Program-made: the position numbers and the translations under genes | Origin: Obrimoposthia wandeli | Lineage: Eukaryota | DNA: 64,000 bases | Direction of reading: 5' to 3' | Assembly (NCBI GenBank): GCA_977020255.1 | Contig: CDROCS010000253.1 | Location: 3,906,001 to 3,970,000, forward strand | Part shown: piece by piece, positions 1 to 64,000 of the stretch | Layout: every line of letters begins with the position of its first letter | How positions within the stretch are numbered: position 1 is the first letter of the stretch | Notes under the pieces: generated by a model | Told to the model about the DNA's origin: nothing | The model's database searches: none | Seen by the model: only the letters and a program-made list of their open reading frames with translations

Positions 1-2
1 AT

Positions 3-734
3 TTAGGTGCTGAAGAATCAACGAGTTATAACCTTGGTTTAATCTATAGCGTCACAGAGAACTTAAATTTCTCACTTGATTATTATAGCTATGACATTGA
101 AAATATTATTGACTCAGATACACAGTTTGTTTTCAGTAACTTTGGTGATGATGCAAATGTCGTAACACGACTGCCAAGTACTATTCCTAATGATCCAGGT
201 GAAGTTGTTTCCATTGTTGATTCTTTTCAAAATATTGGTGACTTAATTACAACAGGTCTTGATTTAGATCTACAGTATTTATTAGAGACAAGTGCTGGTG
301 AGTTTAAATTCTCTTATATTTTAAACTATGTTATAGAATTTGAAGATAAGCGACCTGATTCTGATGGTGGTCAACGTATTAATGCTCAAGAAGGTGACTT
401 TGAACAACCACAGTTTCGCTGGACAACAGCGGTTAATTGGTCACTTGATGACTTAACGGCTAATGTTGCCCTTAACTATGTTGATGAGTTTGAACAAGAT
501 AAATCCGTTAGAATCCAAGAGGATGGCACCGTATTATCACCAGTAGATGCCATGGTGACCGTTGATGCATCAATTAGCTACTACGGATTAGAAAGTACTA
601 CCCTTACTTTAGGTGCTACTAACTTATTCAATGAAAAACCACCGTTTGCCTACAATGACTTTATGGGCTTTGCCGTTAATGTACACAGTGGTCAAGGTCG
701 TTTTGCTTATTTAAAAGCCGCTTATAAGTTCTAG
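3..734 (+). CDS. TonB-dependent receptor, C-terminal beta-barrel part (5'-partial)
   Basis: Frame is open from base 3 (LGAEESTSYNLGLIYS...). It has barrel-strand motifs (LTLGATNLFNEKPP) and ends in YKF with a terminal Phe. The ORF-track start at 552 is internal. Confidence 0.85.
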   Translation, partial: LGAEESTSYNLGLIYSVTENLNFSLDYYSYDIENIIDSDTQFVFSNFGDDANVVTRLPSTIPNDPGEVVSIVDSFQNIGDLITTGLDLDLQYLLETSAGEFKFSYILNYVIEFEDKRPDSDGGQRINAQEGDFEQPQFRWTTAVNWSLDDLTANVALNYVDEFEQDKSVRIQEDGTVLSPVDAMVTVDASISYYGLESTTLTLGATNLFNEKPPFAYNDFMGFAVNVHSGQGRFAYLKAAYKF

Positions 735-770
735 TCTAAAAAACCTACATCAGAAAACGTAGATTCAAAT

Positions 771-797
771 AAAAAAACCGCTTAACGCGGTTTTTTT
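771..797. terminator. Bidirectional intrinsic terminator
   Basis: AAAAAAACCGC-TTAAC-GCGGTTTTTTT between convergent genes. Confidence 0.85.
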
Positions 798-803
798 ATG
801 ACA

Positions 804-1559
804 CTATTTTTTATTTATACCTACTTTTTTATGTAAGCGCATCGTAGGTACTTTCACCGGGTTAAATTCAGCCCTGATTTTCCACTTAGGTTTTATTGGT
901 GTTAAGGGTAAGACCCTTTTCTTCGCAACAATGACATAAACAGAACCAAAGGTGTTTAAGTAATTACTGGCAAATTGTCGCCAAGTCGTTGCAAATAAAT
1001 TATCACTCATCTTGCCAATTAAATTGGTATGTAGACAGCGTTGATCCGCCAGTATTTCAAAGCCCATTAAATGTAACCAATCTTTGACTCTCATTGGTGT
1101 GAAAAAATGTTCATTCCACGGTGACTGTTGTCTTCTATAGGGTATAAGCCGATTAAGTCCAGCCAAACTAAACGGATTAAAACCTGTTATCACTAAATAA
1201 CCATTGGGGATCAACACTCTGTTCGCTTCACGGATAACATGGTGAGGGTCAAGAGAGAACTCTAAAGCATGGCTTAACAAACAAACATCAACACTATGTT
1301 CTAATAAAGGTAAATCATCAATTTCCCCAATAACGTCACTCTCACCTTTAGCAGCAATGCAGACCTGATGGTTGATAGTACATAAAGGTGTTTGCACTTC
1401 TCCGCTTAAGTGGCCTAGCTTTACTAGATGATAACCAAAAAACTTTTGCCACCATGGCCTTAACTCTTCTTCAATCGCAGACAAAATTAAGTCACCATTA
1501 GGCAATTTACTCCATGAGTTAGGATAATGTGGTTGGCGAAAGGCTAAGGCTGGTTTCAT
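804..1559 (-). CDS. yafS: Class I SAM-dependent methyltransferase, YafS-like
   Basis: FGYHLVKLG, DLPLLEHSVDVCLLSHALEF and GFNPFSL motifs; divergent from gloB as in enterobacteria. Confidence 0.8.
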   Translation of the reverse strand: MKPALAFRQPHYPNSWSKLPNGDLILSAIEEELRPWWQKFFGYHLVKLGHLSGEVQTPLCTINHQVCIAAKGESDVIGEIDDLPLLEHSVDVCLLSHALEFSLDPHHVIREANRVLIPNGYLVITGFNPFSLAGLNRLIPYRRQQSPWNEHFFTPMRVKDWLHLMGFEILADQRCLHTNLIGKMSDNLFATTWRQFASNYLNTFGSVYVIVAKKRVLPLTPIKPKWKIRAEFNPVKVPTMRLHKKVGINKK

Positions 1560-1638
1560 AAAGTAAGTATTTAAATTAAGGACAAAATTAGTATAATCAA
1601 AGTATATACCTAATACCTAAGTCAGCGAAGTATTCCAG

Positions 1639-2451
1639 ATGTCAAAAAATACAACTTGTGATAATACAATAAATGTTGAAGCGATAAACGCCTTTAATGA
1701 TAACTATATTTGGGCCATTCGCTCAAATAACAATAGCGCATTAGCATTAGTTGATCCTGGAGATGGTAAAGTCTGTATTGACTATATTGAACAACAAGGT
1801 TTGGTATTAAGTCATATTTTAGTAACCCATCACCACAAAGATCATGTCGGTGGTATAGAAACATTACTTACATACGCCAAAGATAAAGCATGGCCTGTCA
1901 CTATTTATGGCCCAGCTAATGAAAGTATTGCTCAGCTCGACATCACCCTTAAAGAAAATGATACCTTTAACTTAGCAGCACTTAATTGTCAGTTTACTGT
2001 GCTCGACTTACCTGGTCACACAAAAGGTCACATTGCTTATCATAATGACAAAATGGTTTTTTGTGGCGACACTTTATTCTCAGGAGGGTGTGGTCGGTTG
2101 TTTGAAGGAACACCTCAGCAAATGCATCACTCTTTGACTAAACTAGCGAACTTAGCACCTGATACGTTAATCTATTGCGCCCATGAGTATACCCAAGCGA
2201 ACTTAGCCTTTGCTTTAGCGGTAGAGCCTAATAACATTGACCTGCATAACTATGCAGAGCAAGTCAGCGTAAAGCGCCAACAAAACCAAGCAACCATTCC
2301 AAGTAATATTGCACTAGAGCTACAGATAAATCCTTTTCTACGTTGTCATGAACAGTCCATTAAACTTGCTGCACAAGCCTATAGTAATCAAAGCCAAAGT
2401 AGTGATGATGAGGTTTTTACTGTGATTAGAGCTTGGAAAGATAATTTTTAA
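1639..2451 (+). CDS. gloB: Hydroxyacylglutathione hydrolase (glyoxalase II)
   Basis: THHHKDH metallo-beta-lactamase motif, plus PGHT, FCGDTLF and CAHEYT. Confidence 0.95.
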   Translation: MSKNTTCDNTINVEAINAFNDNYIWAIRSNNNSALALVDPGDGKVCIDYIEQQGLVLSHILVTHHHKDHVGGIETLLTYAKDKAWPVTIYGPANESIAQLDITLKENDTFNLAALNCQFTVLDLPGHTKGHIAYHNDKMVFCGDTLFSGGCGRLFEGTPQQMHHSLTKLANLAPDTLIYCAHEYTQANLAFALAVEPNNIDLHNYAEQVSVKRQQNQATIPSNIALELQINPFLRCHEQSIKLAAQAYSNQSQSSDDEVFTVIRAWKDNF

Positions 2452-2483
2452 GCCTTAAATTTAAAAGACTTAAGTTTAAGGCT
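2451..2483 (+). terminator. Hairpin after gloB
   Basis: AGCCTTAAATTTAA ... TTAAGTTTAAGGCT: 14-bp arms with one G-U pair. Confidence 0.5.
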
Positions 2484-2545
2484 TAAATGGGCATTATTGA
2501 TTTTAATTACCGCCACTAAACGGTTATAACTTCTTATAAAAGTAA

Positions 2546-2860
2546 TATACCCACTCCACTGGAAGATGCTCGTTTCAGGAAGTCTGAGCGATTCATAATC
2601 AAGGCGCATTTTTTATTAAGGGTCATTCAGGAGAATGTGCTCCTGCATTCTCTAAGAAGCTACCTCCATGTAGCGTCCTTAAAAAGAAAGGTAACGCAGA
2701 GTATGATTTGCTCAGACTTCCACCAAAAGGCTGGTTTAGAAACGCTTTATGCTGCGTTATTGATTTCGACAATAGAATAACTATTCTCTTCAATCAATGC
2801 CTTGCCTAAAGGCGTTTCTAATTCCAGCTGAATCATGCATCTTCAAGTGGAACGGGTATA
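2546..2860 (+). mobile_element. ERIC-like MITE, type 1, full form with nested REP-like module
   Basis: 24-bp imperfect terminal inverted repeats (TATACCCACTCCACTGGAAGATGC ... GCATCTTCAAGTGGAACGGGTATA), no ORF, and homologous copies at 24993, 38511 and 58145. Confidence 0.85.
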
Positions 2861-2946
2861 GATATTATGCTGAGCATACTCCCTTGGCTAATTATTATCT
2901 TGTCCAGTGTCTTGCTTCTATACCCCTAAATTATCACTAACTAGCC

Positions 2947-2966
2947 AATAAATTAGTCCGATTGGT
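2947..2966 (+). repeat. Solo right end of type 2 MITE
   Basis: AATAAATTAGTCCGATTGGT is identical to 10265-10284. Confidence 0.6.
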
Positions 2967-3025
2967 GTTAAACATGCTAATCTGCTCAACTATTTTTAAT
3001 TCCTGCTGATTTTAACTGGTTATTC

Positions 3026-4681
3026 ATGAAGTATTTATTATTACCCGTTGTAGTTCTTTTAGCTGGCTGTCAAAGCCTATCCCAAAGTGATGATACCATT
3101 ACTGACAATTCAGGTATGCAAGTTGAGACTGCACATCCAGTTGAAATTAATCAAGCGCTATTAGCTGATGAGAGCATTGATGTTATTCATCCTGTTGCCG
3201 ATATTGACTTCTCTTTAAATAATACTTTAAAAGATCAGAAAGCCATTGATGAGAATAATATTTGGCCACGTATTCGTAGCCAGTTAACCTTTGATATTCC
3301 TGAACAAAAACGTCTTATCTCGCAGAGAAATTGGTATGTAAAGCACCCTAGTTACCTTAAACGTGTTGCTAAACGTGCCGAGCCTTTCCTCTATTACATT
3401 GTTCAAGAGTTAGAAAAGAATGACATGCCTATCGAGCTAGCTTTCTTACCTATTGTAGAAAGTGCTTTTGACCCCTTTGCTTATTCCCATGGTCGCGCTT
3501 CAGGTATGTGGCAATTTGTACCGGGTACAGGAAAACGCTTTGGTATGAAGCAGAACTGGTGGTATGACGGTAGACGTGATGTCGTTGCTTCAACTGAAGG
3601 TGCTATTCAATACTTAAAATATTTACACAAGTTTTTCGATGGCGATTGGATGCTTGCATTAGCGGCATATAACTCTGGTGAAGGTCGCGTTAGAAATGCC
3701 GTAAGAAAGAACAAACGTCTAGGTAAACCGACCGATTTTTGGTCCCTTGATTTACCAAAAGAAACCCGCGCTTATGTACCGAAATTATTAGCCTTAGCTG
3801 ATATTGTAAAGCGCCCTGAAGACTTTAATTTATCACTTTATTCAATCGATAATAAAAGTGTCTTGAGCCAAGTAGATATTAAATCACAACTCGATTTAGC
3901 CAAAGCTGCAACATTAGCAGGCTTGTCATTAGCGGAATTACAGCGTTTAAATCCTGGTTTCAATCGCTGGGCAACTGATCCAGATGGCCCCCACCGCTTA
4001 TTATTACCTTCTCATAGCGTGGAAAAATTTGAGCTAGGCTTGAATAAGTTAAGTAAAAAGGAGCGACTCGCTTGGCAGCGTTATAAAATTAAAAATGGTG
4101 ATAACTTAGGCGTTATTGCTAATAAATTTAATACCCGTATTGATTTGATTCAACAAGTGAATAACATTAAAGGTAACCAAATACGTGCTGGAAAACATTT
4201 ACTTATTCCTGTCGCGGCTAAGTCTCTAGACAGTTATGTTTTCTCACAAAAACAACGTATTGCTAAAAAACAAAGCAGACCACAAAAAGGTCGTAAGATC
4301 GTTCATACCGTTAAATCTGGTGATAATTTATGGGACATAGGGCGTAAATACAAAGTAAATGGCAAAAGTGTCGCTAAATGGAATGGCTTTGCCCCAAGAG
4401 ATACCTTAAAACTCGGTCAAAAGTTAGTCATTTGGCAAAAGTATGGTAACAAGGCAAATAAATCGAGCTATGCCAACAGTAAAACGGGTAACAATGTCGA
4501 AAGTGCCATCATGCGAAATATTACTTATAAAGTTCGCCGTGGTGATTCTTTTGCTCGCATAGCTGATAAGTTTAATGTCCGCATTAGTGATATTGAACGC
4601 TGGAACAACCTTGATAGAAATAAATACTTGCAGCCGGGCCAGCGATTAAAGCTTTCTGTTGATGTAACTAATAATATTTAA
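3026..4681 (+). CDS. mltD: Membrane-bound lytic murein transglycosylase D (SLT + 3 LysM)
   Basis: Lipobox LAGC, catalytic IVES, ASGMWQF, AAYNSGEG and three LysM repeats; follows gloB. Confidence 0.95.
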   Translation: MKYLLLPVVVLLAGCQSLSQSDDTITDNSGMQVETAHPVEINQALLADESIDVIHPVADIDFSLNNTLKDQKAIDENNIWPRIRSQLTFDIPEQKRLISQRNWYVKHPSYLKRVAKRAEPFLYYIVQELEKNDMPIELAFLPIVESAFDPFAYSHGRASGMWQFVPGTGKRFGMKQNWWYDGRRDVVASTEGAIQYLKYLHKFFDGDWMLALAAYNSGEGRVRNAVRKNKRLGKPTDFWSLDLPKETRAYVPKLLALADIVKRPEDFNLSLYSIDNKSVLSQVDIKSQLDLAKAATLAGLSLAELQRLNPGFNRWATDPDGPHRLLLPSHSVEKFELGLNKLSKKERLAWQRYKIKNGDNLGVIANKFNTRIDLIQQVNNIKGNQIRAGKHLLIPVAAKSLDSYVFSQKQRIAKKQSRPQKGRKIVHTVKSGDNLWDIGRKYKVNGKSVAKWNGFAPRDTLKLGQKLVIWQKYGNKANKSSYANSKTGNNVESAIMRNITYKVRRGDSFARIADKFNVRISDIERWNNLDRNKYLQPGQRLKLSVDVTNNI

Positions 4682-4705
4682 TTATTAAGTTTATTAAACA
4701 AATCT

Positions 4706-4741
4706 AATAAAAAAGCGAGCAGTTTTACTCGCTTTTTTATT
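4706..4741. terminator. Bidirectional intrinsic terminator
   Basis: AATAAAAAAGCGAG ... CTCGCTTTTTTATT, 14-bp arms, between convergent genes. Confidence 0.85.
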
Positions 4742-4769
4742 ATGTTATTTGTTGAAACTAAATAGCAAC

Positions 4770-5267
4770 TTATAAACGTTGACTAGTAAAGTCGACAAAA
4801 AAGGTTTGTGTTTTCTCTTCCATTTCAACCGTTATCCACAAACGCCAAACCATTTGATCTTCACTGCAACTAGCCAATAAGCTTTGTGCTAAATAAAGAT
4901 TACCTTTATTCTTTGGCTCAAAAAATACCGGCACCTTGCCCATAAACATATCCTTACCCTCGAGATAAGCAGATACTTTGCTAATACTTTGTATAGTATT
5001 TTGCTGAGAAATGGGTGTTAGCTCAATAAAAAAAGGTAGCTCTGTTTTAACCTTGTCTGATAACTGATGCTGGGAAAATTTAACGCTAAAATCAGCAAGT
5101 TCTGTATTGATTTCACATTGACTCTGGCTATCAAGACATTGTGCTACCAATGCACTAGCAATACTTGCAGAGCTCTGTTCATTCACTGGCTTACAGGCAC
5201 TGATCAGTAATAAAAAACCGACAAGGGATAGTTGTTTTAACACGTTTTTAAAGCTTTTATTATACAC
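4770..5267 (-). CDS. Hypothetical lipoprotein
   Basis: Lipobox LLLISAC; C-terminal GKDMFMGKVPV...CSEDQMVW segment; no function recognised. Confidence 0.65.
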   Translation of the reverse strand: MYNKSFKNVLKQLSLVGFLLLISACKPVNEQSSASIASALVAQCLDSQSQCEINTELADFSVKFSQHQLSDKVKTELPFFIELTPISQQNTIQSISKVSAYLEGKDMFMGKVPVFFEPKNKGNLYLAQSLLASCSEDQMVWRLWITVEMEEKTQTFFVDFTSQRL

Positions 5268-5363
5268 TGAAAAATTCTACCTTTTACTGCAAAGTTGTTA
5301 TTATCCACTAACGACAGTAAACTAGCTACCCAAGTCTTAGCTACCTAAATAGCCGTTAAGTAA

Positions 5364-6149
5364 ATGCCCCTATCTAGTAAAACGATAAAGAAAAGTACTA
5401 CACAGCAAAAATCGCCACGTTACGTTGACTGCGAAAATTGCTCAATGCAAGCTATCTGTCAACCTATTGGCTCTGCAAATCAAGCGATTGATTTAACCAG
5501 TAACTATCTAACTAGGCGCGTTGAAGTAAACACTGAACAAAGTTTATCCCCAACGCTAAATCAATCGACAGGCGCTAAATTGTTTGAACAAGCTACGCCG
5601 CTAACAGCGATATTCGCTGTCTGTTCAGGCACCTTTAAATTATGTCAGCAAAATGATGAGGGTATTGAGAAGGTAGTTGGTTTTCGATTTCCTGGTGAAC
5701 TGATGGGAGAAGATGCTTTATTTTTAGAAGCGTATAACTACAGTGCAATTGCCTTAGGCGATAACTCCGTTTGTGAAGTTTTTGTGGAGCCACTTTCTGC
5801 CTGTTCACAATTAGCACCTGAGTTACAGCAAAACTTAATTCAGTTATTAACCAAACAAAGTTACGAACAGCAACGTAATGCTCAAGCGATTACCGGTAAA
5901 AAATCGGCTGATTGTTTACTAGCCGCATTTTTACTCAACATTTGCCAGCGTAATGCTAAACACTCGGGTAATGCCGCAGAAATAGAATTAACTATTAGTC
6001 GTCAGGATATTGCCTGCTTCTTAGGTATGCGTCGTGAAACCTTAAGCCGATTATTATCGAAATTCCAACATGAACAACTAATTAGCCTCAATGGAAAACA
6101 ATTAACCTTACTCTCAAAAAATCACTTAATGCAGCTTGCAAATCAATAA
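5364..6149 (+). CDS. Crp/Fnr-family regulator, FNR paralog
   Basis: CENCSMQAIC (C-x2-C-x5-C), central CEV Cys, GFRFPGELMG and HTH recognition helix ETLSR. Confidence 0.85.
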   Translation: MPLSSKTIKKSTTQQKSPRYVDCENCSMQAICQPIGSANQAIDLTSNYLTRRVEVNTEQSLSPTLNQSTGAKLFEQATPLTAIFAVCSGTFKLCQQNDEGIEKVVGFRFPGELMGEDALFLEAYNYSAIALGDNSVCEVFVEPLSACSQLAPELQQNLIQLLTKQSYEQQRNAQAITGKKSADCLLAAFLLNICQRNAKHSGNAAEIELTISRQDIACFLGMRRETLSRLLSKFQHEQLISLNGKQLTLLSKNHLMQLANQ

Positions 6150-6350
6150 CGTTCATCGAGAAAACAGCTAAATAACGCTGCTATTTAATTCTCTCAAAAA
6201 GTCTCTAAGTAAGGTGTCCTCTATCTCTGCTAAAATTTATCAATGGATAAAAAGTGAAAGTTGATAAATCTTTGCTAACTCATTGAGTTACTTTTATCTT
6301 TTTATTGCTCAATTAATATCCACAAGCAATTTAAGGGCAATTATCTTTTA

Positions 6351-6364
6351 TTGATCTACATCAA
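6351..6364. promoter_or_regulatory. FNR box upstream of ccoN
   Basis: TTGAT-ctac-ATCAA, a perfect match to the consensus. Confidence 0.9.
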
Positions 6365-6445
6365 ATTTAAACGCGCATAGTTGTTGATTTATATCCTTGG
6401 CAAAGGGTAAAATTGCTGGGATTTAGACACATTTGCTTACACGGA

Positions 6446-6461
6446 TGTGACAAATATCACA
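6446..6461. promoter_or_regulatory. CRP box upstream of ccoN
   Basis: TGTGA-caaata-TCACA, a perfect match to the consensus. Confidence 0.75.
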
Positions 6462-6581
6462 GCTCATTGAGCAAACACACAGAGTTAGTATGAATTGTGT
6501 CCTATATCTAAGACTTTTCATGTTTAGATATTACAGCAACAAGTGCTTTCTGATTAATAATAACACTGCGGAATCCTTAAC

Positions 6582-8006
6582 ATGACCACAAGTAATACGT
6601 CAGCAGTAGACTACAACTTCGATGTTGTACGTCAGTTTACTGTAATGACTGTAATCTGGGGAATCGTAGGTACACTAGTAGGTGTACTTATCGCGGCACA
6701 ATTAATTTGGCCTGCGTTAAATTTTGATACACCTTGGTTAACCTACTCCCGTCTTCGTCCACTTCATACTAATGCTGTAATTTTTGCTTTTGGTACAAGT
6801 GCTCTATTTGCCACGTCTTATTACGTTGTGCAACGTACCTGTCAAACGCGACTATTTGGCGGTAAATTAGCAGCCTTCACCTTTTGGGGTTGGCAAGCTG
6901 TTATTGTTGCAGCGGCTATTTCTTTACCTTTAGGTTACACCTCTACAAAAGAGTATGCTGAGCTAGAATGGCCAATCGATATTCTTATTGCTGTCGTTTG
7001 GGTTTCATACGCCATTGTATTCTTTGGTACCTTAGTTAAACGTAAAACCTCGCATATTTACGTAGCTAACTGGTTCTTTGGTGGCTTTATCGTTACCGTT
7101 GCTGTATTGCATATCGGTAACTCAATGGTTATCCCTATTTCGCCAATGAAATCATACTCACTTTATTCTGGCGCAATTGATGCCATGATGCAGTGGTGGT
7201 ATGGACATAATGCCGTTGGTTTCTTATTAACCGCTGGTTTCTTAGGTATGATGTATTACTTCGTACCAAAACAAGCTGAACGTCCTGTATATTCTTACCG
7301 TTTATCTATTGTTCATTTCTGGGCATTGATTTCTTTATACATTTGGGCTGGTCCTCATCATTTACATTACACTGCACTTCCTGATTGGGCTCAGTCAGTT
7401 GGTATGGTAATGTCTATCGTATTATTCCTTCCTTCATGGGGTGGTATGATCAACGGTATCATGACGCTTTCTGGCGCATGGCATAAACTTCGTAGTGATC
7501 CTATTTTACGTTTCTTAATTGTTTCATTATCTTTCTACGGTATGTCTACCTTTGAAGGCCCGATGATGGCAATAAAATCAGTTAATGCCTTATCTCATTA
7601 TACTGACTGGACTGTTGGTCACGTACATTCTGGTGCTCTTGGTTGGGTTGCTATGGTTTCAATTGGTGCAATGTACCACTTAATCCCAATTTTATTTAAC
7701 CAAGGCCGTATGTACAGCATGCGTCTTATTAACATTCACTTCTGGTTGCACACTGCGGGTATCGTACTTTATATCGTAGCTATGTGGATTTCTGGTGTAA
7801 TGCAAGGGTTAATGTGGAGAGCTGTAAATAGCGACGGAACATTAACCTATAGCTTTGTTGAGAGTTTAACAGCTTCTTATCCATTCTATTTTATCCGCTT
7901 CATCGGTGGTGTATTAGTGGTAACTGGCTTCTTATTAATGGCTTACAACATGTTTAAAACAATTGGTGCTAAAGACAATAGTCTTAAGCCTCTTGAAGTA
8001 GCTTAA
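6582..8006 (+). CDS. ccoN: cbb3-type cytochrome c oxidase subunit I
   Basis: [27 protein letters not shown] and WTVGHVH heme/Cu ligand motifs. Confidence 0.98.
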
Positions 8007-8016
8007 GGAGAGCCAT

Positions 8017-8661
8017 ATGAAAAATTCACATGAAAAAGTTGAAAAGAACGTTGGCTTATTCTTCCTCTTTACTGTCTTTGCTATCAGCATCGGTGGTTTA
8101 GTAGAAATTACGCCATTGTTCTTTCAAAAAGAATTAGCGACACCCGTTGATAACTTAAAACCGTACACTGCCCTGCAAATGGAAGGTCGTGATATCTACA
8201 TCCGTGAAGGTTGTAGTAACTGTCATAGCCAAATGATTCGTCCATTTCGTGCAGAAACAGAGCGTTACGGTCATTACAGTGTTGCTGGAGAAAGTGTTTG
8301 GGAACATCCATTTTTATGGGGCTCTAAACGTACTGGTCCTGATTTAGCACGTGTTGGCGGTCGTTATAGTGATGATTGGCATATTGCCCATTTAACGGAT
8401 CCTCGTTCAGTGGTGCCTGAGTCCAACATGCCAGCTTATAACTGGTTGAACACTGACACGCTTGACGGTGAGTTAACGGGTAAGAAGCTAGAAACATTTA
8501 ACTTCTTAACACGTAACCGTAGCCATAAAGATGAAAACGGCAACGCAATTCCGCTTTATACACAAGCAGAAATTGATGGCGCTAAAGATGCGGTAAAAGG
8601 TAAAACTGAAATAAGCGCCTTGATTGCATACTTGCAATCACTTGGCCACGCATTGAAGTAA
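8017..8661 (+). CDS. ccoO: cbb3-type cytochrome c oxidase subunit II
   Basis: [13 protein letters not shown] and [12 protein letters not shown]. Confidence 0.97.
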
Positions 8662-8671
8662 GCTGAGCATC

Positions 8672-8878
8672 ATGGATTACGGAACACTTAGAGGGTTTTT
8701 TGCCCTCCTTATATTGGCGTTGTTTATTATCATCGTTGTATGGTCCTATTCAAAAAAGCGCAAATCATCTTTTGATGACATTGCAAGTTCGATTTTTGAA
8801 GAAGACAAAGTAAATACAGCAGATAAAACACGTCATCCCGATAAAGAAAGCAAACAGGAGACGAATAATAATGTCTAG
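8672..8878 (+). CDS. ccoQ: cbb3-type oxidase subunit CcoQ
   Basis: Small single-TM protein between ccoO and ccoP. Confidence 0.85.
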   Translation: MDYGTLRGFFALLILALFIIIVVWSYSKKRKSSFDDIASSIFEEDKVNTADKTRHPDKESKQETNNNV

Positions 8879-9842
8879 CTTCTGGAATATATGGGTTTGG
8901 GTTCTTACCCTTGGCTCGTTAGTAGGGTGTTTTTTACTACTACGTATGTGCTTAAAGAACTTTGCAGGCGTTAAAGAAGGCGAATCAATGGGTCATACAT
9001 TTGACGGCATTGAAGAGTTAAACAACCCTTTACCTAAATGGTGGAGTACGTTTTTCTTATTAACTATCGTTTGGGCATTTGGTTATATTGCACTTTATGG
9101 TTTAGGTAATTGGACTGGCCTTTTAGGCTGGAAAAGCTCTAACCAAGGCATTTTAAACCTTGCGGAATCAAAAGCTAAAACATTAGAGTATTTAGATAAA
9201 GACTCTGGTGTATTAGTTCAATATGACCGTGAAGTTGCCGCTGCCGATGCTAAGTTTGGTCCAATCTTTGAAGCTTACGCTGCGCGTAGCATTGAAGAGT
9301 TAGCGACTGATGGCGAAGCATTAAAAGTGGGTCAACGGTTGTTCATTCAAAACTGTTCACAATGTCATGGCTCTGATGCTCACGGTACTACCGGCTTCCC
9401 TAACCTAACTGATAAAGACTGGTTATATGGCGGTACACCTGCAGTAATTAAAGAGACTATTATGAATGGTCGTATTGCATCAGGCATGATGTCTTGGAAA
9501 GGCGCATTAGGCGGCGAGCAAGGCGTTAAAGAAGTTGCAGCTTATGTTATTAGCTTAAGTGGTCGCTCAGTTGACCCTGAATTAGCGAAAGCAGGTAAAG
9601 CTAAATTTCCTTTATGTGCAGCTTGTCATGGTCCTGATGGACAAGGTAGCTTAGCATTAGGTATGCCTATGGGCGCGCCAAACTTAACCGATAACACTTG
9701 GTTATATGGCGGTTCAAAACGTGCAATTGAAGAGTCTATCCGTAATGGTCGTGCTGGTGTTATGCCGCCATGGAAAGACATTCTTGGTGAAGAAAAAGTT
9801 CACCTAATTAGTGCTTATGTTTATAGTCTTTCTCAAGATTAA
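8871..9842 (+). CDS. ccoP: cbb3-type cytochrome c oxidase subunit III
   Basis: GHTFDGIEELNNPLPKWW and two CxxCH motifs (CSQCH, CAACH). Confidence 0.97.
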   Translation: MSSFWNIWVWVLTLGSLVGCFLLLRMCLKNFAGVKEGESMGHTFDGIEELNNPLPKWWSTFFLLTIVWAFGYIALYGLGNWTGLLGWKSSNQGILNLAESKAKTLEYLDKDSGVLVQYDREVAAADAKFGPIFEAYAARSIEELATDGEALKVGQRLFIQNCSQCHGSDAHGTTGFPNLTDKDWLYGGTPAVIKETIMNGRIASGMMSWKGALGGEQGVKEVAAYVISLSGRSVDPELAKAGKAKFPLCAACHGPDGQGSLALGMPMGAPNLTDNTWLYGGSKRAIEESIRNGRAGVMPPWKDILGEEKVHLISAYVYSLSQD

Positions 9843-9885
9843 TTAACCATAACACTGATATTGAACGGTTTAGTTCGCTCTTTGT

Positions 9886-9935
9886 CATTAGGGCAATGTG
9901 CTCTTGCATTGTCTAATAAGCTACATTCATGTAGC
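9886..9935 (+). repeat. Solo REP-like module (GCTACAT-NN-ATGTAGC)
   Basis: ATGTGCTCTTGCATTGTCTAATAAGCTACATTCATGTAGC aligns with the internal module of the MITEs at 2546 and 38511. Confidence 0.7.
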
Positions 9936-9971
9936 CCCATGGCAGATTGAGCTACCGTTCAACTTGAATAT

Positions 9972-10008
9972 AAAACCCTTGTTACACTTTGTAATCAAGG
10001 GTTTTTTT
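9972..10008 (+). terminator. Intrinsic terminator of ccoNOQP
   Basis: AAAACCCTTG...CAAGGGTTTT followed by a T-run. Confidence 0.8.
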
Positions 10009-10020
10009 ATGTCTTTTACT

Positions 10021-10287
10021 AATACCAAACGGATTAATTTATTGGTCAGCTTAGAGCTACATTAGCGAGCTTAAAACAAGCAAAATGAGTTAAACATAGT
10101 TATTCTATATTTCATTCATTTTGTGATGTTATTAGTTTGCTAATGTGCTCCCAAAGGGCGAGTTTAAAAGGCTTACATCCGGCGTTATTGATATTGACAA
10201 GGGAATAACCATTCTCTTCAATCAATGCCTTGACTCTAAGCCTTTTAATTCTCGCTAAGTGATTAATAAATTAGTCCGATTGGTATA
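10021..10287 (+). mobile_element. MITE type 2
   Basis: ~23-bp imperfect TIR (AATACCAAACGGATTAATTTATT ... AATAAATTAGTCCGATTGGTATA); shares an ~85-bp internal core with type 1. Confidence 0.75.
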
Positions 10288-10364
10288 AGCACAAAAGTAG
10301 CTGTCCGTTGAGAAAAAAGGTATAATCTTGCCCCATATTCTACTGTCAACGTAAGTACTTTTTT

Positions 10365-10859
10365 ATGAAAGATTCTTGGTACCGTGAGCCTTGGGCTTGG
10401 TTAGTTTTTATTCTTCCTTTTACCGCTGTTGTAGCGGGTATTGCTACTTATATTATTGCTAATACTAACCCTGATACGTTAGTGGTTGGCGATTATTATA
10501 AAAAAGGAAAGTCCATTAACCTAGAAGTAGGTAAAGTAAAAACAGCCCAGAAGTTGGGGATGCGTTTTGCCCTTCAATTAAAGGATAATGAGTTAATAAT
10601 AAAACCAACGGGTATTGAAAAAGTTTTCCCCCTACTTAATGTCAGTTTTTTTCACCCTACTCTTGAAGAAAAAGATTTTTATTTAGCCTTAACACCAGAT
10701 GGTAATGGTTATTTCAGACACCACTTTGATCAAGAGATTAGTGGTAAATGGAAACTTACTTTGACCTCTTTTAAAGACAACTGGAAAATACAAGATACTA
10801 TTAGCTTGCCACAAAGTGAATTTATCGACTTGATCCCTAACCCGATAAAAGCCCAATAA
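10365..10859 (+). CDS. ccoH: FixH/CcoH cbb3 assembly protein
   Basis: WYREPWAWLV and LVVGDYYKKGK motifs; lies before ccoI. Confidence 0.85.
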   Translation: MKDSWYREPWAWLVFILPFTAVVAGIATYIIANTNPDTLVVGDYYKKGKSINLEVGKVKTAQKLGMRFALQLKDNELIIKPTGIEKVFPLLNVSFFHPTLEEKDFYLALTPDGNGYFRHHFDQEISGKWKLTLTSFKDNWKIQDTISLPQSEFIDLIPNPIKAQ

Positions 10860-10891
10860 GTGATACCGCTTAAATAAATTAGTACCATTCT

Positions 10892-10930
10892 AATCACTAT
10901 GGTGACATCCATAAATTTACCATAGTGATT
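10892..10930. repeat. Perfect 12-bp inverted repeat between ccoH and ccoI
   Basis: AATCACTATGGT-N15-ACCATAGTGATT with no U-tract. Confidence 0.7.
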
Positions 10931-10952
10931 CTAAACCCCTAAGAAAGTAGCC

Positions 10953-13469
10953 ATGACCAGCAAATGTTTTCATTGTAATGAAGCCGTTCCCCGTGGAATT
11001 AACCTGTCGGTTGAAATCAGCCAAATTCAACAACCTATGTGCTGTATTGGTTGCCAAGCGATAGCGCAGACTATCGTTGATAATGGTCTAACTCAATATT
11101 ATTCGGTAAGAACAGAGCCTGCTCATAAAGGTCAATCCCTCATACCCGAACAATTACAAAAAAATAAATTACTTGATGAAACGGTATTACAGAGCGAATT
11201 CATTTATCAAGACAATGATTGCAAAGAAGCCATACTGACTATTGATGGCATCAGTTGCGCAGCTTGTGCTTGGCTTATCGAAATGCAATTGGAGAAGCTG
11301 AAAGGTTTAATCAAAATAAACGTTAATGCGACTAGCCAAAGAGCAACGGTCAGATGGCAAGATGATGCGGTAAAACTCAGTGATATATTGCACGCGATTG
11401 AGCATATTGGTTATCAAGCACTGCCTTTTAAAGCCAACGAAGCAGAATTAAGAAATAAAAAGCAAAGCAAAGCCTTTATCAAACGTCTAGGTATCAGTGG
11501 CATCTTAATGATGCAAATCATGATGATAGCCTTTGGCCTTTACTTTGGTGCATTCTCTGAAATGGCTGAGCACAATAAAGTATACCTACGCTGGGTTAGT
11601 TTCATCTTAACAATCCCTATTATTTTTTATGGTGCCTTGCCCTTTTATACTGGCGCGATAAAAGCGATAAAAGCAAAGCGCTTATCCATGGATGTTCCCG
11701 TCTCTATTGCCATCCTTTTAGCTTTCAGTGCAAGTGCTTGGGCAACAATTAGCCAACAAGGTGAGGTTTATTTTGAGTCTGTTTCCATGTTCACCTTTTT
11801 ACTGCTTATTGGTAAGTTCTTAGAATTTAGAGCCCGATCACATGCAGCACAAGTCTCTGCCAACTTATTAAAATTAATGCCGATGACGGCAACTAAAGTC
11901 ATTGTGACTAGCGATAATATTGGCACAGAAGCACAAAGCGGTAATTTACAAGGTACTGACTCACAAACTCACGCAACCCAAGCTAAAGCAGCTCAAACTA
12001 AAGAAGTATTGGTTGCCGCTAAACAGCTCATCCTTGGTGATGTTGTTATTATTAAACCAGGTGAAGTGGTACCTGCTGATGGCGTCATTACTGCTGGGCT
12101 AAGCCAACTCAATGAAGCCATGCTCTCCGGCGAACAATTACCGATTAATAAAACAGTCAATGACAATGTCTTTGCGGGTACTATTAATGGCGACGGTAAT
12201 ATTACCGTGCAGGTAAAACAGGCAACAAACCAATCATTTTTAAGCCAACTTATTCGCTTAAGTGAACAAGCTCAAGCGCACAAACCTAAAATAGCAAAAT
12301 TATCAGATAAGATTGCCCAGTATTTTGTTGCCCTAATTTTATTAACCTCCATAGCTACGGCTATTTATTGGCACCAACATATGCCAGAAGAAGCTTTTTG
12401 GATCACCCTTTCTGTCCTTGTAGCGACCTGCCCTTGTGCACTTTCATTAGCAACACCCACCGCATTAACCTGTGCAACTACACATTTAAATAGAGCGGGC
12501 ATAATGATCAAAGGTGGTCATGTGATGGAAACCATGCCGAAAATCAACTGTTTTGCTTTTGACAAAACAGGCACCCTAACCACGGGCGAATTTACCATTA
12601 ACAGGGTTGAGTTAATCGATAACTCAAGCTACAACCAAGAGCAAGTACTGGCCATTGCCGCAGCGCTAGAAGCACATTCAGAACATCCTATTGCCAAACC
12701 CTTTGCCGAGCACAGAGATTACCGCTTAACTTCACAGCAAGTTAAAGTGCACTCTGGACAAGGTGTCACCGGTACCATTAATGCTATTGATTATGCTATT
12801 GGTAAGCACACTTGGTTAGAAGAAAGCACCTCCTTTGACAATATTCAAACACAGTCTGTTTACGTTAATGAAAAGGTTAATGTAAACGGTGCCAGCTGTA
12901 TTTTAATGGCGAATAACAAAATTATTGCCGCATTTTATCTTATTGATAAGATTCGTAATGAGGCTGTTGAAACGTTATCTCGCCTCAATAAACAGAATAA
13001 AACATTATTGTTATCCGGTGATAGTCAAATCGCATGTGACGTAATTACGCAAACACTACCCGTTAATACGGTATTGGGCGGGTTAAGTGCTGAAGATAAA
13101 ATGCAGCAAATTAAACAAGCGCAAGCACAAGGTTATAAAGTGGCGATGACAGGTGATGGCGTTAATGACTCGCCAGTATTTGGTGCCGCTCATATTTCCA
13201 TTGCCATGGGCTGTGGTGCAGATATCACTAAAAGTGGCGCAGATGTTATTTTACTCAATAATAAACTGAGCAGTATCAATATATTGATAAAAGTTTCTCA
13301 CAAAACTCGCCGAATAATTTTACAAAATTACTTATGGGCTTTTGGTTATAATGCTATTGTATTACCGTTAGCTGTGACAGGTTATATAACGCCTTATATG
13401 GCTGTTATTGGCATGTCAGCTAGCTCCATTTTAGTTATTACTAATTCATTACGTTTACTTAAAAAGTAA
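10953..13469 (+). CDS. ccoI: CcoI/FixI P1B-type copper ATPase
   Basis: N-terminal CFHC and CCIGC, CAAC metal-binding domain, CPC, DKTGT and GDGVND. Confidence 0.93.
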   Translation: MTSKCFHCNEAVPRGINLSVEISQIQQPMCCIGCQAIAQTIVDNGLTQYYSVRTEPAHKGQSLIPEQLQKNKLLDETVLQSEFIYQDNDCKEAILTIDGISCAACAWLIEMQLEKLKGLIKINVNATSQRATVRWQDDAVKLSDILHAIEHIGYQALPFKANEAELRNKKQSKAFIKRLGISGILMMQIMMIAFGLYFGAFSEMAEHNKVYLRWVSFILTIPIIFYGALPFYTGAIKAIKAKRLSMDVPVSIAILLAFSASAWATISQQGEVYFESVSMFTFLLLIGKFLEFRARSHAAQVSANLLKLMPMTATKVIVTSDNIGTEAQSGNLQGTDSQTHATQAKAAQTKEVLVAAKQLILGDVVIIKPGEVVPADGVITAGLSQLNEAMLSGEQLPINKTVNDNVFAGTINGDGNITVQVKQATNQSFLSQLIRLSEQAQAHKPKIAKLSDKIAQYFVALILLTSIATAIYWHQHMPEEAFWITLSVLVATCPCALSLATPTALTCATTHLNRAGIMIKGGHVMETMPKINCFAFDKTGTLTTGEFTINRVELIDNSSYNQEQVLAIAAALEAHSEHPIAKPFAEHRDYRLTSQQVKVHSGQGVTGTINAIDYAIGKHTWLEESTSFDNIQTQSVYVNEKVNVNGASCILMANNKIIAAFYLIDKIRNEAVETLSRLNKQNKTLLLSGDSQIACDVITQTLPVNTVLGGLSAEDKMQQIKQAQAQGYKVAMTGDGVNDSPVFGAAHISIAMGCGADITKSGADVILLNNKLSSINILIKVSHKTRRIILQNYLWAFGYNAIVLPLAVTGYITPYMAVIGMSASSILVITNSLRLLKK

Positions 13470-13524
13470 AGTGCTGCCCTAGAGATAAACTTAACACACG
13501 AATCCACTTAGTCATGAGTAAAAT

Positions 13525-13737
13525 ATGAGTATTATTTATATCCTAATTCCTATAGCCATATTATTAACGGCTTTGGGTATTTACCTATTTTTCTGGGCAG
13601 TTAAAACTGAGCAATTTGAAGACTTAGAAAAGCAAGGTATGAGTATTCTTTTTGATGATGAAAAACAGCATAAAACCACCAAAGATAAACAAAAAGAAGC
13701 AATAGAAGAGTCTAAGCAAAGCCCAGATAACCAATGA
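13525..13737 (+). CDS. ccoS: cbb3 maturation protein CcoS
   Basis: MSIIYILIP...WAVKTEQFEDLE motif. Confidence 0.92.
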   Translation: MSIIYILIPIAILLTALGIYLFFWAVKTEQFEDLEKQGMSILFDDEKQHKTTKDKQKEAIEESKQSPDNQ

Positions 13738-14483
13738 GCTTAGATGTATTTTCTGCCTTTATCATTGGCTTACTTGGCTCTGGCCATTGCTTAGCTATGT
13801 GTGGCGGCATTACCACTATGCTTACCTCGGCTATTGATAATCCGCCCAAGCAAGCAACAACTAAAACCAGTCTGCAAGGCGATATACCTGTCAATGTGAC
13901 CTCACAACAGTCAAGTTGCTCGCCCCAAGTCTCTCGTTTGAATCTCGTCTTTTTATATCATTTTGGTCGTATCGGCAGTTATTGCTTAATTGGCGCAATC
14001 GTCGGTTTCAGCGGCTCTATCGCAGCGAAGAATATAGGTTTACCCATTACTAGTTTGCGCTTAGTTGCCGCACTCTTTCTTATTTTATTGGGTTTATATA
14101 TAGGTCAGTGGCTTTTATGGTTAAATCGAATTGAATCTTTGGGCAAAGGTTTATGGCGTTATTTATCACCTATGGCTAAACATGTCATCCCCGTTGATAA
14201 TCACAAAAAAGCACTTGGTTTAGGTGCTTTGTGGGGTTGGTTACCCTGTGGCTTGGTATATTCGACTCTGACTTGGGCGCTTGCCAGTGGCAGTAGTTTA
14301 ACGGGTGCAACTATTATGTTTTTTTTCGGATTGGGTACTTTACCTGCCTTAATAGCATTATCCCTTGGAATCGACAGCATAAAAAAACTACTAGTCAATA
14401 AAGCCTTTCGAAAAATGATGGCTATTTCGCTTATTACCTACGGTATCTACAGTTTTGTTGTTGCATATCAAGTAATGTTCTAA
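13734..14483 (+). CDS. DsbD_2/TauE-like membrane protein of cbb3 clusters
   Basis: GSGHCLAMCGG, YHFGR and WGWLPCGLVY motifs. Confidence 0.85.
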   Translation: MSLDVFSAFIIGLLGSGHCLAMCGGITTMLTSAIDNPPKQATTKTSLQGDIPVNVTSQQSSCSPQVSRLNLVFLYHFGRIGSYCLIGAIVGFSGSIAAKNIGLPITSLRLVAALFLILLGLYIGQWLLWLNRIESLGKGLWRYLSPMAKHVIPVDNHKKALGLGALWGWLPCGLVYSTLTWALASGSSLTGATIMFFFGLGTLPALIALSLGIDSIKKLLVNKAFRKMMAISLITYGIYSFVVAYQVMF

Positions 14484-14537
14484 TAACATATACTTGTCTT
14501 AAAGTTAGCCTAAATAGCTACGTCACAGAGTAATATC

Positions 14538-15257
14538 ATGCAAAATAAAAGTTGTCCTACGATACAACATATCAGCTGTCAAAACTGTAGCATTAGTGAG
14601 CTATGTTTGCCTTTCTCTTTAAATGATAAAGAACTTGATTCTCTTGACGAAATTATTGACCGCAAACGGCCTATTCATAAAGGCGATAAAATTTTTCATG
14701 ATGGTCAAGAAATGCATGCCTTGTATGCCATTCGTTCTGGTACCTTTAAAACGTTTACCGTTAATGAGCAAGGCGAAGAACAAATTACTGGTTTTCATTT
14801 AGCCGGTGATTTACTTGGCTTTGATGCTATTGCTGAAAGCCAGCATCCTAGTTTTGCCCAAGCACTTGAAACGTCAATGGTATGTGAAATTCCTTATACC
14901 AATTTAGATGAATTATCTAATACTATGCCTAAGCTTAAAAAGCAGGTATTGCGATTAATGAGTCATGAAATTAAAACTGATCAAGAGATGCTGACGCTGC
15001 TTAATAGAAAAAATGCAGAGCAACGTGTTGCAACTTTCTTGGTGAGCTTGAGTGAACGATACCATGCACGTGGTTTATCCTCGACAGAGTTTCGCTTAAC
15101 CATGACCCGCAGTGATATCGGTAATTATATTGGCTTAACCGTTGAAACGATTAGCCGTTTATTAAATCGTTTCCATAAAAGTGGCTTAATTAAAGTCGAC
15201 GGTAAATTAATTTCGATTATTGATATCGACAAACTTTGCGATACTGCCGCGCTATAG
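14538..15257 (+). CDS. fnr: Fumarate/nitrate reduction regulator FNR (EtrA-like)
   Basis: [26 protein letters not shown] and LTVETISR, close to E. coli FNR. Confidence 0.96.
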
Positions 15258-15269
15258 TTCCTGCTACCT

Positions 15270-15318
15270 TTTTGTTATTGGTTTATTACCCCTAGAAAAT
15301 AATAAACCAATAACAAAA
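15270..15318. terminator. Perfect 19-bp AT-rich inverted repeat after fnr, possible terminator
   Basis: TTTTGTTATTGGTTTATTA-N11-TAATAAACCAATAACAAAA. Confidence 0.55.
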
Positions 15319-15323
15319 GAAAC

Positions 15324-15337
15324 TTGATTTAAAACAA
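15324..15337 (+). promoter_or_regulatory. FNR box upstream of uspE
   Basis: TTGAT-ttaa-AACAA (1 mismatch). TATAAA at 15359-15364 fits class II promoter spacing. Confidence 0.65.
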
Positions 15338-15374
15338 GCATTAATTTGTCAACTTTGCTATAAATAAACTAACT

Positions 15375-15596
15375 CATACCAATTCCAATAAGTTTCTTCC
15401 AACTCAGCGATAGTTAAAAGTCTTACAGGCAAGGCATTGATTGTAGAAAATGGTCATTCCCTTTTAAAATCGCCCTTTGGGAGGTTTCCAGCGATTCGAT
15501 AACTGCATAGAATTTCTTTCATATAGAGTAAAATTCTATTTGTTCTCAAGCCGCTGGTAAGCTCTGAGCGGGAACTAACTTAATGGACTTGGTATT
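15375..15596 (-). mobile_element. MITE type 3
   Basis: ~20-bp imperfect TIR (CATACCAATTCCAATAAGTT ... AACTTAATGGACTTGGTATT); carries the shared core in reverse orientation. Confidence 0.75.
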
Positions 15597-15621
15597 CTTA
15601 TTTAGTTTGCTAGAGGTTGCC

Positions 15622-16572
15622 ATGGACATGTATCAAAATATCCTTGTTGTGATAGATCCAACAACAGATGAACAAAAAGCACTTAAAAGAGCCATTGATC
15701 TCGCTTCGAGAATTAAGACTGCCGCTCCTGAGCAGACAATAAATATCACCGCTTTTTTTAGTATTTTTGACTTTTCTTATGAAATGACTACCATTTTATC
15801 CAGTGGCGAGCGTGATTCCATGCGCCAAATGGTTATTAAAGAAAAACAGCAATGGCTAGATGACCTCATTTCTTTAGCCAACAGCCCAATAGCTATTACC
15901 AGCAAAGTTGTTTGGCATAACCGTCCTTTTGAAGCCACTATCAACCAAGTCATTGAACATAAATATGATTTAGTGGTCAAAGGCACACACCAACATGATA
16001 AATTCAAATCGGTAGTCTTTACACCAACCGATTGGCATATTTTGAGAAAGTGTCCTTGTCCAGTATTACTTGTTAAAGAACATGAATGGCCTCAGCAAGG
16101 AAATATTTTAGCCGCACTTAATGTCGGTAGTGACGAAGCTGAACACCTTTCTTTAAATAATGCTATTACTAAGCAAGCTAAAAATATTGCTCAGTTAATA
16201 ACGGCTAATGTGCATTTAGTTAATTCTTACCCTGGTACTCCGGTAAATATCGCCATTGAAATCCCTGAGTTTGACGCCAGCGAATATAATAGTGCCATGC
16301 AAGCACATCATAAAGAAGCAATGAACAAACATGCTAATAGCTTTGATATCCCGTTAAGTAATACTTATGTTGAAGAAGGTTTACCAGAAGCAGTTATTGA
16401 ACAAGTTGCCTTAAAGATTGATGCTGAATTAGTTATTTTAGGTACCATTGGTCGTACTGGTATTTCCGCCGCGCTTATTGGTAATACTGCCGAACACGTC
16501 ATTGACCAATTAGATTGTGATGTATTAGCTTTAAAGCCTGATGGTTATATATCCCCACTTGATGTTGAGTAG
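15622..16572 (+). CDS. uspE: Universal stress protein E
   Basis: MDMYQNILVVIDP, tandem Usp domains and GNTAEHVID. Start moved to 15622 (AGAGG RBS) because the track start lies in the MITE TIR. Confidence 0.93.
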   Translation: MDMYQNILVVIDPTTDEQKALKRAIDLASRIKTAAPEQTINITAFFSIFDFSYEMTTILSSGERDSMRQMVIKEKQQWLDDLISLANSPIAITSKVVWHNRPFEATINQVIEHKYDLVVKGTHQHDKFKSVVFTPTDWHILRKCPCPVLLVKEHEWPQQGNILAALNVGSDEAEHLSLNNAITKQAKNIAQLITANVHLVNSYPGTPVNIAIEIPEFDASEYNSAMQAHHKEAMNKHANSFDIPLSNTYVEEGLPEAVIEQVALKIDAELVILGTIGRTGISAALIGNTAEHVIDQLDCDVLALKPDGYISPLDVE

Positions 16573-16599
16573 CAATTAGCTTTATTTACCTAACTAATA

Positions 16600-16637
16600 C
16601 CTAACCTCAACTCTGCTTATAAAAAGTTAAGGTTAGG
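16600..16637. terminator. Hairpin between convergent uspE and pxpC
   Basis: CCTAACCTCAACT ... AGTTAAGGTTAGG (1 mismatch). Confidence 0.45.
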
Positions 16638-17640
16638 CATAACTAGTGAGCTTGGTTTGTGTAAATCGTCTCAAATTAAGATGAAACATATTATCTGCTT
16701 GCGACATAGAAATAGGCTCAAAGCACACTTTGTCACCTTGACGTAACTGTGAAAGTTTAGCGCAGTCTTGCGAAATAACAGCGCCAATTTTTGGGTAACC
16801 ACCAATGGTTTGCCGGTCATTAAGTAAAACTATAGGCTGACCATCTGCCGGTATTTGCACTGCACCATAACAAATACCTTCTGATAAAATACCGCCAACA
16901 TCAGCCTTTATCGCACGACCCTGTAAACGATAGCCCATGCGATCCCAATGTTTACTAATTTGATATTCACTGGAAAAAAGCAATCTTTTTTCTATGTTTG
17001 AAAAATCTGCTTGCTGATAACTTAATACCGTATGTAATAAGACTTCATTCGCATATTGTGGTTGCTCGTGTTCAGCTAACATAAGTTGTTTTAGTTTATT
17101 GTCAGATTTAGACACGGCTTGGCAAGGTAATACATCATTATCGACCAGCTTATCGCCATTGATGCCGCCTACCGACTCACGACATACCGTCGCGGTACTG
17201 CCAAAACTTGGCTTTATATCAAAGCCTCCAGCCACCGCTAAATAACAACGAACGCCAAGCGGAGTAAATCCTAAACTAATAGTATCGCCAGCTTTAACCA
17301 GAAAACTTCGCCAAAGTGCTTTAGGTTGACCGTTAATGGTCAGTGGCATAGGTGCGCCAGTAACAGCAATAACACAATCCACTTGTGCCATTAGCTCCAA
17401 GCCACCTAAGCTAATTTCGATGGCTGTTGAATTTAACTCATTACCACATAACCTATTCGCCCAATAAAAAGCGAGCGAGTCAGCTGGGCCGCCATTAGTC
17501 AGTCCTAAATTAAAGGCGCCATAACGACCAGCATCTTGAATTAGACTTAATACGCCAGCATTGGTAACAACAAGTCCTAACTCTTGAGCACCCCCGACTT
17601 GATCACCTTCACTGGGCGCATCGCTCGTTAGTTTGCTCAT
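16633..17640 (-). CDS. pxpC: 5-oxoprolinase subunit C (biotin-dependent carboxyltransferase family)
   Basis: IQDAGRYG, DRMGYRL and DRQTIGGYPKIG. Start moved to the Met at 17640. Confidence 0.9.
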   Translation of the reverse strand: MSKLTSDAPSEGDQVGGAQELGLVVTNAGVLSLIQDAGRYGAFNLGLTNGGPADSLAFYWANRLCGNELNSTAIEISLGGLELMAQVDCVIAVTGAPMPLTINGQPKALWRSFLVKAGDTISLGFTPLGVRCYLAVAGGFDIKPSFGSTATVCRESVGGINGDKLVDNDVLPCQAVSKSDNKLKQLMLAEHEQPQYANEVLLHTVLSYQQADFSNIEKRLLFSSEYQISKHWDRMGYRLQGRAIKADVGGILSEGICYGAVQIPADGQPIVLLNDRQTIGGYPKIGAVISQDCAKLSQLRQGDKVCFEPISMSQADNMFHLNLRRFTQTKLTSYA

Positions 17641-17650
17641 ATAAATCCCC

Positions 17651-18403
17651 TTAACGTTCCATTTCGGTACAAGGTAATTTACCACCCAACTCAATAAATT
17701 CTGACTTATCGATGGCAAAAAACTTTACTCTATCGCCTACTTCAACTGGCATTGTTGGCTCTGCTTGCGCGTTAAACATATCAACAGGACATAGACCAAT
17801 GATATTCCAACCACCGGGAGATTGAGCGGGATAAACCGCAGTTTGTCTGTCAGCAATAGCAATAGCCCCTTTGGGCACTTTTAGTCTAGGCGTGGTTAAT
17901 CTCGCCATGGCAATACGTTCATCAACTTCACCTAAATAAGCAAAACCTGGGGCAAAACCTATGGCATACACGCGGTATTCTTGGGTTTGATGTAAGGTAA
18001 TAACTTGTTTAACAGTCAATTTCGCGTGTGTGGCAATACGCTGTAAATCAATTCCTGATTCAAGCGAATAATAAGCGGGTAACTCAATTAACCTACCCTG
18101 TTTGCTGTTTGCACTGCCGCATTCTTTCAAAACCACTTTTAGTTTATTACGCAACTGGTGGTGATCTATTTCAAGTAAATTAAATACCACTAAAATAGAG
18201 GCGTATGAAGGGATGAGATCAATAATTTCAACGGTAAAATTCTGACGAATAAGCTGAGCCGCTTGCTGAACATTACTGCTAATACTAGGCGTTATTTTAG
18301 CAGTCATCACTGACGATACTTGGCTACTATCATAAAAATAAAGCATCAAGGCATTCTCACCAGCAACGTCAAGGCGAATACCGTCGTTTATCCGCGTTGA
18401 CAT
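17651..18403 (-). CDS. pxpB: 5-oxoprolinase subunit B
   Basis: IGFAPGFAYLG, VPKGAIAIA and SPGGWNIIG. Confidence 0.9.
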   Translation of the reverse strand: MSTRINDGIRLDVAGENALMLYFYDSSQVSSVMTAKITPSISSNVQQAAQLIRQNFTVEIIDLIPSYASILVVFNLLEIDHHQLRNKLKVVLKECGSANSKQGRLIELPAYYSLESGIDLQRIATHAKLTVKQVITLHQTQEYRVYAIGFAPGFAYLGEVDERIAMARLTTPRLKVPKGAIAIADRQTAVYPAQSPGGWNIIGLCPVDMFNAQAEPTMPVEVGDRVKFFAIDKSEFIELGGKLPCTEMER

Positions 18404-19137
18404 TAACTCAGCAGCGCTTTAATTTCACCAATAGCCTGCACACCGGCGATATTATCACCGTGAACGCATAAACTATCGACGTTAAGCTTCAGCACTTTAC
18501 CTGAGATGGTGGTTACTGTGCCTTGTTCTGATAATTGTTTAACTTGGGTAAGCATGGCTTCTTTACTTAAAACAGCCCCTGCTTGGCTACGTGCTAATAA
18601 TCGGCCTTCATCGTCATAACAGCGGTCAGCAAATGCCTCACTATAAATAACGATGCCTAATTTATTCGCCTGTTTTTTATAATCATCACTATCTGCCGTT
18701 GCTTGTAACATCAACGCAAGTGTTTTGGGATATTGAGCAAGCGCAGTTAAAATAGCTTCAAACACTTTAGGCTCTTTCATCATGTCGTTATAGAGTGCGC
18801 CGTGGGGTTTTACATAATCTAGCGATAATCCTTGGGCACTTGCCATACCGTCAAGTGCTGCCACTTGATAATGTACAAGCGCGATTATTTCTTCTGATGA
18901 ACAAGCCATTGAACGACGGCCAAAGCCAACTAAATCGGGATAACTCGGATGTGCACCAACACTGACTTGAAATTGCTTGGCTAATGCCAGCGTTTTTTGC
19001 ATCACTAAAGGATCACCAGCATGAAAGCCACAAGCAATATTAGCTTGGTCAATATGAGGCATAACCTCATTATCGAGTCCCATGGTCCAAGCACCAAAAC
19101 TTTCACCTAAGTCACAGTTTAATTTAATTTTCATCAT
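18403..19137 (-). CDS. pxpA: 5-oxoprolinase subunit A (LamB/YcsF)
   Basis: LNCDLGESFG, NIACGFHAGDP, VKPHGALYN and CVHGD. Confidence 0.93.
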   Translation of the reverse strand: MMKIKLNCDLGESFGAWTMGLDNEVMPHIDQANIACGFHAGDPLVMQKTLALAKQFQVSVGAHPSYPDLVGFGRRSMACSSEEIIALVHYQVAALDGMASAQGLSLDYVKPHGALYNDMMKEPKVFEAILTALAQYPKTLALMLQATADSDDYKKQANKLGIVIYSEAFADRCYDDEGRLLARSQAGAVLSKEAMLTQVKQLSEQGTVTTISGKVLKLNVDSLCVHGDNIAGVQAIGEIKALLS

Positions 19138-19299
19138 CACTCGCAAATTTATCGTCCAATCAGTTGGCTAATCAACTATCTAAACAACATTTAATCAACT
19201 ACCTAATGCATTGTTATAACGATTATATCGTAATGAAACAAGTAAAAACCCGAAAAGTGGCTACACAAGTCCACTGAGCTTATTTAAATTGATGAGAAA

Positions 19300-20499
19300 T
19301 TAATTTATTTTAGCAATAACCTCAACTTTTTTATCATTAATGAATCTGACTTTCTCACCACTTTGTAAGCGCTCTCCGCCACGAACGACCACACTATCAT
19401 TTACCGATAAAGCGCCCGTTACTGAAACCCAACTCTTTACACCTTGTCCAACAAGCACAGAAACTTTTTGTGCTTGTTGGTCGGCATCGATAGTTAATAC
19501 ATAAGTTTCATTTTCTCGCAACATCAAAGCATCACGTGGCACTAAAATAGCTTCTCTTGGTGCTTGTTTAGGTAAAGAGACAGTCACAGCGGTACCTGCT
19601 AACATCGCTATGCCATCAGCAGCCAGCCTGACATCAAAAGTACGTGAAGCTTGATCGCCCGCTTGGCTCCATGTACGTACAGGTAGTTCAAGCAAGGTTT
19701 TATTCCATTTGACCATCACTTTACTGCCTCGTTGTAAAAATGGTGCGATTGAAATTGGCGCAGCAATTTTAATATCAAGATTCTTAGTATCAATGAGTTG
19801 CACTAACGGACGGCCAACAGAGATCAGTTCACCAACATGGGCAAAACGTTGGCTAATATTTCCTGTAAACGGTGCTCTAATCGTGGTTTTCTCTAAAGAA
19901 AGTAAGGTTTGCTCAACGGAGATATTCAACGCAGCAACTTCGTTAATCGCAATGGTTAAATCTTTATTAACCCGTTCAAATTCACTTAACGCTGAATTGT
20001 TTTTTTCGCGTAACTTTAGAAAACGTGCTTTTTGTCCAGTGAGATAATCCACATCGGCTTGATGTTGTTTCACTTCCGCTCTTTGACCTGCTAATTGCAA
20101 CTTCAAATGGCGATCATCAATTTGAGCTAGCAATTGGCCTTTTTTAACTTGGCTACCAACATCTTCAATCCACAACAACTGCCCAGTTTGCTCAGCAGAT
20201 ATTGGTGCATTTTTACGGCTGATAACATTGGCAGGCAACCAAATACTTGGTTTTACCTGTTCTTTTTTAACCGATTCGACACTGACTAAGTGCGCTGGCT
20301 TCTCTGGCGTTTCCGCCGCATTGGCTTTTTGGCAAAAATTAAGTAAAGCAATGACTGAGATAAACGTAAAAGTTATGAGTGCTGAACTATACAAATTAAC
20401 TGTACTCGACTTATTTATTGAAAGTGCCATTTTGGGTGGTACAACATTGGTTAGCATTAAATTATTCATGATGTGTTCCTTAATCTCTTGAGTTGTCAT
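19300..20499 (-). CDS. RND periplasmic adaptor (MFP)
   Basis: Lipoyl/alpha-hairpin/beta-barrel pattern (IRAPFTG; VVVRGGERL); TAATG-coupled to the RND gene. Confidence 0.88.
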   Translation of the reverse strand: MTTQEIKEHIMNNLMLTNVVPPKMALSINKSSTVNLYSSALITFTFISVIALLNFCQKANAAETPEKPAHLVSVESVKKEQVKPSIWLPANVISRKNAPISAEQTGQLLWIEDVGSQVKKGQLLAQIDDRHLKLQLAGQRAEVKQHQADVDYLTGQKARFLKLREKNNSALSEFERVNKDLTIAINEVAALNISVEQTLLSLEKTTIRAPFTGNISQRFAHVGELISVGRPLVQLIDTKNLDIKIAAPISIAPFLQRGSKVMVKWNKTLLELPVRTWSQAGDQASRTFDVRLAADGIAMLAGTAVTVSLPKQAPREAILVPRDALMLRENETYVLTIDADQQAQKVSVLVGQGVKSWVSVTGALSVNDSVVVRGGERLQSGEKVRFINDKKVEVIAKIN

Positions 20500-23400
20500 T
20501 ACGGGTTAACTCGAGCGTTTGGTATTTGTTGTACTTCACTTTTATTACTGAGATTTTTACTTCGACTTAAGAAAAAGTCGTGCTTAGAGAGCCTTAATAA
20601 ACATGGCAGTAACACTATGGTAAATATTGTACTAAATGCTAAACCACCGACGATTACCGCTGCTAAACCGCGATATATAACACTACCGGCGCCAGGCATA
20701 AGTAACAGTGGTAACATGCCAAAAAAACTAGTCGCCGTACTCATAAAAATTGGTCGTAAACGTAAGGTTAACGCTTGCTCAATAGCTTGTGTGCGTTCAA
20801 GACCATCTTGTTGGCCTAAACGCGTTTGATGTACTAATAAAATAGCGTTATTAACCACTAACCCCAGTAAAATGATAAATCCAATCATGGTCAGTAAATC
20901 AAGTGGTTGAAAAACAGTGAGGTTAAGAAGTTGCAGCGCTAAAATACCACCAACTGTGGCTAAAGGAATGGTAATAACGACCAGTAAACTATCCTTAATT
21001 GACTTGAATAAGGCAGCCATTAATAGAAACAGAATAACTAAAGCGAAAGCAAAATTTTCTGCCATAACACTAATCGCTTTATCTAGCTGGTCAGCACTGC
21101 CTCCATATTGAATATTGCCATCATCTGGCATGATATTGCGCAATTTTGGCTCTACTTGTAACTTTAATGCCGATATTGTTTCTTCTAACGACCAACCTTT
21201 AGGCGGGTTAACATTCAAACTAATGGTACGTTGTCCATCAATACGCGTTAATCGACTTGGTCCCACAGTACGTTGAATATCTACTAAGTTTGATAACGGT
21301 GTGACGCTTCCATTTCCCGTAACGACTGGCACATCTCCCAAGTTATCGGGATCATCCCAGCCATCGGCACGTAAAATCATATTCAAGCGTTTACTGCCAT
21401 TAAAATACTCTCCAACATACAGGCCATCACCCAAGGTTCTCACCACGCGACCTACATCTCGACGGTTCCAACCTTGCTCTAAAATATTACGATCGTTCGG
21501 GCTTAAGTTAATCTCTGGCTCTGACATTGAAAGACCAGGATTGGCGTTAACATTAGCCCCTTCAATCGCTTCTTTTATCCAATCCATCCCTTGGCGAGCC
21601 ACTTCTTGCAGTGCTTTGGTATCTTTAGATTGCAGATGTACCTGTACTTGTCTGCCACCACCAAAACCACCGAACAAGTTACCTTGTCTTGCAAACGCTC
21701 TCGTATCGGGTAGGTCTATTAATATTTCATTCTGAACAATGTCAAGTAGCTCATCGACTCGGTCTTGATCTTTTACCCTAACCCCTAAACTGCCGCCAAA
21801 GGGTCCACCAAAAATATAATAATTTTTCAATGCTGGCTCTTTAGTGCCATCCATATAAGGTTTCAATCGCTCGACAATTGGTTGGATAATTTCCTTCTCA
21901 ATGGTTTTAACATTTGCACCGGGTGGAAATTGTAAATTAGCATCAATCGCATCGCGCTTTACTGGCGGTAAATAATCAAGTTTTGGCATGGCAACAATAG
22001 TTATGACAACCGGTAATATTAATAGGATCGCCGCGAGTGATAGTCGTTTAGTACGACTATTAGTACTTCTCATGACCAAGCGAGTAATTCTCTGCCACAG
22101 CTTTTTATTTGGATCGTTCACTTCTTGCTGTTTTAGAAAATATTTTGCTAAAACAGGTAGCAGTACTACCGCAACGATAAGTGACACCGACACAGCAATG
22201 GCAATAGTTAAGGCTAAATCACCAAAGAGTTGTCCTTCGATATCCTTTAAAAAAAATACCGGTAGGAATATAGCAACGGTTGTTGCTGTAGAAGCAAGTA
22301 AAGCGCCCCAAACCTGCCCTGCACCTTGCTCAGCGCTGTCATGTTCATCTAAGCCTTTATCACGCATCCGTAAAATATTTTCTAATACCACAATGGCGGC
22401 ATCAAGCACCATGCCTACCGCAAAAGCTAAACCCGCTAATGAGATAACATTGAGCGACCGCCCAGTTATTTCCAAGACGATGAAAGTACTTAACAAGCTT
22501 ACTGGAATAGCCGTCGCAATGATTAACGTTGCGCGCATGCGGCGAATAAAAAACCACAAAACCGATAATGATAAAGCAACACCGACAAATAAATTACTGG
22601 TAACTAACTTAATAGCGCGGTAAATAAAGACAGACGCATCAAAAGATTGCACCATCACTAATTTTTTCTCCGCCAGCAGTTCATTATTGAGTAGTGTGAC
22701 TTCTGCTTTAACGCGATTTAACGTTTCTAAGACATTAGCGCCATTGGCTCTGTCTATACGCATTGAAAAGGCAGGGTTACCATTTTGTACAGCCAGCCCC
22801 TGTCTATCGTTGCGGCGCACCTTAACAGTAGCAATATCACTTAAACGAATATTGCGACCACCACGTGACTCAAGCATTAATTGCGATAACTCATCAACAC
22901 TGTATTTACCGCTATATCGCAAGGTATATTGGCGTCTGCCCACATCAACAAAACCACCTGATATGTCATCACTTGCAGATACTAACGCGATTAATTCTGG
23001 AATTTCGATACCATATTCTGCCGCTTTAATAGGATCGTAGCGGATTTGTAGCTCTTCTCTATTTTGCTCCATAAAAGTTTGCACGCCAGCAACCCCTTCA
23101 ACCGCTTCAAGGCGTGGCCTAATCACATCATTAGTAAAGTCGATATATTGGTTAATATCTTGAGCATTGCCCGGTAATGCTTGTAAAAAGAAATAGGTTA
23201 GCGCGGGAGTATTCCCCCCAAAGCCACCTAGCATTATTCGTGGCGGTCTTGCATCACGCGGCAAATTGGCCACACGTGTCATTCGACTTATCACTTCAAT
23301 TAAGGTTTGCTCCATATTGGTGCCAACACCAAACGACAAATTAATGTAAGCACTACCTCTATTGGCAAAAGCATTCATTGACTCTATTCCAGGAATCCCC

Positions 23401-23615
23401 CGTAACACCTGCTCTTGGGGTTCAATAATTTCTGACTCTATTTCTTTAGGTGATGCCGAGCGCCAAAACGTTTGTACCGCTATTTGGGGACGTTCAATAT
23501 CAGGAAAGAGCTGAACCGGTAATTTAAATAAACTGAGCATGCCGACAAGTAGCGTTAGAGCAACAACTACAGCAACGGCTGCCGGACTAGTTAAAGCGCT
23601 CTTGGTAAGTTTCAT
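20499..23615 (-). CDS. AcrB/MdtC-family RND transporter
   Basis: 1038 aa; GMVLDAAIVVLENI, GLVVNNAILLV and RLRPIFMST. Confidence 0.92.
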   Translation of the reverse strand: MKLTKSALTSPAAVAVVVALTLLVGMLSLFKLPVQLFPDIERPQIAVQTFWRSASPKEIESEIIEPQEQVLRGIPGIESMNAFANRGSAYINLSFGVGTNMEQTLIEVISRMTRVANLPRDARPPRIMLGGFGGNTPALTYFFLQALPGNAQDINQYIDFTNDVIRPRLEAVEGVAGVQTFMEQNREELQIRYDPIKAAEYGIEIPELIALVSASDDISGGFVDVGRRQYTLRYSGKYSVDELSQLMLESRGGRNIRLSDIATVKVRRNDRQGLAVQNGNPAFSMRIDRANGANVLETLNRVKAEVTLLNNELLAEKKLVMVQSFDASVFIYRAIKLVTSNLFVGVALSLSVLWFFIRRMRATLIIATAIPVSLLSTFIVLEITGRSLNVISLAGLAFAVGMVLDAAIVVLENILRMRDKGLDEHDSAEQGAGQVWGALLASTATTVAIFLPVFFLKDIEGQLFGDLALTIAIAVSVSLIVAVVLLPVLAKYFLKQQEVNDPNKKLWQRITRLVMRSTNSRTKRLSLAAILLILPVVITIVAMPKLDYLPPVKRDAIDANLQFPPGANVKTIEKEIIQPIVERLKPYMDGTKEPALKNYYIFGGPFGGSLGVRVKDQDRVDELLDIVQNEILIDLPDTRAFARQGNLFGGFGGGRQVQVHLQSKDTKALQEVARQGMDWIKEAIEGANVNANPGLSMSEPEINLSPNDRNILEQGWNRRDVGRVVRTLGDGLYVGEYFNGSKRLNMILRADGWDDPDNLGDVPVVTGNGSVTPLSNLVDIQRTVGPSRLTRIDGQRTISLNVNPPKGWSLEETISALKLQVEPKLRNIMPDDGNIQYGGSADQLDKAISVMAENFAFALVILFLLMAALFKSIKDSLLVVITIPLATVGGILALQLLNLTVFQPLDLLTMIGFIILLGLVVNNAILLVHQTRLGQQDGLERTQAIEQALTLRLRPIFMSTATSFFGMLPLLLMPGAGSVIYRGLAAVIVGGLAFSTIFTIVLLPCLLRLSKHDFFLSRSKNLSNKSEVQQIPNARVNP

Positions 23616-23892
23616 TGCGATTCCAACGTTGGGTTACATTATTTAACAATCAAGATACAAGTCCTCCATAATAAAGAAAGTGAGCTTGCGGTTAATCGAG
23701 ATAAAAACACGACCAATGACCAGAGCGAAACGCTTTGAAATTACCTGACATAATTAGACATATTTAGTAGTGGTTTTGAAATAAGTAAGGAAAACATTGA
23801 AAAATCAGATTACGTGCAATAATTTAGGTTGAATTGTAGAGATGCTGTTCTATTGATTGGTAACACAATAAGCTATAATCAACACAACTTTT

Positions 23893-24978
23893 TTGTTCAA
23901 ATTATCGACTATTATGAGATCAGTATTTTCAATTGGGCTTTACCTACTTCTATTATCACTTTCGCTTTATACGCAAGCCTTTTCATCTGAAGGTGATAGT
24001 AGTAACGTCATAGCTGAATCACAAGAAACAACCTTTGAAACGTGTTTATTTAAAACGATTAAAAGTGCTGATAAAGGTGCTACCCTTGCAGAAATAGAAA
24101 CACAATGCGAACAGCAGATAGCGCGTAGTATTCTCAAAGATAGCAGCGAAGAAGATATTGAATTAGGTGCCCTATCCCATAGAATAATTAAAGAAAAAAG
24201 AACTGCTGCTGATCCTTATGTTCTAACTCCCCATAAAATGAATTACATTCTGCCTTTTTCGATAGTTGATAATATTAACCGTGACGCCTATCAAGAGTTT
24301 TCAACATGGGCAGAGGATTTAAAAGATGCTGAGGCAAAGTTTCAAATAAGTCTTAAAATCCCCCTTCTGACCAGTGCTTTACTCAGAAAGGGCGACCAAA
24401 TTTTTTTTGGTTTTACCTTACAATCATGGTGGCAAATTTATGCGGCTGAAATTTCTAAACCCTTTAGAGAAACAAATTATCAACCTGAGTTTTTCTATTT
24501 AACTCCCTTTAATTTCCACCCTTTTGGCGGTAATTCAGCATTAGTCATTGGCGTAGAGCATCAGTCGAACGGACGTTCACAGTTACTCTCTAGAGGCTGG
24601 AATCGTGTTTATGTAAACTACCTTTATGAAAAACGTAATTTTGCCCTATCATTTCGCCCATGGTATCGCGTTCCTGAAGGTGAGAAATCTTCTCCAACAA
24701 GTGGTGAGGGCGATGACAATCCCGATATTTTAGATTACATGGGTCACTTTGAATTAGGCATGGCGTACAAACATAGTAAGAATTTTGAATTCTCTTTTAA
24801 GGGCCGTGAAAATTTTGCCACACACAATGGCTTTATTGAAGTTGGCGCTACTTTTCCATTGTGGGGAAAGTTAAAAGGCTACGCGCAATTTAGTAGTGGT
24901 TATGGCGAGAGTTTAATTGATTACAATATTAACCAAAAGCGCTTTGGTATCGGTATTGCGCTAACGAATTTACTTTAA
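23893..24978 (+). CDS. pldA: Outer-membrane phospholipase A
   Basis: HQSNG catalytic motif, FRETNYQPE and GYGESLIDYN. Confidence 0.92.
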   Translation: MFKLSTIMRSVFSIGLYLLLLSLSLYTQAFSSEGDSSNVIAESQETTFETCLFKTIKSADKGATLAEIETQCEQQIARSILKDSSEEDIELGALSHRIIKEKRTAADPYVLTPHKMNYILPFSIVDNINRDAYQEFSTWAEDLKDAEAKFQISLKIPLLTSALLRKGDQIFFGFTLQSWWQIYAAEISKPFRETNYQPEFFYLTPFNFHPFGGNSALVIGVEHQSNGRSQLLSRGWNRVYVNYLYEKRNFALSFRPWYRVPEGEKSSPTSGEGDDNPDILDYMGHFELGMAYKHSKNFEFSFKGRENFATHNGFIEVGATFPLWGKLKGYAQFSSGYGESLIDYNINQKRFGIGIALTNLL

Positions 24979-24992
24979 ACTATTCATCATTA

Positions 24993-25178
24993 TATACCCG
25001 CCCCACTTGAAAGTGCTCGTTTCAGGAAACCTGAGGGAATCATAATCAAGGCATATTTTTTTATTAAGGGTCACTCGGGAGAATGTGCTCCTGAATAACC
25101 ATTCTCTTCAATCAATACCTTGCCTAAAGGCGTTTATAATTCCAGCTGAATCCTGCATCTTCGAGTGGAACGGGTATA
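24993..25178 (+). mobile_element. ERIC-like MITE type 1, internally deleted
   Basis: Same TIRs as 2546-2860; lacks ~130 bp between GTGCTCCTG and AATAAC. Confidence 0.85.
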
Positions 25179-25187
25179 TAGTTAAAA

Positions 25188-25228
25188 AATAGCGCAGTAA
25201 GCTGTTATCCAACAGTTACTGCGCTATT
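25188..25228. terminator. Hairpin between convergent pldA and czcA
   Basis: AATAGCGCAGTAA ... TTACTGCGCTATT, 13-bp perfect arms. Confidence 0.7.
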
Positions 25229-25274
25229 CATTATTACTCTATTAACTATGCCCTTTTAGTTATTGCTCAGTTAA

Positions 25275-28200
25275 CTAGCTGCGTTTAAAGCTACCTTGGT
25301 GCGCAATACGATAGAGTATTGGCAATACCAATAAAGTAAGCAAAGTAGACGAGATAATTCCACCAATCACTACGGTGGCTAATGGTCGCTGTACTTCTGC
25401 ACCAGTGCCTATATTAAGCGCCATAGGAACAAAACCAAGTCCCGCGACTAAAGCAGTCATCAAAACAGGTCTTAATCTGATCATCGCGCCATCAATAATC
25501 CCAGAAATAAGTTCTCCACGTTCTTTACATAAGTCACGAATAAAAGAGAGCATGACTAAACCATTGAGCACAGCGACACCAGAAAGTGCAATGAAACCGA
25601 CACCTGCAGAAATAGACAAGGGCATCTCACGAAACCACAAAGCAAGAACACCACCAGTAAGCGCTAATGGGATACCTGTAAATATAATCAAAGCATCTTT
25701 TAAATTGCCAAATGCCATGATTAACAATCCTAAAATCAATGCTAAGGTTAATGGAACAACAATGGTTAAACGTTTACTAGCCGATTCTAATTGCTCAAAG
25801 GCGCCGCCGTATTCGAGCCAATAACCAGCAGGTATATCAACATTATCTTGGATTTGTTGTTTAGCCTTTTTAACAAACGAGCCTAAATCAGTACCACGTA
25901 CATTGGCGGTTACCACGATACGTCGTTTACCATTTTCTCGACTTATTTGATTAGGTGCAGGCGCTAGCTCCAATACAGCGATTTCAGACAATGGAACATA
26001 TTTACCATTAGGCAAAGCAATTGGCAGTTCGCTTAATCTATTAACATTTTGTCTAACATGCTCAGGGAGTCTTACTACGATATCAAAACGGCGATCACCC
26101 TCATAAATCACCCCTGCTTTTTCACCACCAATGGCTGTAGATAAAGCATATTGTAGTTGTGAAACATTAAGACCATAACGCGCAAGTTCAACCCTTTTGG
26201 GGTGTATTGATAACATTGGCAACCCTGTAACTTGTTCAACTTGAATATCACTAGCGCCGTCAATTTTTTCTATCACTTCTCGAATGGCATTCGCTGATTT
26301 GAGTAACTGGTCTAGATCATCACCAATAACTTTGATGCCTAAATCTGCCCTCACACCAGAAATCAACTCATTAAAACGCATTTCAATGGGCTGGGTTAGC
26401 TCAAAATTGTTACCTGGTTGTCCTGAAACTGACTCAACAATTTGTGCAGCCAATTCACCATGACTTAACCTCGGTTCAGGCCATTGACTCCGTGGTATTA
26501 GCATCACATAGGTATCAGCAATATTAGGTGGCATCGGATCATTCGCCACTTCAGGAGTACCAATCCTAGAGAATACATTTTTAACTTGAGGGAATTGCTG
26601 TATTTTTAATTCCAGCGATTTTTGCATTTCAATTGACTGACTCAAACTCGTACCTGGAATACGGATCGCTTGAAGTAATAAGTCTTCTTCATTAAGCTGT
26701 GGAATAAATTCAGAACCAAGTGTAGTAGCTAACCAAACAGAGAAAGCAACCAAAGCAGCACAAGCGAATAAAATAATCCAACGTAGTTTCATTGCACCAA
26801 CAAGTAGTGGTTTGTACATAGACTTAGCAGCACTGATAACTGGACTTTCTTTTTCACTGATTTTACCCGTCATAAATAGGGCAACCGCAGCAGGGACTAG
26901 GGTTAATGACAATACAAGCGCAGCAATCAATGCCATCACCACTGTTGCCGCCATAGGGTGAAACATTTTTCCTTCAACGCCTGTTAAACTAAATAATGGA
27001 ATGTAAACGATAGTAATAATAAAAACACCAAATAAGCTCGGCCTGATCACTTCATTCGTTGCCGAATAAACAACCTTTAACCGATCTTTTCTTGTAAGAA
27101 TACCGCCATGACTTTTTTGGGCATCGCTTAATCGTCTAATGGAGTTTTCAACAATGATCACTGCACCATCAACAATTAAACCAAAATCAAGTGCGCCAAG
27201 ACTCATTAAGTTGGCTGAAACACCTGTTTTCACCATACCTGTGATAGTTGCTAACATCGCTAAGGGAATTACTGCAGCAGTAATTAATGCTGCTCGAACA
27301 TTTCCGAGTAGCAAAAATAATACAACAATGACCAACAAAGCACCTTCAACTAAGTTTTTTTGTACTGTGTACATGGCTTTATCAACCAGCGTTGTTCGGT
27401 CGTATACTGACTCAACGATAACCCCTTCAGGTAATGACGATTTGATTTGCTCTAGTTTTTTAGCGACAGCTAAAGCAACCACGCGAGAGTTCTCACCCAC
27501 CAACATCATGGCACTGCCGAGTACTATTTCTTTGCCCGCGGATGTTGCAGCACCCGTGCGTAATGATTTACCGATGGCAACTTGGGCAATATCTGATATT
27601 TGCACTGGGGTATCATCAATGACTTTGACAATCACTTGTTCTATGTCATTAATATTGACAAGTTGGCCCGGCGATCTAACCGTAAGTTGCTGACCATTTT
27701 GCTCTATGTAACCGGCCCCACGATTGCTATTATTATTATTTAAAGCGACATTGATATCGTTAAAAGAGATTGAAAAATCGAGCATTTTTTCAGGTGATGG
27801 CGTGATATGGTATTGTTTGTCATAACCTCCTATCGTATTAATCTCAGTAACGCCAGGCACCAATGCTAGTTGAGGTTTAATAATCCAATCTTGAATTTCC
27901 CGCAAAGCCGTTGAATCATAGGGTAAACCGTCTGCTTTTAATGCTTGTGGTGATGCCACCACGCTATACATGAAGATTTCCCCAAGTCCCGTTGATATCG
28001 GCCCCATTTCAGGCTCTAGGCCCGCAGGAATTTTATTCTTAATGGTGTTTAACTTTTCGTTAATCAGATTACGGGCAAAATATAAGTCAGTGTCTTCACT
28101 GAAAACAACCGTGACCTGCGATAAACCATAACGTGATATGGAACGCGTATAAGACAAATTTGGAATGCCAGTAAGCGCAGTTTCCACAGGAAAAGTAATG

Positions 28201-28391
28201 CGCTGCTCAGTTTCAAGTGGTGAGTAACCTGGCGCACGGGTATTAATTTGTACTTGAACATTAGTAATATCAGGCACTGCGTCTATGGGAAGTTTTTGAT
28301 AACTCCAATAACCAAGACCAATGAGTGCAAATATCATGGTCATCATTAGCCAGCGACGCGCTATAGAGAAACGCAATATAGATTCAATCAT
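25275..28391 (-). CDS. czcA: CzcA-type heavy-metal RND transporter
   Basis: IDAVPDITNVQV and TM4 DFGLIVDGAVIIVEN (CzcA-type motif). Confidence 0.9.
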   Translation of the reverse strand: MIESILRFSIARRWLMMTMIFALIGLGYWSYQKLPIDAVPDITNVQVQINTRAPGYSPLETEQRITFPVETALTGIPNLSYTRSISRYGLSQVTVVFSEDTDLYFARNLINEKLNTIKNKIPAGLEPEMGPISTGLGEIFMYSVVASPQALKADGLPYDSTALREIQDWIIKPQLALVPGVTEINTIGGYDKQYHITPSPEKMLDFSISFNDINVALNNNNSNRGAGYIEQNGQQLTVRSPGQLVNINDIEQVIVKVIDDTPVQISDIAQVAIGKSLRTGAATSAGKEIVLGSAMMLVGENSRVVALAVAKKLEQIKSSLPEGVIVESVYDRTTLVDKAMYTVQKNLVEGALLVIVVLFLLLGNVRAALITAAVIPLAMLATITGMVKTGVSANLMSLGALDFGLIVDGAVIIVENSIRRLSDAQKSHGGILTRKDRLKVVYSATNEVIRPSLFGVFIITIVYIPLFSLTGVEGKMFHPMAATVVMALIAALVLSLTLVPAAVALFMTGKISEKESPVISAAKSMYKPLLVGAMKLRWIILFACAALVAFSVWLATTLGSEFIPQLNEEDLLLQAIRIPGTSLSQSIEMQKSLELKIQQFPQVKNVFSRIGTPEVANDPMPPNIADTYVMLIPRSQWPEPRLSHGELAAQIVESVSGQPGNNFELTQPIEMRFNELISGVRADLGIKVIGDDLDQLLKSANAIREVIEKIDGASDIQVEQVTGLPMLSIHPKRVELARYGLNVSQLQYALSTAIGGEKAGVIYEGDRRFDIVVRLPEHVRQNVNRLSELPIALPNGKYVPLSEIAVLELAPAPNQISRENGKRRIVVTANVRGTDLGSFVKKAKQQIQDNVDIPAGYWLEYGGAFEQLESASKRLTIVVPLTLALILGLLIMAFGNLKDALIIFTGIPLALTGGVLALWFREMPLSISAGVGFIALSGVAVLNGLVMLSFIRDLCKERGELISGIIDGAMIRLRPVLMTALVAGLGFVPMALNIGTGAEVQRPLATVVIGGIISSTLLTLLVLPILYRIAHQGSFKRS

Positions 28392-28401
28392 GTTTATCTC
28401 C

Positions 28402-29406
28402 TTAGTGAGCGTGCGATGCGCCAGCTTTACCTAAATCGGATTTTAGCAAATAGCTATTCATAAGCGCGTACTGTTCACCAGCTTTTAAACCTGAAATCAC
28501 TTGACTAAATTGCCCATCAGTCTGACCAAGTTGTAGTTCTCGCGTTTCATAGCCGCCTTCATTTGTCACGAAGATGATATTTTTTCCTTCAATTTCTTGA
28601 AAGGCACGATTATCAACCACTAGGCTGACATCCACTTGGTGAGTTACTATGCTGCCCGTTAACATTTGTCCTGGTGCCCATAAACCCGTGCTATTATCTA
28701 ATGCCACTCTTGCGGTTATAAACGGCTGCTTCTTATTGGCCATTAAATACATAATGTTTGATTTTGTTGTAGCAACTGTTGAAGAAATAGTAACTTGCTG
28801 ACCTTTGCTAATGACTTGTCGTTGACTTGGAAATATTTTGTATTCAACCCATAACTGCTTATAGTTTTCGACAGTTAGTAGCGGTTGTTGATTGGCCAAT
28901 TCTCCGGGGTTAGCATGGCGTTTGGTTATCACACCTGAAATAGGTGCGGTAATGTTATAACGCGTTAAACTATCGCTTGATTCAACTTGAACAATGTTTT
29001 CACCCGCAGTAACAATATCGCCAACGTTAACGGTTAAATGAGTGATCATTCCAGGAAAGCGGGCGTGCACCTGACTTATTGCACTTGAGTCAATCACCGT
29101 TCGACCATAGACAGTTATCATTTTTTTGATTTGACCTGCATTTGCCGTACCATTGATGATACCTGCTTTTTGCGCATTAGCTTTTGTAATTTCAATATGC
29201 CCATCTTCTTCACCATGTTCATCTTTGTGTTCGCTTTTATGCTCATTTTTATGACCATGGTCATCTGCTGCCATTGCATGGGAACTGATGGCTATGCTGC
29301 CTAACGCAGTTGCTAATAAAAATATAACACTAGGATTTACACTATTTTTAATCGCTTTTTTGTAACCAGTTACTTTGTGACTAGTTTCTCTTTGAAAAAT
29401 TGTCAT
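28402..29406 (-). CDS. czcB: CzcB-type MFP with His-rich segments
   Basis: DDHGHKNEHKSEHKDEH, C-terminal SHAH and MFP fold motifs. Start moved to the Met at 29406. Confidence 0.85.
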   Translation of the reverse strand: MTIFQRETSHKVTGYKKAIKNSVNPSVIFLLATALGSIAISSHAMAADDHGHKNEHKSEHKDEHGEEDGHIEITKANAQKAGIINGTANAGQIKKMITVYGRTVIDSSAISQVHARFPGMITHLTVNVGDIVTAGENIVQVESSDSLTRYNITAPISGVITKRHANPGELANQQPLLTVENYKQLWVEYKIFPSQRQVISKGQQVTISSTVATTKSNIMYLMANKKQPFITARVALDNSTGLWAPGQMLTGSIVTHQVDVSLVVDNRAFQEIEGKNIIFVTNEGGYETRELQLGQTDGQFSQVISGLKAGEQYALMNSYLLKSDLGKAGASHAH

Positions 29407-29416
29407 GAAAAACACC

Positions 29417-30790
29417 TTAAAATGCTTTTTTATTGATGAAGTTGCTTGGTTGCACATGACTGCTCTGTGAAGCAGACAATGGCTCAGCGATAAGTTGTTC
29501 TATTTGTGTGCCATAACGTAAAGCCGCTGCTGCAGATTCAATCATGGCGCGACGAGCAAAGAGCAATTCCTGCCTTGCACTTAAATAATCCAAATAACTA
29601 TAACGGCCGCGTTGGTAGGCTATCTGAGTCTCATTTAACGCCTCTGTTAATGTAGGAACAATGCTATTCCTCAAGCTTTGTGCAGTAAAAATGGCCTGTT
29701 TCCTGTTCGCATAAGCTCGATATAACTGGTTATGTAACGCTAGCATTGTGGCTGCTCTTTTAACGATAACTTCGTCATGCGCGGCTTGTGCAGAACTAAT
29801 AGCACCGGCATTTCGTTTTGAAGAAAACAACGGCATGCTAAACCCAGCAGTTAACGCCGTATCATTTAACACTTGGATTTGCTTAATACCCACCGACCAC
29901 TTTATATCTGCATTGGACTCTGTGCGTGCTAATCTCAACTGAGCCTCTCTTAATCGTTCTTGAGTGGCATAAATTAAAATTTCAGGGTTTTTCTTTACTT
30001 TCGCTAGTAACACTTCAAATTTAATATCCGTTGCAAACTGATATAAATTTCCCTCAACGCGAGTAAATGATGGCGTAGTTTCATTCCACATCATCGCGAG
30101 AGCAACTTTTGCGTAGTCCAGCTGTTGTTGCTCAGACGAGGTTGTAAGTCTGGCATTACCTACTGCGGCCTGTGCTCTTTTTATTTCTGCTGCTGGTGCA
30201 ACACCAGCTCTCAAGCGTTTTTCAACTTCGGTTAACGTGTCCTCAGCCAGTAATATTGCCTCTTTTGCTAATAACAAACGCTCTTGTGCAGCAATTATGT
30301 CAATATACCGACGAGTCACTTCACCTAGCACATTCAGTGCTTCAATTTCACGCATTGCCGCAATTTGTGAACTACGGCCACTAATAACACCAGCACGCGC
30401 TTTTCTTTTATCCCCCAGTTCTAAAATAGAAGAAAGCGACAATGTGAATTCTGTACTATTGAAAACGCCTATATCACCAGTGCCAGCAAAATTCTCCATT
30501 TCAAAACCAACCTCATAAGCGGGTTTTAAGCTTTGACTTTGCAACTGACCTTCAAGAGCCTTCTGGCGAAACTTAAATACCTTAAGTGAGGGATTATCTT
30601 TAAACGTTCGTTTTACCGCTGAAGAAAGTGTTAAGACCTTTTCTTCAGACATTTTCATTTCATTTTTACTGTGCACCAAAGGGCTAAATGCCCAACAAAA
30701 AAGAATAAATAATTGAAGGTAAAACACCCTCGTTGAAGATAACCAAGACATGTTTATTGTCTTTGGAGGCACATTACTAAAATAATGCAT
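29417..30790 (-). CDS. czcC: CzcC/TolC-family outer-membrane channel
   Basis: Two OEP repeats and YQRGRYSYLDYL; first intact gene of the operon. Confidence 0.85.
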   Translation of the reverse strand: MHYFSNVPPKTINMSWLSSTRVFYLQLFILFCWAFSPLVHSKNEMKMSEEKVLTLSSAVKRTFKDNPSLKVFKFRQKALEGQLQSQSLKPAYEVGFEMENFAGTGDIGVFNSTEFTLSLSSILELGDKRKARAGVISGRSSQIAAMREIEALNVLGEVTRRYIDIIAAQERLLLAKEAILLAEDTLTEVEKRLRAGVAPAAEIKRAQAAVGNARLTTSSEQQQLDYAKVALAMMWNETTPSFTRVEGNLYQFATDIKFEVLLAKVKKNPEILIYATQERLREAQLRLARTESNADIKWSVGIKQIQVLNDTALTAGFSMPLFSSKRNAGAISSAQAAHDEVIVKRAATMLALHNQLYRAYANRKQAIFTAQSLRNSIVPTLTEALNETQIAYQRGRYSYLDYLSARQELLFARRAMIESAAAALRYGTQIEQLIAEPLSASQSSHVQPSNFINKKAF

Positions 30791-30799
30791 CTGTATTTC

Positions 30800-31049
30800 C
30801 TATTTTTTGATAAATATATTACAGGTATTTTGTAAAATACCTGTGGAGTTAAAAAAGCTTATAAACATACACTTATGGAGGGCGAAGAAGTCATAAAACA
30901 TATCGAGAGAATCGGCAAGTAAACCACTAGAATTTGCTAACCAACCCACAATAAATTCTAGAAAACAGACTAAAGTTAAGGTTAAGTACAATCCAGAGTA
31001 GCTTTCTTTCACTAGCATTTTTTGCTTCTGCAGCACAAAAACTTGACAT
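30800..31049 (-). pseudogene. Frameshifted, truncated CDF (CzcD-like) cation transporter
   Basis: ATG at 31049 reads MSSFCAAEAKNASERKLLWIVLNLNFSLF. A +1 T then shifts to LEFIVGWLANSSGLLADSLDMFYD, and similarity ends there. Confidence 0.75.
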
Positions 31050-31090
31050 AATAAGCGCCTTTATTCTTGAATAAGGTATTTAATTGAGCC

Positions 31091-31121
31091 ATGATAAACC
31101 TTACTGTTGGAGTAAGGTCAA
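31091..31121 (-). promoter_or_regulatory. MerR-type promoter with operator
   Basis: Minus strand TTGACC-N19-TATCAT with the dyad ACCTTACT-N5-AGTAAGGT (31098-31118) in the spacer. Confidence 0.88.
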
Positions 31122-31126
31122 GCGTT

Positions 31127-31513
31127 ATGAAAATAAATCAACTATCTAAATTAACCAATGTGCTCAGTAAAACCATTCGCTATTATGAGGACGTTGGTTT
31201 ACTTCCTAAAGCATCTCGCAATAGCAATGGTTATCGAAAGTACAGTTCAATCGATGTCGATAACTTGATTTTTATTCGTCGATGTCGAGAGCTACAAATT
31301 CCTCTTGAGAAAATAAAAATATTGATACAAGTACAAACAGACACAACATCATCGTGCAGTGAGGTAGATCTGCTTATTGAGCAACAATTGGATAATGTTC
31401 GTAAGACGATAAACGAGTTGTCATTATTAGAGAAAACGCTACATACGTTAGCAAAGTCTTGTTCAAATGATATTGTTGGGGAATGTGAAATATTGAAAAA
31501 TTTAAAGCAATAA
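31127..31513 (+). CDS. MerR-family metal regulator (ZntR/CadR/PbrR-like)
   Basis: TIRYYEDVGLL HTH and three Cys (SSCSEV, KSC, GECEIL). Start at 31127; the track start overlaps the -10 box. Confidence 0.88.
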   Translation: MKINQLSKLTNVLSKTIRYYEDVGLLPKASRNSNGYRKYSSIDVDNLIFIRRCRELQIPLEKIKILIQVQTDTTSSCSEVDLLIEQQLDNVRKTINELSLLEKTLHTLAKSCSNDIVGECEILKNLKQ

Positions 31514-31521
31514 ATTTACTC

Positions 31522-31560
31522 ATAGTCATTCTATGGTTTGATTATTTAACGCGGTATAAA
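31522..31560 (-). repeat. Internal fragment of type 1 MITE
   Basis: Matches 38586-38625 with one indel and one substitution. Confidence 0.7.
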
Positions 31561-31670
31561 CAGGTTATTGAAGTGTTTTATCAGAGAGATGAATGGTGGA
31601 TTATTTAAGTGAAAACAGGCAACAATGAAAATCATCACCTGTTGTTCTCTAGGAAATATTAGTTGTTTAT

Positions 31671-32873
31671 TTACTCAGGTAAACCAAAAGTATCTACAAC
31701 GTAATCGAGATCTTTATCTCCTCGACCGCTTAAATTAACCAGTACCGATTTTTCTGGGAATTTCTGCGCAAGCTTCATAGCGTAAGCAACCGCATGGGCA
31801 CTTTCTAAAGCAGGGATAATGCCTTCTAATCGACTCAATTCATAAAATGCATCAATACACTCTTTATCCGTAATGCTATCGTAGGTCACTTTATTTAAGT
31901 CTTTTAGCATACTGTGCTCCGGACCTACGCCAGGGTAATCAAGACCACTGGCAATAGAATGCACTGGTGCTGGTTCACCATTTTCATCTTGTAGGATATA
32001 ACATTTAAAACCATGGATAAGACCAGGTTTACCGAGAGTCATCGTGGCCGCATGTTCTCCCATTTTAAAAGACTTGCCGGCAGGCTCAATACCAAACAAT
32101 TGAGTTTCATCATCTTCTAAAAAGGATGAGAAAATTCCCATCGCGTTACTACCGCCGCCAATGCAAGCAACAACGCTGTCAGGTAACTCACCTGTCATAT
32201 CAAAAAATTGTTCCCTCGCTTCAATGCCAATAACACGTTGAAAATCACGCACTATCATTGGAAACGGATGTGGACCTACAACTGATCCTATACAATAAAT
32301 GGTTGAAATAGGGTCTTTAAGGTACGCTTCAAAAGCACTATCTACTGCTTCTTTTAACGTTTTTAAGCCATGAGTTACGGGAATAACAGTTGCCCCTAAT
32401 ACTTTCATGCGCAGTACATTAGGGTACTCTTTCTTAATATCAACTTCGCCCATATGAATTTCGCACTCTAAGCCAAAATAAGCCGCTGCGGTAGCCAATG
32501 CAACACCATGTTGTCCTGCGCCCGTTTCCGCGATGAGCTTCTTTTTACCTAAGTGTTTAGCAAGTAAGGCTTCGCCCATACAATGATTTAACTTATGAGC
32601 ACCAGTATGATTTAAGTCTTCTCTTTTTAAATAAATTTGTCCACCATATTTTTCTGATAAGCGTTGGCAATGATAAACAGGGGTAGGACGGCCTTGATAA
32701 TATTTTCTAATATCACGAAGCTCTGAAATAAATTTATGCGACTTACTGATAGCAAAGTAAGCATCGTTAATTTTTTTCATTTCGTCTTCTAGATTTGGAG
32801 GAATAAAGGCACCACCATATTCATTAAAAAATCCATCTTTGTTCGGGTACTTTTTAAAATAATTCTCTTTCAT
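31671..32873 (-). CDS. trpB: Stand-alone tryptophan synthase beta-chain paralog
   Basis: [13 protein letters not shown] (PLP Lys), [27 protein letters not shown] and LSGRGDKD; no trpA adjacent. Confidence 0.88.
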
Positions 32874-33188
32874 TTTATTCCTTTATGATTATGGGAAGAA
32901 TAAAAATAATAACCAGCGATAAAAGATACCGCAAGGATAAATCTGCCGATTATCCCAATCTACATCAAATAAACGGGAAAGAATTCATGATGCAATAAAA
33001 TCAGAACAAATCCTTTGAAATTTACGAGGGTATTTTGATGAAATATAGGTTATCTCAACAGTTGTTCTTTCCACCCACCCCCTAAAAATCAGCTTAATAA
33101 GAGGGTGCAATTACAGTGTTTTAGCAAAATAGTAGCTGCATTAAATGAGTAGCTCACAGTAAAATACAAAAAATGACTACTTTTACTT

Positions 33189-33238
33189 TTAATTAAAACA
33201 ATTACCTTGTGTTGAATCAAAGTAATTGTTTTAATTAA
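33189..33238. promoter_or_regulatory. Perfect 17-bp inverted repeat upstream of the DUF1538 operon
   Basis: TTAATTAAAACAATTAC-N16-GTAATTGTTTTAATTAA, followed by TATAAT at 33242-33247. Confidence 0.55.
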
Positions 33239-33276
33239 TTTTATAATATTAGGTAATCCCCATTAATTTATTATTT

Positions 33277-34014
33277 ATGAATCATCAGTTTATCGTTTTT
33301 CTAAAAGCATTATTAGGTAGTTGTAAAGACTTGCTACCCATTATCCTCGTTATTGCATTTTTTCAATTTGCCGTACTGCAACAACCCATGCCTAATATTG
33401 GCGATATTTTAGTTGGCCTGGCATTAGTTGTCCTAGGTTTAACCTTCTTTATTTACGGTTTAGAAATGGGCTTATTTCCCATTGGTGAATCAATGGCGCA
33501 AGCATTCGCCAAAAAAGGCAGCATTAGCTGGTTACTGACTTTTGCCTTTTGTTTGGGATTTGGCACAACGGTGGCTGAGCCTTCATTAATCGCTGTCGCA
33601 AAAGAAGCGGCCATTGTTGCAGCATCAGGTGGAATCATTGCTGATACGTTAGAATCACAACTTTCTTATGCCAATGGTTTACGTTTTACCGTTGCCTTTG
33701 CTGTTGGTTTTGCCATTGTTATTGGTGTATTACGTATACTTCGTGGTTGGCCTATACAATATTTAATTCTGGGCGGTTATGTTGTTGTGGTATTGATGAC
33801 ATTAATTGCTCCTAGCTGGATTATTGGTATTGCATACGATTCTGGTGGCGTTACTACGTCAACGATTACCGTTCCTTTAGTAACAGCATTAGGTGTTGGT
33901 TTAGCCTCTGCAATAAAAGGTAGAAACCCGATGATTGACGGCTTTGGTTTGATTGCTTTTGCCTCATTAACACCAATGATTTTTGTGATGATTTACGGCA
34001 TGGTGATCAGTTAA
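33277..34014 (+). CDS. DUF1538 membrane protein A
   Basis: [20 protein letters not shown] and [10 protein letters not shown] signatures. Confidence 0.85.
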
Positions 34015-34841
34015 TGGATTTATTATTTGAGTTTTTAACCACGTTAAAAAATACCGTTATTGATGTTTTACCTATTCTGTCGATAATTTTAGGCTTTCAA
34101 CTGTTGGTTATTCGCAAACCTATTCCGCACATCAAGCAAGTAGGCTTCGGTTTTATTTATGTACTTATTGGTTTAGCGCTGTTTTTGCTTGGTTTAGAAA
34201 AAGCCTTATTTCCGCTCGGAAAAATGATGGCAGAACAGCTAACCGCACCCGAATTTATTCATGCTGGCGAGCAAGTATTAACAAGCATTCATTGGACCGA
34301 TTATAAGTGGGTTTATATTTTTGCCGCCGCTATTGGTTTTAGTACGACCATTGCAGAACCCTCACTTATTGCCGTAGCCCTTAAAGCCGAAGAAGTTTCA
34401 GGTGGTGCTATTAACGCAAATAGCCTGAGGATTTCAGTCGCTATTGGCGTTGCTTTTGGTATCGCTTTAGGGAGCTATCGCATCGTCGTTGGTCACCCTA
34501 TTCATTATTATATTATTGCTGGTTATATTGTTGTGGTCATTCAAACTTTTTATTGTCCTAAGCTTATAGTGCCATTGGCCTATGATTCTGGTGGGGTAAC
34601 AACGTCTACCGTAACCGTTCCTTTAGTTGCGGCTTTGGGGTTAGGTTTAGCCAGTACCATTCCTGGGCGTAGTCCTTTGATTGATGGCTTTGGTTTAATC
34701 GCTTTCGCTAGTTTATGTCCAATCATAGCGGTAATGGCTTATGCACAACTATCTGAAGCCAAAGCACACAGAGTCAATAAAAGATTAGAAAAAAGAAAAA
34801 GAATTAAACAAGAAAAAAAAGATAAACGTAACTTAAATTAA
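34014..34841 (+). CDS. DUF1538 membrane protein B
   Basis: [20 protein letters not shown] and [10 protein letters not shown]; TAATG overlap with gene A; basic C-terminal tail. Confidence 0.85.
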   Translation: MDLLFEFLTTLKNTVIDVLPILSIILGFQLLVIRKPIPHIKQVGFGFIYVLIGLALFLLGLEKALFPLGKMMAEQLTAPEFIHAGEQVLTSIHWTDYKWVYIFAAAIGFSTTIAEPSLIAVALKAEEVSGGAINANSLRISVAIGVAFGIALGSYRIVVGHPIHYYIIAGYIVVVIQTFYCPKLIVPLAYDSGGVTTSTVTVPLVAALGLGLASTIPGRSPLIDGFGLIAFASLCPIIAVMAYAQLSEAKAHRVNKRLEKRKRIKQEKKDKRNLN

Positions 34842-34899
34842 ACAGAAATAACAAGACTTCTTAAATAGTCTACATAAGACAAATAAAACAGGTGATCAC

Positions 34900-35250
34900 A
34901 TGCAATTCAAATTAATTGTTGCCTTTGTTGACGACGCTGTCACAGACGACGTTATGAAAGGCGCAAGAATGGCTGGCGCAACAGGCGCAACCATAATAAA
35001 TAATGCTAGGGGCGAAGGTATAAAGCGCCAACACACTTTTTTTGGCATGCAACTCGAAACACAAAGGGATGTATTACTGTTTGTGGTTGAACAACACTTA
35101 TCAAGAAAAATACTTGAACGAATTAGCAAGATTGCTGGTTTTGATGAAGACCCTGGTAAAGGTATTGCAATTCAATTAAATGTTGAAGATGCGGTAGGCG
35201 TAGCTCATCAAGTAGAGCGCTTAAAAGGTAAAATCGAGGAAGAGCTATGA
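34900..35250 (+). CDS. P-II family signalling protein (non-GlnB/GlnK)
   Basis: GATGAT..ARGEG and B-loop PGKGIA; no uridylylatable Tyr in the T-loop. Confidence 0.82.
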   Translation: MQFKLIVAFVDDAVTDDVMKGARMAGATGATIINNARGEGIKRQHTFFGMQLETQRDVLLFVVEQHLSRKILERISKIAGFDEDPGKGIAIQLNVEDAVGVAHQVERLKGKIEEEL

Positions 35251-35642
35251 GCCATAAGTTTGTACAAGTCAAAGATGTAATGACCACCAATAACTATCAA
35301 TTTGCTGATGGTATGATGACCGTCGCTGAAGGTATTAAATTAGCTAAAGAGCATAATATTAGCGCGTTAATTATTAATAAACGTAATGAACAAGATGAAT
35401 ACGGTTTAGTCATGCTTGCTGATATTGCCAAAGAAGTACTGGCAAAAGATCGTTCACCTGATCGCGTGAACTTATATGAAATAATGACAAAACCTTTGGT
35501 CAGTGTATTACCTGATATGGATGTAAGATATTGCGCACGATTATTTGAGCGTTTAAGTATCCACCTTGCACCTGTTATTGAAAATAAGAATATTATTGGT
35601 ATGGTTGATTATACCAATATGGTTTTTAGCCAAGTTGAATAA
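35247..35642 (+). CDS. CBS-pair protein
   Basis: VKDVMT...EIMTKP tandem CBS; ATGA overlap with the P-II gene. Confidence 0.85.
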   Translation: MSHKFVQVKDVMTTNNYQFADGMMTVAEGIKLAKEHNISALIINKRNEQDEYGLVMLADIAKEVLAKDRSPDRVNLYEIMTKPLVSVLPDMDVRYCARLFERLSIHLAPVIENKNIIGMVDYTNMVFSQVE

Positions 35643-36050
35643 CGTGTACTGAGATAGATAGTTTTTACCGCATTTTTGCCGTAATGTAATGACTCAACAA
35701 TGCTGAAACATCAATCTTATATGATAACGAAAATAACAGTACTCTTAGCAGTCAAATATCCACATTTGATTGCTAATTTTTTGTGTGCCTTTCAATTTTT
35801 AATAAAACTAAACCCTCATAAATAAGCCCCCTTTCCCTTCGCACAACAAGTATCACAAACTTAATGAAAATGGTATTAGTCTTATTTCAATATTTTATAC
35901 TGCCATAAACCGTTCATTTTGTGATTTATACTCCCTTATAGCGATCACTTAGATAACAAGTCAGGCATAAATATTTACAGGCATTGCTCTCTTGTTGGTA
36001 TTTCAATAGTGATGCGATTGGTCAAGTTATAGAAGCGAATAAACGCCCTA

Positions 36051-36064
36051 TTGATCAAGGTCAA
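36051..36064 (+). promoter_or_regulatory. FNR box upstream of the PAS-GGDEF gene
   Basis: TTGAT-caag-GTCAA (1 mismatch). CATAAT at 36087-36092 fits class II spacing. Confidence 0.65.
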
Positions 36065-36132
36065 CATGACAGTGCGAAACTTAATTCATAATAATAAAGC
36101 TCAGTATTGTAGTATCTAAGGGGAGAAATACT

Positions 36133-38175
36133 TTGGAATTTTCTGAAGATGATTTATTTGAACAAGGCCCGGTAGTTTGTTTCACTTGGCAGCTTACGCC
36201 AGGCTGGCCTGTGTTAAAAGTAACAAATAATATTCGTCAATTTGGTTACGAACCAGCGGAGTTCTTATCAAAAAAGTTACTCTTTTCTGAGATATTACAC
36301 CCGGACGATTTAGACCGTATTACTAATGAAATGAGAACATTCTTAGAGGGTGATATCGTTCATTTTGAACAGGATTATCGAATAATCACCAAAAGTGGTG
36401 AGGTTCGCTGGGTCTATGACAAAACGATGCTAAAAAAAGATGTTACAGGGCTGCCAACTCACGCGAAAGGTTATCTGCTCGATATAACGGAGCGCAAGCT
36501 AGCAGAACAGGAACTACGCGAGTCCTCAGAAAAATACTATCAGCTCTTTGATAAAAATAAGGCGATTGAGTTACTGATAGATCCCAATACTCAAAAAATC
36601 ATCAAAGCCAATGCTGCTGCTGAAATATTCTACGGCTATAACAAAATAGAATTCAATAACTTATCTATCAGCGATATCAATGTACTGTCAATTGAAACAA
36701 TAGAGGCAGAAATAGAACTAGCACTAAACGAAAAACGTGATTATTTTAATTTTAGACATCAACTTAAAAATGGCGAAATAAGAGATGTTTGTGTCTATTC
36801 AGGGCCTTTAATAATAGCTGGGCGTAAGGTGCTTTATTCAATTATCCATGATATAACAGATCAGCGTCAGGCCGAAAAATCCCTTGTGCAAAGCGAACAA
36901 AAATTTCGCTCTTTTATCGAAACAACCTCAGAAGGATTTTTAATTCTTACAGCACAATTACAGATCAATTTTGCTAATACCGCCATTTGCCAACTAGCAG
37001 GTTATTCATTAGCTGAAATGAGGGGGAAATCGGTATTATATTTCGTCACCTCTGAATCACGTAGTCAATTACGAAAGCAATTGAGTATGGCGCATGCACA
37101 CTCACATCTAGCTGCAGAGTTAATATTACGTCACAAACATGGTCATCACGTGTTTATTCGCTACAAGGCGACAGTGATGGCTGATGGCGCAGGTTTTTTT
37201 ACTTATATTACCGATATTACCGAACGAAAACTGAAAGAAGTTGAACTCAAAACATTAACCAGTGCAATAAAACATAGCGCCAGTTCAATTATTATCACCG
37301 ATAAAAATGGCATTATCGAATACGTTAATCCCCGCTTTTGTGTGGTAACTGGTTACAGTGAGCAAGAAGTTATTGGTCAGACGCCAAGCATAATTAGTAC
37401 CGCGAATACCCAAACAGAGCTACATAACGAATTATGGAAAACTATTCTTGCTGGTGATGATTGGCATGGTGAAACTTATAACTGCACCAAAAATGGTGAG
37501 TTTTATTGGTCGATGATGTCAATTTCACCGATTATGAATGAGGATGGAGAAATCAGTCAGTTTGTTAGTGTTAGTCAGGATATAACTGAGCATAAATCTA
37601 AGCATTTAAAAATGGAAGCATTAGCGCTAAGAGATCCCTTAACAGGTTTAGCAAATCGCCGTTTGTTCGATGATCGCCTTAACCAAGCTATGCAAATTGT
37701 CAGTCGTCAAAACCGAAACGGTATCGGACTTATCATGCTCGATCTTGATCACTTTAAAGATATCAATGATACCTATGGTCATGACGTAGGTGATTTGTTA
37801 TTAAAGGAAGTCGCACGAAAATTACTCTTGTGTACTCGTAGAGAAGATACCGTGTCACGTTTTGGAGGAGACGAGTTTATAATACTGTTACAGGAAGTTA
37901 GTCTCATACTTGATGCTCTACAAGTGGCTGAAAATATTCTTCAGTCTTTATGTGAGCCCATTCATGTAGGCGGTTACACCTTTTCAATCACTTGTAGTCT
38001 AGGTGTTTGTCTTGCACCTCAAGATGGTAATACCTCAACTCAATTATTAAAAGCCGTAGATCTTGCCTTATATCAGGCAAAAATAGCTGGCCGTAATAAT
38101 ATACAGTTATATAACTCAGCGATCCCTCAAATGAGCGACAGCAAAAAGAGTTCCACACAAGTACTTTGTCCCTAG
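36133..38175 (+). CDS. Cytoplasmic diguanylate cyclase (4 PAS + GGDEF)
   Basis: Four PAS/PAC units ending in DIT; RREDTVSRFGGDEF with intact A-site and I-site; TTG start with GGGAG RBS. Confidence 0.9.
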   Translation: MEFSEDDLFEQGPVVCFTWQLTPGWPVLKVTNNIRQFGYEPAEFLSKKLLFSEILHPDDLDRITNEMRTFLEGDIVHFEQDYRIITKSGEVRWVYDKTMLKKDVTGLPTHAKGYLLDITERKLAEQELRESSEKYYQLFDKNKAIELLIDPNTQKIIKANAAAEIFYGYNKIEFNNLSISDINVLSIETIEAEIELALNEKRDYFNFRHQLKNGEIRDVCVYSGPLIIAGRKVLYSIIHDITDQRQAEKSLVQSEQKFRSFIETTSEGFLILTAQLQINFANTAICQLAGYSLAEMRGKSVLYFVTSESRSQLRKQLSMAHAHSHLAAELILRHKHGHHVFIRYKATVMADGAGFFTYITDITERKLKEVELKTLTSAIKHSASSIIITDKNGIIEYVNPRFCVVTGYSEQEVIGQTPSIISTANTQTELHNELWKTILAGDDWHGETYNCTKNGEFYWSMMSISPIMNEDGEISQFVSVSQDITEHKSKHLKMEALALRDPLTGLANRRLFDDRLNQAMQIVSRQNRNGIGLIMLDLDHFKDINDTYGHDVGDLLLKEVARKLLLCTRREDTVSRFGGDEFIILLQEVSLILDALQVAENILQSLCEPIHVGGYTFSITCSLGVCLAPQDGNTSTQLLKAVDLALYQAKIAGRNNIQLYNSAIPQMSDSKKSSTQVLCP

Positions 38176-38309
38176 CATCACCGTTATTGATATACATCAG
38201 GTGCAAGTTTATTAACCCAAAACAGAGTCACTTTATCCCGTACTTGTTATTGTTGGTAAACCCGAATATTATTTCTATTGTCATCGAATAAAACGTAATA
38301 AGTAACTAT

Positions 38310-39222
38310 ATGAGCCCACTTAACTCTAATCACCTATTTTATTTCTATGCTGTGGCGACTGAAGGTAGTATCACCAAAGCCAGTGTTAGATTGAATTTGA
38401 CACCACAAACAATAAGTGGGCAGATTACCAGTTTTAAAAGCCAAATTGGGGTCAAATTATTTGATCGTAAAGGAAAGAAACTACACCTTTCAGAAATGGG
38501 GACCATGATATATACCCACTCCACTTGAAGAGGCAGGATTCAGCTGGAATTATAAAGGCCTTTAGGCAAGGCAAATAATTTAAGAATAGTCATTTCTATG
38601 GTTTGATTATTTAACGCCGTATAAAGTCATTTTAAACCCATCGAAGAAGCGCTTGAGCAACATCACTTCATCGTTGCTATGACTTATAAGGACGCTACAT
38701 GGATGTAGCTTATTAGAGAATGCAGGAGCACATTCTCCTGAACAACCATTATTTCATCACAGCGCCTTGAATTGAAATAGCTCAAACACTCTGAAACATG
38801 CATCTTGATTGGTAACGGGTATATAACTATGCTGAAGAAATTTTCCAGTTGGGTGATGAAATAAAATATATTTTAAAAAGGCAGCAACCCGAACTATGGC
38901 AAACCTTACAGTAGGTATAACAGACGTAATACCTAAAGTATTAGCTCATCAACTCCTTGCACCGGTATTAAAAATGAAAAACCGTGTACGTTTGATCTGT
39001 GTTGAAGGTGATCAAAATAGTCTCTTGGCAGATTTAGCGGTTAATAAATTAGACTGTATATTAACCGACCAACCACTGCAGATGGGGAGTCATGTCAAAG
39101 CTTACAATCATTTACTTGTTGAAAGTGGTTTTACCTTCTTCTTGAATCTATCACTAATTGGCCATATATTGCTGTCTCTTTGCCTACATAGTTATGACCT
39201 TTATCAAATGTTTAAAAAGTAA
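38310..39222 (+). pseudogene. nhaR: nhaR-like LysR regulator, disrupted
   Basis: NHLFYFYAVATEGS...LTPQTISGQ resembles NhaR. MITE insertion at 38511-38823, a 1-bp deletion near 38907, and loss of similarity after ESGFTFF. Confidence 0.85.
38511..38823 (-). mobile_element. ERIC-like MITE type 1, diverged, inserted in nhaR
   Basis: TATACCC...GGGTATA ends; removing it and one TA restores the nhaR frame. Confidence 0.9.
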
Positions 39223-39414
39223 TAACTCTCTACTTTGACACGCAAGGTAAGCTTAATTTAGCATGAAGGATTGATAGTATATATTCGAATATTCATGATG
39301 TTTTATTCGTATTTTACGAAGATTAATATTTGATACTGGCTAAAATAAATGGCTACTTATAGAAATAAAAAAGCCGCTATAATCCGCTAAAAACAGAGGG
39401 TAAAATAGCGAGTG

Positions 39415-39885
39415 TTATTTTTCCGACGTTATATTCTCATTAGAAGGAAAGTTTTTTTTCTTTATTAACCAGTACGTTACTCCTAAAGAAATAGTTACTA
39501 AAGCAAGACCTATAATTTGTTCCGCAGAAACAAGTTTGAGATCTAAGACGATAATTTTACGTGCCACAGCCATCAATGCAGTAGCAACAACCAACTCTAC
39601 CGGGATAACATTTGACCCTAAATATAAGCGAATGTTGATAAAAATTTCAACGGCTATCAACACAACCATAAAAGCACCAAAAGTCTGTAAAATATCTTCT
39701 ACATCTAAGAGGAAATAGGGAGGAGTAGACAATTTTAAATAGAGAACATAGACAACATCAGCAATACTCCAATAGATAACTAATACCATCAATAAGGCAA
39801 GTATTCTGATGGCAAATCGAATAGTTCGATGTAATACCTTTAACAATGGATCTGAGTGATTTTCAGGGAGTTCTTCGTGTTTCAT
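39415..39885 (-). CDS. PsiE-family membrane protein
   Basis: VLIAVEIF and LVVATALMAVARKIIVLD. Start moved to MKHEE with a GAGG RBS. Confidence 0.8.
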   Translation of the reverse strand: MKHEELPENHSDPLLKVLHRTIRFAIRILALLMVLVIYWSIADVVYVLYLKLSTPPYFLLDVEDILQTFGAFMVVLIAVEIFINIRLYLGSNVIPVELVVATALMAVARKIIVLDLKLVSAEQIIGLALVTISLGVTYWLIKKKNFPSNENITSEK

Positions 39886-39906
39886 AGTATTTCCTCTTGG
39901 CCTATA

Positions 39907-39934
39907 TATAGCCACCCCACTTGAAGTTGCGCGT
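39907..39934 (+). repeat. Degenerate solo end of type 1 MITE
   Basis: TATAGCCACCCCACTTGAAGTTGCGCGT versus TATACCCGCCCCACTTGAAAGTGCTCGT at 24993. Confidence 0.55.
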
Positions 39935-40047
39935 GACTTGGCTATAAAGATAAGCGTATTTATAAAGCTAGCTCATTTTTTCTGTCAAACGAACGTGCTT
40001 ACATTAACGTAGTCAGTTCGGGTGATAATGCTATGGCGTCATAAAAA

Positions 40048-40491
40048 CTAGCAAATTGCCGCTAACATAGGCTGTCCTAATTCAATATACGCATTTGCCT
40101 CTTCACTAATGCTTTTCAATTTAAGATGATCAGCAAAGCCAAGTCGTGCACTCATAACTAACCAAAATATAGCACTAATGAAGCCTGCAATGCGCCATAC
40201 TGTCGACTTTGCCCATTTAAGTGCCAAAGTAATAGAGAGTACATAGAATACAAAACCTGCTAATTTGGATGATGCCCAACCATTCAAAAACGGATACAAA
40301 TTTAGTGGATTAACTACCACTAAATAAAGAAAGGTACAAATAAAGAGCGTATATAAAATATGTGGCCCAATCTTGAGCAGTTTATTATTTACTTTGTCAG
40401 ACCCTTTCATCGTTAACACAAAGTTAATGATAAAAAAGATAAACGTTAGCGCTATGATGGTCAGGTGGGTGTGTTTAATTATCATGTACAT
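40048..40491 (-). CDS. SirB2-family membrane protein
   Basis: IKHTHL, KIGPHILYT and W..SKL motifs. Confidence 0.7.
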   Translation of the reverse strand: MYMIIKHTHLTIIALTFIFFIINFVLTMKGSDKVNNKLLKIGPHILYTLFICTFLYLVVVNPLNLYPFLNGWASSKLAGFVFYVLSITLALKWAKSTVWRIAGFISAIFWLVMSARLGFADHLKLKSISEEANAYIELGQPMLAAIC

Positions 40492-40579
40492 GTCGTAGGT
40501 TCCTAAAATTTATTGTTTATTGAATACGTAAGCTGTCAGCATATAGTTTGTTTGAGAGCGAAAAATCACTCCCAAACAT

Positions 40580-42238
40580 TTACTTTCCATTATTTTCTAC
40601 ATATTTTAGCGCAGCTTGCAAAGCGTCGTACCGACTTAAGTAGGTGTGGTCATTCGCAACTAAATCTAAAACATTACACTTTTCAAGTTGATGATGTGTT
40701 TGCTCGTTCGGACACAATAACAACACTTCACATTGTGCATCTTGTGCATCTTTTACCGCGTTTTCAAGCGCAAGCCCTACCGTTTCGTCGATCATTGGTA
40801 CATCTGTTAGGTCGAGTATCATGACATCATAATCTGCAACTCTTGTATGCTGACGGGATATAGCTTTTGATACACTAAATATCATGGGCCCTGATAGATA
40901 AAAAAACAGCACCTTGCCATTTGCTCTTTCGAGTAATCCTCGCTCACGATTTGTTAGCGGTACATCGTCACCGTCAGTATCACTGATCGCTTTAACTTGA
41001 CGTGCTTGCTCTCTACTTAATCGTTCAATAACGATAATGTTAGAAATAAAGACACCAAGTCCAACCGCGACAATTAAGTCAACAAAAACAGTTAGTAGCA
41101 TAACGCCATACATTATCGCCATGCCTTGAATACTGACTTTGTGGGCGCGTTGAATAAAACTCCAATCAAGAATATTAAAGCCAACATAAACGGCTATACT
41201 TGCCAACACAGCCATTGGAATAGGCTCTGTTAGCCCTGCTGCCACTAATACTACAAGAGCAAGCACTAAGGCACGAATAATTCCTGACATTGGAGAGCGA
41301 GCCCCAACTTGAATGTTCGTCACTGTACCCATGGTCGCGCCTGCACCGGGCAAAGCACCAAATAAACCAGAAATAATATTAGCTATACCTTGACCACGTA
41401 ATTCTTTGTCAGGGTCATGCTCTTTACGTGTTAATGAATCACCAATCACTGCCGTAAGTAAGGTATCAATACAGCCAAGTGTGCCAAGCACCAAAGCATC
41501 TATCACCATAGTAGTAAAAATATCGACGTTAAAATGTGGAATAACAAGGGAAGGTAAACCTGCAGGTATTTCACCAATTCGGCGAATATCATTGCTGTTA
41601 AATAAAATCATAGAGAGCAATGTTACCGTAACCAAAGCAACGAGTTGAGCCGGAACATATTTCCGGTATTGTTTAGGAAAGAAAAACAAAATAGCCAACG
41701 TCATTAATGCTAAAAATAGTTCACTAAACTTAATATTTACTAAAATGTTAGGCAGTGTTGATAAAGTTCCCATTACACCGCCAGTTGGGCTCGGCTGTCC
41801 TAACAGTGGAGACAACTGCAAGATAATCAAAATCACACCAATGCCCGACATAAAGCCAGAAATAACGCTATAGGGCATTAAAGTAATGTATTTTCCAAGT
41901 TTGAGTGTGCCCAGTAAAATTTGAAATGCACCAGCCATCATCACAATAGTAAATGAAATTGCCATGCCAGTTTCTGGATATTTAGCCATCATACTCGTCA
42001 ATACGGCGGTCATAATAACGGTCATAGGGCCCGTGGGCTCTGAAATAAGGCTAGATGAACCACCAAACACGGCGGCAAAAAAGCCGACCATGATTGCCCC
42101 CCAAAGCCCTGCTTCAGCGCCTGCGCCTGATGCAACACCAAAGGCAAGTGCTAAGGGTAAAGAGATTATTGCGGTGGTAACACCACCAAAAAGATCACCT
42201 TTGAGGTTAATATCTTTAAAACGATTGCCTAACAACAT
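40580..42238 (-). CDS. SulP/SLC26 anion transporter with STAS, BicA-like
   Basis: LAFGVASGAGAEAGLWGA, ISEPTGPMTV and LGCIDTLLT; C-terminal STAS domain. Confidence 0.88.
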   Translation of the reverse strand: MLLGNRFKDINLKGDLFGGVTTAIISLPLALAFGVASGAGAEAGLWGAIMVGFFAAVFGGSSSLISEPTGPMTVIMTAVLTSMMAKYPETGMAISFTIVMMAGAFQILLGTLKLGKYITLMPYSVISGFMSGIGVILIILQLSPLLGQPSPTGGVMGTLSTLPNILVNIKFSELFLALMTLAILFFFPKQYRKYVPAQLVALVTVTLLSMILFNSNDIRRIGEIPAGLPSLVIPHFNVDIFTTMVIDALVLGTLGCIDTLLTAVIGDSLTRKEHDPDKELRGQGIANIISGLFGALPGAGATMGTVTNIQVGARSPMSGIIRALVLALVVLVAAGLTEPIPMAVLASIAVYVGFNILDWSFIQRAHKVSIQGMAIMYGVMLLTVFVDLIVAVGLGVFISNIIVIERLSREQARQVKAISDTDGDDVPLTNRERGLLERANGKVLFFYLSGPMIFSVSKAISRQHTRVADYDVMILDLTDVPMIDETVGLALENAVKDAQDAQCEVLLLCPNEQTHHQLEKCNVLDLVANDHTYLSRYDALQAALKYVENNGK

Positions 42239-42351
42239 TCAAATCCTTTCTAAAAATATGATCACGGTAGTTCATGTTTGATAACATCAATCCGTGGGTC
42301 CATGAATATTACTAAACTAGTATGACAAACAAAGTAGATAGATAAAAATTG

Positions 42352-42385
42352 ATATTACCTATACTATAAATAGATAAACATCTAA
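42352..42385. promoter_or_regulatory. Two tandem ATAG-N8-CTAT-like LysR sites
   Basis: ATAT-N8-CTAT (42352-42367) and ATAG-N8-CTAA (42370-42385), one mismatch each, in an AT-rich background. Confidence 0.4.
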
Positions 42386-42402
42386 TTGAATTAATTCAGT
42401 AC

Positions 42403-43365
42403 ATGAAATCAAGACTTCACGCTCATGTCGGCACAATCAGACAACTCGAAATATTATTAGCAGTACACGATAAAGGCAGTATTAAAGAAGCGGCAAAAGC
42501 ACTCTTTTTGACCCAACCGACTGTATCGATACAAATGAAAAAACTATCGGAATCCATGAATGCCCCTCTATATAACTACTTAAATCGGCAAATATTATTT
42601 ACCGATATCGGTTTGGAACTGGTCAAAACGGCGGTAGAAGTGCTCGATAGCTTTGCTCGACTTGATATGGCGATAGGTAATATTAAAGGTTTTAAATCAG
42701 GTACATTAAGATTAGCCGTTGTAACAACGTCTAAATATTTTATTCCTCATTTATTAGGCCCTTTTTTAGAGCAGTATCCTGATATAGATATACAGCTAAA
42801 AATAGGTAATAGAGAACAAACTATTGAACGGCTAAAACAAGGTATTGATGATTTTTACGTGTTTAGTCACCCTCCTTCTGATATTGAAACAGAAAGTATT
42901 GAGTTTTTGAAAAACCCATTAGTGGCTATTGCACATGAAGATCACCCCATTGCAAAAAAGAAAAACTTAACCTTAAAAGATTTATGCAACGAACCTTTTT
43001 TAATGCGAGAGAAAGGTTCCGGTACACGTTATGCCATTGAAGCATTTTTAAAACAACATAACGCTAAACTGAATGTAAAAATGACTATTGAAAGCAATGA
43101 GGCAATTAAACATTTGGTTCTGTCAAAGTTAGGTATCTCAATATTATCGGCACATACCTTAATGTATGGAGGACACAGCGGGCTTGTGCGTTTACCAATA
43201 AAAGAATTGCCGATTAATTCGAATTGGTTTTTTGTTTGGTCTAAATCAAAAAGACAAACGTTGATCGCGACTAAATTTCTCAATCATATTGAAACCAAGG
43301 GCCGACTATCATTACAAGAAGAAATGATAAGGAACGATATTCTATATAGCCAAGTCAATCCGTAA
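42403..43365 (+). CDS. LysR regulator, CbbR/CmpR/NdhR-like
   Basis: LTQPTVSIQMK, GTLRLAVVTTSKYFIP, REKGSGTR and SNEAIK; divergent from SulP. Confidence 0.85.
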   Translation: MKSRLHAHVGTIRQLEILLAVHDKGSIKEAAKALFLTQPTVSIQMKKLSESMNAPLYNYLNRQILFTDIGLELVKTAVEVLDSFARLDMAIGNIKGFKSGTLRLAVVTTSKYFIPHLLGPFLEQYPDIDIQLKIGNREQTIERLKQGIDDFYVFSHPPSDIETESIEFLKNPLVAIAHEDHPIAKKKNLTLKDLCNEPFLMREKGSGTRYAIEAFLKQHNAKLNVKMTIESNEAIKHLVLSKLGISILSAHTLMYGGHSGLVRLPIKELPINSNWFFVWSKSKRQTLIATKFLNHIETKGRLSLQEEMIRNDILYSQVNP

Positions 43366-43454
43366 TAGCAACAGTCATCCAGCTCAGAAAGGGAGGGATA
43401 TAGCAAAATAGAATATAATTTTAATCTTGTGGCATTATTGATTTTGATAAAGAG

Positions 43455-43490
43455 GCTACACGGATGTAGCTTATTGGTGAGTGCGGAAGC
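43455..43490 (-). repeat. Solo REP-like module
   Basis: GCTACACGGATGTAGCTTATTGGTGAGTGCGGAAGC aligns with 38694-38729. Confidence 0.65.
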
Positions 43491-43512
43491 TACCCATCTA
43501 CTCCCCTTTCTA

Positions 43513-43968
43513 TTAACCTCGCTTAAGCATAAGCTTTAATCTAGGTATTTCTATTGCAGGGCAACGGTCTACAATCATAGTAATACCGCTTTCTAACGCT
43601 AATAATTCAGCCTTCACCTCAGTCACCCCGAGTTGAGTCCATACAGTCGTAATATTAGCCTGCTTAGCCTCAACAACTATATCGTACAGATACTTAGATT
43701 GGCGGAATACATCAAGCATATCAATAGGTGATGGTACGTCGCCTAAACAACCATAAACCTTTTTCTCCATGATTGTTGTTCCCACGAGAATTGGGTTGAT
43801 AGGGAAAACTTGATAACCTTCGTTTATCAAAAAAGACATCACCTTATAACTATCACGATCTGGTTTTGAACTGGCACCAATTAAGGCAATCGTTTTAACC
43901 TTTTTTAACGTTTCAACAATTTTATGGTCTTCAAGATCATACCTATCATGAATAAGTTCAGTACTCAC
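43513..43968 (-). CDS. CoA-binding protein (YccU-like)
   Basis: IALIGASSKPDRDSY, YQVFPINP, DMLDVFR and WTQLG. A GTG start at 43968 is inferred. Confidence 0.85.
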   Translation of the reverse strand: MSTELIHDRYDLEDHKIVETLKKVKTIALIGASSKPDRDSYKVMSFLINEGYQVFPINPILVGTTIMEKKVYGCLGDVPSPIDMLDVFRQSKYLYDIVVEAKQANITTVWTQLGVTEVKAELLALESGITMIVDRCPAIEIPRLKLMLKRG

Positions 43969-43969
43969 A

Positions 43970-44782
43970 TTAAAGTCCTTGCCATTGCGGTGCTCTTTTA
44001 TCAAAAAATGCACTGACACCTTCTTCACATTCATCAGACAACATAGCCTGCAACATAGCTTGACTTGCTGAAGTGTAAGCATCTTCAATTGACTCTTCTA
44101 TTTGCTGATAGAAGGCAAGTTTACCTGAATGAATTCCAACCGCTGATTTTTGAGCTATCTTATTCGCTAACTTTTCAGTTTCGTTTTTCAAGTCTTCTAT
44201 TTTTACTACTTTATTGACCAAGCCGAAACGCATGGCGTCTTCTGCGCTAAACATATCCCCAGTTAATGCTATTTCCATCGCATGTTTACGGTGCATATTG
44301 CGACCAATGCCTACCAGTGGAGTGGTACAGAATGTTCCTATATTTACCCCAGGTGCACAAAATTTAGCTTGGTCTTGAGTAACCGCTAAATCACACATAG
44401 ACACTAACTGACAACCTGCAGCACTTGCCGTGCCTTGTACACAAGCAATAATAGCTTTAGGAGACTTCACCAGTGACATCATTAGTTTCGTGCAATCATC
44501 TAAAACAGCTTTAACTCGTTTAGCATTATCAGGCTCACAGTTCTCTTTTCTCCCTGACATTTCTTTTAAATCATGACCCGCTGAAAAAACACCACCTTCG
44601 CCGGTTATCACAATCACCCGAATGTCGTCATTGTCATTCGCTGCATTTATATGATCATATAAAGCCGTTAACATCGCTGATGACAAAGGATTTCGTTCTC
44701 TTGGCCGATTCATAGATAACCAAAGAACATGATTATTTGCGCTGGCTAAAACATAAGGCTGATTTTCATTAGTTAGAGTCAT
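43970..44782 (-). CDS. Enoyl-CoA hydratase/isomerase family protein
   Basis: VFSAGHDLKE, ASAAGCQL and FCAPGVNIG. Confidence 0.9.
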   Translation of the reverse strand: MTLTNENQPYVLASANNHVLWLSMNRPRERNPLSSAMLTALYDHINAANDNDDIRVIVITGEGGVFSAGHDLKEMSGRKENCEPDNAKRVKAVLDDCTKLMMSLVKSPKAIIACVQGTASAAGCQLVSMCDLAVTQDQAKFCAPGVNIGTFCTTPLVGIGRNMHRKHAMEIALTGDMFSAEDAMRFGLVNKVVKIEDLKNETEKLANKIAQKSAVGIHSGKLAFYQQIEESIEDAYTSASQAMLQAMLSDECEEGVSAFFDKRAPQWQGL

Positions 44783-45067
44783 GACATTCCTATTTATGAT
44801 AATTATTCCATGTTATTACTTAGAACTATATTTGAAGCTATATTTAAAAGTAAGCGTGATAATAATGCCTTGCTAAACAACTACAAAACAAGATGAATCA
44901 TACATATTCAAGTAGAACAGTTATAGACACATTACCACACCTACATCGCTAATTGCCTTTTTGAGCAATAAGTCGAAAATGCATAGTAAGCAATAACGCA
45001 TTCTTAAGCGGTAAGTAGTATTTGGCTAAATGTGTAATAAAGAGAACTGAGCAACAGCTTACGAATT

Positions 45068-45985
45068 CTATTTAATTACAAGTAACTTTTGTTTCATAAA
45101 ATCGATAAACACGCGGTTTTTATTAGGCATATATTTACTTTGCACATACTGCAAACAAATGTCACCTTGGTAATTACCCTGTAAATGCCAATCTTCCAAT
45201 AGCGGAATGAGTTTCCCCGTTTCAATACCCTGCTGCGCGATATAATCCGGTAAAGGGCCAACACCAAAGCCCTGTTCAATTGCATCTCGACGCATTTCAC
45301 TGTGGTTAAGTAAATATGATCCTGTCACTTGTATGGTTGTTTGTTGATTTTTATTACTAAATCGCCAACGATTATCGGCCATGTTTTCGCCTAAACAAAT
45401 ACATGCTAAATATTTCAAATCATCGGGATGTGTTGGCAGAGTATGGTTTTTTAGGAAGTCAGGACTGGCACATAACACCTGTTCAACGCGACCAATTTTA
45501 ACATTTACCAAGGCTTCAATTGGATAATCATTAATATGAATCAAGAAATCGACACCGTCATGGATAGGATCCAGAATACGGTCGGTTACTTTTACGTGTA
45601 ACTGAATGTCTGGATAGCATTTTAAAAACTCAACAAAGAGTGGTCGTAATACCTTATTCGCTAGTGATTTTGGCGCTGCTACTCTCAATAACCCACTAAC
45701 CGTCGATGTTGCAGAGCGACTGGCATTAACCGCTTTATCCGCAGACTCAACCATCTGTTTACAATAATCAAACGTTATTGACCCTGACTCAGTTAACGCC
45801 AGTTGTCGCGTAGTACGCTGTAACAGCTTAATGCCTAATGCATCTTCTAATCTGCTAATTTGACGACTCACTGCTGAAGGTGTGACACCAAGTTTTTTTG
45901 CCGCTTTACTAAAGTTCCCCTGCTCAACCACAGTGACAAAAATAGCCATATCGGACAATAAAGGGATTAATTCATTTGTGTCCAT
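45068..45985 (-). CDS. LysR regulator (CrgA-like)
   Basis: FSKAAKKLGVTPSAVSRQI and LLQRTTR; divergent from LysE. Confidence 0.9.
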   Translation of the reverse strand: MDTNELIPLLSDMAIFVTVVEQGNFSKAAKKLGVTPSAVSRQISRLEDALGIKLLQRTTRQLALTESGSITFDYCKQMVESADKAVNASRSATSTVSGLLRVAAPKSLANKVLRPLFVEFLKCYPDIQLHVKVTDRILDPIHDGVDFLIHINDYPIEALVNVKIGRVEQVLCASPDFLKNHTLPTHPDDLKYLACICLGENMADNRWRFSNKNQQTTIQVTGSYLLNHSEMRRDAIEQGFGVGPLPDYIAQQGIETGKLIPLLEDWHLQGNYQGDICLQYVQSKYMPNKNRVFIDFMKQKLLVIK

Positions 45986-46098
45986 GAGGCACAAGTCCTT
46001 TTACAAATTACTGTATTGTTTAAATATACTCATAGATTAACATAGTTGAAAAGTAATTAATGAGTTGCTGTGAGCATACTTCAAATTGAGAGAATAAT

Positions 46099-46740
46099 AT
46101 GGAATTATTAATAAATACTTATATGGCAGAAATTATCGCGGTGAGCACAATTGCTATTTTTATGGCTATGTTACCTGGGGCTGATTTTGTGATGGTGACG
46201 CGTACTAGCATCTACAATGGCCGTTTGGCAGGTTTATATATGAGCTTAGGTATGTGTTTATCCGTTTGTATTCATGCTAGCTATTCAATTGCAGGATTAG
46301 CAGTAGTCATTGCAAATTCGCCAGAGTTATTTTCGGCAATCAAATATTTAGGTGCCGCTTATCTCATTTATATTGCCTGGCAGTTATTAACAGCACGTGA
46401 GCTTTTAGATAAAGATCAAAAAAATACAACAGCCCAAATGTCACCCTTTATAGCGTTACGTTTAGGTTTTACTTGCAATATATTAAACCCAAAAACATCT
46501 ATCTTCTTCTTAAGTATTTTTACTCAAGTGGTGTCGGTAGATACGCCCCTAATAATGCAAATAAGTTATGGCTTGATTATTATGTTGGCACATTTTATCT
46601 GGTACAGCGGCATTGCTTTACTGTTATCACACCCAAATATATTGCCTCGTTTCAATCGACAGAAACAAAAAATTGATAAAGTAGCAGGATTTGTATTGAT
46701 GCTAATTGCTATAAAGCTCACCTTAGTGAGCTCTGTTTAA
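46099..46740 (+). CDS. LysE/RhtB-family exporter
   Basis: PGADF, KYLGAAYL and NILNPK. Confidence 0.9.
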   Translation: MELLINTYMAEIIAVSTIAIFMAMLPGADFVMVTRTSIYNGRLAGLYMSLGMCLSVCIHASYSIAGLAVVIANSPELFSAIKYLGAAYLIYIAWQLLTARELLDKDQKNTTAQMSPFIALRLGFTCNILNPKTSIFFLSIFTQVVSVDTPLIMQISYGLIIMLAHFIWYSGIALLLSHPNILPRFNRQKQKIDKVAGFVLMLIAIKLTLVSSV

Positions 46741-46892
46741 GTAGAGTGGACGGCTTCAAATGGTGATTTTGGCAAGAAATTTTGACCGCTTAGTGCTAAA
46801 ATATATCTTTATGGTTGTAAGGTCTAATGTCTTCTTTGTATATGAACTCCTCCTTTTCATATAATTCTCATTTTATTTGAAGATCCACAGAT

Positions 46893-47384
46893 CTACCCCA
46901 TAAAGTCTTCTAAAAACCATGCAGCAAACTCATGTCGTCCTTCTACACATGCTTTACTATAGATAACAGAGGCTTGTTGTCTAACCGTCTTTTCTTTGGT
47001 ATTTCTAACACCACTTATTTCTTTAAAACTAAGTCCCTTCAGTAATAACATGGCAACTTCTTGCTCACTAGGCGTTAAGACCCATTGTTCAAACTGTGTA
47101 TGAATAACATTGCTATATTCATGACGAGCACTTTTCATCTCTTGTGAGATATCTTTCAACTTATTATCTGAAAATGCTAACTCTTGTTTTAACTGAATAG
47201 TATTTAATGTGCGAAAACGAATATCCCTAATTAAAAACAGGGCACCAAAACCTGAAACGATGACAATGAGACTTTCGGAAACAATATGCCAATTTGGCAC
47301 GCCTAACGATATATCTGTGATCACATCAAAAAAATTTAATATCATTATTATTATCAAAACCAACAGTATAACTTTATCCTTCAT
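46893..47384 (-). CDS. Membrane-anchored LuxR-type HTH regulator
   Basis: Two N-terminal hydrophobic helices, a coiled linker and LTPSEQEVAMLLLKGLSFKEI...TVRQQ HTH; no receiver domain. Confidence 0.82.
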   Translation of the reverse strand: MKDKVILLVLIIIMILNFFDVITDISLGVPNWHIVSESLIVIVSGFGALFLIRDIRFRTLNTIQLKQELAFSDNKLKDISQEMKSARHEYSNVIHTQFEQWVLTPSEQEVAMLLLKGLSFKEISGVRNTKEKTVRQQASVIYSKACVEGRHEFAAWFLEDFMG

Positions 47385-47420
47385 AAAACCTCTTTAAAAT
47401 CAGACCATTGAGAAGTCAAT

Positions 47421-47478
47421 GGACATATGTACCATACACAAGAATAAGCATAAATTCATTAGGTTACGACCTATGTCC
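47421..47478. promoter_or_regulatory. Two GGACATATGTCC-like palindromes (candidate operators)
   Basis: GGACATATGTAC (47421-47432) and CGACCTATGTCC (47467-47478) in the divergent intergenic region. Confidence 0.45.
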
Positions 47479-47544
47479 AATGACCTAGCATGTCAATTTA
47501 GTAATAATTACGCTACAAAATTTAATTACCACTGAACTTATTAT

Positions 47545-48621
47545 ATGCCGTTTTTACTGCTAAAAAAAACACCCAATGTTTTTACTTACAACTTTGTAAT
47601 ATTATGCCTGTTTTTTATTACGCTATGTCAGATACCATTAGTATTCGCGTTTGAGAAAAAAGAAACTATTGAGCTATCCGTTCTGGGTGATTTTGAGATT
47701 AGCTTTTCAACAATAGAGAAAGAGACATTCATAGTCGGTCAAAATTTAATTGGAGAAGTAACCTACAAGTCTGGGGAAAACTATTCTGTTGTACTTCCGT
47801 TTGATGTTCAAAAAGTTACTTACCATATAAAAAATGGAAGCTATGTAGAGCAAGGTGAAACCATTGCTACGGTTGAAGGATATGATGTCCATCACTTCCT
47901 CGACGAGTTTGAGTCAGCTAAAATAATATTGGAGGCTTCAGAAAATCATTTTCAAACGAATAAAGCTTATTTTGAGAATAAAACCATAAAAAGCACCCAA
48001 TGGATTGAAATTACCAAAAGTTACTTCGAAGCGAAATTAAATTTTGAACATTTCCAACATCAAATGTCTTTTTTACATATTGATAAAAATGAAAAGATTA
48101 CGCTTATTAGCCCTAAAAATGGGATCGTAAAAATAGCTAACTTTCAGAATATAAAGTCAGAAGGAGATCTTGCTTTTGATGTTATAAATACTGACTCGGT
48201 GCAAGTAAAGATCACCACGCCACTCTCCTACGCTACCAACCTCTCCCATTTTGTTATGTCATCCTCTTGTGAGCTTGAAATTAACAGCTTTGAAAGTATT
48301 GTCGATAAGTATCACCAAACAGTATGGGCTTCACCGAAGTCTGAACAATGTAAATTAACACTGGGTCAATCGGTAAAGCTTACCCCCATTCTCAACTTTG
48401 ATGGTTATAAAGTCCCTAAATCATCAATTTTTGAGCTTAATGATAAAGACTATATTGCCATAAAATCTGAAAATACAGTGTCACTAATTTCTATCCTTAT
48501 TGTTGGGGCAAACAATAAGGAATATTACGTTACCGCTAAACAAGATATCAGTAATAAGAAAGCACTTGTTAGCTCAGTAAGTATCCTTCAAGGAAAGTTA
48601 CTTGAGTTAGGAGTTGAGTAG
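47545..48621 (+). CDS. RND periplasmic adaptor (divergent MFP)
   Basis: N-terminal signal/TM, GSYVEQGETIA lipoyl motif and LISPKNG; abuts the RND gene. Confidence 0.75.
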   Translation: MPFLLLKKTPNVFTYNFVILCLFFITLCQIPLVFAFEKKETIELSVLGDFEISFSTIEKETFIVGQNLIGEVTYKSGENYSVVLPFDVQKVTYHIKNGSYVEQGETIATVEGYDVHHFLDEFESAKIILEASENHFQTNKAYFENKTIKSTQWIEITKSYFEAKLNFEHFQHQMSFLHIDKNEKITLISPKNGIVKIANFQNIKSEGDLAFDVINTDSVQVKITTPLSYATNLSHFVMSSSCELEINSFESIVDKYHQTVWASPKSEQCKLTLGQSVKLTPILNFDGYKVPKSSIFELNDKDYIAIKSENTVSLISILIVGANNKEYYVTAKQDISNKKALVSSVSILQGKLLELGVE

Positions 48622-51600
48622 ATGCTGAACTTCCTTATTAAATTTTCTCTCACCCAACGCTTATTTGTCTGCATCTTTGTTGTACTTACCTTATTTGTCG
48701 GCGCTAAGTCTTGGTTAAGTATACCCATCGATGCTTTTCCAGAGATATCACCTACACAGGTTAAAATTGTACTTAAATTACCAGGAATGAATGCCTTAGA
48801 GATTGAGTCTCAAGTAACACGAGTCATTGAAACAGAGTTACTCGGCATACCATCACAAGAAATGCTTCGTTCCACAACTAAATATGCAATCACGGACATC
48901 ACTATTGATTTTGAAGAAGGAACTGACATTTATTGGGCAAGACAACAGGTAAATGAACGTTTGGCAAACATTCTGCCTTCCCTACCTTCAAATATAAGTG
49001 GCGGTATGGCGCCAATGAGCACACCACTAAGTGAAGTGTTTATGTTTACTGTAGAAAACCCTACGCTTTCGCTAACACAAAGAAGAGAGTTATTAGATTG
49101 GCATATTCGCCCACTATTACGAACCGTTTCAGGTGTCGCAGATGTAAATAGTTTGGGTGGGCATGTTAAAGCCTATGAAATAACACCTGATATATTGCTA
49201 ATGCAACAATACAACATTTCTTTTAACGAGTTAGAAACAGCTATAACAGCCACAAACCAAAATGGAGGTGTTGGTCGTCTGGTAAAAGGTAATGATACCT
49301 TAATACTTAGAACTGAAGGTAAATTTGAAAATATTGATTCATTAAAAAATGCGGTTATAAAAACGACTAAAAACAAGGTCATTAAATTACACAATATAGC
49401 GACGATATCGATAGGTAGTTTAACCCGCTATGGTGGAGTTTCTAAGAATGGTGAAGAAGCGGTCCAAGGTTTAATCATTGCGTTAAAAAACAGTAATACC
49501 GCTAAGGTAGTTGATGATGTGAAAAGTAAGCTGAAAACTATAGAAGCATCTTTACCTACAGGAACAAAGATCAACGTTTTCTATGACAGATCTAACCTGA
49601 TCAATACGGCAATTAATACCATCACCAATGCATTAAGCCAAGCCGTTATATTGGTTATAGTATTACTGGCTATTTTTCTAGGTGATATACGCTCATCATT
49701 AGTTGTTGCACTTTCTTTACCAATGTCAGCATTAATGACCTTTATACTGATGAAAGAGTTTGATTTATCCGCTAATTTAATGAGCTTAGGCGGGCTAGTA
49801 ATCGCTATAGGCATGTTAGTAGACTCTTCTGTTGTCATTGTTGAAAACATTGTAAATAGACTCTCAAGTAATCAACATTTACCTCGGTTACATGTCATCT
49901 ATCGTGCTTGCAAAGAAGTCGCAACACCCGTATTTTCTGGCACAATTATTATAATTATAGTCTTCTCTCCTTTACTTATGCTCTCTGGTTTAGAAGGTAA
50001 ATTATTTACTCCTGTCGCCCTTACGATTGTATTTGCCATGTTAAGCGCACTACTTCTATCTTTGACTATTATTCCAATATTAGCGTCATTATTATTAAAA
50101 AACGAACCGGTTAAACAACCAAAACTAGTCACTTTTTTGCAGCGTTTTTATTCAAAAACACTGCGTAAAACCATTAACAAGCCACTCGCCATCGTCGTGT
50201 TATCAATAAGTACTTTCATTGTTAGCATTGTACTTTTTCAAGGGTTAGGTAAAAGCTTTATGCCTGTACTTGATGAGGGCGACATCATCGTTCAACTCGA
50301 AAAATCGCCTAGTATCTCTTTGGCTTCATCTGTTGATATAGATGAACAAATTGAGAAAGCGCTTTTAAAAAACACACCTGAAATAATTCAGATTGTAGCG
50401 CGTACAGGATCCGATGAGCTTGGCCTAGACCCAATGGGATTAAACGAGACCGATGTATTTATGGAGTTAGCACCAAAGTCGACATGGCGCTTTGACACTA
50501 AAACCGAGCTTATCGAGGATATTCGCAACACACTTGCCAACTATCCTGGCATGAACATAGGTTTCACTCAGCCAATTCAAATGCGCGTATCAGAAATGCT
50601 AACCGGTGGAACTGGCGATATTTCTATCAAAGTTTTTGGCAATGACATTGCCACATTAACCTCACTTGCTGAAGAAATTTCGGCTTTAGCAAATAAAATA
50701 CCAGGCGCTTCCGATGTACAGATGGCCTTAATTGAAGGGGGAAAATACGTAAATATTAAACTGATTCCTGAAGTAGCAAGTCAGTTCGGTTTATCCACCC
50801 AAGCGTTAAGTCATTACTTGAAATATCAATTAGAAGGATTGCAAATTTCATCCTTACTTGATGGAAATCATGCTGTTCCTATCGTATTCAATCGCGCAAA
50901 AAATATAACGTCTACTGCTGATGAAATATCGTCCATTCATGCACTAAAACAAAAGCTAATTTTAATGCCTAATAACGTTTTACTTCCCCTTGAACAAGTT
51001 GCCAATATCAGTATGAAAAATGGTCCACTATTAATTGAAAGGGAAAAAGGCAACCGATTTGCCTCGGTGAGTGCAAATGTTGTTAACAGAGACGTTGTTA
51101 GCTTTGTTGATGAATTAAACATAAAAATAAAAAATGAAATAGCGCTACCTAGCGGCTATACCTTAACCTTTGGAGGTGAGTTTGAAAGTCAGCAACGCGC
51201 GACTAAAAACCTGCTATTTCTAATACCCATAGCGCTTATTTTGATCTTTATAATATTGTTCACCACTTTTAATTCTCTTGCTAAATCGAGCCTGATTATT
51301 GCCAATATTCCGTTTGCCTTAATGGGCGGCGTTATTGCGCTCTATGTGAGTAACGAATACTTATCCGTACCTGCTTCCGTTGGTTTTATCGCATTACTCG
51401 GCATCGCGGTACTCAACGGGATAGTAATGATCAGTTATTTTGAACAAACCAAACAAGCTGCCGAAAGTTTGCATAACCGGATCATTGACGGTGCAAAGCG
51501 CCGACTTAGACCTGTTTTAATGACCGCAACCACAGCAATGTTTGGCTTGTTACCCTTAGTTTTTGCAACAGGTCCTGGCGCTGAAATTCAAAAACCATTA

Positions 51601-51696
51601 GCTATTGTTGTTATTGGCGGCTTAATAACATCAACCATTACCACCCTATATCTATTACCACTATTTTATTGCTGGTTGGAGAAACGAAATGCCTGA
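48622..51696 (+). CDS. CusA/CzcA-family (HME) RND transporter
   Basis: IPIDAFPEISPTQV, AIGMLVDSSVVIVEN and RLRPVLMTA. Confidence 0.9.
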   Translation: MLNFLIKFSLTQRLFVCIFVVLTLFVGAKSWLSIPIDAFPEISPTQVKIVLKLPGMNALEIESQVTRVIETELLGIPSQEMLRSTTKYAITDITIDFEEGTDIYWARQQVNERLANILPSLPSNISGGMAPMSTPLSEVFMFTVENPTLSLTQRRELLDWHIRPLLRTVSGVADVNSLGGHVKAYEITPDILLMQQYNISFNELETAITATNQNGGVGRLVKGNDTLILRTEGKFENIDSLKNAVIKTTKNKVIKLHNIATISIGSLTRYGGVSKNGEEAVQGLIIALKNSNTAKVVDDVKSKLKTIEASLPTGTKINVFYDRSNLINTAINTITNALSQAVILVIVLLAIFLGDIRSSLVVALSLPMSALMTFILMKEFDLSANLMSLGGLVIAIGMLVDSSVVIVENIVNRLSSNQHLPRLHVIYRACKEVATPVFSGTIIIIIVFSPLLMLSGLEGKLFTPVALTIVFAMLSALLLSLTIIPILASLLLKNEPVKQPKLVTFLQRFYSKTLRKTINKPLAIVVLSISTFIVSIVLFQGLGKSFMPVLDEGDIIVQLEKSPSISLASSVDIDEQIEKALLKNTPEIIQIVARTGSDELGLDPMGLNETDVFMELAPKSTWRFDTKTELIEDIRNTLANYPGMNIGFTQPIQMRVSEMLTGGTGDISIKVFGNDIATLTSLAEEISALANKIPGASDVQMALIEGGKYVNIKLIPEVASQFGLSTQALSHYLKYQLEGLQISSLLDGNHAVPIVFNRAKNITSTADEISSIHALKQKLILMPNNVLLPLEQVANISMKNGPLLIEREKGNRFASVSANVVNRDVVSFVDELNIKIKNEIALPSGYTLTFGGEFESQQRATKNLLFLIPIALILIFIILFTTFNSLAKSSLIIANIPFALMGGVIALYVSNEYLSVPASVGFIALLGIAVLNGIVMISYFEQTKQAAESLHNRIIDGAKRRLRPVLMTATTAMFGLLPLVFATGPGAEIQKPLAIVVIGGLITSTITTLYLLPLFYCWLEKRNA

Positions 51697-51991
51697 ACAA
51701 GTAATATTTACCTTAAACGTACCTACGGGTTTAAAAGATGACGTCGTTGATAAATTAATCACCTTTTCGAATATTACCGGGTTTAATTTAAAAAAAATAA
51801 ATGGCTACAGTAAAGAACATAGTCAATTTGATATTGCTGAACAAGTTGAAGGATATAGAGCTTTTTATCAAATCGAGGTACTCATATTTTTAAAAGATAT
51901 TAAACAACTTAAGGCAAGCCTCAATCCTATTTGCCAACCGGCCAAGTTAAGGTATTGGCTTACACCCGTTATAGAAAGTGCACACTTTTAA
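51689..51991 (+). CDS. DUF3240-like (P-II-like) small protein
   Basis: ITGF...GYS.....IAEQVEGY...EV and YWLTPV pattern; overlaps the RND stop. Confidence 0.72.
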   Translation: MPEQVIFTLNVPTGLKDDVVDKLITFSNITGFNLKKINGYSKEHSQFDIAEQVEGYRAFYQIEVLIFLKDIKQLKASLNPICQPAKLRYWLTPVIESAHF

Positions 51992-52019
51992 CCCTGTAGA
52001 AAATAAAAGAGAGGTTGTT

Positions 52020-52739
52020 ATGAATAGTAAAAGAGAACAGATTTTCGTATGGAGTGGTAAAATTAGACTTTTTCATTGGATAAATGTTATCGCCATTTTA
52101 TTACTCATTGTTATCGGTGTTGTCATATTGAATGGCAAACTTTTTGGCGTAAGCACTGACGGAAAAATACTATTAAAAACAATACACGTGATTGTTGGAT
52201 ATGTTTTTTCTGCAAACTTAATTTTCCGTTTAATCATTGCTTTTATGGGTAAAACATATGAAAAATGGGGCAAGATGCTACCTTTTAAAAAAGGTTTTAC
52301 TGAGGAGTTAATTGAGTTTACCCAACAAAAAAGATTAACGTACAAGGGGCATAATCCAGCAGGTAAACTAATGGTGTTAGCGCTGTTATCATTAATGAGT
52401 GTTCAAATGGTTTCAGGTCTTGTCATCGCTGGTACTGATATTTATTACCCCCCTTTTGGTAACTATTTCACCCAGAGCATCGCTATTGATAAAGACAATT
52501 TAGCGGTGATAAAACCTTATTCAAAAGAAAATATCGATGAGGTATCTTATCAAGCAATGAGAGATTTTAGAAAACCCTTTATTACCGCGCATGTGTATTC
52601 TTTTTACTGTCTTTTATTTCTTATTCCATTGCATATTATCGGTGTCATCGTTGCTGAAAGACGCGAACGAAGCGCTATTGTATCTGCGATGTTCAATGGT
52701 TATAAATACCTTCCTAAAGATGAAAAAGGTAATCATTAG
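52020..52739 (+). CDS. Di-heme cytochrome b (hydrogenase cyt b/b561-like)
   Basis: RLFHW, TIHVIVG, GHNPAG, TAHVY and PLHII: four His ligands. Start moved to 52020 (GAGG RBS). Confidence 0.85.
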   Translation: MNSKREQIFVWSGKIRLFHWINVIAILLLIVIGVVILNGKLFGVSTDGKILLKTIHVIVGYVFSANLIFRLIIAFMGKTYEKWGKMLPFKKGFTEELIEFTQQKRLTYKGHNPAGKLMVLALLSLMSVQMVSGLVIAGTDIYYPPFGNYFTQSIAIDKDNLAVIKPYSKENIDEVSYQAMRDFRKPFITAHVYSFYCLLFLIPLHIIGVIVAERRERSAIVSAMFNGYKYLPKDEKGNH

Positions 52740-52771
52740 GTGTTTAATGATTGAGTAAAATAAAGAAATTC

Positions 52772-52809
52772 GAAAACTCAATAAAGTTAACAAACGTTAT
52801 TGAGTTTTC
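52772..52809. terminator. Inverted repeat between convergent genes
   Basis: GAAAACTCAATAA-N12-TTATTGAGTTTTC. Confidence 0.55.
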
Positions 52810-52827
52810 AATAACATTCGTTAACAG

Positions 52828-54021
52828 TTACCCTTTAAACTGCCATTTATCAAATTGATCCGCTGGCATAGGCCTAGCGATATAATATCCTTGAGCAATA
52901 TCACAACTTTCTGCTAATAATAAATCCCATGTTTCTTTATCTTCAACCCCTTCTGCTACCACTTCCATATTAAGCTTATGCGCTAACATAATGCAGGTTT
53001 CAACAATGGCCTTACTCTCCTTTTCTTGCTTCATATTAGCAACGAAAGACTGATCAATTTTCAATTCGGTAAAAGGGATTTTATGTAACTGCGATAACGA
53101 TGAATACCCGGTACCAAAATCATCAATGGATAGTTGAAAGCCCTTTAACCTGAGACGAGTTAAAATATCTAATGACGTCACTTCACTATCCATTAAGGCA
53201 CTTTCTGTTAACTCTAAAACAATCATAGAGGGATCAAGTTCATACTCCTTAACCAGCATTCTTAGCTGTTCAGGGAGTTTTAAGCTAGTTATATTTTGTG
53301 CTGAGATATTAATAGATAATCGAATCGATTTATGCAATTCTTGCCAATGAACACTTTGTCTTATCGCTAAATGGATGACTTCTTCAGAAAGCTGTTCTAT
53401 TAAGCCAGTTTGCTCTGCAAGGGCAATAAATTTATCAGGAAAAATAAGGCCAAACTCAGGGTGTAACCAACGGACTAATACTTCAGCGCCATGAAGACTG
53501 CCCGTTCTCATATTAATTTGAGGTTGGTAATATAAAAAGAGTTGTTTGTTATCAATAGCATCACGTAAGTCTTTTTCTGTTGGAATAAACTCAAACACCC
53601 CTAGAGTAGATTTATCATTATTTGTGCTAACAAGTTCTCTTTGCGTCTGTTTATCCGCTAATGATGTCAATAAGCGCGTTAATACGTTGGTATTAATTGG
53701 TTTAGTAAAAGTACTGGTAACATTTAACCCGCAACTTAACGCTAAAGTTTCAGCTGAATGTAATACACCGCTGTCGTAACCACTGACTAAAATCAAGCTT
53801 GCCGGAGATTTATGCTTAGCTAAATGGCGAATTACTTCAATACCATCCATATCAGGCATCATCAAATCTAATAGTATAATGTCATGTGTATGCAAGGTTA
53901 ACGTTAAAAATGCGCGCGCATGCTGAAATGTTTGAACATTACTAAAAATAGGCTCAACGATAGTTTTAAGTAAGTTACACGTTAACGTATCATCATCAAC
54001 AATGAAAACTCTATTGCTCAT
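52828..54021 (-). CDS. REC-EAL c-di-GMP phosphodiesterase
   Basis: IVDDD/LDLMMP receiver; EVLVRW, ELTE, DDFGTGYSSL, KIDQSF, AEGVE and QGY. Confidence 0.92.
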   Translation of the reverse strand: MSNRVFIVDDDTLTCNLLKTIVEPIFSNVQTFQHARAFLTLTLHTHDIILLDLMMPDMDGIEVIRHLAKHKSPASLILVSGYDSGVLHSAETLALSCGLNVTSTFTKPINTNVLTRLLTSLADKQTQRELVSTNNDKSTLGVFEFIPTEKDLRDAIDNKQLFLYYQPQINMRTGSLHGAEVLVRWLHPEFGLIFPDKFIALAEQTGLIEQLSEEVIHLAIRQSVHWQELHKSIRLSINISAQNITSLKLPEQLRMLVKEYELDPSMIVLELTESALMDSEVTSLDILTRLRLKGFQLSIDDFGTGYSSLSQLHKIPFTELKIDQSFVANMKQEKESKAIVETCIMLAHKLNMEVVAEGVEDKETWDLLLAESCDIAQGYYIARPMPADQFDKWQFKG

Positions 54022-57000
54022 ACGTATCACCCTCGTCGGTATTACCTTTTAATCCCTTTTCCTCTTGCTCTTTTTTTTTCATAATATACTTATATAAAGG
54101 CTTATCCATTTCCATTATATGCTCAACTAGCCATACGCTCATTTCTGTACTTAACCACAATAGAATTTCTTTTTCTGAACAAGCAACAAGCTTTTGACTG
54201 AGTTGTTTAGCAATCATATCGTGTACCTCACTATGATTTTTAGCATAAGGGTAATTAATTTTTTTCATCCACCATTCTTCCCTAACAAAGTGCTCCTGAG
54301 TATAGTGAACTAGCTCGGTGATAATTTCTTGTAGGGGTTGATGAAAATCGTCGACTGTTAATAAGTCTTGACAGCGATTAAGTAAAACACACAGTAATTT
54401 ATGATCATCATCGAGTACGCCACCATCATCAATGCTCATTTCATTTGTCCATATTATTCTTTTTATTTGTGAAATTTCAATGATTTTTTCAGTGCTGTAA
54501 TTACTGTCCTGCTCACTGTTCTGATGACTAACCTGCAATATATTAGTCTCTTGGTTGTCTAAACAATGTCTAACTCTACTAAGTAAAAAATTGTTTTCAT
54601 AAGGCTTTGCAATGATAGCTTCGTCTAACGTTATTTTGTTATCAGCTTGATTGCCTTGAAAACCACTAGCTAATATTATTTTTAATTTAGGATAAAGTTT
54701 TTGCGCTTTTTCGACTAAAAGATAGCCATTCATTTGAGGCATAATAATGTCTGAAAACATCAAGTCAATTGAATTTTTTTCTAAAACAGCTAACGCATCT
54801 ATACCATTAGTAGCCGTTAAAACACGATAACCTTTTGCCATTAAAATTGTTTGAGCTAAAGTACGTAGCAGAGGTTCATCATCTACAACGAGAATGCTTT
54901 CATTTCCTTGTACACTAGGCTGCTCTTCTTTATTTTCGTCTCTATCTTCTTCTTGGTATTCTTCTGTCGGCTTTGGGAAATAAAGTGAAAATCTCGTTCC
55001 TGCTTCCGGCTCTGAATAGACATTAATAGCGCCCATCGAAGATTTCATAAAGCCATAAACTTGTGCTAACCCTAATCCTGATCCTTGATCTCCTTTAGTG
55101 GAAAAAAACGGTTCGAATATTTTATCTTGAATAGCTTTACTCATGCCGACACCATTATCTTCAATAGATAATTGTACATATTTACCTTGATGAATATTAA
55201 AGCTACTTGCTTGTTCTTTTGATAACTCCACCTCACAAGTTGATAAGGTTAACATGCCACCTTGAGGCATCGCATGCATAGCATTAATTGCCATATTTAA
55301 TAAAGCGTCTTCGAAAGAGTTTCGATCAATATTAATCTTATGAATATCATCATCAAGATTTAGCGTTAACTCTACCGACAGTAATGTTTTACGAAGCACA
55401 TCTTTATTATTTTTTATTAGACGATTAATATCTGATTCTTGACTAGAGTCGGGTGTTTGACGGGAAAAAGAAAGTAATTTACGGGTGAGTTGTGCACCTC
55501 TATTACCCGCTTGATTAATTTGATCGACAAAATTAAGCAATGCAGGCTGATCTGTTAACTGGGCTTTTAAAATATCGCTATAACCAATAATAACGCCCAA
55601 CATATTGTTATAATCATGGGCAATACCACCCGTTAATTGCCCAAGCGCTTCCATTTTTTGTGTTCTGTTTAAGAGTTTTTCATGCTGTTTTGTTTTTGAT
55701 AAGTCATGACAAACCCCGACAAAACGTTTTCGTTCATCATGATTTTTAGGAAGCTCAGCGATAGTTAAATGTAAGGGAAATGTTTTCTGATCCTTATTTT
55801 CCCCAATAAGCTCTCGACCTTTTCCTATTATTTGGGTTTCACCCGTTAATAAATAATTTTTTATATAATTATCATGTTGCCTAGCTAGCTTTTCTGGCAT
55901 GAGTAAACTCACATTTTTGCCAATTAATTCTTCTGTCGTATAACCAAACATTTGCTCTGTGGCTCTATTACAACTTTGTATCAAACCTAAATCATTAATC
56001 GTAATAACGGCATCGAATATGGCATCAAGCGTTTGAGATAACTCTTTTTGTTGCTTTGAAATTTTGGCAAGATTAGCAATATGCTCGGTCACATCATGGC
56101 CAATTCCTATGACGCCAGCAATATCACCACTTTCTTTTCTTAAGGGAAACTTTGAGGTTTCAATAATTTTATTATTTTCAAGTGGTCGACAGCCCGGAAT
56201 ATCAACACGATTACCATTCAATACTTCTTGGTCTTGAGCTCTAATTTTATTTATTTGTTCCTCGGTAAAACCAAGCTGTTGGTCAGTTTTTCCAATTAAA
56301 AATTGAGATGATTTTTTTAAAGACTGAGCATAAGCATTATTAGCTAAAATATATTGGTGTTCTGTATTCTTGGCGTAAATTAAATCAGGTGTTGAACTAA
56401 TCACGTTATTTATTAATGTGTTCGATTGCTCTAACTGAATCTCTGCTTGTTTTTTTTCTGTTATATCAATAATAATACCTTGATAAAAAGTAACGTTTCC
56501 ATCCTCATCTCGTTCAACTGTGGTTCTGTCATCAACCCAGTACACTTTTCCTGAAGGAGACACAATACGATATTCGTGAGTAAAGTTTTTCACTCCATTT
56601 TCAGTGAAATTATTAACCTCTTTCATCACACGCACTATATCTTGAGGGTGCAGCATATCTGTATATTTAATTTTTCCAGAGAGTAAATCACTTGCTTGAA
56701 CGCCCAATAAATCAATGTTGCTTGATACATGTTCTACCGAGCAGTTTTCATCCGCTCGCCAGCGAAACGCGATAACGGGGCTATTTTCAATAACAAGCTT
56801 GGATGTCTCAAGGTTATCTTGATAATGCTTTAATTGAGTGATATCGCGTGCATTCACCATAACACCATAAATATTGCCGTCGTCTTGATAATAGGGCGAT
56901 AGTTCAATCTCCATAAACAAGTGATGTTCCGGCGTCATTTTCATCCACCTTTCTAGCTTAATAACATCACCAGCTAAACAACGTTCACAGTGACTTTTAA

Positions 57001-58051
57001 TCTCTGCATCAAAATATTTTTTGCCAAAAATATCAATGAGGTTTTTACCAACAACCTGCTCAATGGTTAAATTAAGCTTTTCTACATAGGCTTGGTTCAC
57101 CGCTAAATAAACAAAATTATCATCAAGTAACGCTTGCATGCCTGATGATAAAGTCACCATAGATTTATATTGATGTAAGTTTTTATTGCTTTCATCTTGA
57201 AAAGCCATCAATTTTTTAGTGACAAGCATGGCCATAAAACCACAGATTACAGAAAATAATATAAGAATAGAGGTAGAGACAAAAATAGAATTATTAACCG
57301 AGTTGACGGTAAACATAAAATGTTGAATTAGCCCTGTTATAAATACACTCAAGACCGTAAAGGGGGTAATAAACCGTATCAACGCAGTAGAGGGCGATAC
57401 GTCCGTAAATATTTTCATTAAATAATTTTTTTTATCATTTATTATCAGTATGCCAGAGACGCATAAAAAGCCTAAACTGGTCGATAAAGCCATAGGTATG
57501 ATGTCTTGTGTATTATAAAACAAAGGCGATTTATAAAGGTAGGTAACGATAAATAACAATGACGTTAATGATAAAAGCGTAGTGAAAATAGGTTTGATTA
57601 GGTTAATAAAATGACTGATTTTACGCTTTTTACTTTGATTCAATAGTATGAGCAACACACAACTAGTAAGAAAAAAACAAAACCCCGTTACAGGAGACAT
57701 TCTAGCAAGAGGGATACCATCAAGATATCCAAAACTAGGAACGATATAACTCTCCAAATTAAGTTCAACACCCGTTAAATACTGAACGACTTCTAACAAT
57801 CCAAATAGAGCAACAATAAATATGGTTAGCGAAATATACCTTTTATAGCGATAAAATTCTCTTGTATATTTAACCCAAACTAGCGAGACAAAAATAGTCA
57901 CTAAAAATAAAATAGCGGTTGATGGAGCCATTGGAATAAAGCCGTCATCAATACTTAAAAAAAATTCGAATAAAGGTAAATATAAAATACCACCTAATAA
58001 AGCTAAGCTAAATACACTTACAAACAGAATTATATTTAATTTTTGTTTCAC
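54011..58051 (-). CDS. Hybrid histidine kinase: TM domain, 4 PAS, HisKA, HATPase, REC, hemerythrin
   Basis: IAHDYNN H-box, TKGDQGSGLGL, VVDDE/SDIIMP receiver, and C-terminal DDDH/HFVRE/HSEVH/HIMEMD. Confidence 0.92.
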   Translation of the reverse strand: MKQKLNIILFVSVFSLALLGGILYLPLFEFFLSIDDGFIPMAPSTAILFLVTIFVSLVWVKYTREFYRYKRYISLTIFIVALFGLLEVVQYLTGVELNLESYIVPSFGYLDGIPLARMSPVTGFCFFLTSCVLLILLNQSKKRKISHFINLIKPIFTTLLSLTSLLFIVTYLYKSPLFYNTQDIIPMALSTSLGFLCVSGILIINDKKNYLMKIFTDVSPSTALIRFITPFTVLSVFITGLIQHFMFTVNSVNNSIFVSTSILILFSVICGFMAMLVTKKLMAFQDESNKNLHQYKSMVTLSSGMQALLDDNFVYLAVNQAYVEKLNLTIEQVVGKNLIDIFGKKYFDAEIKSHCERCLAGDVIKLERWMKMTPEHHLFMEIELSPYYQDDGNIYGVMVNARDITQLKHYQDNLETSKLVIENSPVIAFRWRADENCSVEHVSSNIDLLGVQASDLLSGKIKYTDMLHPQDIVRVMKEVNNFTENGVKNFTHEYRIVSPSGKVYWVDDRTTVERDEDGNVTFYQGIIIDITEKKQAEIQLEQSNTLINNVISSTPDLIYAKNTEHQYILANNAYAQSLKKSSQFLIGKTDQQLGFTEEQINKIRAQDQEVLNGNRVDIPGCRPLENNKIIETSKFPLRKESGDIAGVIGIGHDVTEHIANLAKISKQQKELSQTLDAIFDAVITINDLGLIQSCNRATEQMFGYTTEELIGKNVSLLMPEKLARQHDNYIKNYLLTGETQIIGKGRELIGENKDQKTFPLHLTIAELPKNHDERKRFVGVCHDLSKTKQHEKLLNRTQKMEALGQLTGGIAHDYNNMLGVIIGYSDILKAQLTDQPALLNFVDQINQAGNRGAQLTRKLLSFSRQTPDSSQESDINRLIKNNKDVLRKTLLSVELTLNLDDDIHKINIDRNSFEDALLNMAINAMHAMPQGGMLTLSTCEVELSKEQASSFNIHQGKYVQLSIEDNGVGMSKAIQDKIFEPFFSTKGDQGSGLGLAQVYGFMKSSMGAINVYSEPEAGTRFSLYFPKPTEEYQEEDRDENKEEQPSVQGNESILVVDDEPLLRTLAQTILMAKGYRVLTATNGIDALAVLEKNSIDLMFSDIIMPQMNGYLLVEKAQKLYPKLKIILASGFQGNQADNKITLDEAIIAKPYENNFLLSRVRHCLDNQETNILQVSHQNSEQDSNYSTEKIIEISQIKRIIWTNEMSIDDGGVLDDDHKLLCVLLNRCQDLLTVDDFHQPLQEIITELVHYTQEHFVREEWWMKKINYPYAKNHSEVHDMIAKQLSQKLVACSEKEILLWLSTEMSVWLVEHIMEMDKPLYKYIMKKKEQEEKGLKGNTDEGDTYEQ

Positions 58052-58144
58052 TTATATTCCTATTATTTTTTATTGAAATTTTTAAGAACATTGTTCATTA
58101 TTCTATTAAAAATCCCATGACCCAAACTATGCTGAAATAGGTGT

Positions 58145-58410
58145 TATACCCGTTCCACTTGAAGATGCAGGATTCAGCTGGAATTAGAAACGCCTTTAGG
58201 CAAGGCATTGATTGAAGAGAATAGTTATTCTATTGTCGAAATCAATAACGCAGCATAAAGCGTTTATAAACCAGCCCTTTGGGGAATACTGAGCAAAGCA
58301 TACCCGTCGTTGCATTTGTTTTAAGGGAGCAACCCTTAACAAAAAAATGTGCCTTGATTATGATTCGCTCAGGTTTCCTGAAACGAGCATCTTCAAGTGG
58401 AGCGGGTATA
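58145..58410 (-). mobile_element. ERIC-like MITE type 1 lacking the REP-like module
   Basis: Same TIRs; a ~105-bp block nearly identical to the copy at 2546; 49 bp shorter. Confidence 0.87.
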
Positions 58411-58425
58411 TACCATTAAATTTGA

Positions 58426-58998
58426 TTAATTTAATGCCAGTTGTTTTAATAAAGCAGCAGCATCTATAGGTTTATTTAAACAAGTTTCTGCACCAATACT
58501 TTTAAGTTTTTCAATCTCACTTTGACTCACATTTCCAGAAATAGTAATCACGCGAATATGATTTTGTAGCGGGTTTTCCTTGACCGATTGGCATACTTGA
58601 AAACCATCAAGACCCGGCATTTTAAGATCTAACAACAGTATATTCGGGGTAAAATCACGCAGTTTATTCGCCGCGTCAAAACCATCTAAACTGATTTCAA
58701 CTTCTACCTTTTTAATTTCTATTTTTAGTAACGTCTTTAGAAATTCAGCAAAATGAATATCATCATCAACAATCAAAACTTTAGGATTATCACTGGTATT
58801 AGTATTAAGCTGAATGTTTTTTTGTGTGGCAAATTCTTTTATATCATCAAGTTTAAAACGGCGATGGCCACCAGCAGTGACTCTTGCTTTTAAGCTACCT
58901 TTTTCTGCCCATAAACGAACGGCTGCAGTAGAAACCATAAGCAATTCAGCAACCTCTTTAGGCGTTAAGTAGCTTTTTACTGGTTTTTTCGATGACAT
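58426..58998 (-). CDS. Response regulator with N-terminal excisionase-like HTH
   Basis: YLTPKEVAELL...TAGGHRRF followed by REC (IVDDD, LDLKMP, NKP). Confidence 0.88.
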   Translation of the reverse strand: MSSKKPVKSYLTPKEVAELLMVSTAAVRLWAEKGSLKARVTAGGHRRFKLDDIKEFATQKNIQLNTNTSDNPKVLIVDDDIHFAEFLKTLLKIEIKKVEVEISLDGFDAANKLRDFTPNILLLDLKMPGLDGFQVCQSVKENPLQNHIRVITISGNVSQSEIEKLKSIGAETCLNKPIDAAALLKQLALN

Positions 58999-59097
58999 TT
59001 AGATAACTTACTTGATGATTGATGCGTAGTAATTATTCGCTAACATATAAGAAGCACTTGCACTTTTAAATAATTTTTATTCTTTATTTAACTATAT

Positions 59098-59111
59098 ATG
59101 ATCCATATCAA
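59098..59111. promoter_or_regulatory. Possible FNR box in the divergent RR/MCP region
   Basis: ATGAT-ccat-ATCAA (1 mismatch); no convincing -10 element at the class II distance. Confidence 0.35.
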
Positions 59112-59217
59112 ACGAGTTTAATGTTTATTGCGTTTTTTGCGAATTCCATTGTTTTTATGGTTCTATTACGTAGACTTTACTTTTATAAATAACTTCAACA
59201 GTTCATGGAAGGTCCTA

Positions 59218-61206
59218 ATGCGGCTTGTAGATATCTCCTTTAATAAGAAAATTTTTATTTTATTACTTTTTCCTCTGTTGGGGTTTTTAGGAATAGGAAT
59301 AAACGCCATTGTATCTTCCCTTTCAACAAACAATGAAATGGAAAAGCTGAGCAAGTACACCAAACTTTCTTCGGTATATAGTGAGCTCGTTCATGAGCTA
59401 CAAAAAGAGAGAGGAATGACCGCTGGTTTTCTTGGCTCCAAAGGAGTGAGGTTTGCCAACACATTACCAAGCCAAAGACAGAAAACCTCTAATATAGCGG
59501 AGAAACGAGTAAAGTACTGGCAAGAAAATCAATTTGATAATAAGCAGATTCAACAATTAAATGACAATATTACTCAGCGTATAAATATGCTGGCTCAAAT
59601 TAGAAACAATGTTAACAAATTATCAATTCCTTTATCTGATGCGGTAGCCTTCTATACAAAAACCAATGAATTATTATTAAGTGTTTCAACTATCATTGCT
59701 AAAATATCTACGAATGCTGAGATAACAAAAGAAACGGTTGCTTATTATAATTTTCTTCAAGGTAAAGAAAGAGCCGGTATTGAAAGAGCGGTATTAACCG
59801 GTACTTTTGCTTCAGGTAAATTTAATCAGGGAGAGTACCAAAAGTTCATCCAATTTCTTTCAGAGCAAAACACTTATTTTTATAGCTTTAATGCCTTCGC
59901 AAGTGATGAAAATAAAAGTTACTTTATGCAGAAACAAAGTGCCCCCTCAATCAAAGAAGTGATCAAGCTAAGAAATATTGCGATAAATAATGCTACTTCA
60001 GAAAACCTTAATGTCGACGCTACTTATTGGTTTGAACAATCAACGAAAAGAATTGGCGTATTAAAAAACATTGAAGATAAATTAACTAATTCGTTATTGA
60101 TACTAGCTAAAGAAACCCAACAAAAAGCATTTAACACGTTAATTTATCTCGTAACGACTGCACTTGTCATTCTCTTGTTAGTTGCTGTTTTTAGTTTTTA
60201 TATTATGAAAGAGCTACATAACCAAGTCGCAGATCTTACTTGTGTTATGTCAAAAGTGAGTGATGAAAATGATTTAACTGCCAGAGCAACATTTACCGGT
60301 AAGAGCGAGTTAGGGCAAATTTCTACTGCGTTGAATCTAACGCTTGAGAAGTTTTCAGGCGCAATGAGTGAGATTTCTACTTCCAGTACAATGCTTGCCG
60401 CCGCAGCAGAAGAAACATCACAAACATGTGAACATAACTCTCGTTCGTTGGTTGAACAACAAGATGAAATTACGCTTATTGCTACCGCGATAGAAGAGTT
60501 ATCTGCGACAGTTAAAGAAGTTGCAGGAAATACTCAATTAGCCGCTGATTCAGCAAAAGAAGCTGATGAGCAAGCACAAAATGGAGCTGGTGTTGTCCAA
60601 GCATCGTACCATTCAATTGAAAGCCTTGCTGAAGAAATAAATAACTTGGCTCAAAGAATCACAAGCCTTCACGAAAGTAGTAACAATATAACAAGTGTGG
60701 TTGATGTGATTAAATCAGTCGCAGAACAAACTAACTTACTTGCCTTAAATGCTGCAATTGAAGCAGCAAGAGCCGGTGAACAAGGCCGTGGTTTTGCTGT
60801 TGTTGCAGATGAAGTTAGAACGTTAGCTCAAAGAACTCAACAATCAACAAGTGAGATTGAAAGTTTTATTTCGGCCCTACAATCAGATGCTAACTCAGCC
60901 TATAGTGTGATAGAAAAGAGTCAAAAAATGGCAGTGAGTGCGGTAGAAAATTCAAAAAATGTTGAGCAAACGTTAGGCGCTATCACCCACTCCGTCAGTA
61001 ATATTTTTGCGATGACCGAGCAGGTTGCTGTTGCGGTAGAAGAACAAGCAATGGTTACTCAAGATGTAGCTAAAAATGTTGTCACTATTGAGCATAAGTC
61101 AATGGAATCAACAACAGGTTCAACTCAAATAACCACTACAGCCAAAGAACAAGCAATGCTCGCGGTAACATTACAAGATATATCGACGATATTCAAAATA
61201 TCTTAA
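59218..61206 (+). CDS. Methyl-accepting chemotaxis protein with NIT (nitrate/nitrite) domain
   Basis: [10 protein letters not shown] and [13 protein letters not shown] motifs, HAMP and [27 protein letters not shown]. Start moved to the Met at 59218. Confidence 0.88.
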
Positions 61207-61256
61207 GACATTGGTCGTGATGTAATCGGCACATTAATAGTGTCTACATAACACTC

Positions 61257-61290
61257 GTTTTAAGGCTTGGGAATGCTCAAGCCTTAAAAC
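61257..61290. terminator. Hairpin after the MCP
   Basis: GTTTTAAGGCTTG ... CAAGCCTTAAAAC, 13-bp perfect arms. Confidence 0.7.
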
Positions 61291-61454
61291 ATATAAATGG
61301 GGAAGTCTCGCGATAAACGACCCAGCTATTACTATAGTCAATTGAGAAAACCACTTTATTGCCAGCCTTTATACACACGTTCAGGTCATTAATCTTCGCT
61401 TTGTCATCAAGACCAGTGCAATATAAGCGACTCTATGACCCTTGTATTAACATT

Positions 61455-62243
61455 CTAATTAGCCAAAACAGAAAACTCTGAAATATCTGCATTGTTTTTA
61501 ATTTTACTAAACACCTCGAAATACCTTGGTGATTGTGAGACGGCTTTTGAAGCTTGTTGTAATTTATCTAATAATTTTTTGTTGGTTTGCTTATTTATAG
61601 CAATAAAAACATCTCTTTGTGCTTCTGGTACTATAGTTATATTTACTATTTCGTTACTTATTTTGCCAATATTATTATAGTGGTTCCTCATAACTTCTGG
61701 GTCTGTATAGATAAGATCAACTTTGCCTTTTTTAAATAAAATCATTGCATTATCGATAGCTGATACGACATATAGATTTTTATCTTCGGTAAAACCTTTA
61801 TCAATTAGTGATTTATAGCTGTAACTATCTCGTGTCACTGCAACTAATTTATTCTTTGCTTGAGTAATATTTTTAACAAAATTATCCGGTTTAGATTTTA
61901 GCGAAATGAATGCTCTCCTTGATTCATTAACTTTAATGAGCCAAACAAAATTACTTTCTCTTTTCTTTGTTCGAGTTAAGCTTAAAATAAGAGTATTTGG
62001 CTGAGTTAACACGCTGTTAAGCGCTCTCGCCCAAGGATAAAAATCGACTTTTGTTTTTATTCCTATTTTTAGCATTAACATTTTAAAAATTTCAGCTGAA
62101 GGACCTTTAACTTGCCCATCCTCAACATACTGAAACATTTTGTGAGATGAGGCGACAGCTTTTAGATCAGATGATGCTTGTGCGTTTGCACTAAACCAAA
62201 TGACCAAATAACAAATAAAAATATATTTCACTTTTTCTCTCAT
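61455..62243 (-). CDS. Stand-alone periplasmic substrate-binding protein (family 3-like)
   Basis: Signal peptide, YPWARA and LTRTKKRE..F.W motifs; no permease adjacent. Confidence 0.75.
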   Translation of the reverse strand: MREKVKYIFICYLVIWFSANAQASSDLKAVASSHKMFQYVEDGQVKGPSAEIFKMLMLKIGIKTKVDFYPWARALNSVLTQPNTLILSLTRTKKRESNFVWLIKVNESRRAFISLKSKPDNFVKNITQAKNKLVAVTRDSYSYKSLIDKGFTEDKNLYVVSAIDNAMILFKKGKVDLIYTDPEVMRNHYNNIGKISNEIVNITIVPEAQRDVFIAINKQTNKKLLDKLQQASKAVSQSPRYFEVFSKIKNNADISEFSVLAN

Positions 62244-62459
62244 CTTAAGGAACTGGCAGATGTATGAACCATAACTTAATACAATGTATATATCGGATCA
62301 ACTCTGCGAAATAAATACCTGTCTTCATAGGATTATCAAAAGTTAGCTGCGCTATCAAAGTGCAGGGTTTCAGTGGGAATTAAGACCACTTACCACTGAT
62401 ACAACATAATTAAATCAGAGGTGAACTATTACACGTAATAGCTCCTAATTATTTAATTT

Positions 62460-63998
62460 TTACTTGTCTATGGTAATAAAATTATCATCTGAGAAAGCGA
62501 CAATAGCATCTTTACCATTTTCTTTAGCTTGATAAAGCGCTTCATCTGCGCCATTAAAAACATCGATAGTATTGGATATTTTATCTGTGAAGTTTGAAAT
62601 GCCATATGAACAGGTTATCTTTAGTGTTTTATTATTTTTGCGTAATTTAAACGTTAAACTATCAACAACTTTACGTATTTTCTTGGCTATTTGAATGGCT
62701 TTGTTTAAATCTGTTTCAGGTAAAATAACAACGAATTCATCACCACCATAGCGAGCGATATAGTCTGAAGAACGAATATTGTTTTTTAAGGTTTCCACTA
62801 AGCTTTTTAACACTTGGTCACCAATACTGTGACCAAAGTTGTCGTTAATACTTTTAAAGCTATCTACATCTATGAGCACAAGTGCCAAAGGCCGTTGAGA
62901 GGTTAACCAATTATTTCTTTCTTTATTAATGGCCTGCACATAACCTTTGCGATTACCAACCGCCGTTAATTCGTCAATTAAGTTAGTTTCTTTGGCTGTA
63001 TTTAGCTGATTCTCAAGTTTTTCAATAAAGCTGCTCGCATTCACAACTTTATTGTTTAAATTCTTAATGGTTTTAGCATTAGCTTGCTGAGCCTGGTTTT
63101 GTGATTTTGCATAGTCATTCATAATTTCAGACATTAATAATACACTCTCATTAATGTGTTTTTGCATGCCTGCAACTGTATCTATACATTTTGCTTTAAC
63201 TTCCATATTTTTAAACTCAGCCACCATATTAAGTTTTACCTTGTCAGCATTACTTTTGGTCGAGGCCATTAGTTTATCAATTATGGTGGTTTGCTTAAAA
63301 ACCCCCACAAGATTAGCATGAATATCATTGAGCATTTCTTCCGTACTGCATCGTTCTTGTTGAATTAACAATGCTAAATGTTTTGTCGTGCGCTCTAATA
63401 AATCAATTGACTTGAAGAAAATACCTTTACCACTTGGGATTTGAGTTGCTTCATGTAAGACGCTACTAATAAGTTTGTCATTAGGATAGGTTTGGATTAA
63501 CTGTTTTGAAATGGCCACCACTTCTTTAATTAACCTTTTACTTGCTAAAAAAACATCACTGGCAACAACATCAGTTTCTTCAGTCACCATTTCTTTATTA
63601 GAAACGATTACATTTGATGCTGCTCTTAGTTCGCTTAATTCATTAGCAAAGTATTCCAGTGCCCTACCGGCAGTAACCATAATGGTATGAACGGGTTGTT
63701 CTAGCTTAATTTCAGATAATATAGTGGTGATTTTTTCTACTTGGCTGGTTGAAAGCTTATTATCGGCACTTTGATTCATTAAAGATTTAAAAGTATTTAA
63801 ATCTTTTTCAAGGTCTTCACGCTCCAATTCATCAATGCTTTGCTGCATCTTTGCATATTGCTCAACAAGTGAAGTAAAAGTAAATATAGCATCATTAGAT
63901 GCTAATGTTTCTTTAATACTCTCCACTTGATTTGCTAAAGGCCCAGAGTTTGGCAAACTACCAACGAAGTGTGCTAATGCTCGCTTAAGCTCAATATT
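62460..63998 (-). CDS. Coiled-coil GGDEF diguanylate cyclase (5'-partial)
   Basis: DELTAVGNR, DVDSFKSIND.FGH and RSSDYIARYGGDEF; frame stays open to the window end. Confidence 0.9.
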   Translation of the reverse strand, partial: NIELKRALAHFVGSLPNSGPLANQVESIKETLASNDAIFTFTSLVEQYAKMQQSIDELEREDLEKDLNTFKSLMNQSADNKLSTSQVEKITTILSEIKLEQPVHTIMVTAGRALEYFANELSELRAASNVIVSNKEMVTEETDVVASDVFLASKRLIKEVVAISKQLIQTYPNDKLISSVLHEATQIPSGKGIFFKSIDLLERTTKHLALLIQQERCSTEEMLNDIHANLVGVFKQTTIIDKLMASTKSNADKVKLNMVAEFKNMEVKAKCIDTVAGMQKHINESVLLMSEIMNDYAKSQNQAQQANAKTIKNLNNKVVNASSFIEKLENQLNTAKETNLIDELTAVGNRKGYVQAINKERNNWLTSQRPLALVLIDVDSFKSINDNFGHSIGDQVLKSLVETLKNNIRSSDYIARYGGDEFVVILPETDLNKAIQIAKKIRKVVDSLTFKLRKNNKTLKITCSYGISNFTDKISNTIDVFNGADEALYQAKENGKDAIVAFSDDNFITIDK

Positions 63999-64000
63999 TG

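Follow-up and report, generated by a model that had tools for sequence, protein, structure and literature searches.

A Colwellia hybrid histidine kinase with a putative FixL-type heme PAS domain and a C-terminal bacteriohemerythrin belongs to a conserved cassette with a REC-EAL phosphodiesterase

The hybrid histidine kinase described here belongs to a conserved two-gene cassette that is present in many marine proteobacteria. One of its genes encodes a hybrid kinase whose C-terminal part is a receiver (REC) followed by a bacteriohemerythrin (Hr), and the other encodes a REC-EAL response regulator. The gene lies in a window of 64,000 nucleotides, the whole stretch of DNA analysed, which is deposited under Obrimoposthia wandeli (GCA_977020255.1, contig CDROCS010000253.1, positions 3,906,001 to 3,970,000). 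Its source is a cold-marine Colwellia bacterium, and in Colwellia the kinase is the sensor of a three-gene signalling cluster (HTH-REC, kinase, REC-EAL). We favour a reading in which an O2- or redox-tuned relay controls c-di-GMP hydrolysis and Hr acts at the step from receiver to phosphodiesterase, and we put its probability at roughly 55%.

Results

The features of the locus, in positions of the window, are as follows.

58426..58998, minus strand: HTH_17/MerR-like DNA-binding domain with a C-terminal receiver (HTH-REC), upstream of the kinase (Pfam)
54011..58051, minus strand: hybrid sensor histidine kinase gene, 1346 aa (ORF list, translation, Pfam, 21 orthologs)
57197..58051, minus strand: N-terminal membrane domain, aa 1-285, about 8 helices, triplicated two-helix unit (profile search, hhalign)
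57914..57937, minus strand: membrane-domain motif 1, I-P-M-A-P-S-T-A, aa 39-46, predicted outer end of helix 2
57683..57706, minus strand: membrane-domain motif 2, A-R-M-S-P-V-T-G, aa 116-123, predicted outer end of helix 4
57476..57499, minus strand: membrane-domain motif 3, I-P-M-A-L-S-T-S, aa 185-192, predicted outer end of helix 6
56072..57169, minus strand: PAS1-PAS3, aa 295-660 (Pfam 307-405, 447-527, 552-656)
55682..56059, minus strand: PAS4, putative FixL-type heme PAS, aa 665-790 (Pfam 670-785; PDB match)
54962..55660, minus strand: kinase core, HisKA (aa 803-865, H-box His812) and HATPase_c (aa 909-1028) (Pfam, NCBIfam)
54557..54904, minus strand: receiver, aa 1050-1165 (Pfam Response_reg 1053-1160), phospho-acceptor Asp1101, Lys1149
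54461..54556, minus strand: REC-to-Hr linker, aa 1166-1197, variable, probably disordered (ortholog alignment, AF2)
54077..54460, minus strand: Hr, aa 1198-1325 (Pfam 1212-1322), seven diiron ligands (Pfam PF01814, TIGR02481)
52828..54030, minus strand: REC-EAL response regulator, PvrR/RocR-like c-di-GMP phosphodiesterase (Pfam EAL 1.1e-74, plus REC)
59128..61206, plus strand: divergent NIT-HAMP-MCP chemoreceptor, nitrate/nitrite-sensing type (Pfam NIT 2e-60, MCPsignal)

The kinase and its neighbours

The kinase gene begins with GTG, has AGGAA 8 nt upstream of the start, and shares its start position with its orthologs in the alignment. These orthologs (n=21, 54-82% identity) come mostly from Colwellia. 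The protein consists of an 8-helix membrane domain, four PAS domains, HisKA-HATPase, REC and a C-terminal Hr. A preliminary description, made from the sequence, had drawn the same ORF, the same domains and an overlapping downstream REC-EAL gene, and all of these were recovered; it placed PAS4 at about 55700-56040, which is aa 670-785, and Hr at about 54070-54455, which is aa 1200-1327. Its remark that no characterised protein has this architecture agrees with the literature that we searched, where none was found. Nevertheless, the architecture is not unique: it is present in at least seven species representatives of Colwellia, and many marine Alpha- and Gammaproteobacteria encode the HK-REC-Hr module.

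The REC-EAL gene overlaps the kinase stop by 20 nt. Its translation contains the EVL, ELTES, DDFGTG, KID, EGVE and QG motifs together with the REC Asp, and its catalytic motifs are intact; against the PvrR model NF052596 it scores 283 bits, below the cutoff of 580. The HTH-REC gene is kept in Colwellia loci only. The NIT-HAMP-MCP gene adjoins the cluster in 5/9 Colwellia loci, and its membership in the signalling system is uncertain. No HPt gene was found in the kinase cluster.

A conserved cassette

We surveyed 80 Hr loci from genome representatives. The order HisKA-HATPase-REC-Hr is found in 25 of them, belonging to Colwellia, Alteromonadaceae, Terasakiella, Thalassospiraceae, Rhodospirillales, Halieaceae and Ectothiorhodospiraceae. 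A full-length REC-EAL homolog adjoins the kinase on the same strand in 23 of these 25 loci versus 3 of the 55 other Hr loci, and these three are fission or fusion versions of the same system. One encodes PAS-HK-REC followed by a separate Hr-REC-EAL protein (L036), another HK-REC followed by REC-Hr-REC-EAL (L085), and the third a free Hr followed by REC-EAL (L015). Of the 23 metagenomic loci that could be assessed, 20 have REC-EAL as the immediate neighbour, a count that overstates independence because some of the loci are near-duplicates; one metagenomic locus (L111) is a further variant, HK-REC followed by Hr-REC. Whichever polypeptide bears it, Hr sits between the kinase receiver and the phosphodiesterase receiver, which is the position of HPt in Roc/ArcB-type relays. 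The adjacency of REC-EAL represents a functional linkage and is not evidence of the point at which Hr acts. The suggestion that c-di-GMP breakdown is the output is backed by fusion proteins and by the conserved pairing of the two genes in distant lineages.

Hemerythrin domain

The C-terminal domain is a bacteriohemerythrin with a complete diiron ligand set and is predicted to bind iron. It exceeds the cutoffs of both TIGR02481 (70.7 bits; cutoff 51.75) and PF01814 (35.6 bits; cutoff 25.3), and its best PDB match is DcrH-Hr (E 1.2e-8). Residues H1217, H1254, E1258, H1273, H1277, H1311 and D1316, which form the pattern H, HxxxE, HxxxH, HxxxxD, align with the seven ligands of DcrH-Hr. As the preliminary description had proposed, the ligands and the W-x-x-x-M-S-I lead-in are all present, and the lead-in is invariant in the orthologs. 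The ligands and the hydrophobic pocket region are likewise invariant in the Colwellia clade (15 orthologs). The first His ligand is missing from two distant members (P0023 and P0025). In the AF2 model, Hr forms four long helices (fragment residues 173-295, pLDDT 80-93).

An HPt relation of Hr was rejected at the sequence level: there was no PF01627 match, and hhalign gave probabilities of 0.14% and 0.35% against two HPt-containing proteins. Moreover, the ortholog and distant family alignments contain no conserved His besides the iron ligands. When the Hr domain alone served as query in a word-indexed search, all matches were close orthologs. A search for stand-alone REC-Hr proteins returned mostly short-contig fragments and one possible case of 283 aa (P0291).

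PAS domains

PAS4 is a putative heme-binding domain of the FixL type. Its best PDB match is the heme domain of FixL from B. japonicum (BjFixL; E 2.5e-23, 85 bits, 125 aligned residues), followed by the heme PAS of DosP (E 1.6e-12), and its score against FixL is far above those against non-heme PAS structures. The FixL pattern claimed earlier is present, as the proximal His726 (codon 55874-55876) and the distal Arg746 (codon 55814-55816) align with BjFixL His200 and Arg220. On the other hand, two heme-propionate contacts of BjFixL are replaced. The FG-loop Arg that contacts heme propionate 7 (BjFixL Arg206) is Asn732 in PAS4, adjoined by Lys731, and is Arg in 0/15 orthologs; the equivalent of BjFixL His214 is Gln.

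The proximal His is kept in 13 of 15 orthologs and is absent in P0008 and P0018. The site is lost by a Gly for His in P0008 and by a pocket deletion in C. hornerae, and the distal Arg is Cys in another ortholog (P0002). Because two orthologs are without the heme His, the predicted heme input is best regarded as accessory and dispensable. Outside Colwellia, most HK-REC-Hr proteins are missing the FixL distal Arg. Their PAS domains carry a M-P-E-R-Y-R-x-x-H motif with a His, and because the distal Arg is missing we excluded them from the FixL-type heme domains. The putative heme pocket is a Colwellia-lineage addition to the conserved core of Hr and REC-EAL. Among the remaining PAS domains, PAS2 weakly resembles the PAS-A domain of FixL in the PDB sequence search.

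Kinase core, receiver and linker

NCBIfam classes the kinase core as PRK13557/CckA/FixL-like, the PRK13557 model aligning across both HK and REC. Residues H812, N923, D1101 and K1149 and the DxGxG and GxGxG boxes are invariant in the 15 aligned orthologs. The H-box, the ATP-binding boxes and the receiver Asp are accordingly all present and intact. AF2 recovers REC and Hr with a disordered linker between them, and a Foldseek comparison of this model with known folds matched only the receiver, including the CckA REC. In Colwellia the linker spans about 32 aa, is poorly conserved among orthologs and has pLDDT below 50; the gap is only 5-12 aa in alphaproteobacteria.

Membrane domain

The membrane domain (aa 1-285) has no Pfam or NCBIfam match. 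A profile search collected 3,623 cluster representatives at E<=1e-3, and 42 of 55 sampled members are PAS histidine kinases. Its internal repeat was detected by hhalign (probability 96% and 95.6%), and the topology given above is inferred from hydropathy and positive-inside loops. The three P/R-M-A/S-x-x-T repeats of the preliminary description were located at aa 39-46, 116-123 and 185-192, and these motifs show at least 80% conservation across 110 distant family members. The AF2 model of the domain has a mean pLDDT of 57, a quality insufficient for a fold search. This domain represents a very large sensor-domain family without a Pfam or NCBIfam model, characterized by three conserved P-M-A-x-x-T motifs.

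Discussion

We propose that PAS4, which immediately precedes the kinase core, an arrangement shared with FixL, would bind heme, so that O2 would set the autophosphorylation of His812. If it behaves like FixL, the kinase-active form would be the deoxy one. The phosphoryl group would then pass to the kinase's own Asp1101, to REC-EAL and to HTH-REC. Behind the receiver, the diiron Hr would switch state with O2 or redox, its diferrous and diferric/oxy states presumably differing as in VcBhr-DGC and Bhr-HD-GYP, and would gate the step between the kinase receiver and the phosphodiesterase. As a result, c-di-GMP hydrolysis, and hence the choice between biofilm and motility, would track the oxygen or redox state of the cell. 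The membrane domain and PAS1-3 would provide additional inputs.

The preliminary description had treated the heme PAS and Hr as a pair of inputs. The pairing is not obligate: the conserved core is Hr plus REC-EAL, and the heme pocket is gone in two orthologs. In addition, because of the position of Hr in the fission and fusion variants, the domain order points to action on the receiver-to-phosphodiesterase step rather than to a second input for autophosphorylation.

A more specific and tentative version of this idea is that Hr replaced the HPt module of a phosphorelay. A diiron four-helix bundle between two receivers, either free or fused to one or both of them, would make the passage from one receiver to the other depend on O2, redox or iron, and the FixL-type heme PAS added upstream in Colwellia would create two serial checkpoints. 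If so, gas sensing would take place inside the relay and not at the kinase input.

We consider it unlikely that heme PAS4 and Hr are instead parallel gas inputs to one kinase switch, with Hr acting back on autophosphorylation to give two O2 thresholds or O2-versus-NO discrimination. Both pockets look complete, heme and diiron cofactors differ in ligand chemistry, and several Colwellia keep an NIT chemoreceptor gene next to the cluster. However, in L036, L085 and L015 Hr accompanies REC-EAL and not the kinase core, the two orthologs that lose the heme pocket keep Hr, and the FixL distal Arg is absent from most HK-REC-Hr proteins outside Colwellia.

It is also quite improbable that Hr reports iron availability, peroxide or redox stress, or scavenges O2 locally, while PAS4 binds a non-heme ligand or nothing. 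DcrH-Hr autoxidises fast, the replaced propionate contacts would suit a non-heme PAS4, and the first His ligand of Hr is dispensed with in P0023 and P0025. Moreover, Bhr-HD-GYP acts as a sensor of redox state and forms no stable O2 adduct (PMC8846402). Against this, the ligands and hydrophobic pocket region of Hr do not vary in the Colwellia clade, and PAS4 scores far better against FixL than against non-heme PAS structures.

Finally, Hr stands exactly where unorthodox kinases such as RocS1 (H1-D1-H2) have their HPt, lies between two receivers in four different gene arrangements and has no HPt gene beside it in the cluster, but a role as surrogate HPt, bridging the receivers physically or carrying the phosphoryl group in an iron- or O2-gated relay step, is very improbable given the negligible hhalign probabilities and the fact that its only conserved His are buried iron ligands. 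Many hybrid kinases have no HPt of their own (VirA; CckA, whose ChpT is a separate protein), so it is simpler to assume an HPt encoded elsewhere or transfer straight from His to Asp. The likeness of Hr to an HPt bundle, drawn in the preliminary description, does not extend to sequence or to a spare conserved His.

Few hemerythrin sensors have been characterised (DcrH, VcBhr-DGC and Bhr-HD-GYP), and we found no histidine kinase among them. The HK-REC-Hr and REC-EAL genes form a conserved and taxonomically broad cassette that would connect non-heme iron sensing, through a phosphorelay, to c-di-GMP. The fission and fusion variants frame a testable question, namely whether the step from one receiver to the other is gated by Hr. 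With its added FixL-type heme PAS, the Colwellia version would allow heme and diiron sensing to be compared in a single protein.

Comparison with known systems

The membrane domain resembles MHYT in having three two-helix repeats with a Met-containing motif near the outer face and in lying N-terminal to signalling domains. Its motif is P-M-A/S-x-x-T, not M-H-Y-T, and MHYT homology was rejected (no PF03707 match at E<=10; hhalign probability 0.95% against the MHYT region of P0075). MASE11 is described as a 7-TM domain associated with PAS domains and kinases (Galperin & Chou preprint; S. oneidensis SO1387).

As in FixL of B. japonicum and S. meliloti, a heme-type PAS that keeps the proximal His and distal Arg stands directly upstream of HisKA-HATPase, and the alignment to the FixL equivalog model NF041777 extends over 400 residues; a C-terminal receiver without HPt is a further feature in common with the hybrid FixL of Rhizobium. 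Unlike FixL, the kinase scores 207 bits against an equivalog cutoff of 850 and has Asn and Gln in place of Arg206 and His214. It also adds an 8-helix membrane domain, three extra PAS domains and a hemerythrin, and it is partnered by REC-EAL and HTH-REC in place of FixJ or FxkR.

DcrH, a chemoreceptor (MCP) of Desulfovibrio vulgaris, provides the best solved-structure match of Hr, with all ligands aligned, and both are membrane signalling proteins that carry Hr in the cytoplasm at their C-terminus. However, the output of DcrH is a chemoreceptor and not a kinase, and DcrH has no receiver or EAL partner.

MCP, GGDEF and HD-GYP outputs are known to be regulated by Hr (PMC9388753, PMC8846402). In VcBhr-DGC of Vibrio cholerae and Bhr-HD-GYP of Ferrovum, the diiron redox or O2 state of Hr controls c-di-GMP turnover (PMC8846402, PMC9388753). 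The Hr-REC-EAL protein of L036 shares their N-terminal Hr layout. In those proteins Hr is fused to the enzyme, whereas here Hr is on the kinase and a phosphorelay lies between the two.

The Roc1/PvrSR systems of Pseudomonas aeruginosa (RocS1, RocA1, RocR) likewise combine a hybrid-type kinase with two response regulators, one that binds DNA and one that is a REC-EAL phosphodiesterase (PMC12051241), and the REC-EAL described here is PvrR/RocR-like, although below the PvrR cutoff. RocS1 ends in an HPt (H2) domain and senses through Sbp3 and PAS; the Colwellia kinase ends in a hemerythrin and carries a membrane domain, a putative heme PAS and Hr. The DNA-binding partner is also different, being HTH_17/MerR-like with a C-terminal receiver and not NarL-like.

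Results

The window comes from a Colwellia-like genome, and the nearest relatives of its hybrid histidine kinase, found in C. psychrerythraea, C. demingiae, C. hornerae and Colwellia MAGs, share 54-82% identity and all have the same architecture. The gene begins with a GTG codon preceded by AGGAA 8 nt upstream, at a start position that is the same in the orthologs. The studied region contained no stretch that was masked or resembled human sequence.

Kinase and neighboring genes in the window
52828-54030, minus strand: REC-EAL c-di-GMP phosphodiesterase gene, overlapping the kinase stop by 20 nt
54011-58051, minus strand: hybrid histidine kinase, 1346 codons
58426-58998, minus strand, upstream of the kinase: HTH_17/MerR-type DNA-binding protein with a C-terminal receiver (Pfam)
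59128-61206, divergent from the kinase: NIT-HAMP-MCP chemoreceptor (Pfam)
61455-63956, minus strand: SBP_bac_3 solute-binding protein and, after it, a GGDEF protein of 498 aa; no domain assigned to the N-terminal half of the GGDEF protein

Pfam identifies four PAS domains, HisKA, HATPase_c, a receiver (REC) and a hemerythrin (Hr) in the kinase, with no match in the first 290 residues; by NCBIfam, its kinase-receiver part belongs to the PRK13557/CckA/FixL-like group. The preliminary description had placed an overlapping REC-EAL gene downstream of the kinase and had mentioned an HTH-REC protein; both were confirmed by Pfam, and its observation and domain calls proved sound (Pfam, NCBIfam, structure alignments). 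In the regulator the usual domain order is reversed: the HTH_17/MerR/BldC-like DNA-binding domain precedes the receiver. The translated REC-EAL protein carries the receiver Asp and the EAL catalytic motifs EVL, ELTES, DDFGTG, KID, EGVE and QG; its top NCBIfam match is PvrR, with a score under the equivalog cutoff. The GGDEF protein is likely a diguanylate cyclase and lies 3.4 kb from this REC-EAL system.

The hemerythrin domain passes TIGR02481 (70.7 bits; cutoff 51.75) and aligns with DcrH-Hr (E 1.2e-8) and bacteriohemerythrin structures. The DcrH-Hr alignment places the seven ligands at H1217, H1254, E1258, H1273, H1277, H1311 and D1316; all seven, together with the W-T-x-E-M-S-I-D lead-in, are invariant in 15/15 orthologs. 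An AF2 model of the REC-Hr fragment, built from an 18-sequence alignment, shows a receiver fold and four long helices (pLDDT 80-93) joined by a linker of pLDDT <50 (aa ~1168-1194). The receiver fold is confirmed by Foldseek, with CckA REC among the top matches.

One genome per species was scanned with a degenerate pattern, and classes were assigned by local HMMs. The scan yielded 80 hemerythrin loci, 25 of which encode HisKA-HATPase-REC-Hr at the protein C-terminus. These 25 proteins have diverse N-terminal sensors (dCache, GAF, PilJ, PAS, other membrane domains) and come from Colwellia (7), Terasakiella (4), one Alteromonadaceae MAG, Thalassospiraceae, Rhodospirillales, Halieaceae, Ectothiorhodospiraceae and several gammaproteobacterial MAGs. 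A full-length homolog of the REC-EAL protein in the window adjoins the kinase on the same strand at 23 of them, compared with 3 of the remaining 55 hemerythrin loci; this adjacency and the fusion variants listed below give good support to c-di-GMP breakdown as the output, as previously proposed. REC-EAL mostly lies directly downstream, and upstream in Terasakiella and at locus L063. According to Pfam, the three linked loci among the 55 are rearranged forms of the cassette, and a metagenome locus shows a further arrangement:

Rearranged cassettes
L036:30-3286: PAS-HisKA-HATPase-REC, then Hr-REC-EAL (Pfam)
L085:4489-9629: dCache-PAS-GAF-HisKA-HATPase-REC, then REC-Hr-REC-EAL (Pfam)
L015:128-2746 (Psychromonas): free Hr of 141 aa, then REC-EAL (Pfam)
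L111:2316-5952 (metagenome): HK-REC, then Hr-REC, cut by the contig end

Two kinase loci are exceptions. L044 has no REC-EAL or other partner beside the kinase, and in L026 (Rhodospirillaceae MAG) a single-domain receiver overlaps the kinase stop and an HbpS-like heme-degrading/heme-binding protein comes next, in place of REC-EAL (L026:8453-9463). In a metagenome scan, REC-EAL was directly adjacent at 20 of 23 assessable loci, several of them near-duplicates, and elsewhere in the cluster at 1 more. What stays constant is thus a set of three, kinase-REC, Hr and REC-EAL; regardless of the chain that carries it, Hr lies between the two receivers every time. Among the surveyed loci, the HTH-REC, NIT-MCP and cytochrome b561 neighbors occur only in Colwellia.

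In a PDB sequence comparison, the best match to PAS4 (aa 665-790) is the heme domain of B. japonicum FixL (E 2.5e-23 over 125 residues), far above any non-heme PAS structure, with DosP as second-best (E 1.6e-12). The proximal His200 and distal Arg220 of FixL have aligned counterparts in His726 and Arg746, and most hydrophobic pocket positions agree. However, the BjFixL propionate contacts Arg206 and His214 are replaced by Asn732 and Gln739. Arg is found at the 206 position in 0/15 orthologs. If heme binds PAS4, FG-loop coupling cannot equal that of BjFixL. The pocket is not kept throughout the orthologs: the His is Gly in P0008, the Arg746 equivalent is Cys in P0002, and an 18-residue deletion removes the pocket in P0018 of C. 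hornerae. Among the surveyed loci, a full FixL-like pocket and Hr coexist in one protein only in the Colwellia clade. Some HK-REC-Hr proteins from elsewhere carry the PAS motif M-P-E-R-Y-R-x-x-H, which keeps the His; these were not counted as FixL-type because the distal Arg is lost.

The membrane domain (aa 1-285, window 57197-58051) has about eight helices and is not matched by any model in Pfam or NCBIfam. Its family is very large: a profile run against 1.84 billion cluster representatives recovered 3,623 at E<=1e-3, including one Verrucomicrobiota member, and 904 at E<=1e-10, with the domain at the N-terminus in every case; a sample of 55 held 42 PAS histidine kinases and 2 GGDEF proteins. 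Self-comparison with hhalign resolves a two-helix unit repeated three times (probabilities 96% and 95.6%). Across 110 representatives, conservation of the domain's three P-M-A/S-x-x-T motifs is 80% or higher, and positive-inside loops would put one motif at the outer end of each of helices 2, 4 and 6. The layout resembles MHYT, but homology is not detectable (hhalign probability 0.95%). MASE11, described in a 2021 preprint, is a possible name. In C. demingiae ACAM 459, one in-frame stop interrupts the ortholog (L009:4401-8453) at codon 444, within PAS2. The stop may truncate the protein in nature or may come from faulty assembly; it accounts for the short deposited protein P0004 (899 aa), from which the membrane domain is missing.

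The HTH-REC gene and the start of the kinase are separated by a 374-nt spacer (~95-107 nt in relatives) that holds a MITE-like repeat (58145-58410) with 21-nt terminal inverted repeats (ACCCGCTCCACTTGAAGATGC). Further copies lie at 2549-2857 and 24996-25175, with a half copy at 38514. Contig depth of the repeat is 4,000-12,000 versus ~50 on its flanks, contigs break at its ends, and an ice-metagenome contig has the empty site. The repeat may separate or re-wire kinase transcription relative to the upstream regulator.

Discussion

The earlier proposal of two gas sensors in one kinase is plausible but secondary, since what is conserved, and of greater interest, is a hemerythrin-capped relay paired with REC-EAL. 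Reviews of hemerythrin sensors name DcrH, VcBhr-DGC and Bhr-HD-GYP, with no histidine kinase among them. A 2016 survey lists signaling fusions, with one class termed 'phosphorelay' and not detailed further, and an N-terminal Hr combined with PAS domains is predicted in a 2025 methanotroph paper. We found no literature on hemerythrin signaling in Colwellia.

Literal replacement of a histidine phosphotransfer (HPt) domain by Hr was rejected at the level of sequence: hhalign detects no relation to two HPt-containing proteins (probabilities 0.14% and 0.35%), and the sole conserved His residues in Hr are buried iron ligands. No HPt gene was found in the cluster or in the window at 45-64 kb. In VirA-type kinases, transfer proceeds directly from the kinase His, and the attached receiver competes or regulates. 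With neither an HPt-like Hr nor a nearby HPt gene, REC-EAL would therefore be phosphorylated directly from His812, the receiver attached to the kinase playing a VirA-like part, or alternatively through an unlinked HPt.

In the proposed hemerythrin-capped relay, PAS4 would set kinase activity, as in FixL, and Hr would report O2 or redox state, as in VcBhr-DGC and Bhr-HD-GYP (PMC8846402, PMC9388753), and would gate the receiver-to-phosphodiesterase step. For PAS4, Hr and gating alike, we infer the direction of response by analogy. A parallel in layout is the unorthodox kinase RocS1, whose HPt (H2) occupies the same slot between receivers as Hr, and whose system also includes a DNA-binding regulator and a REC-EAL protein, RocR (PMC12051241).
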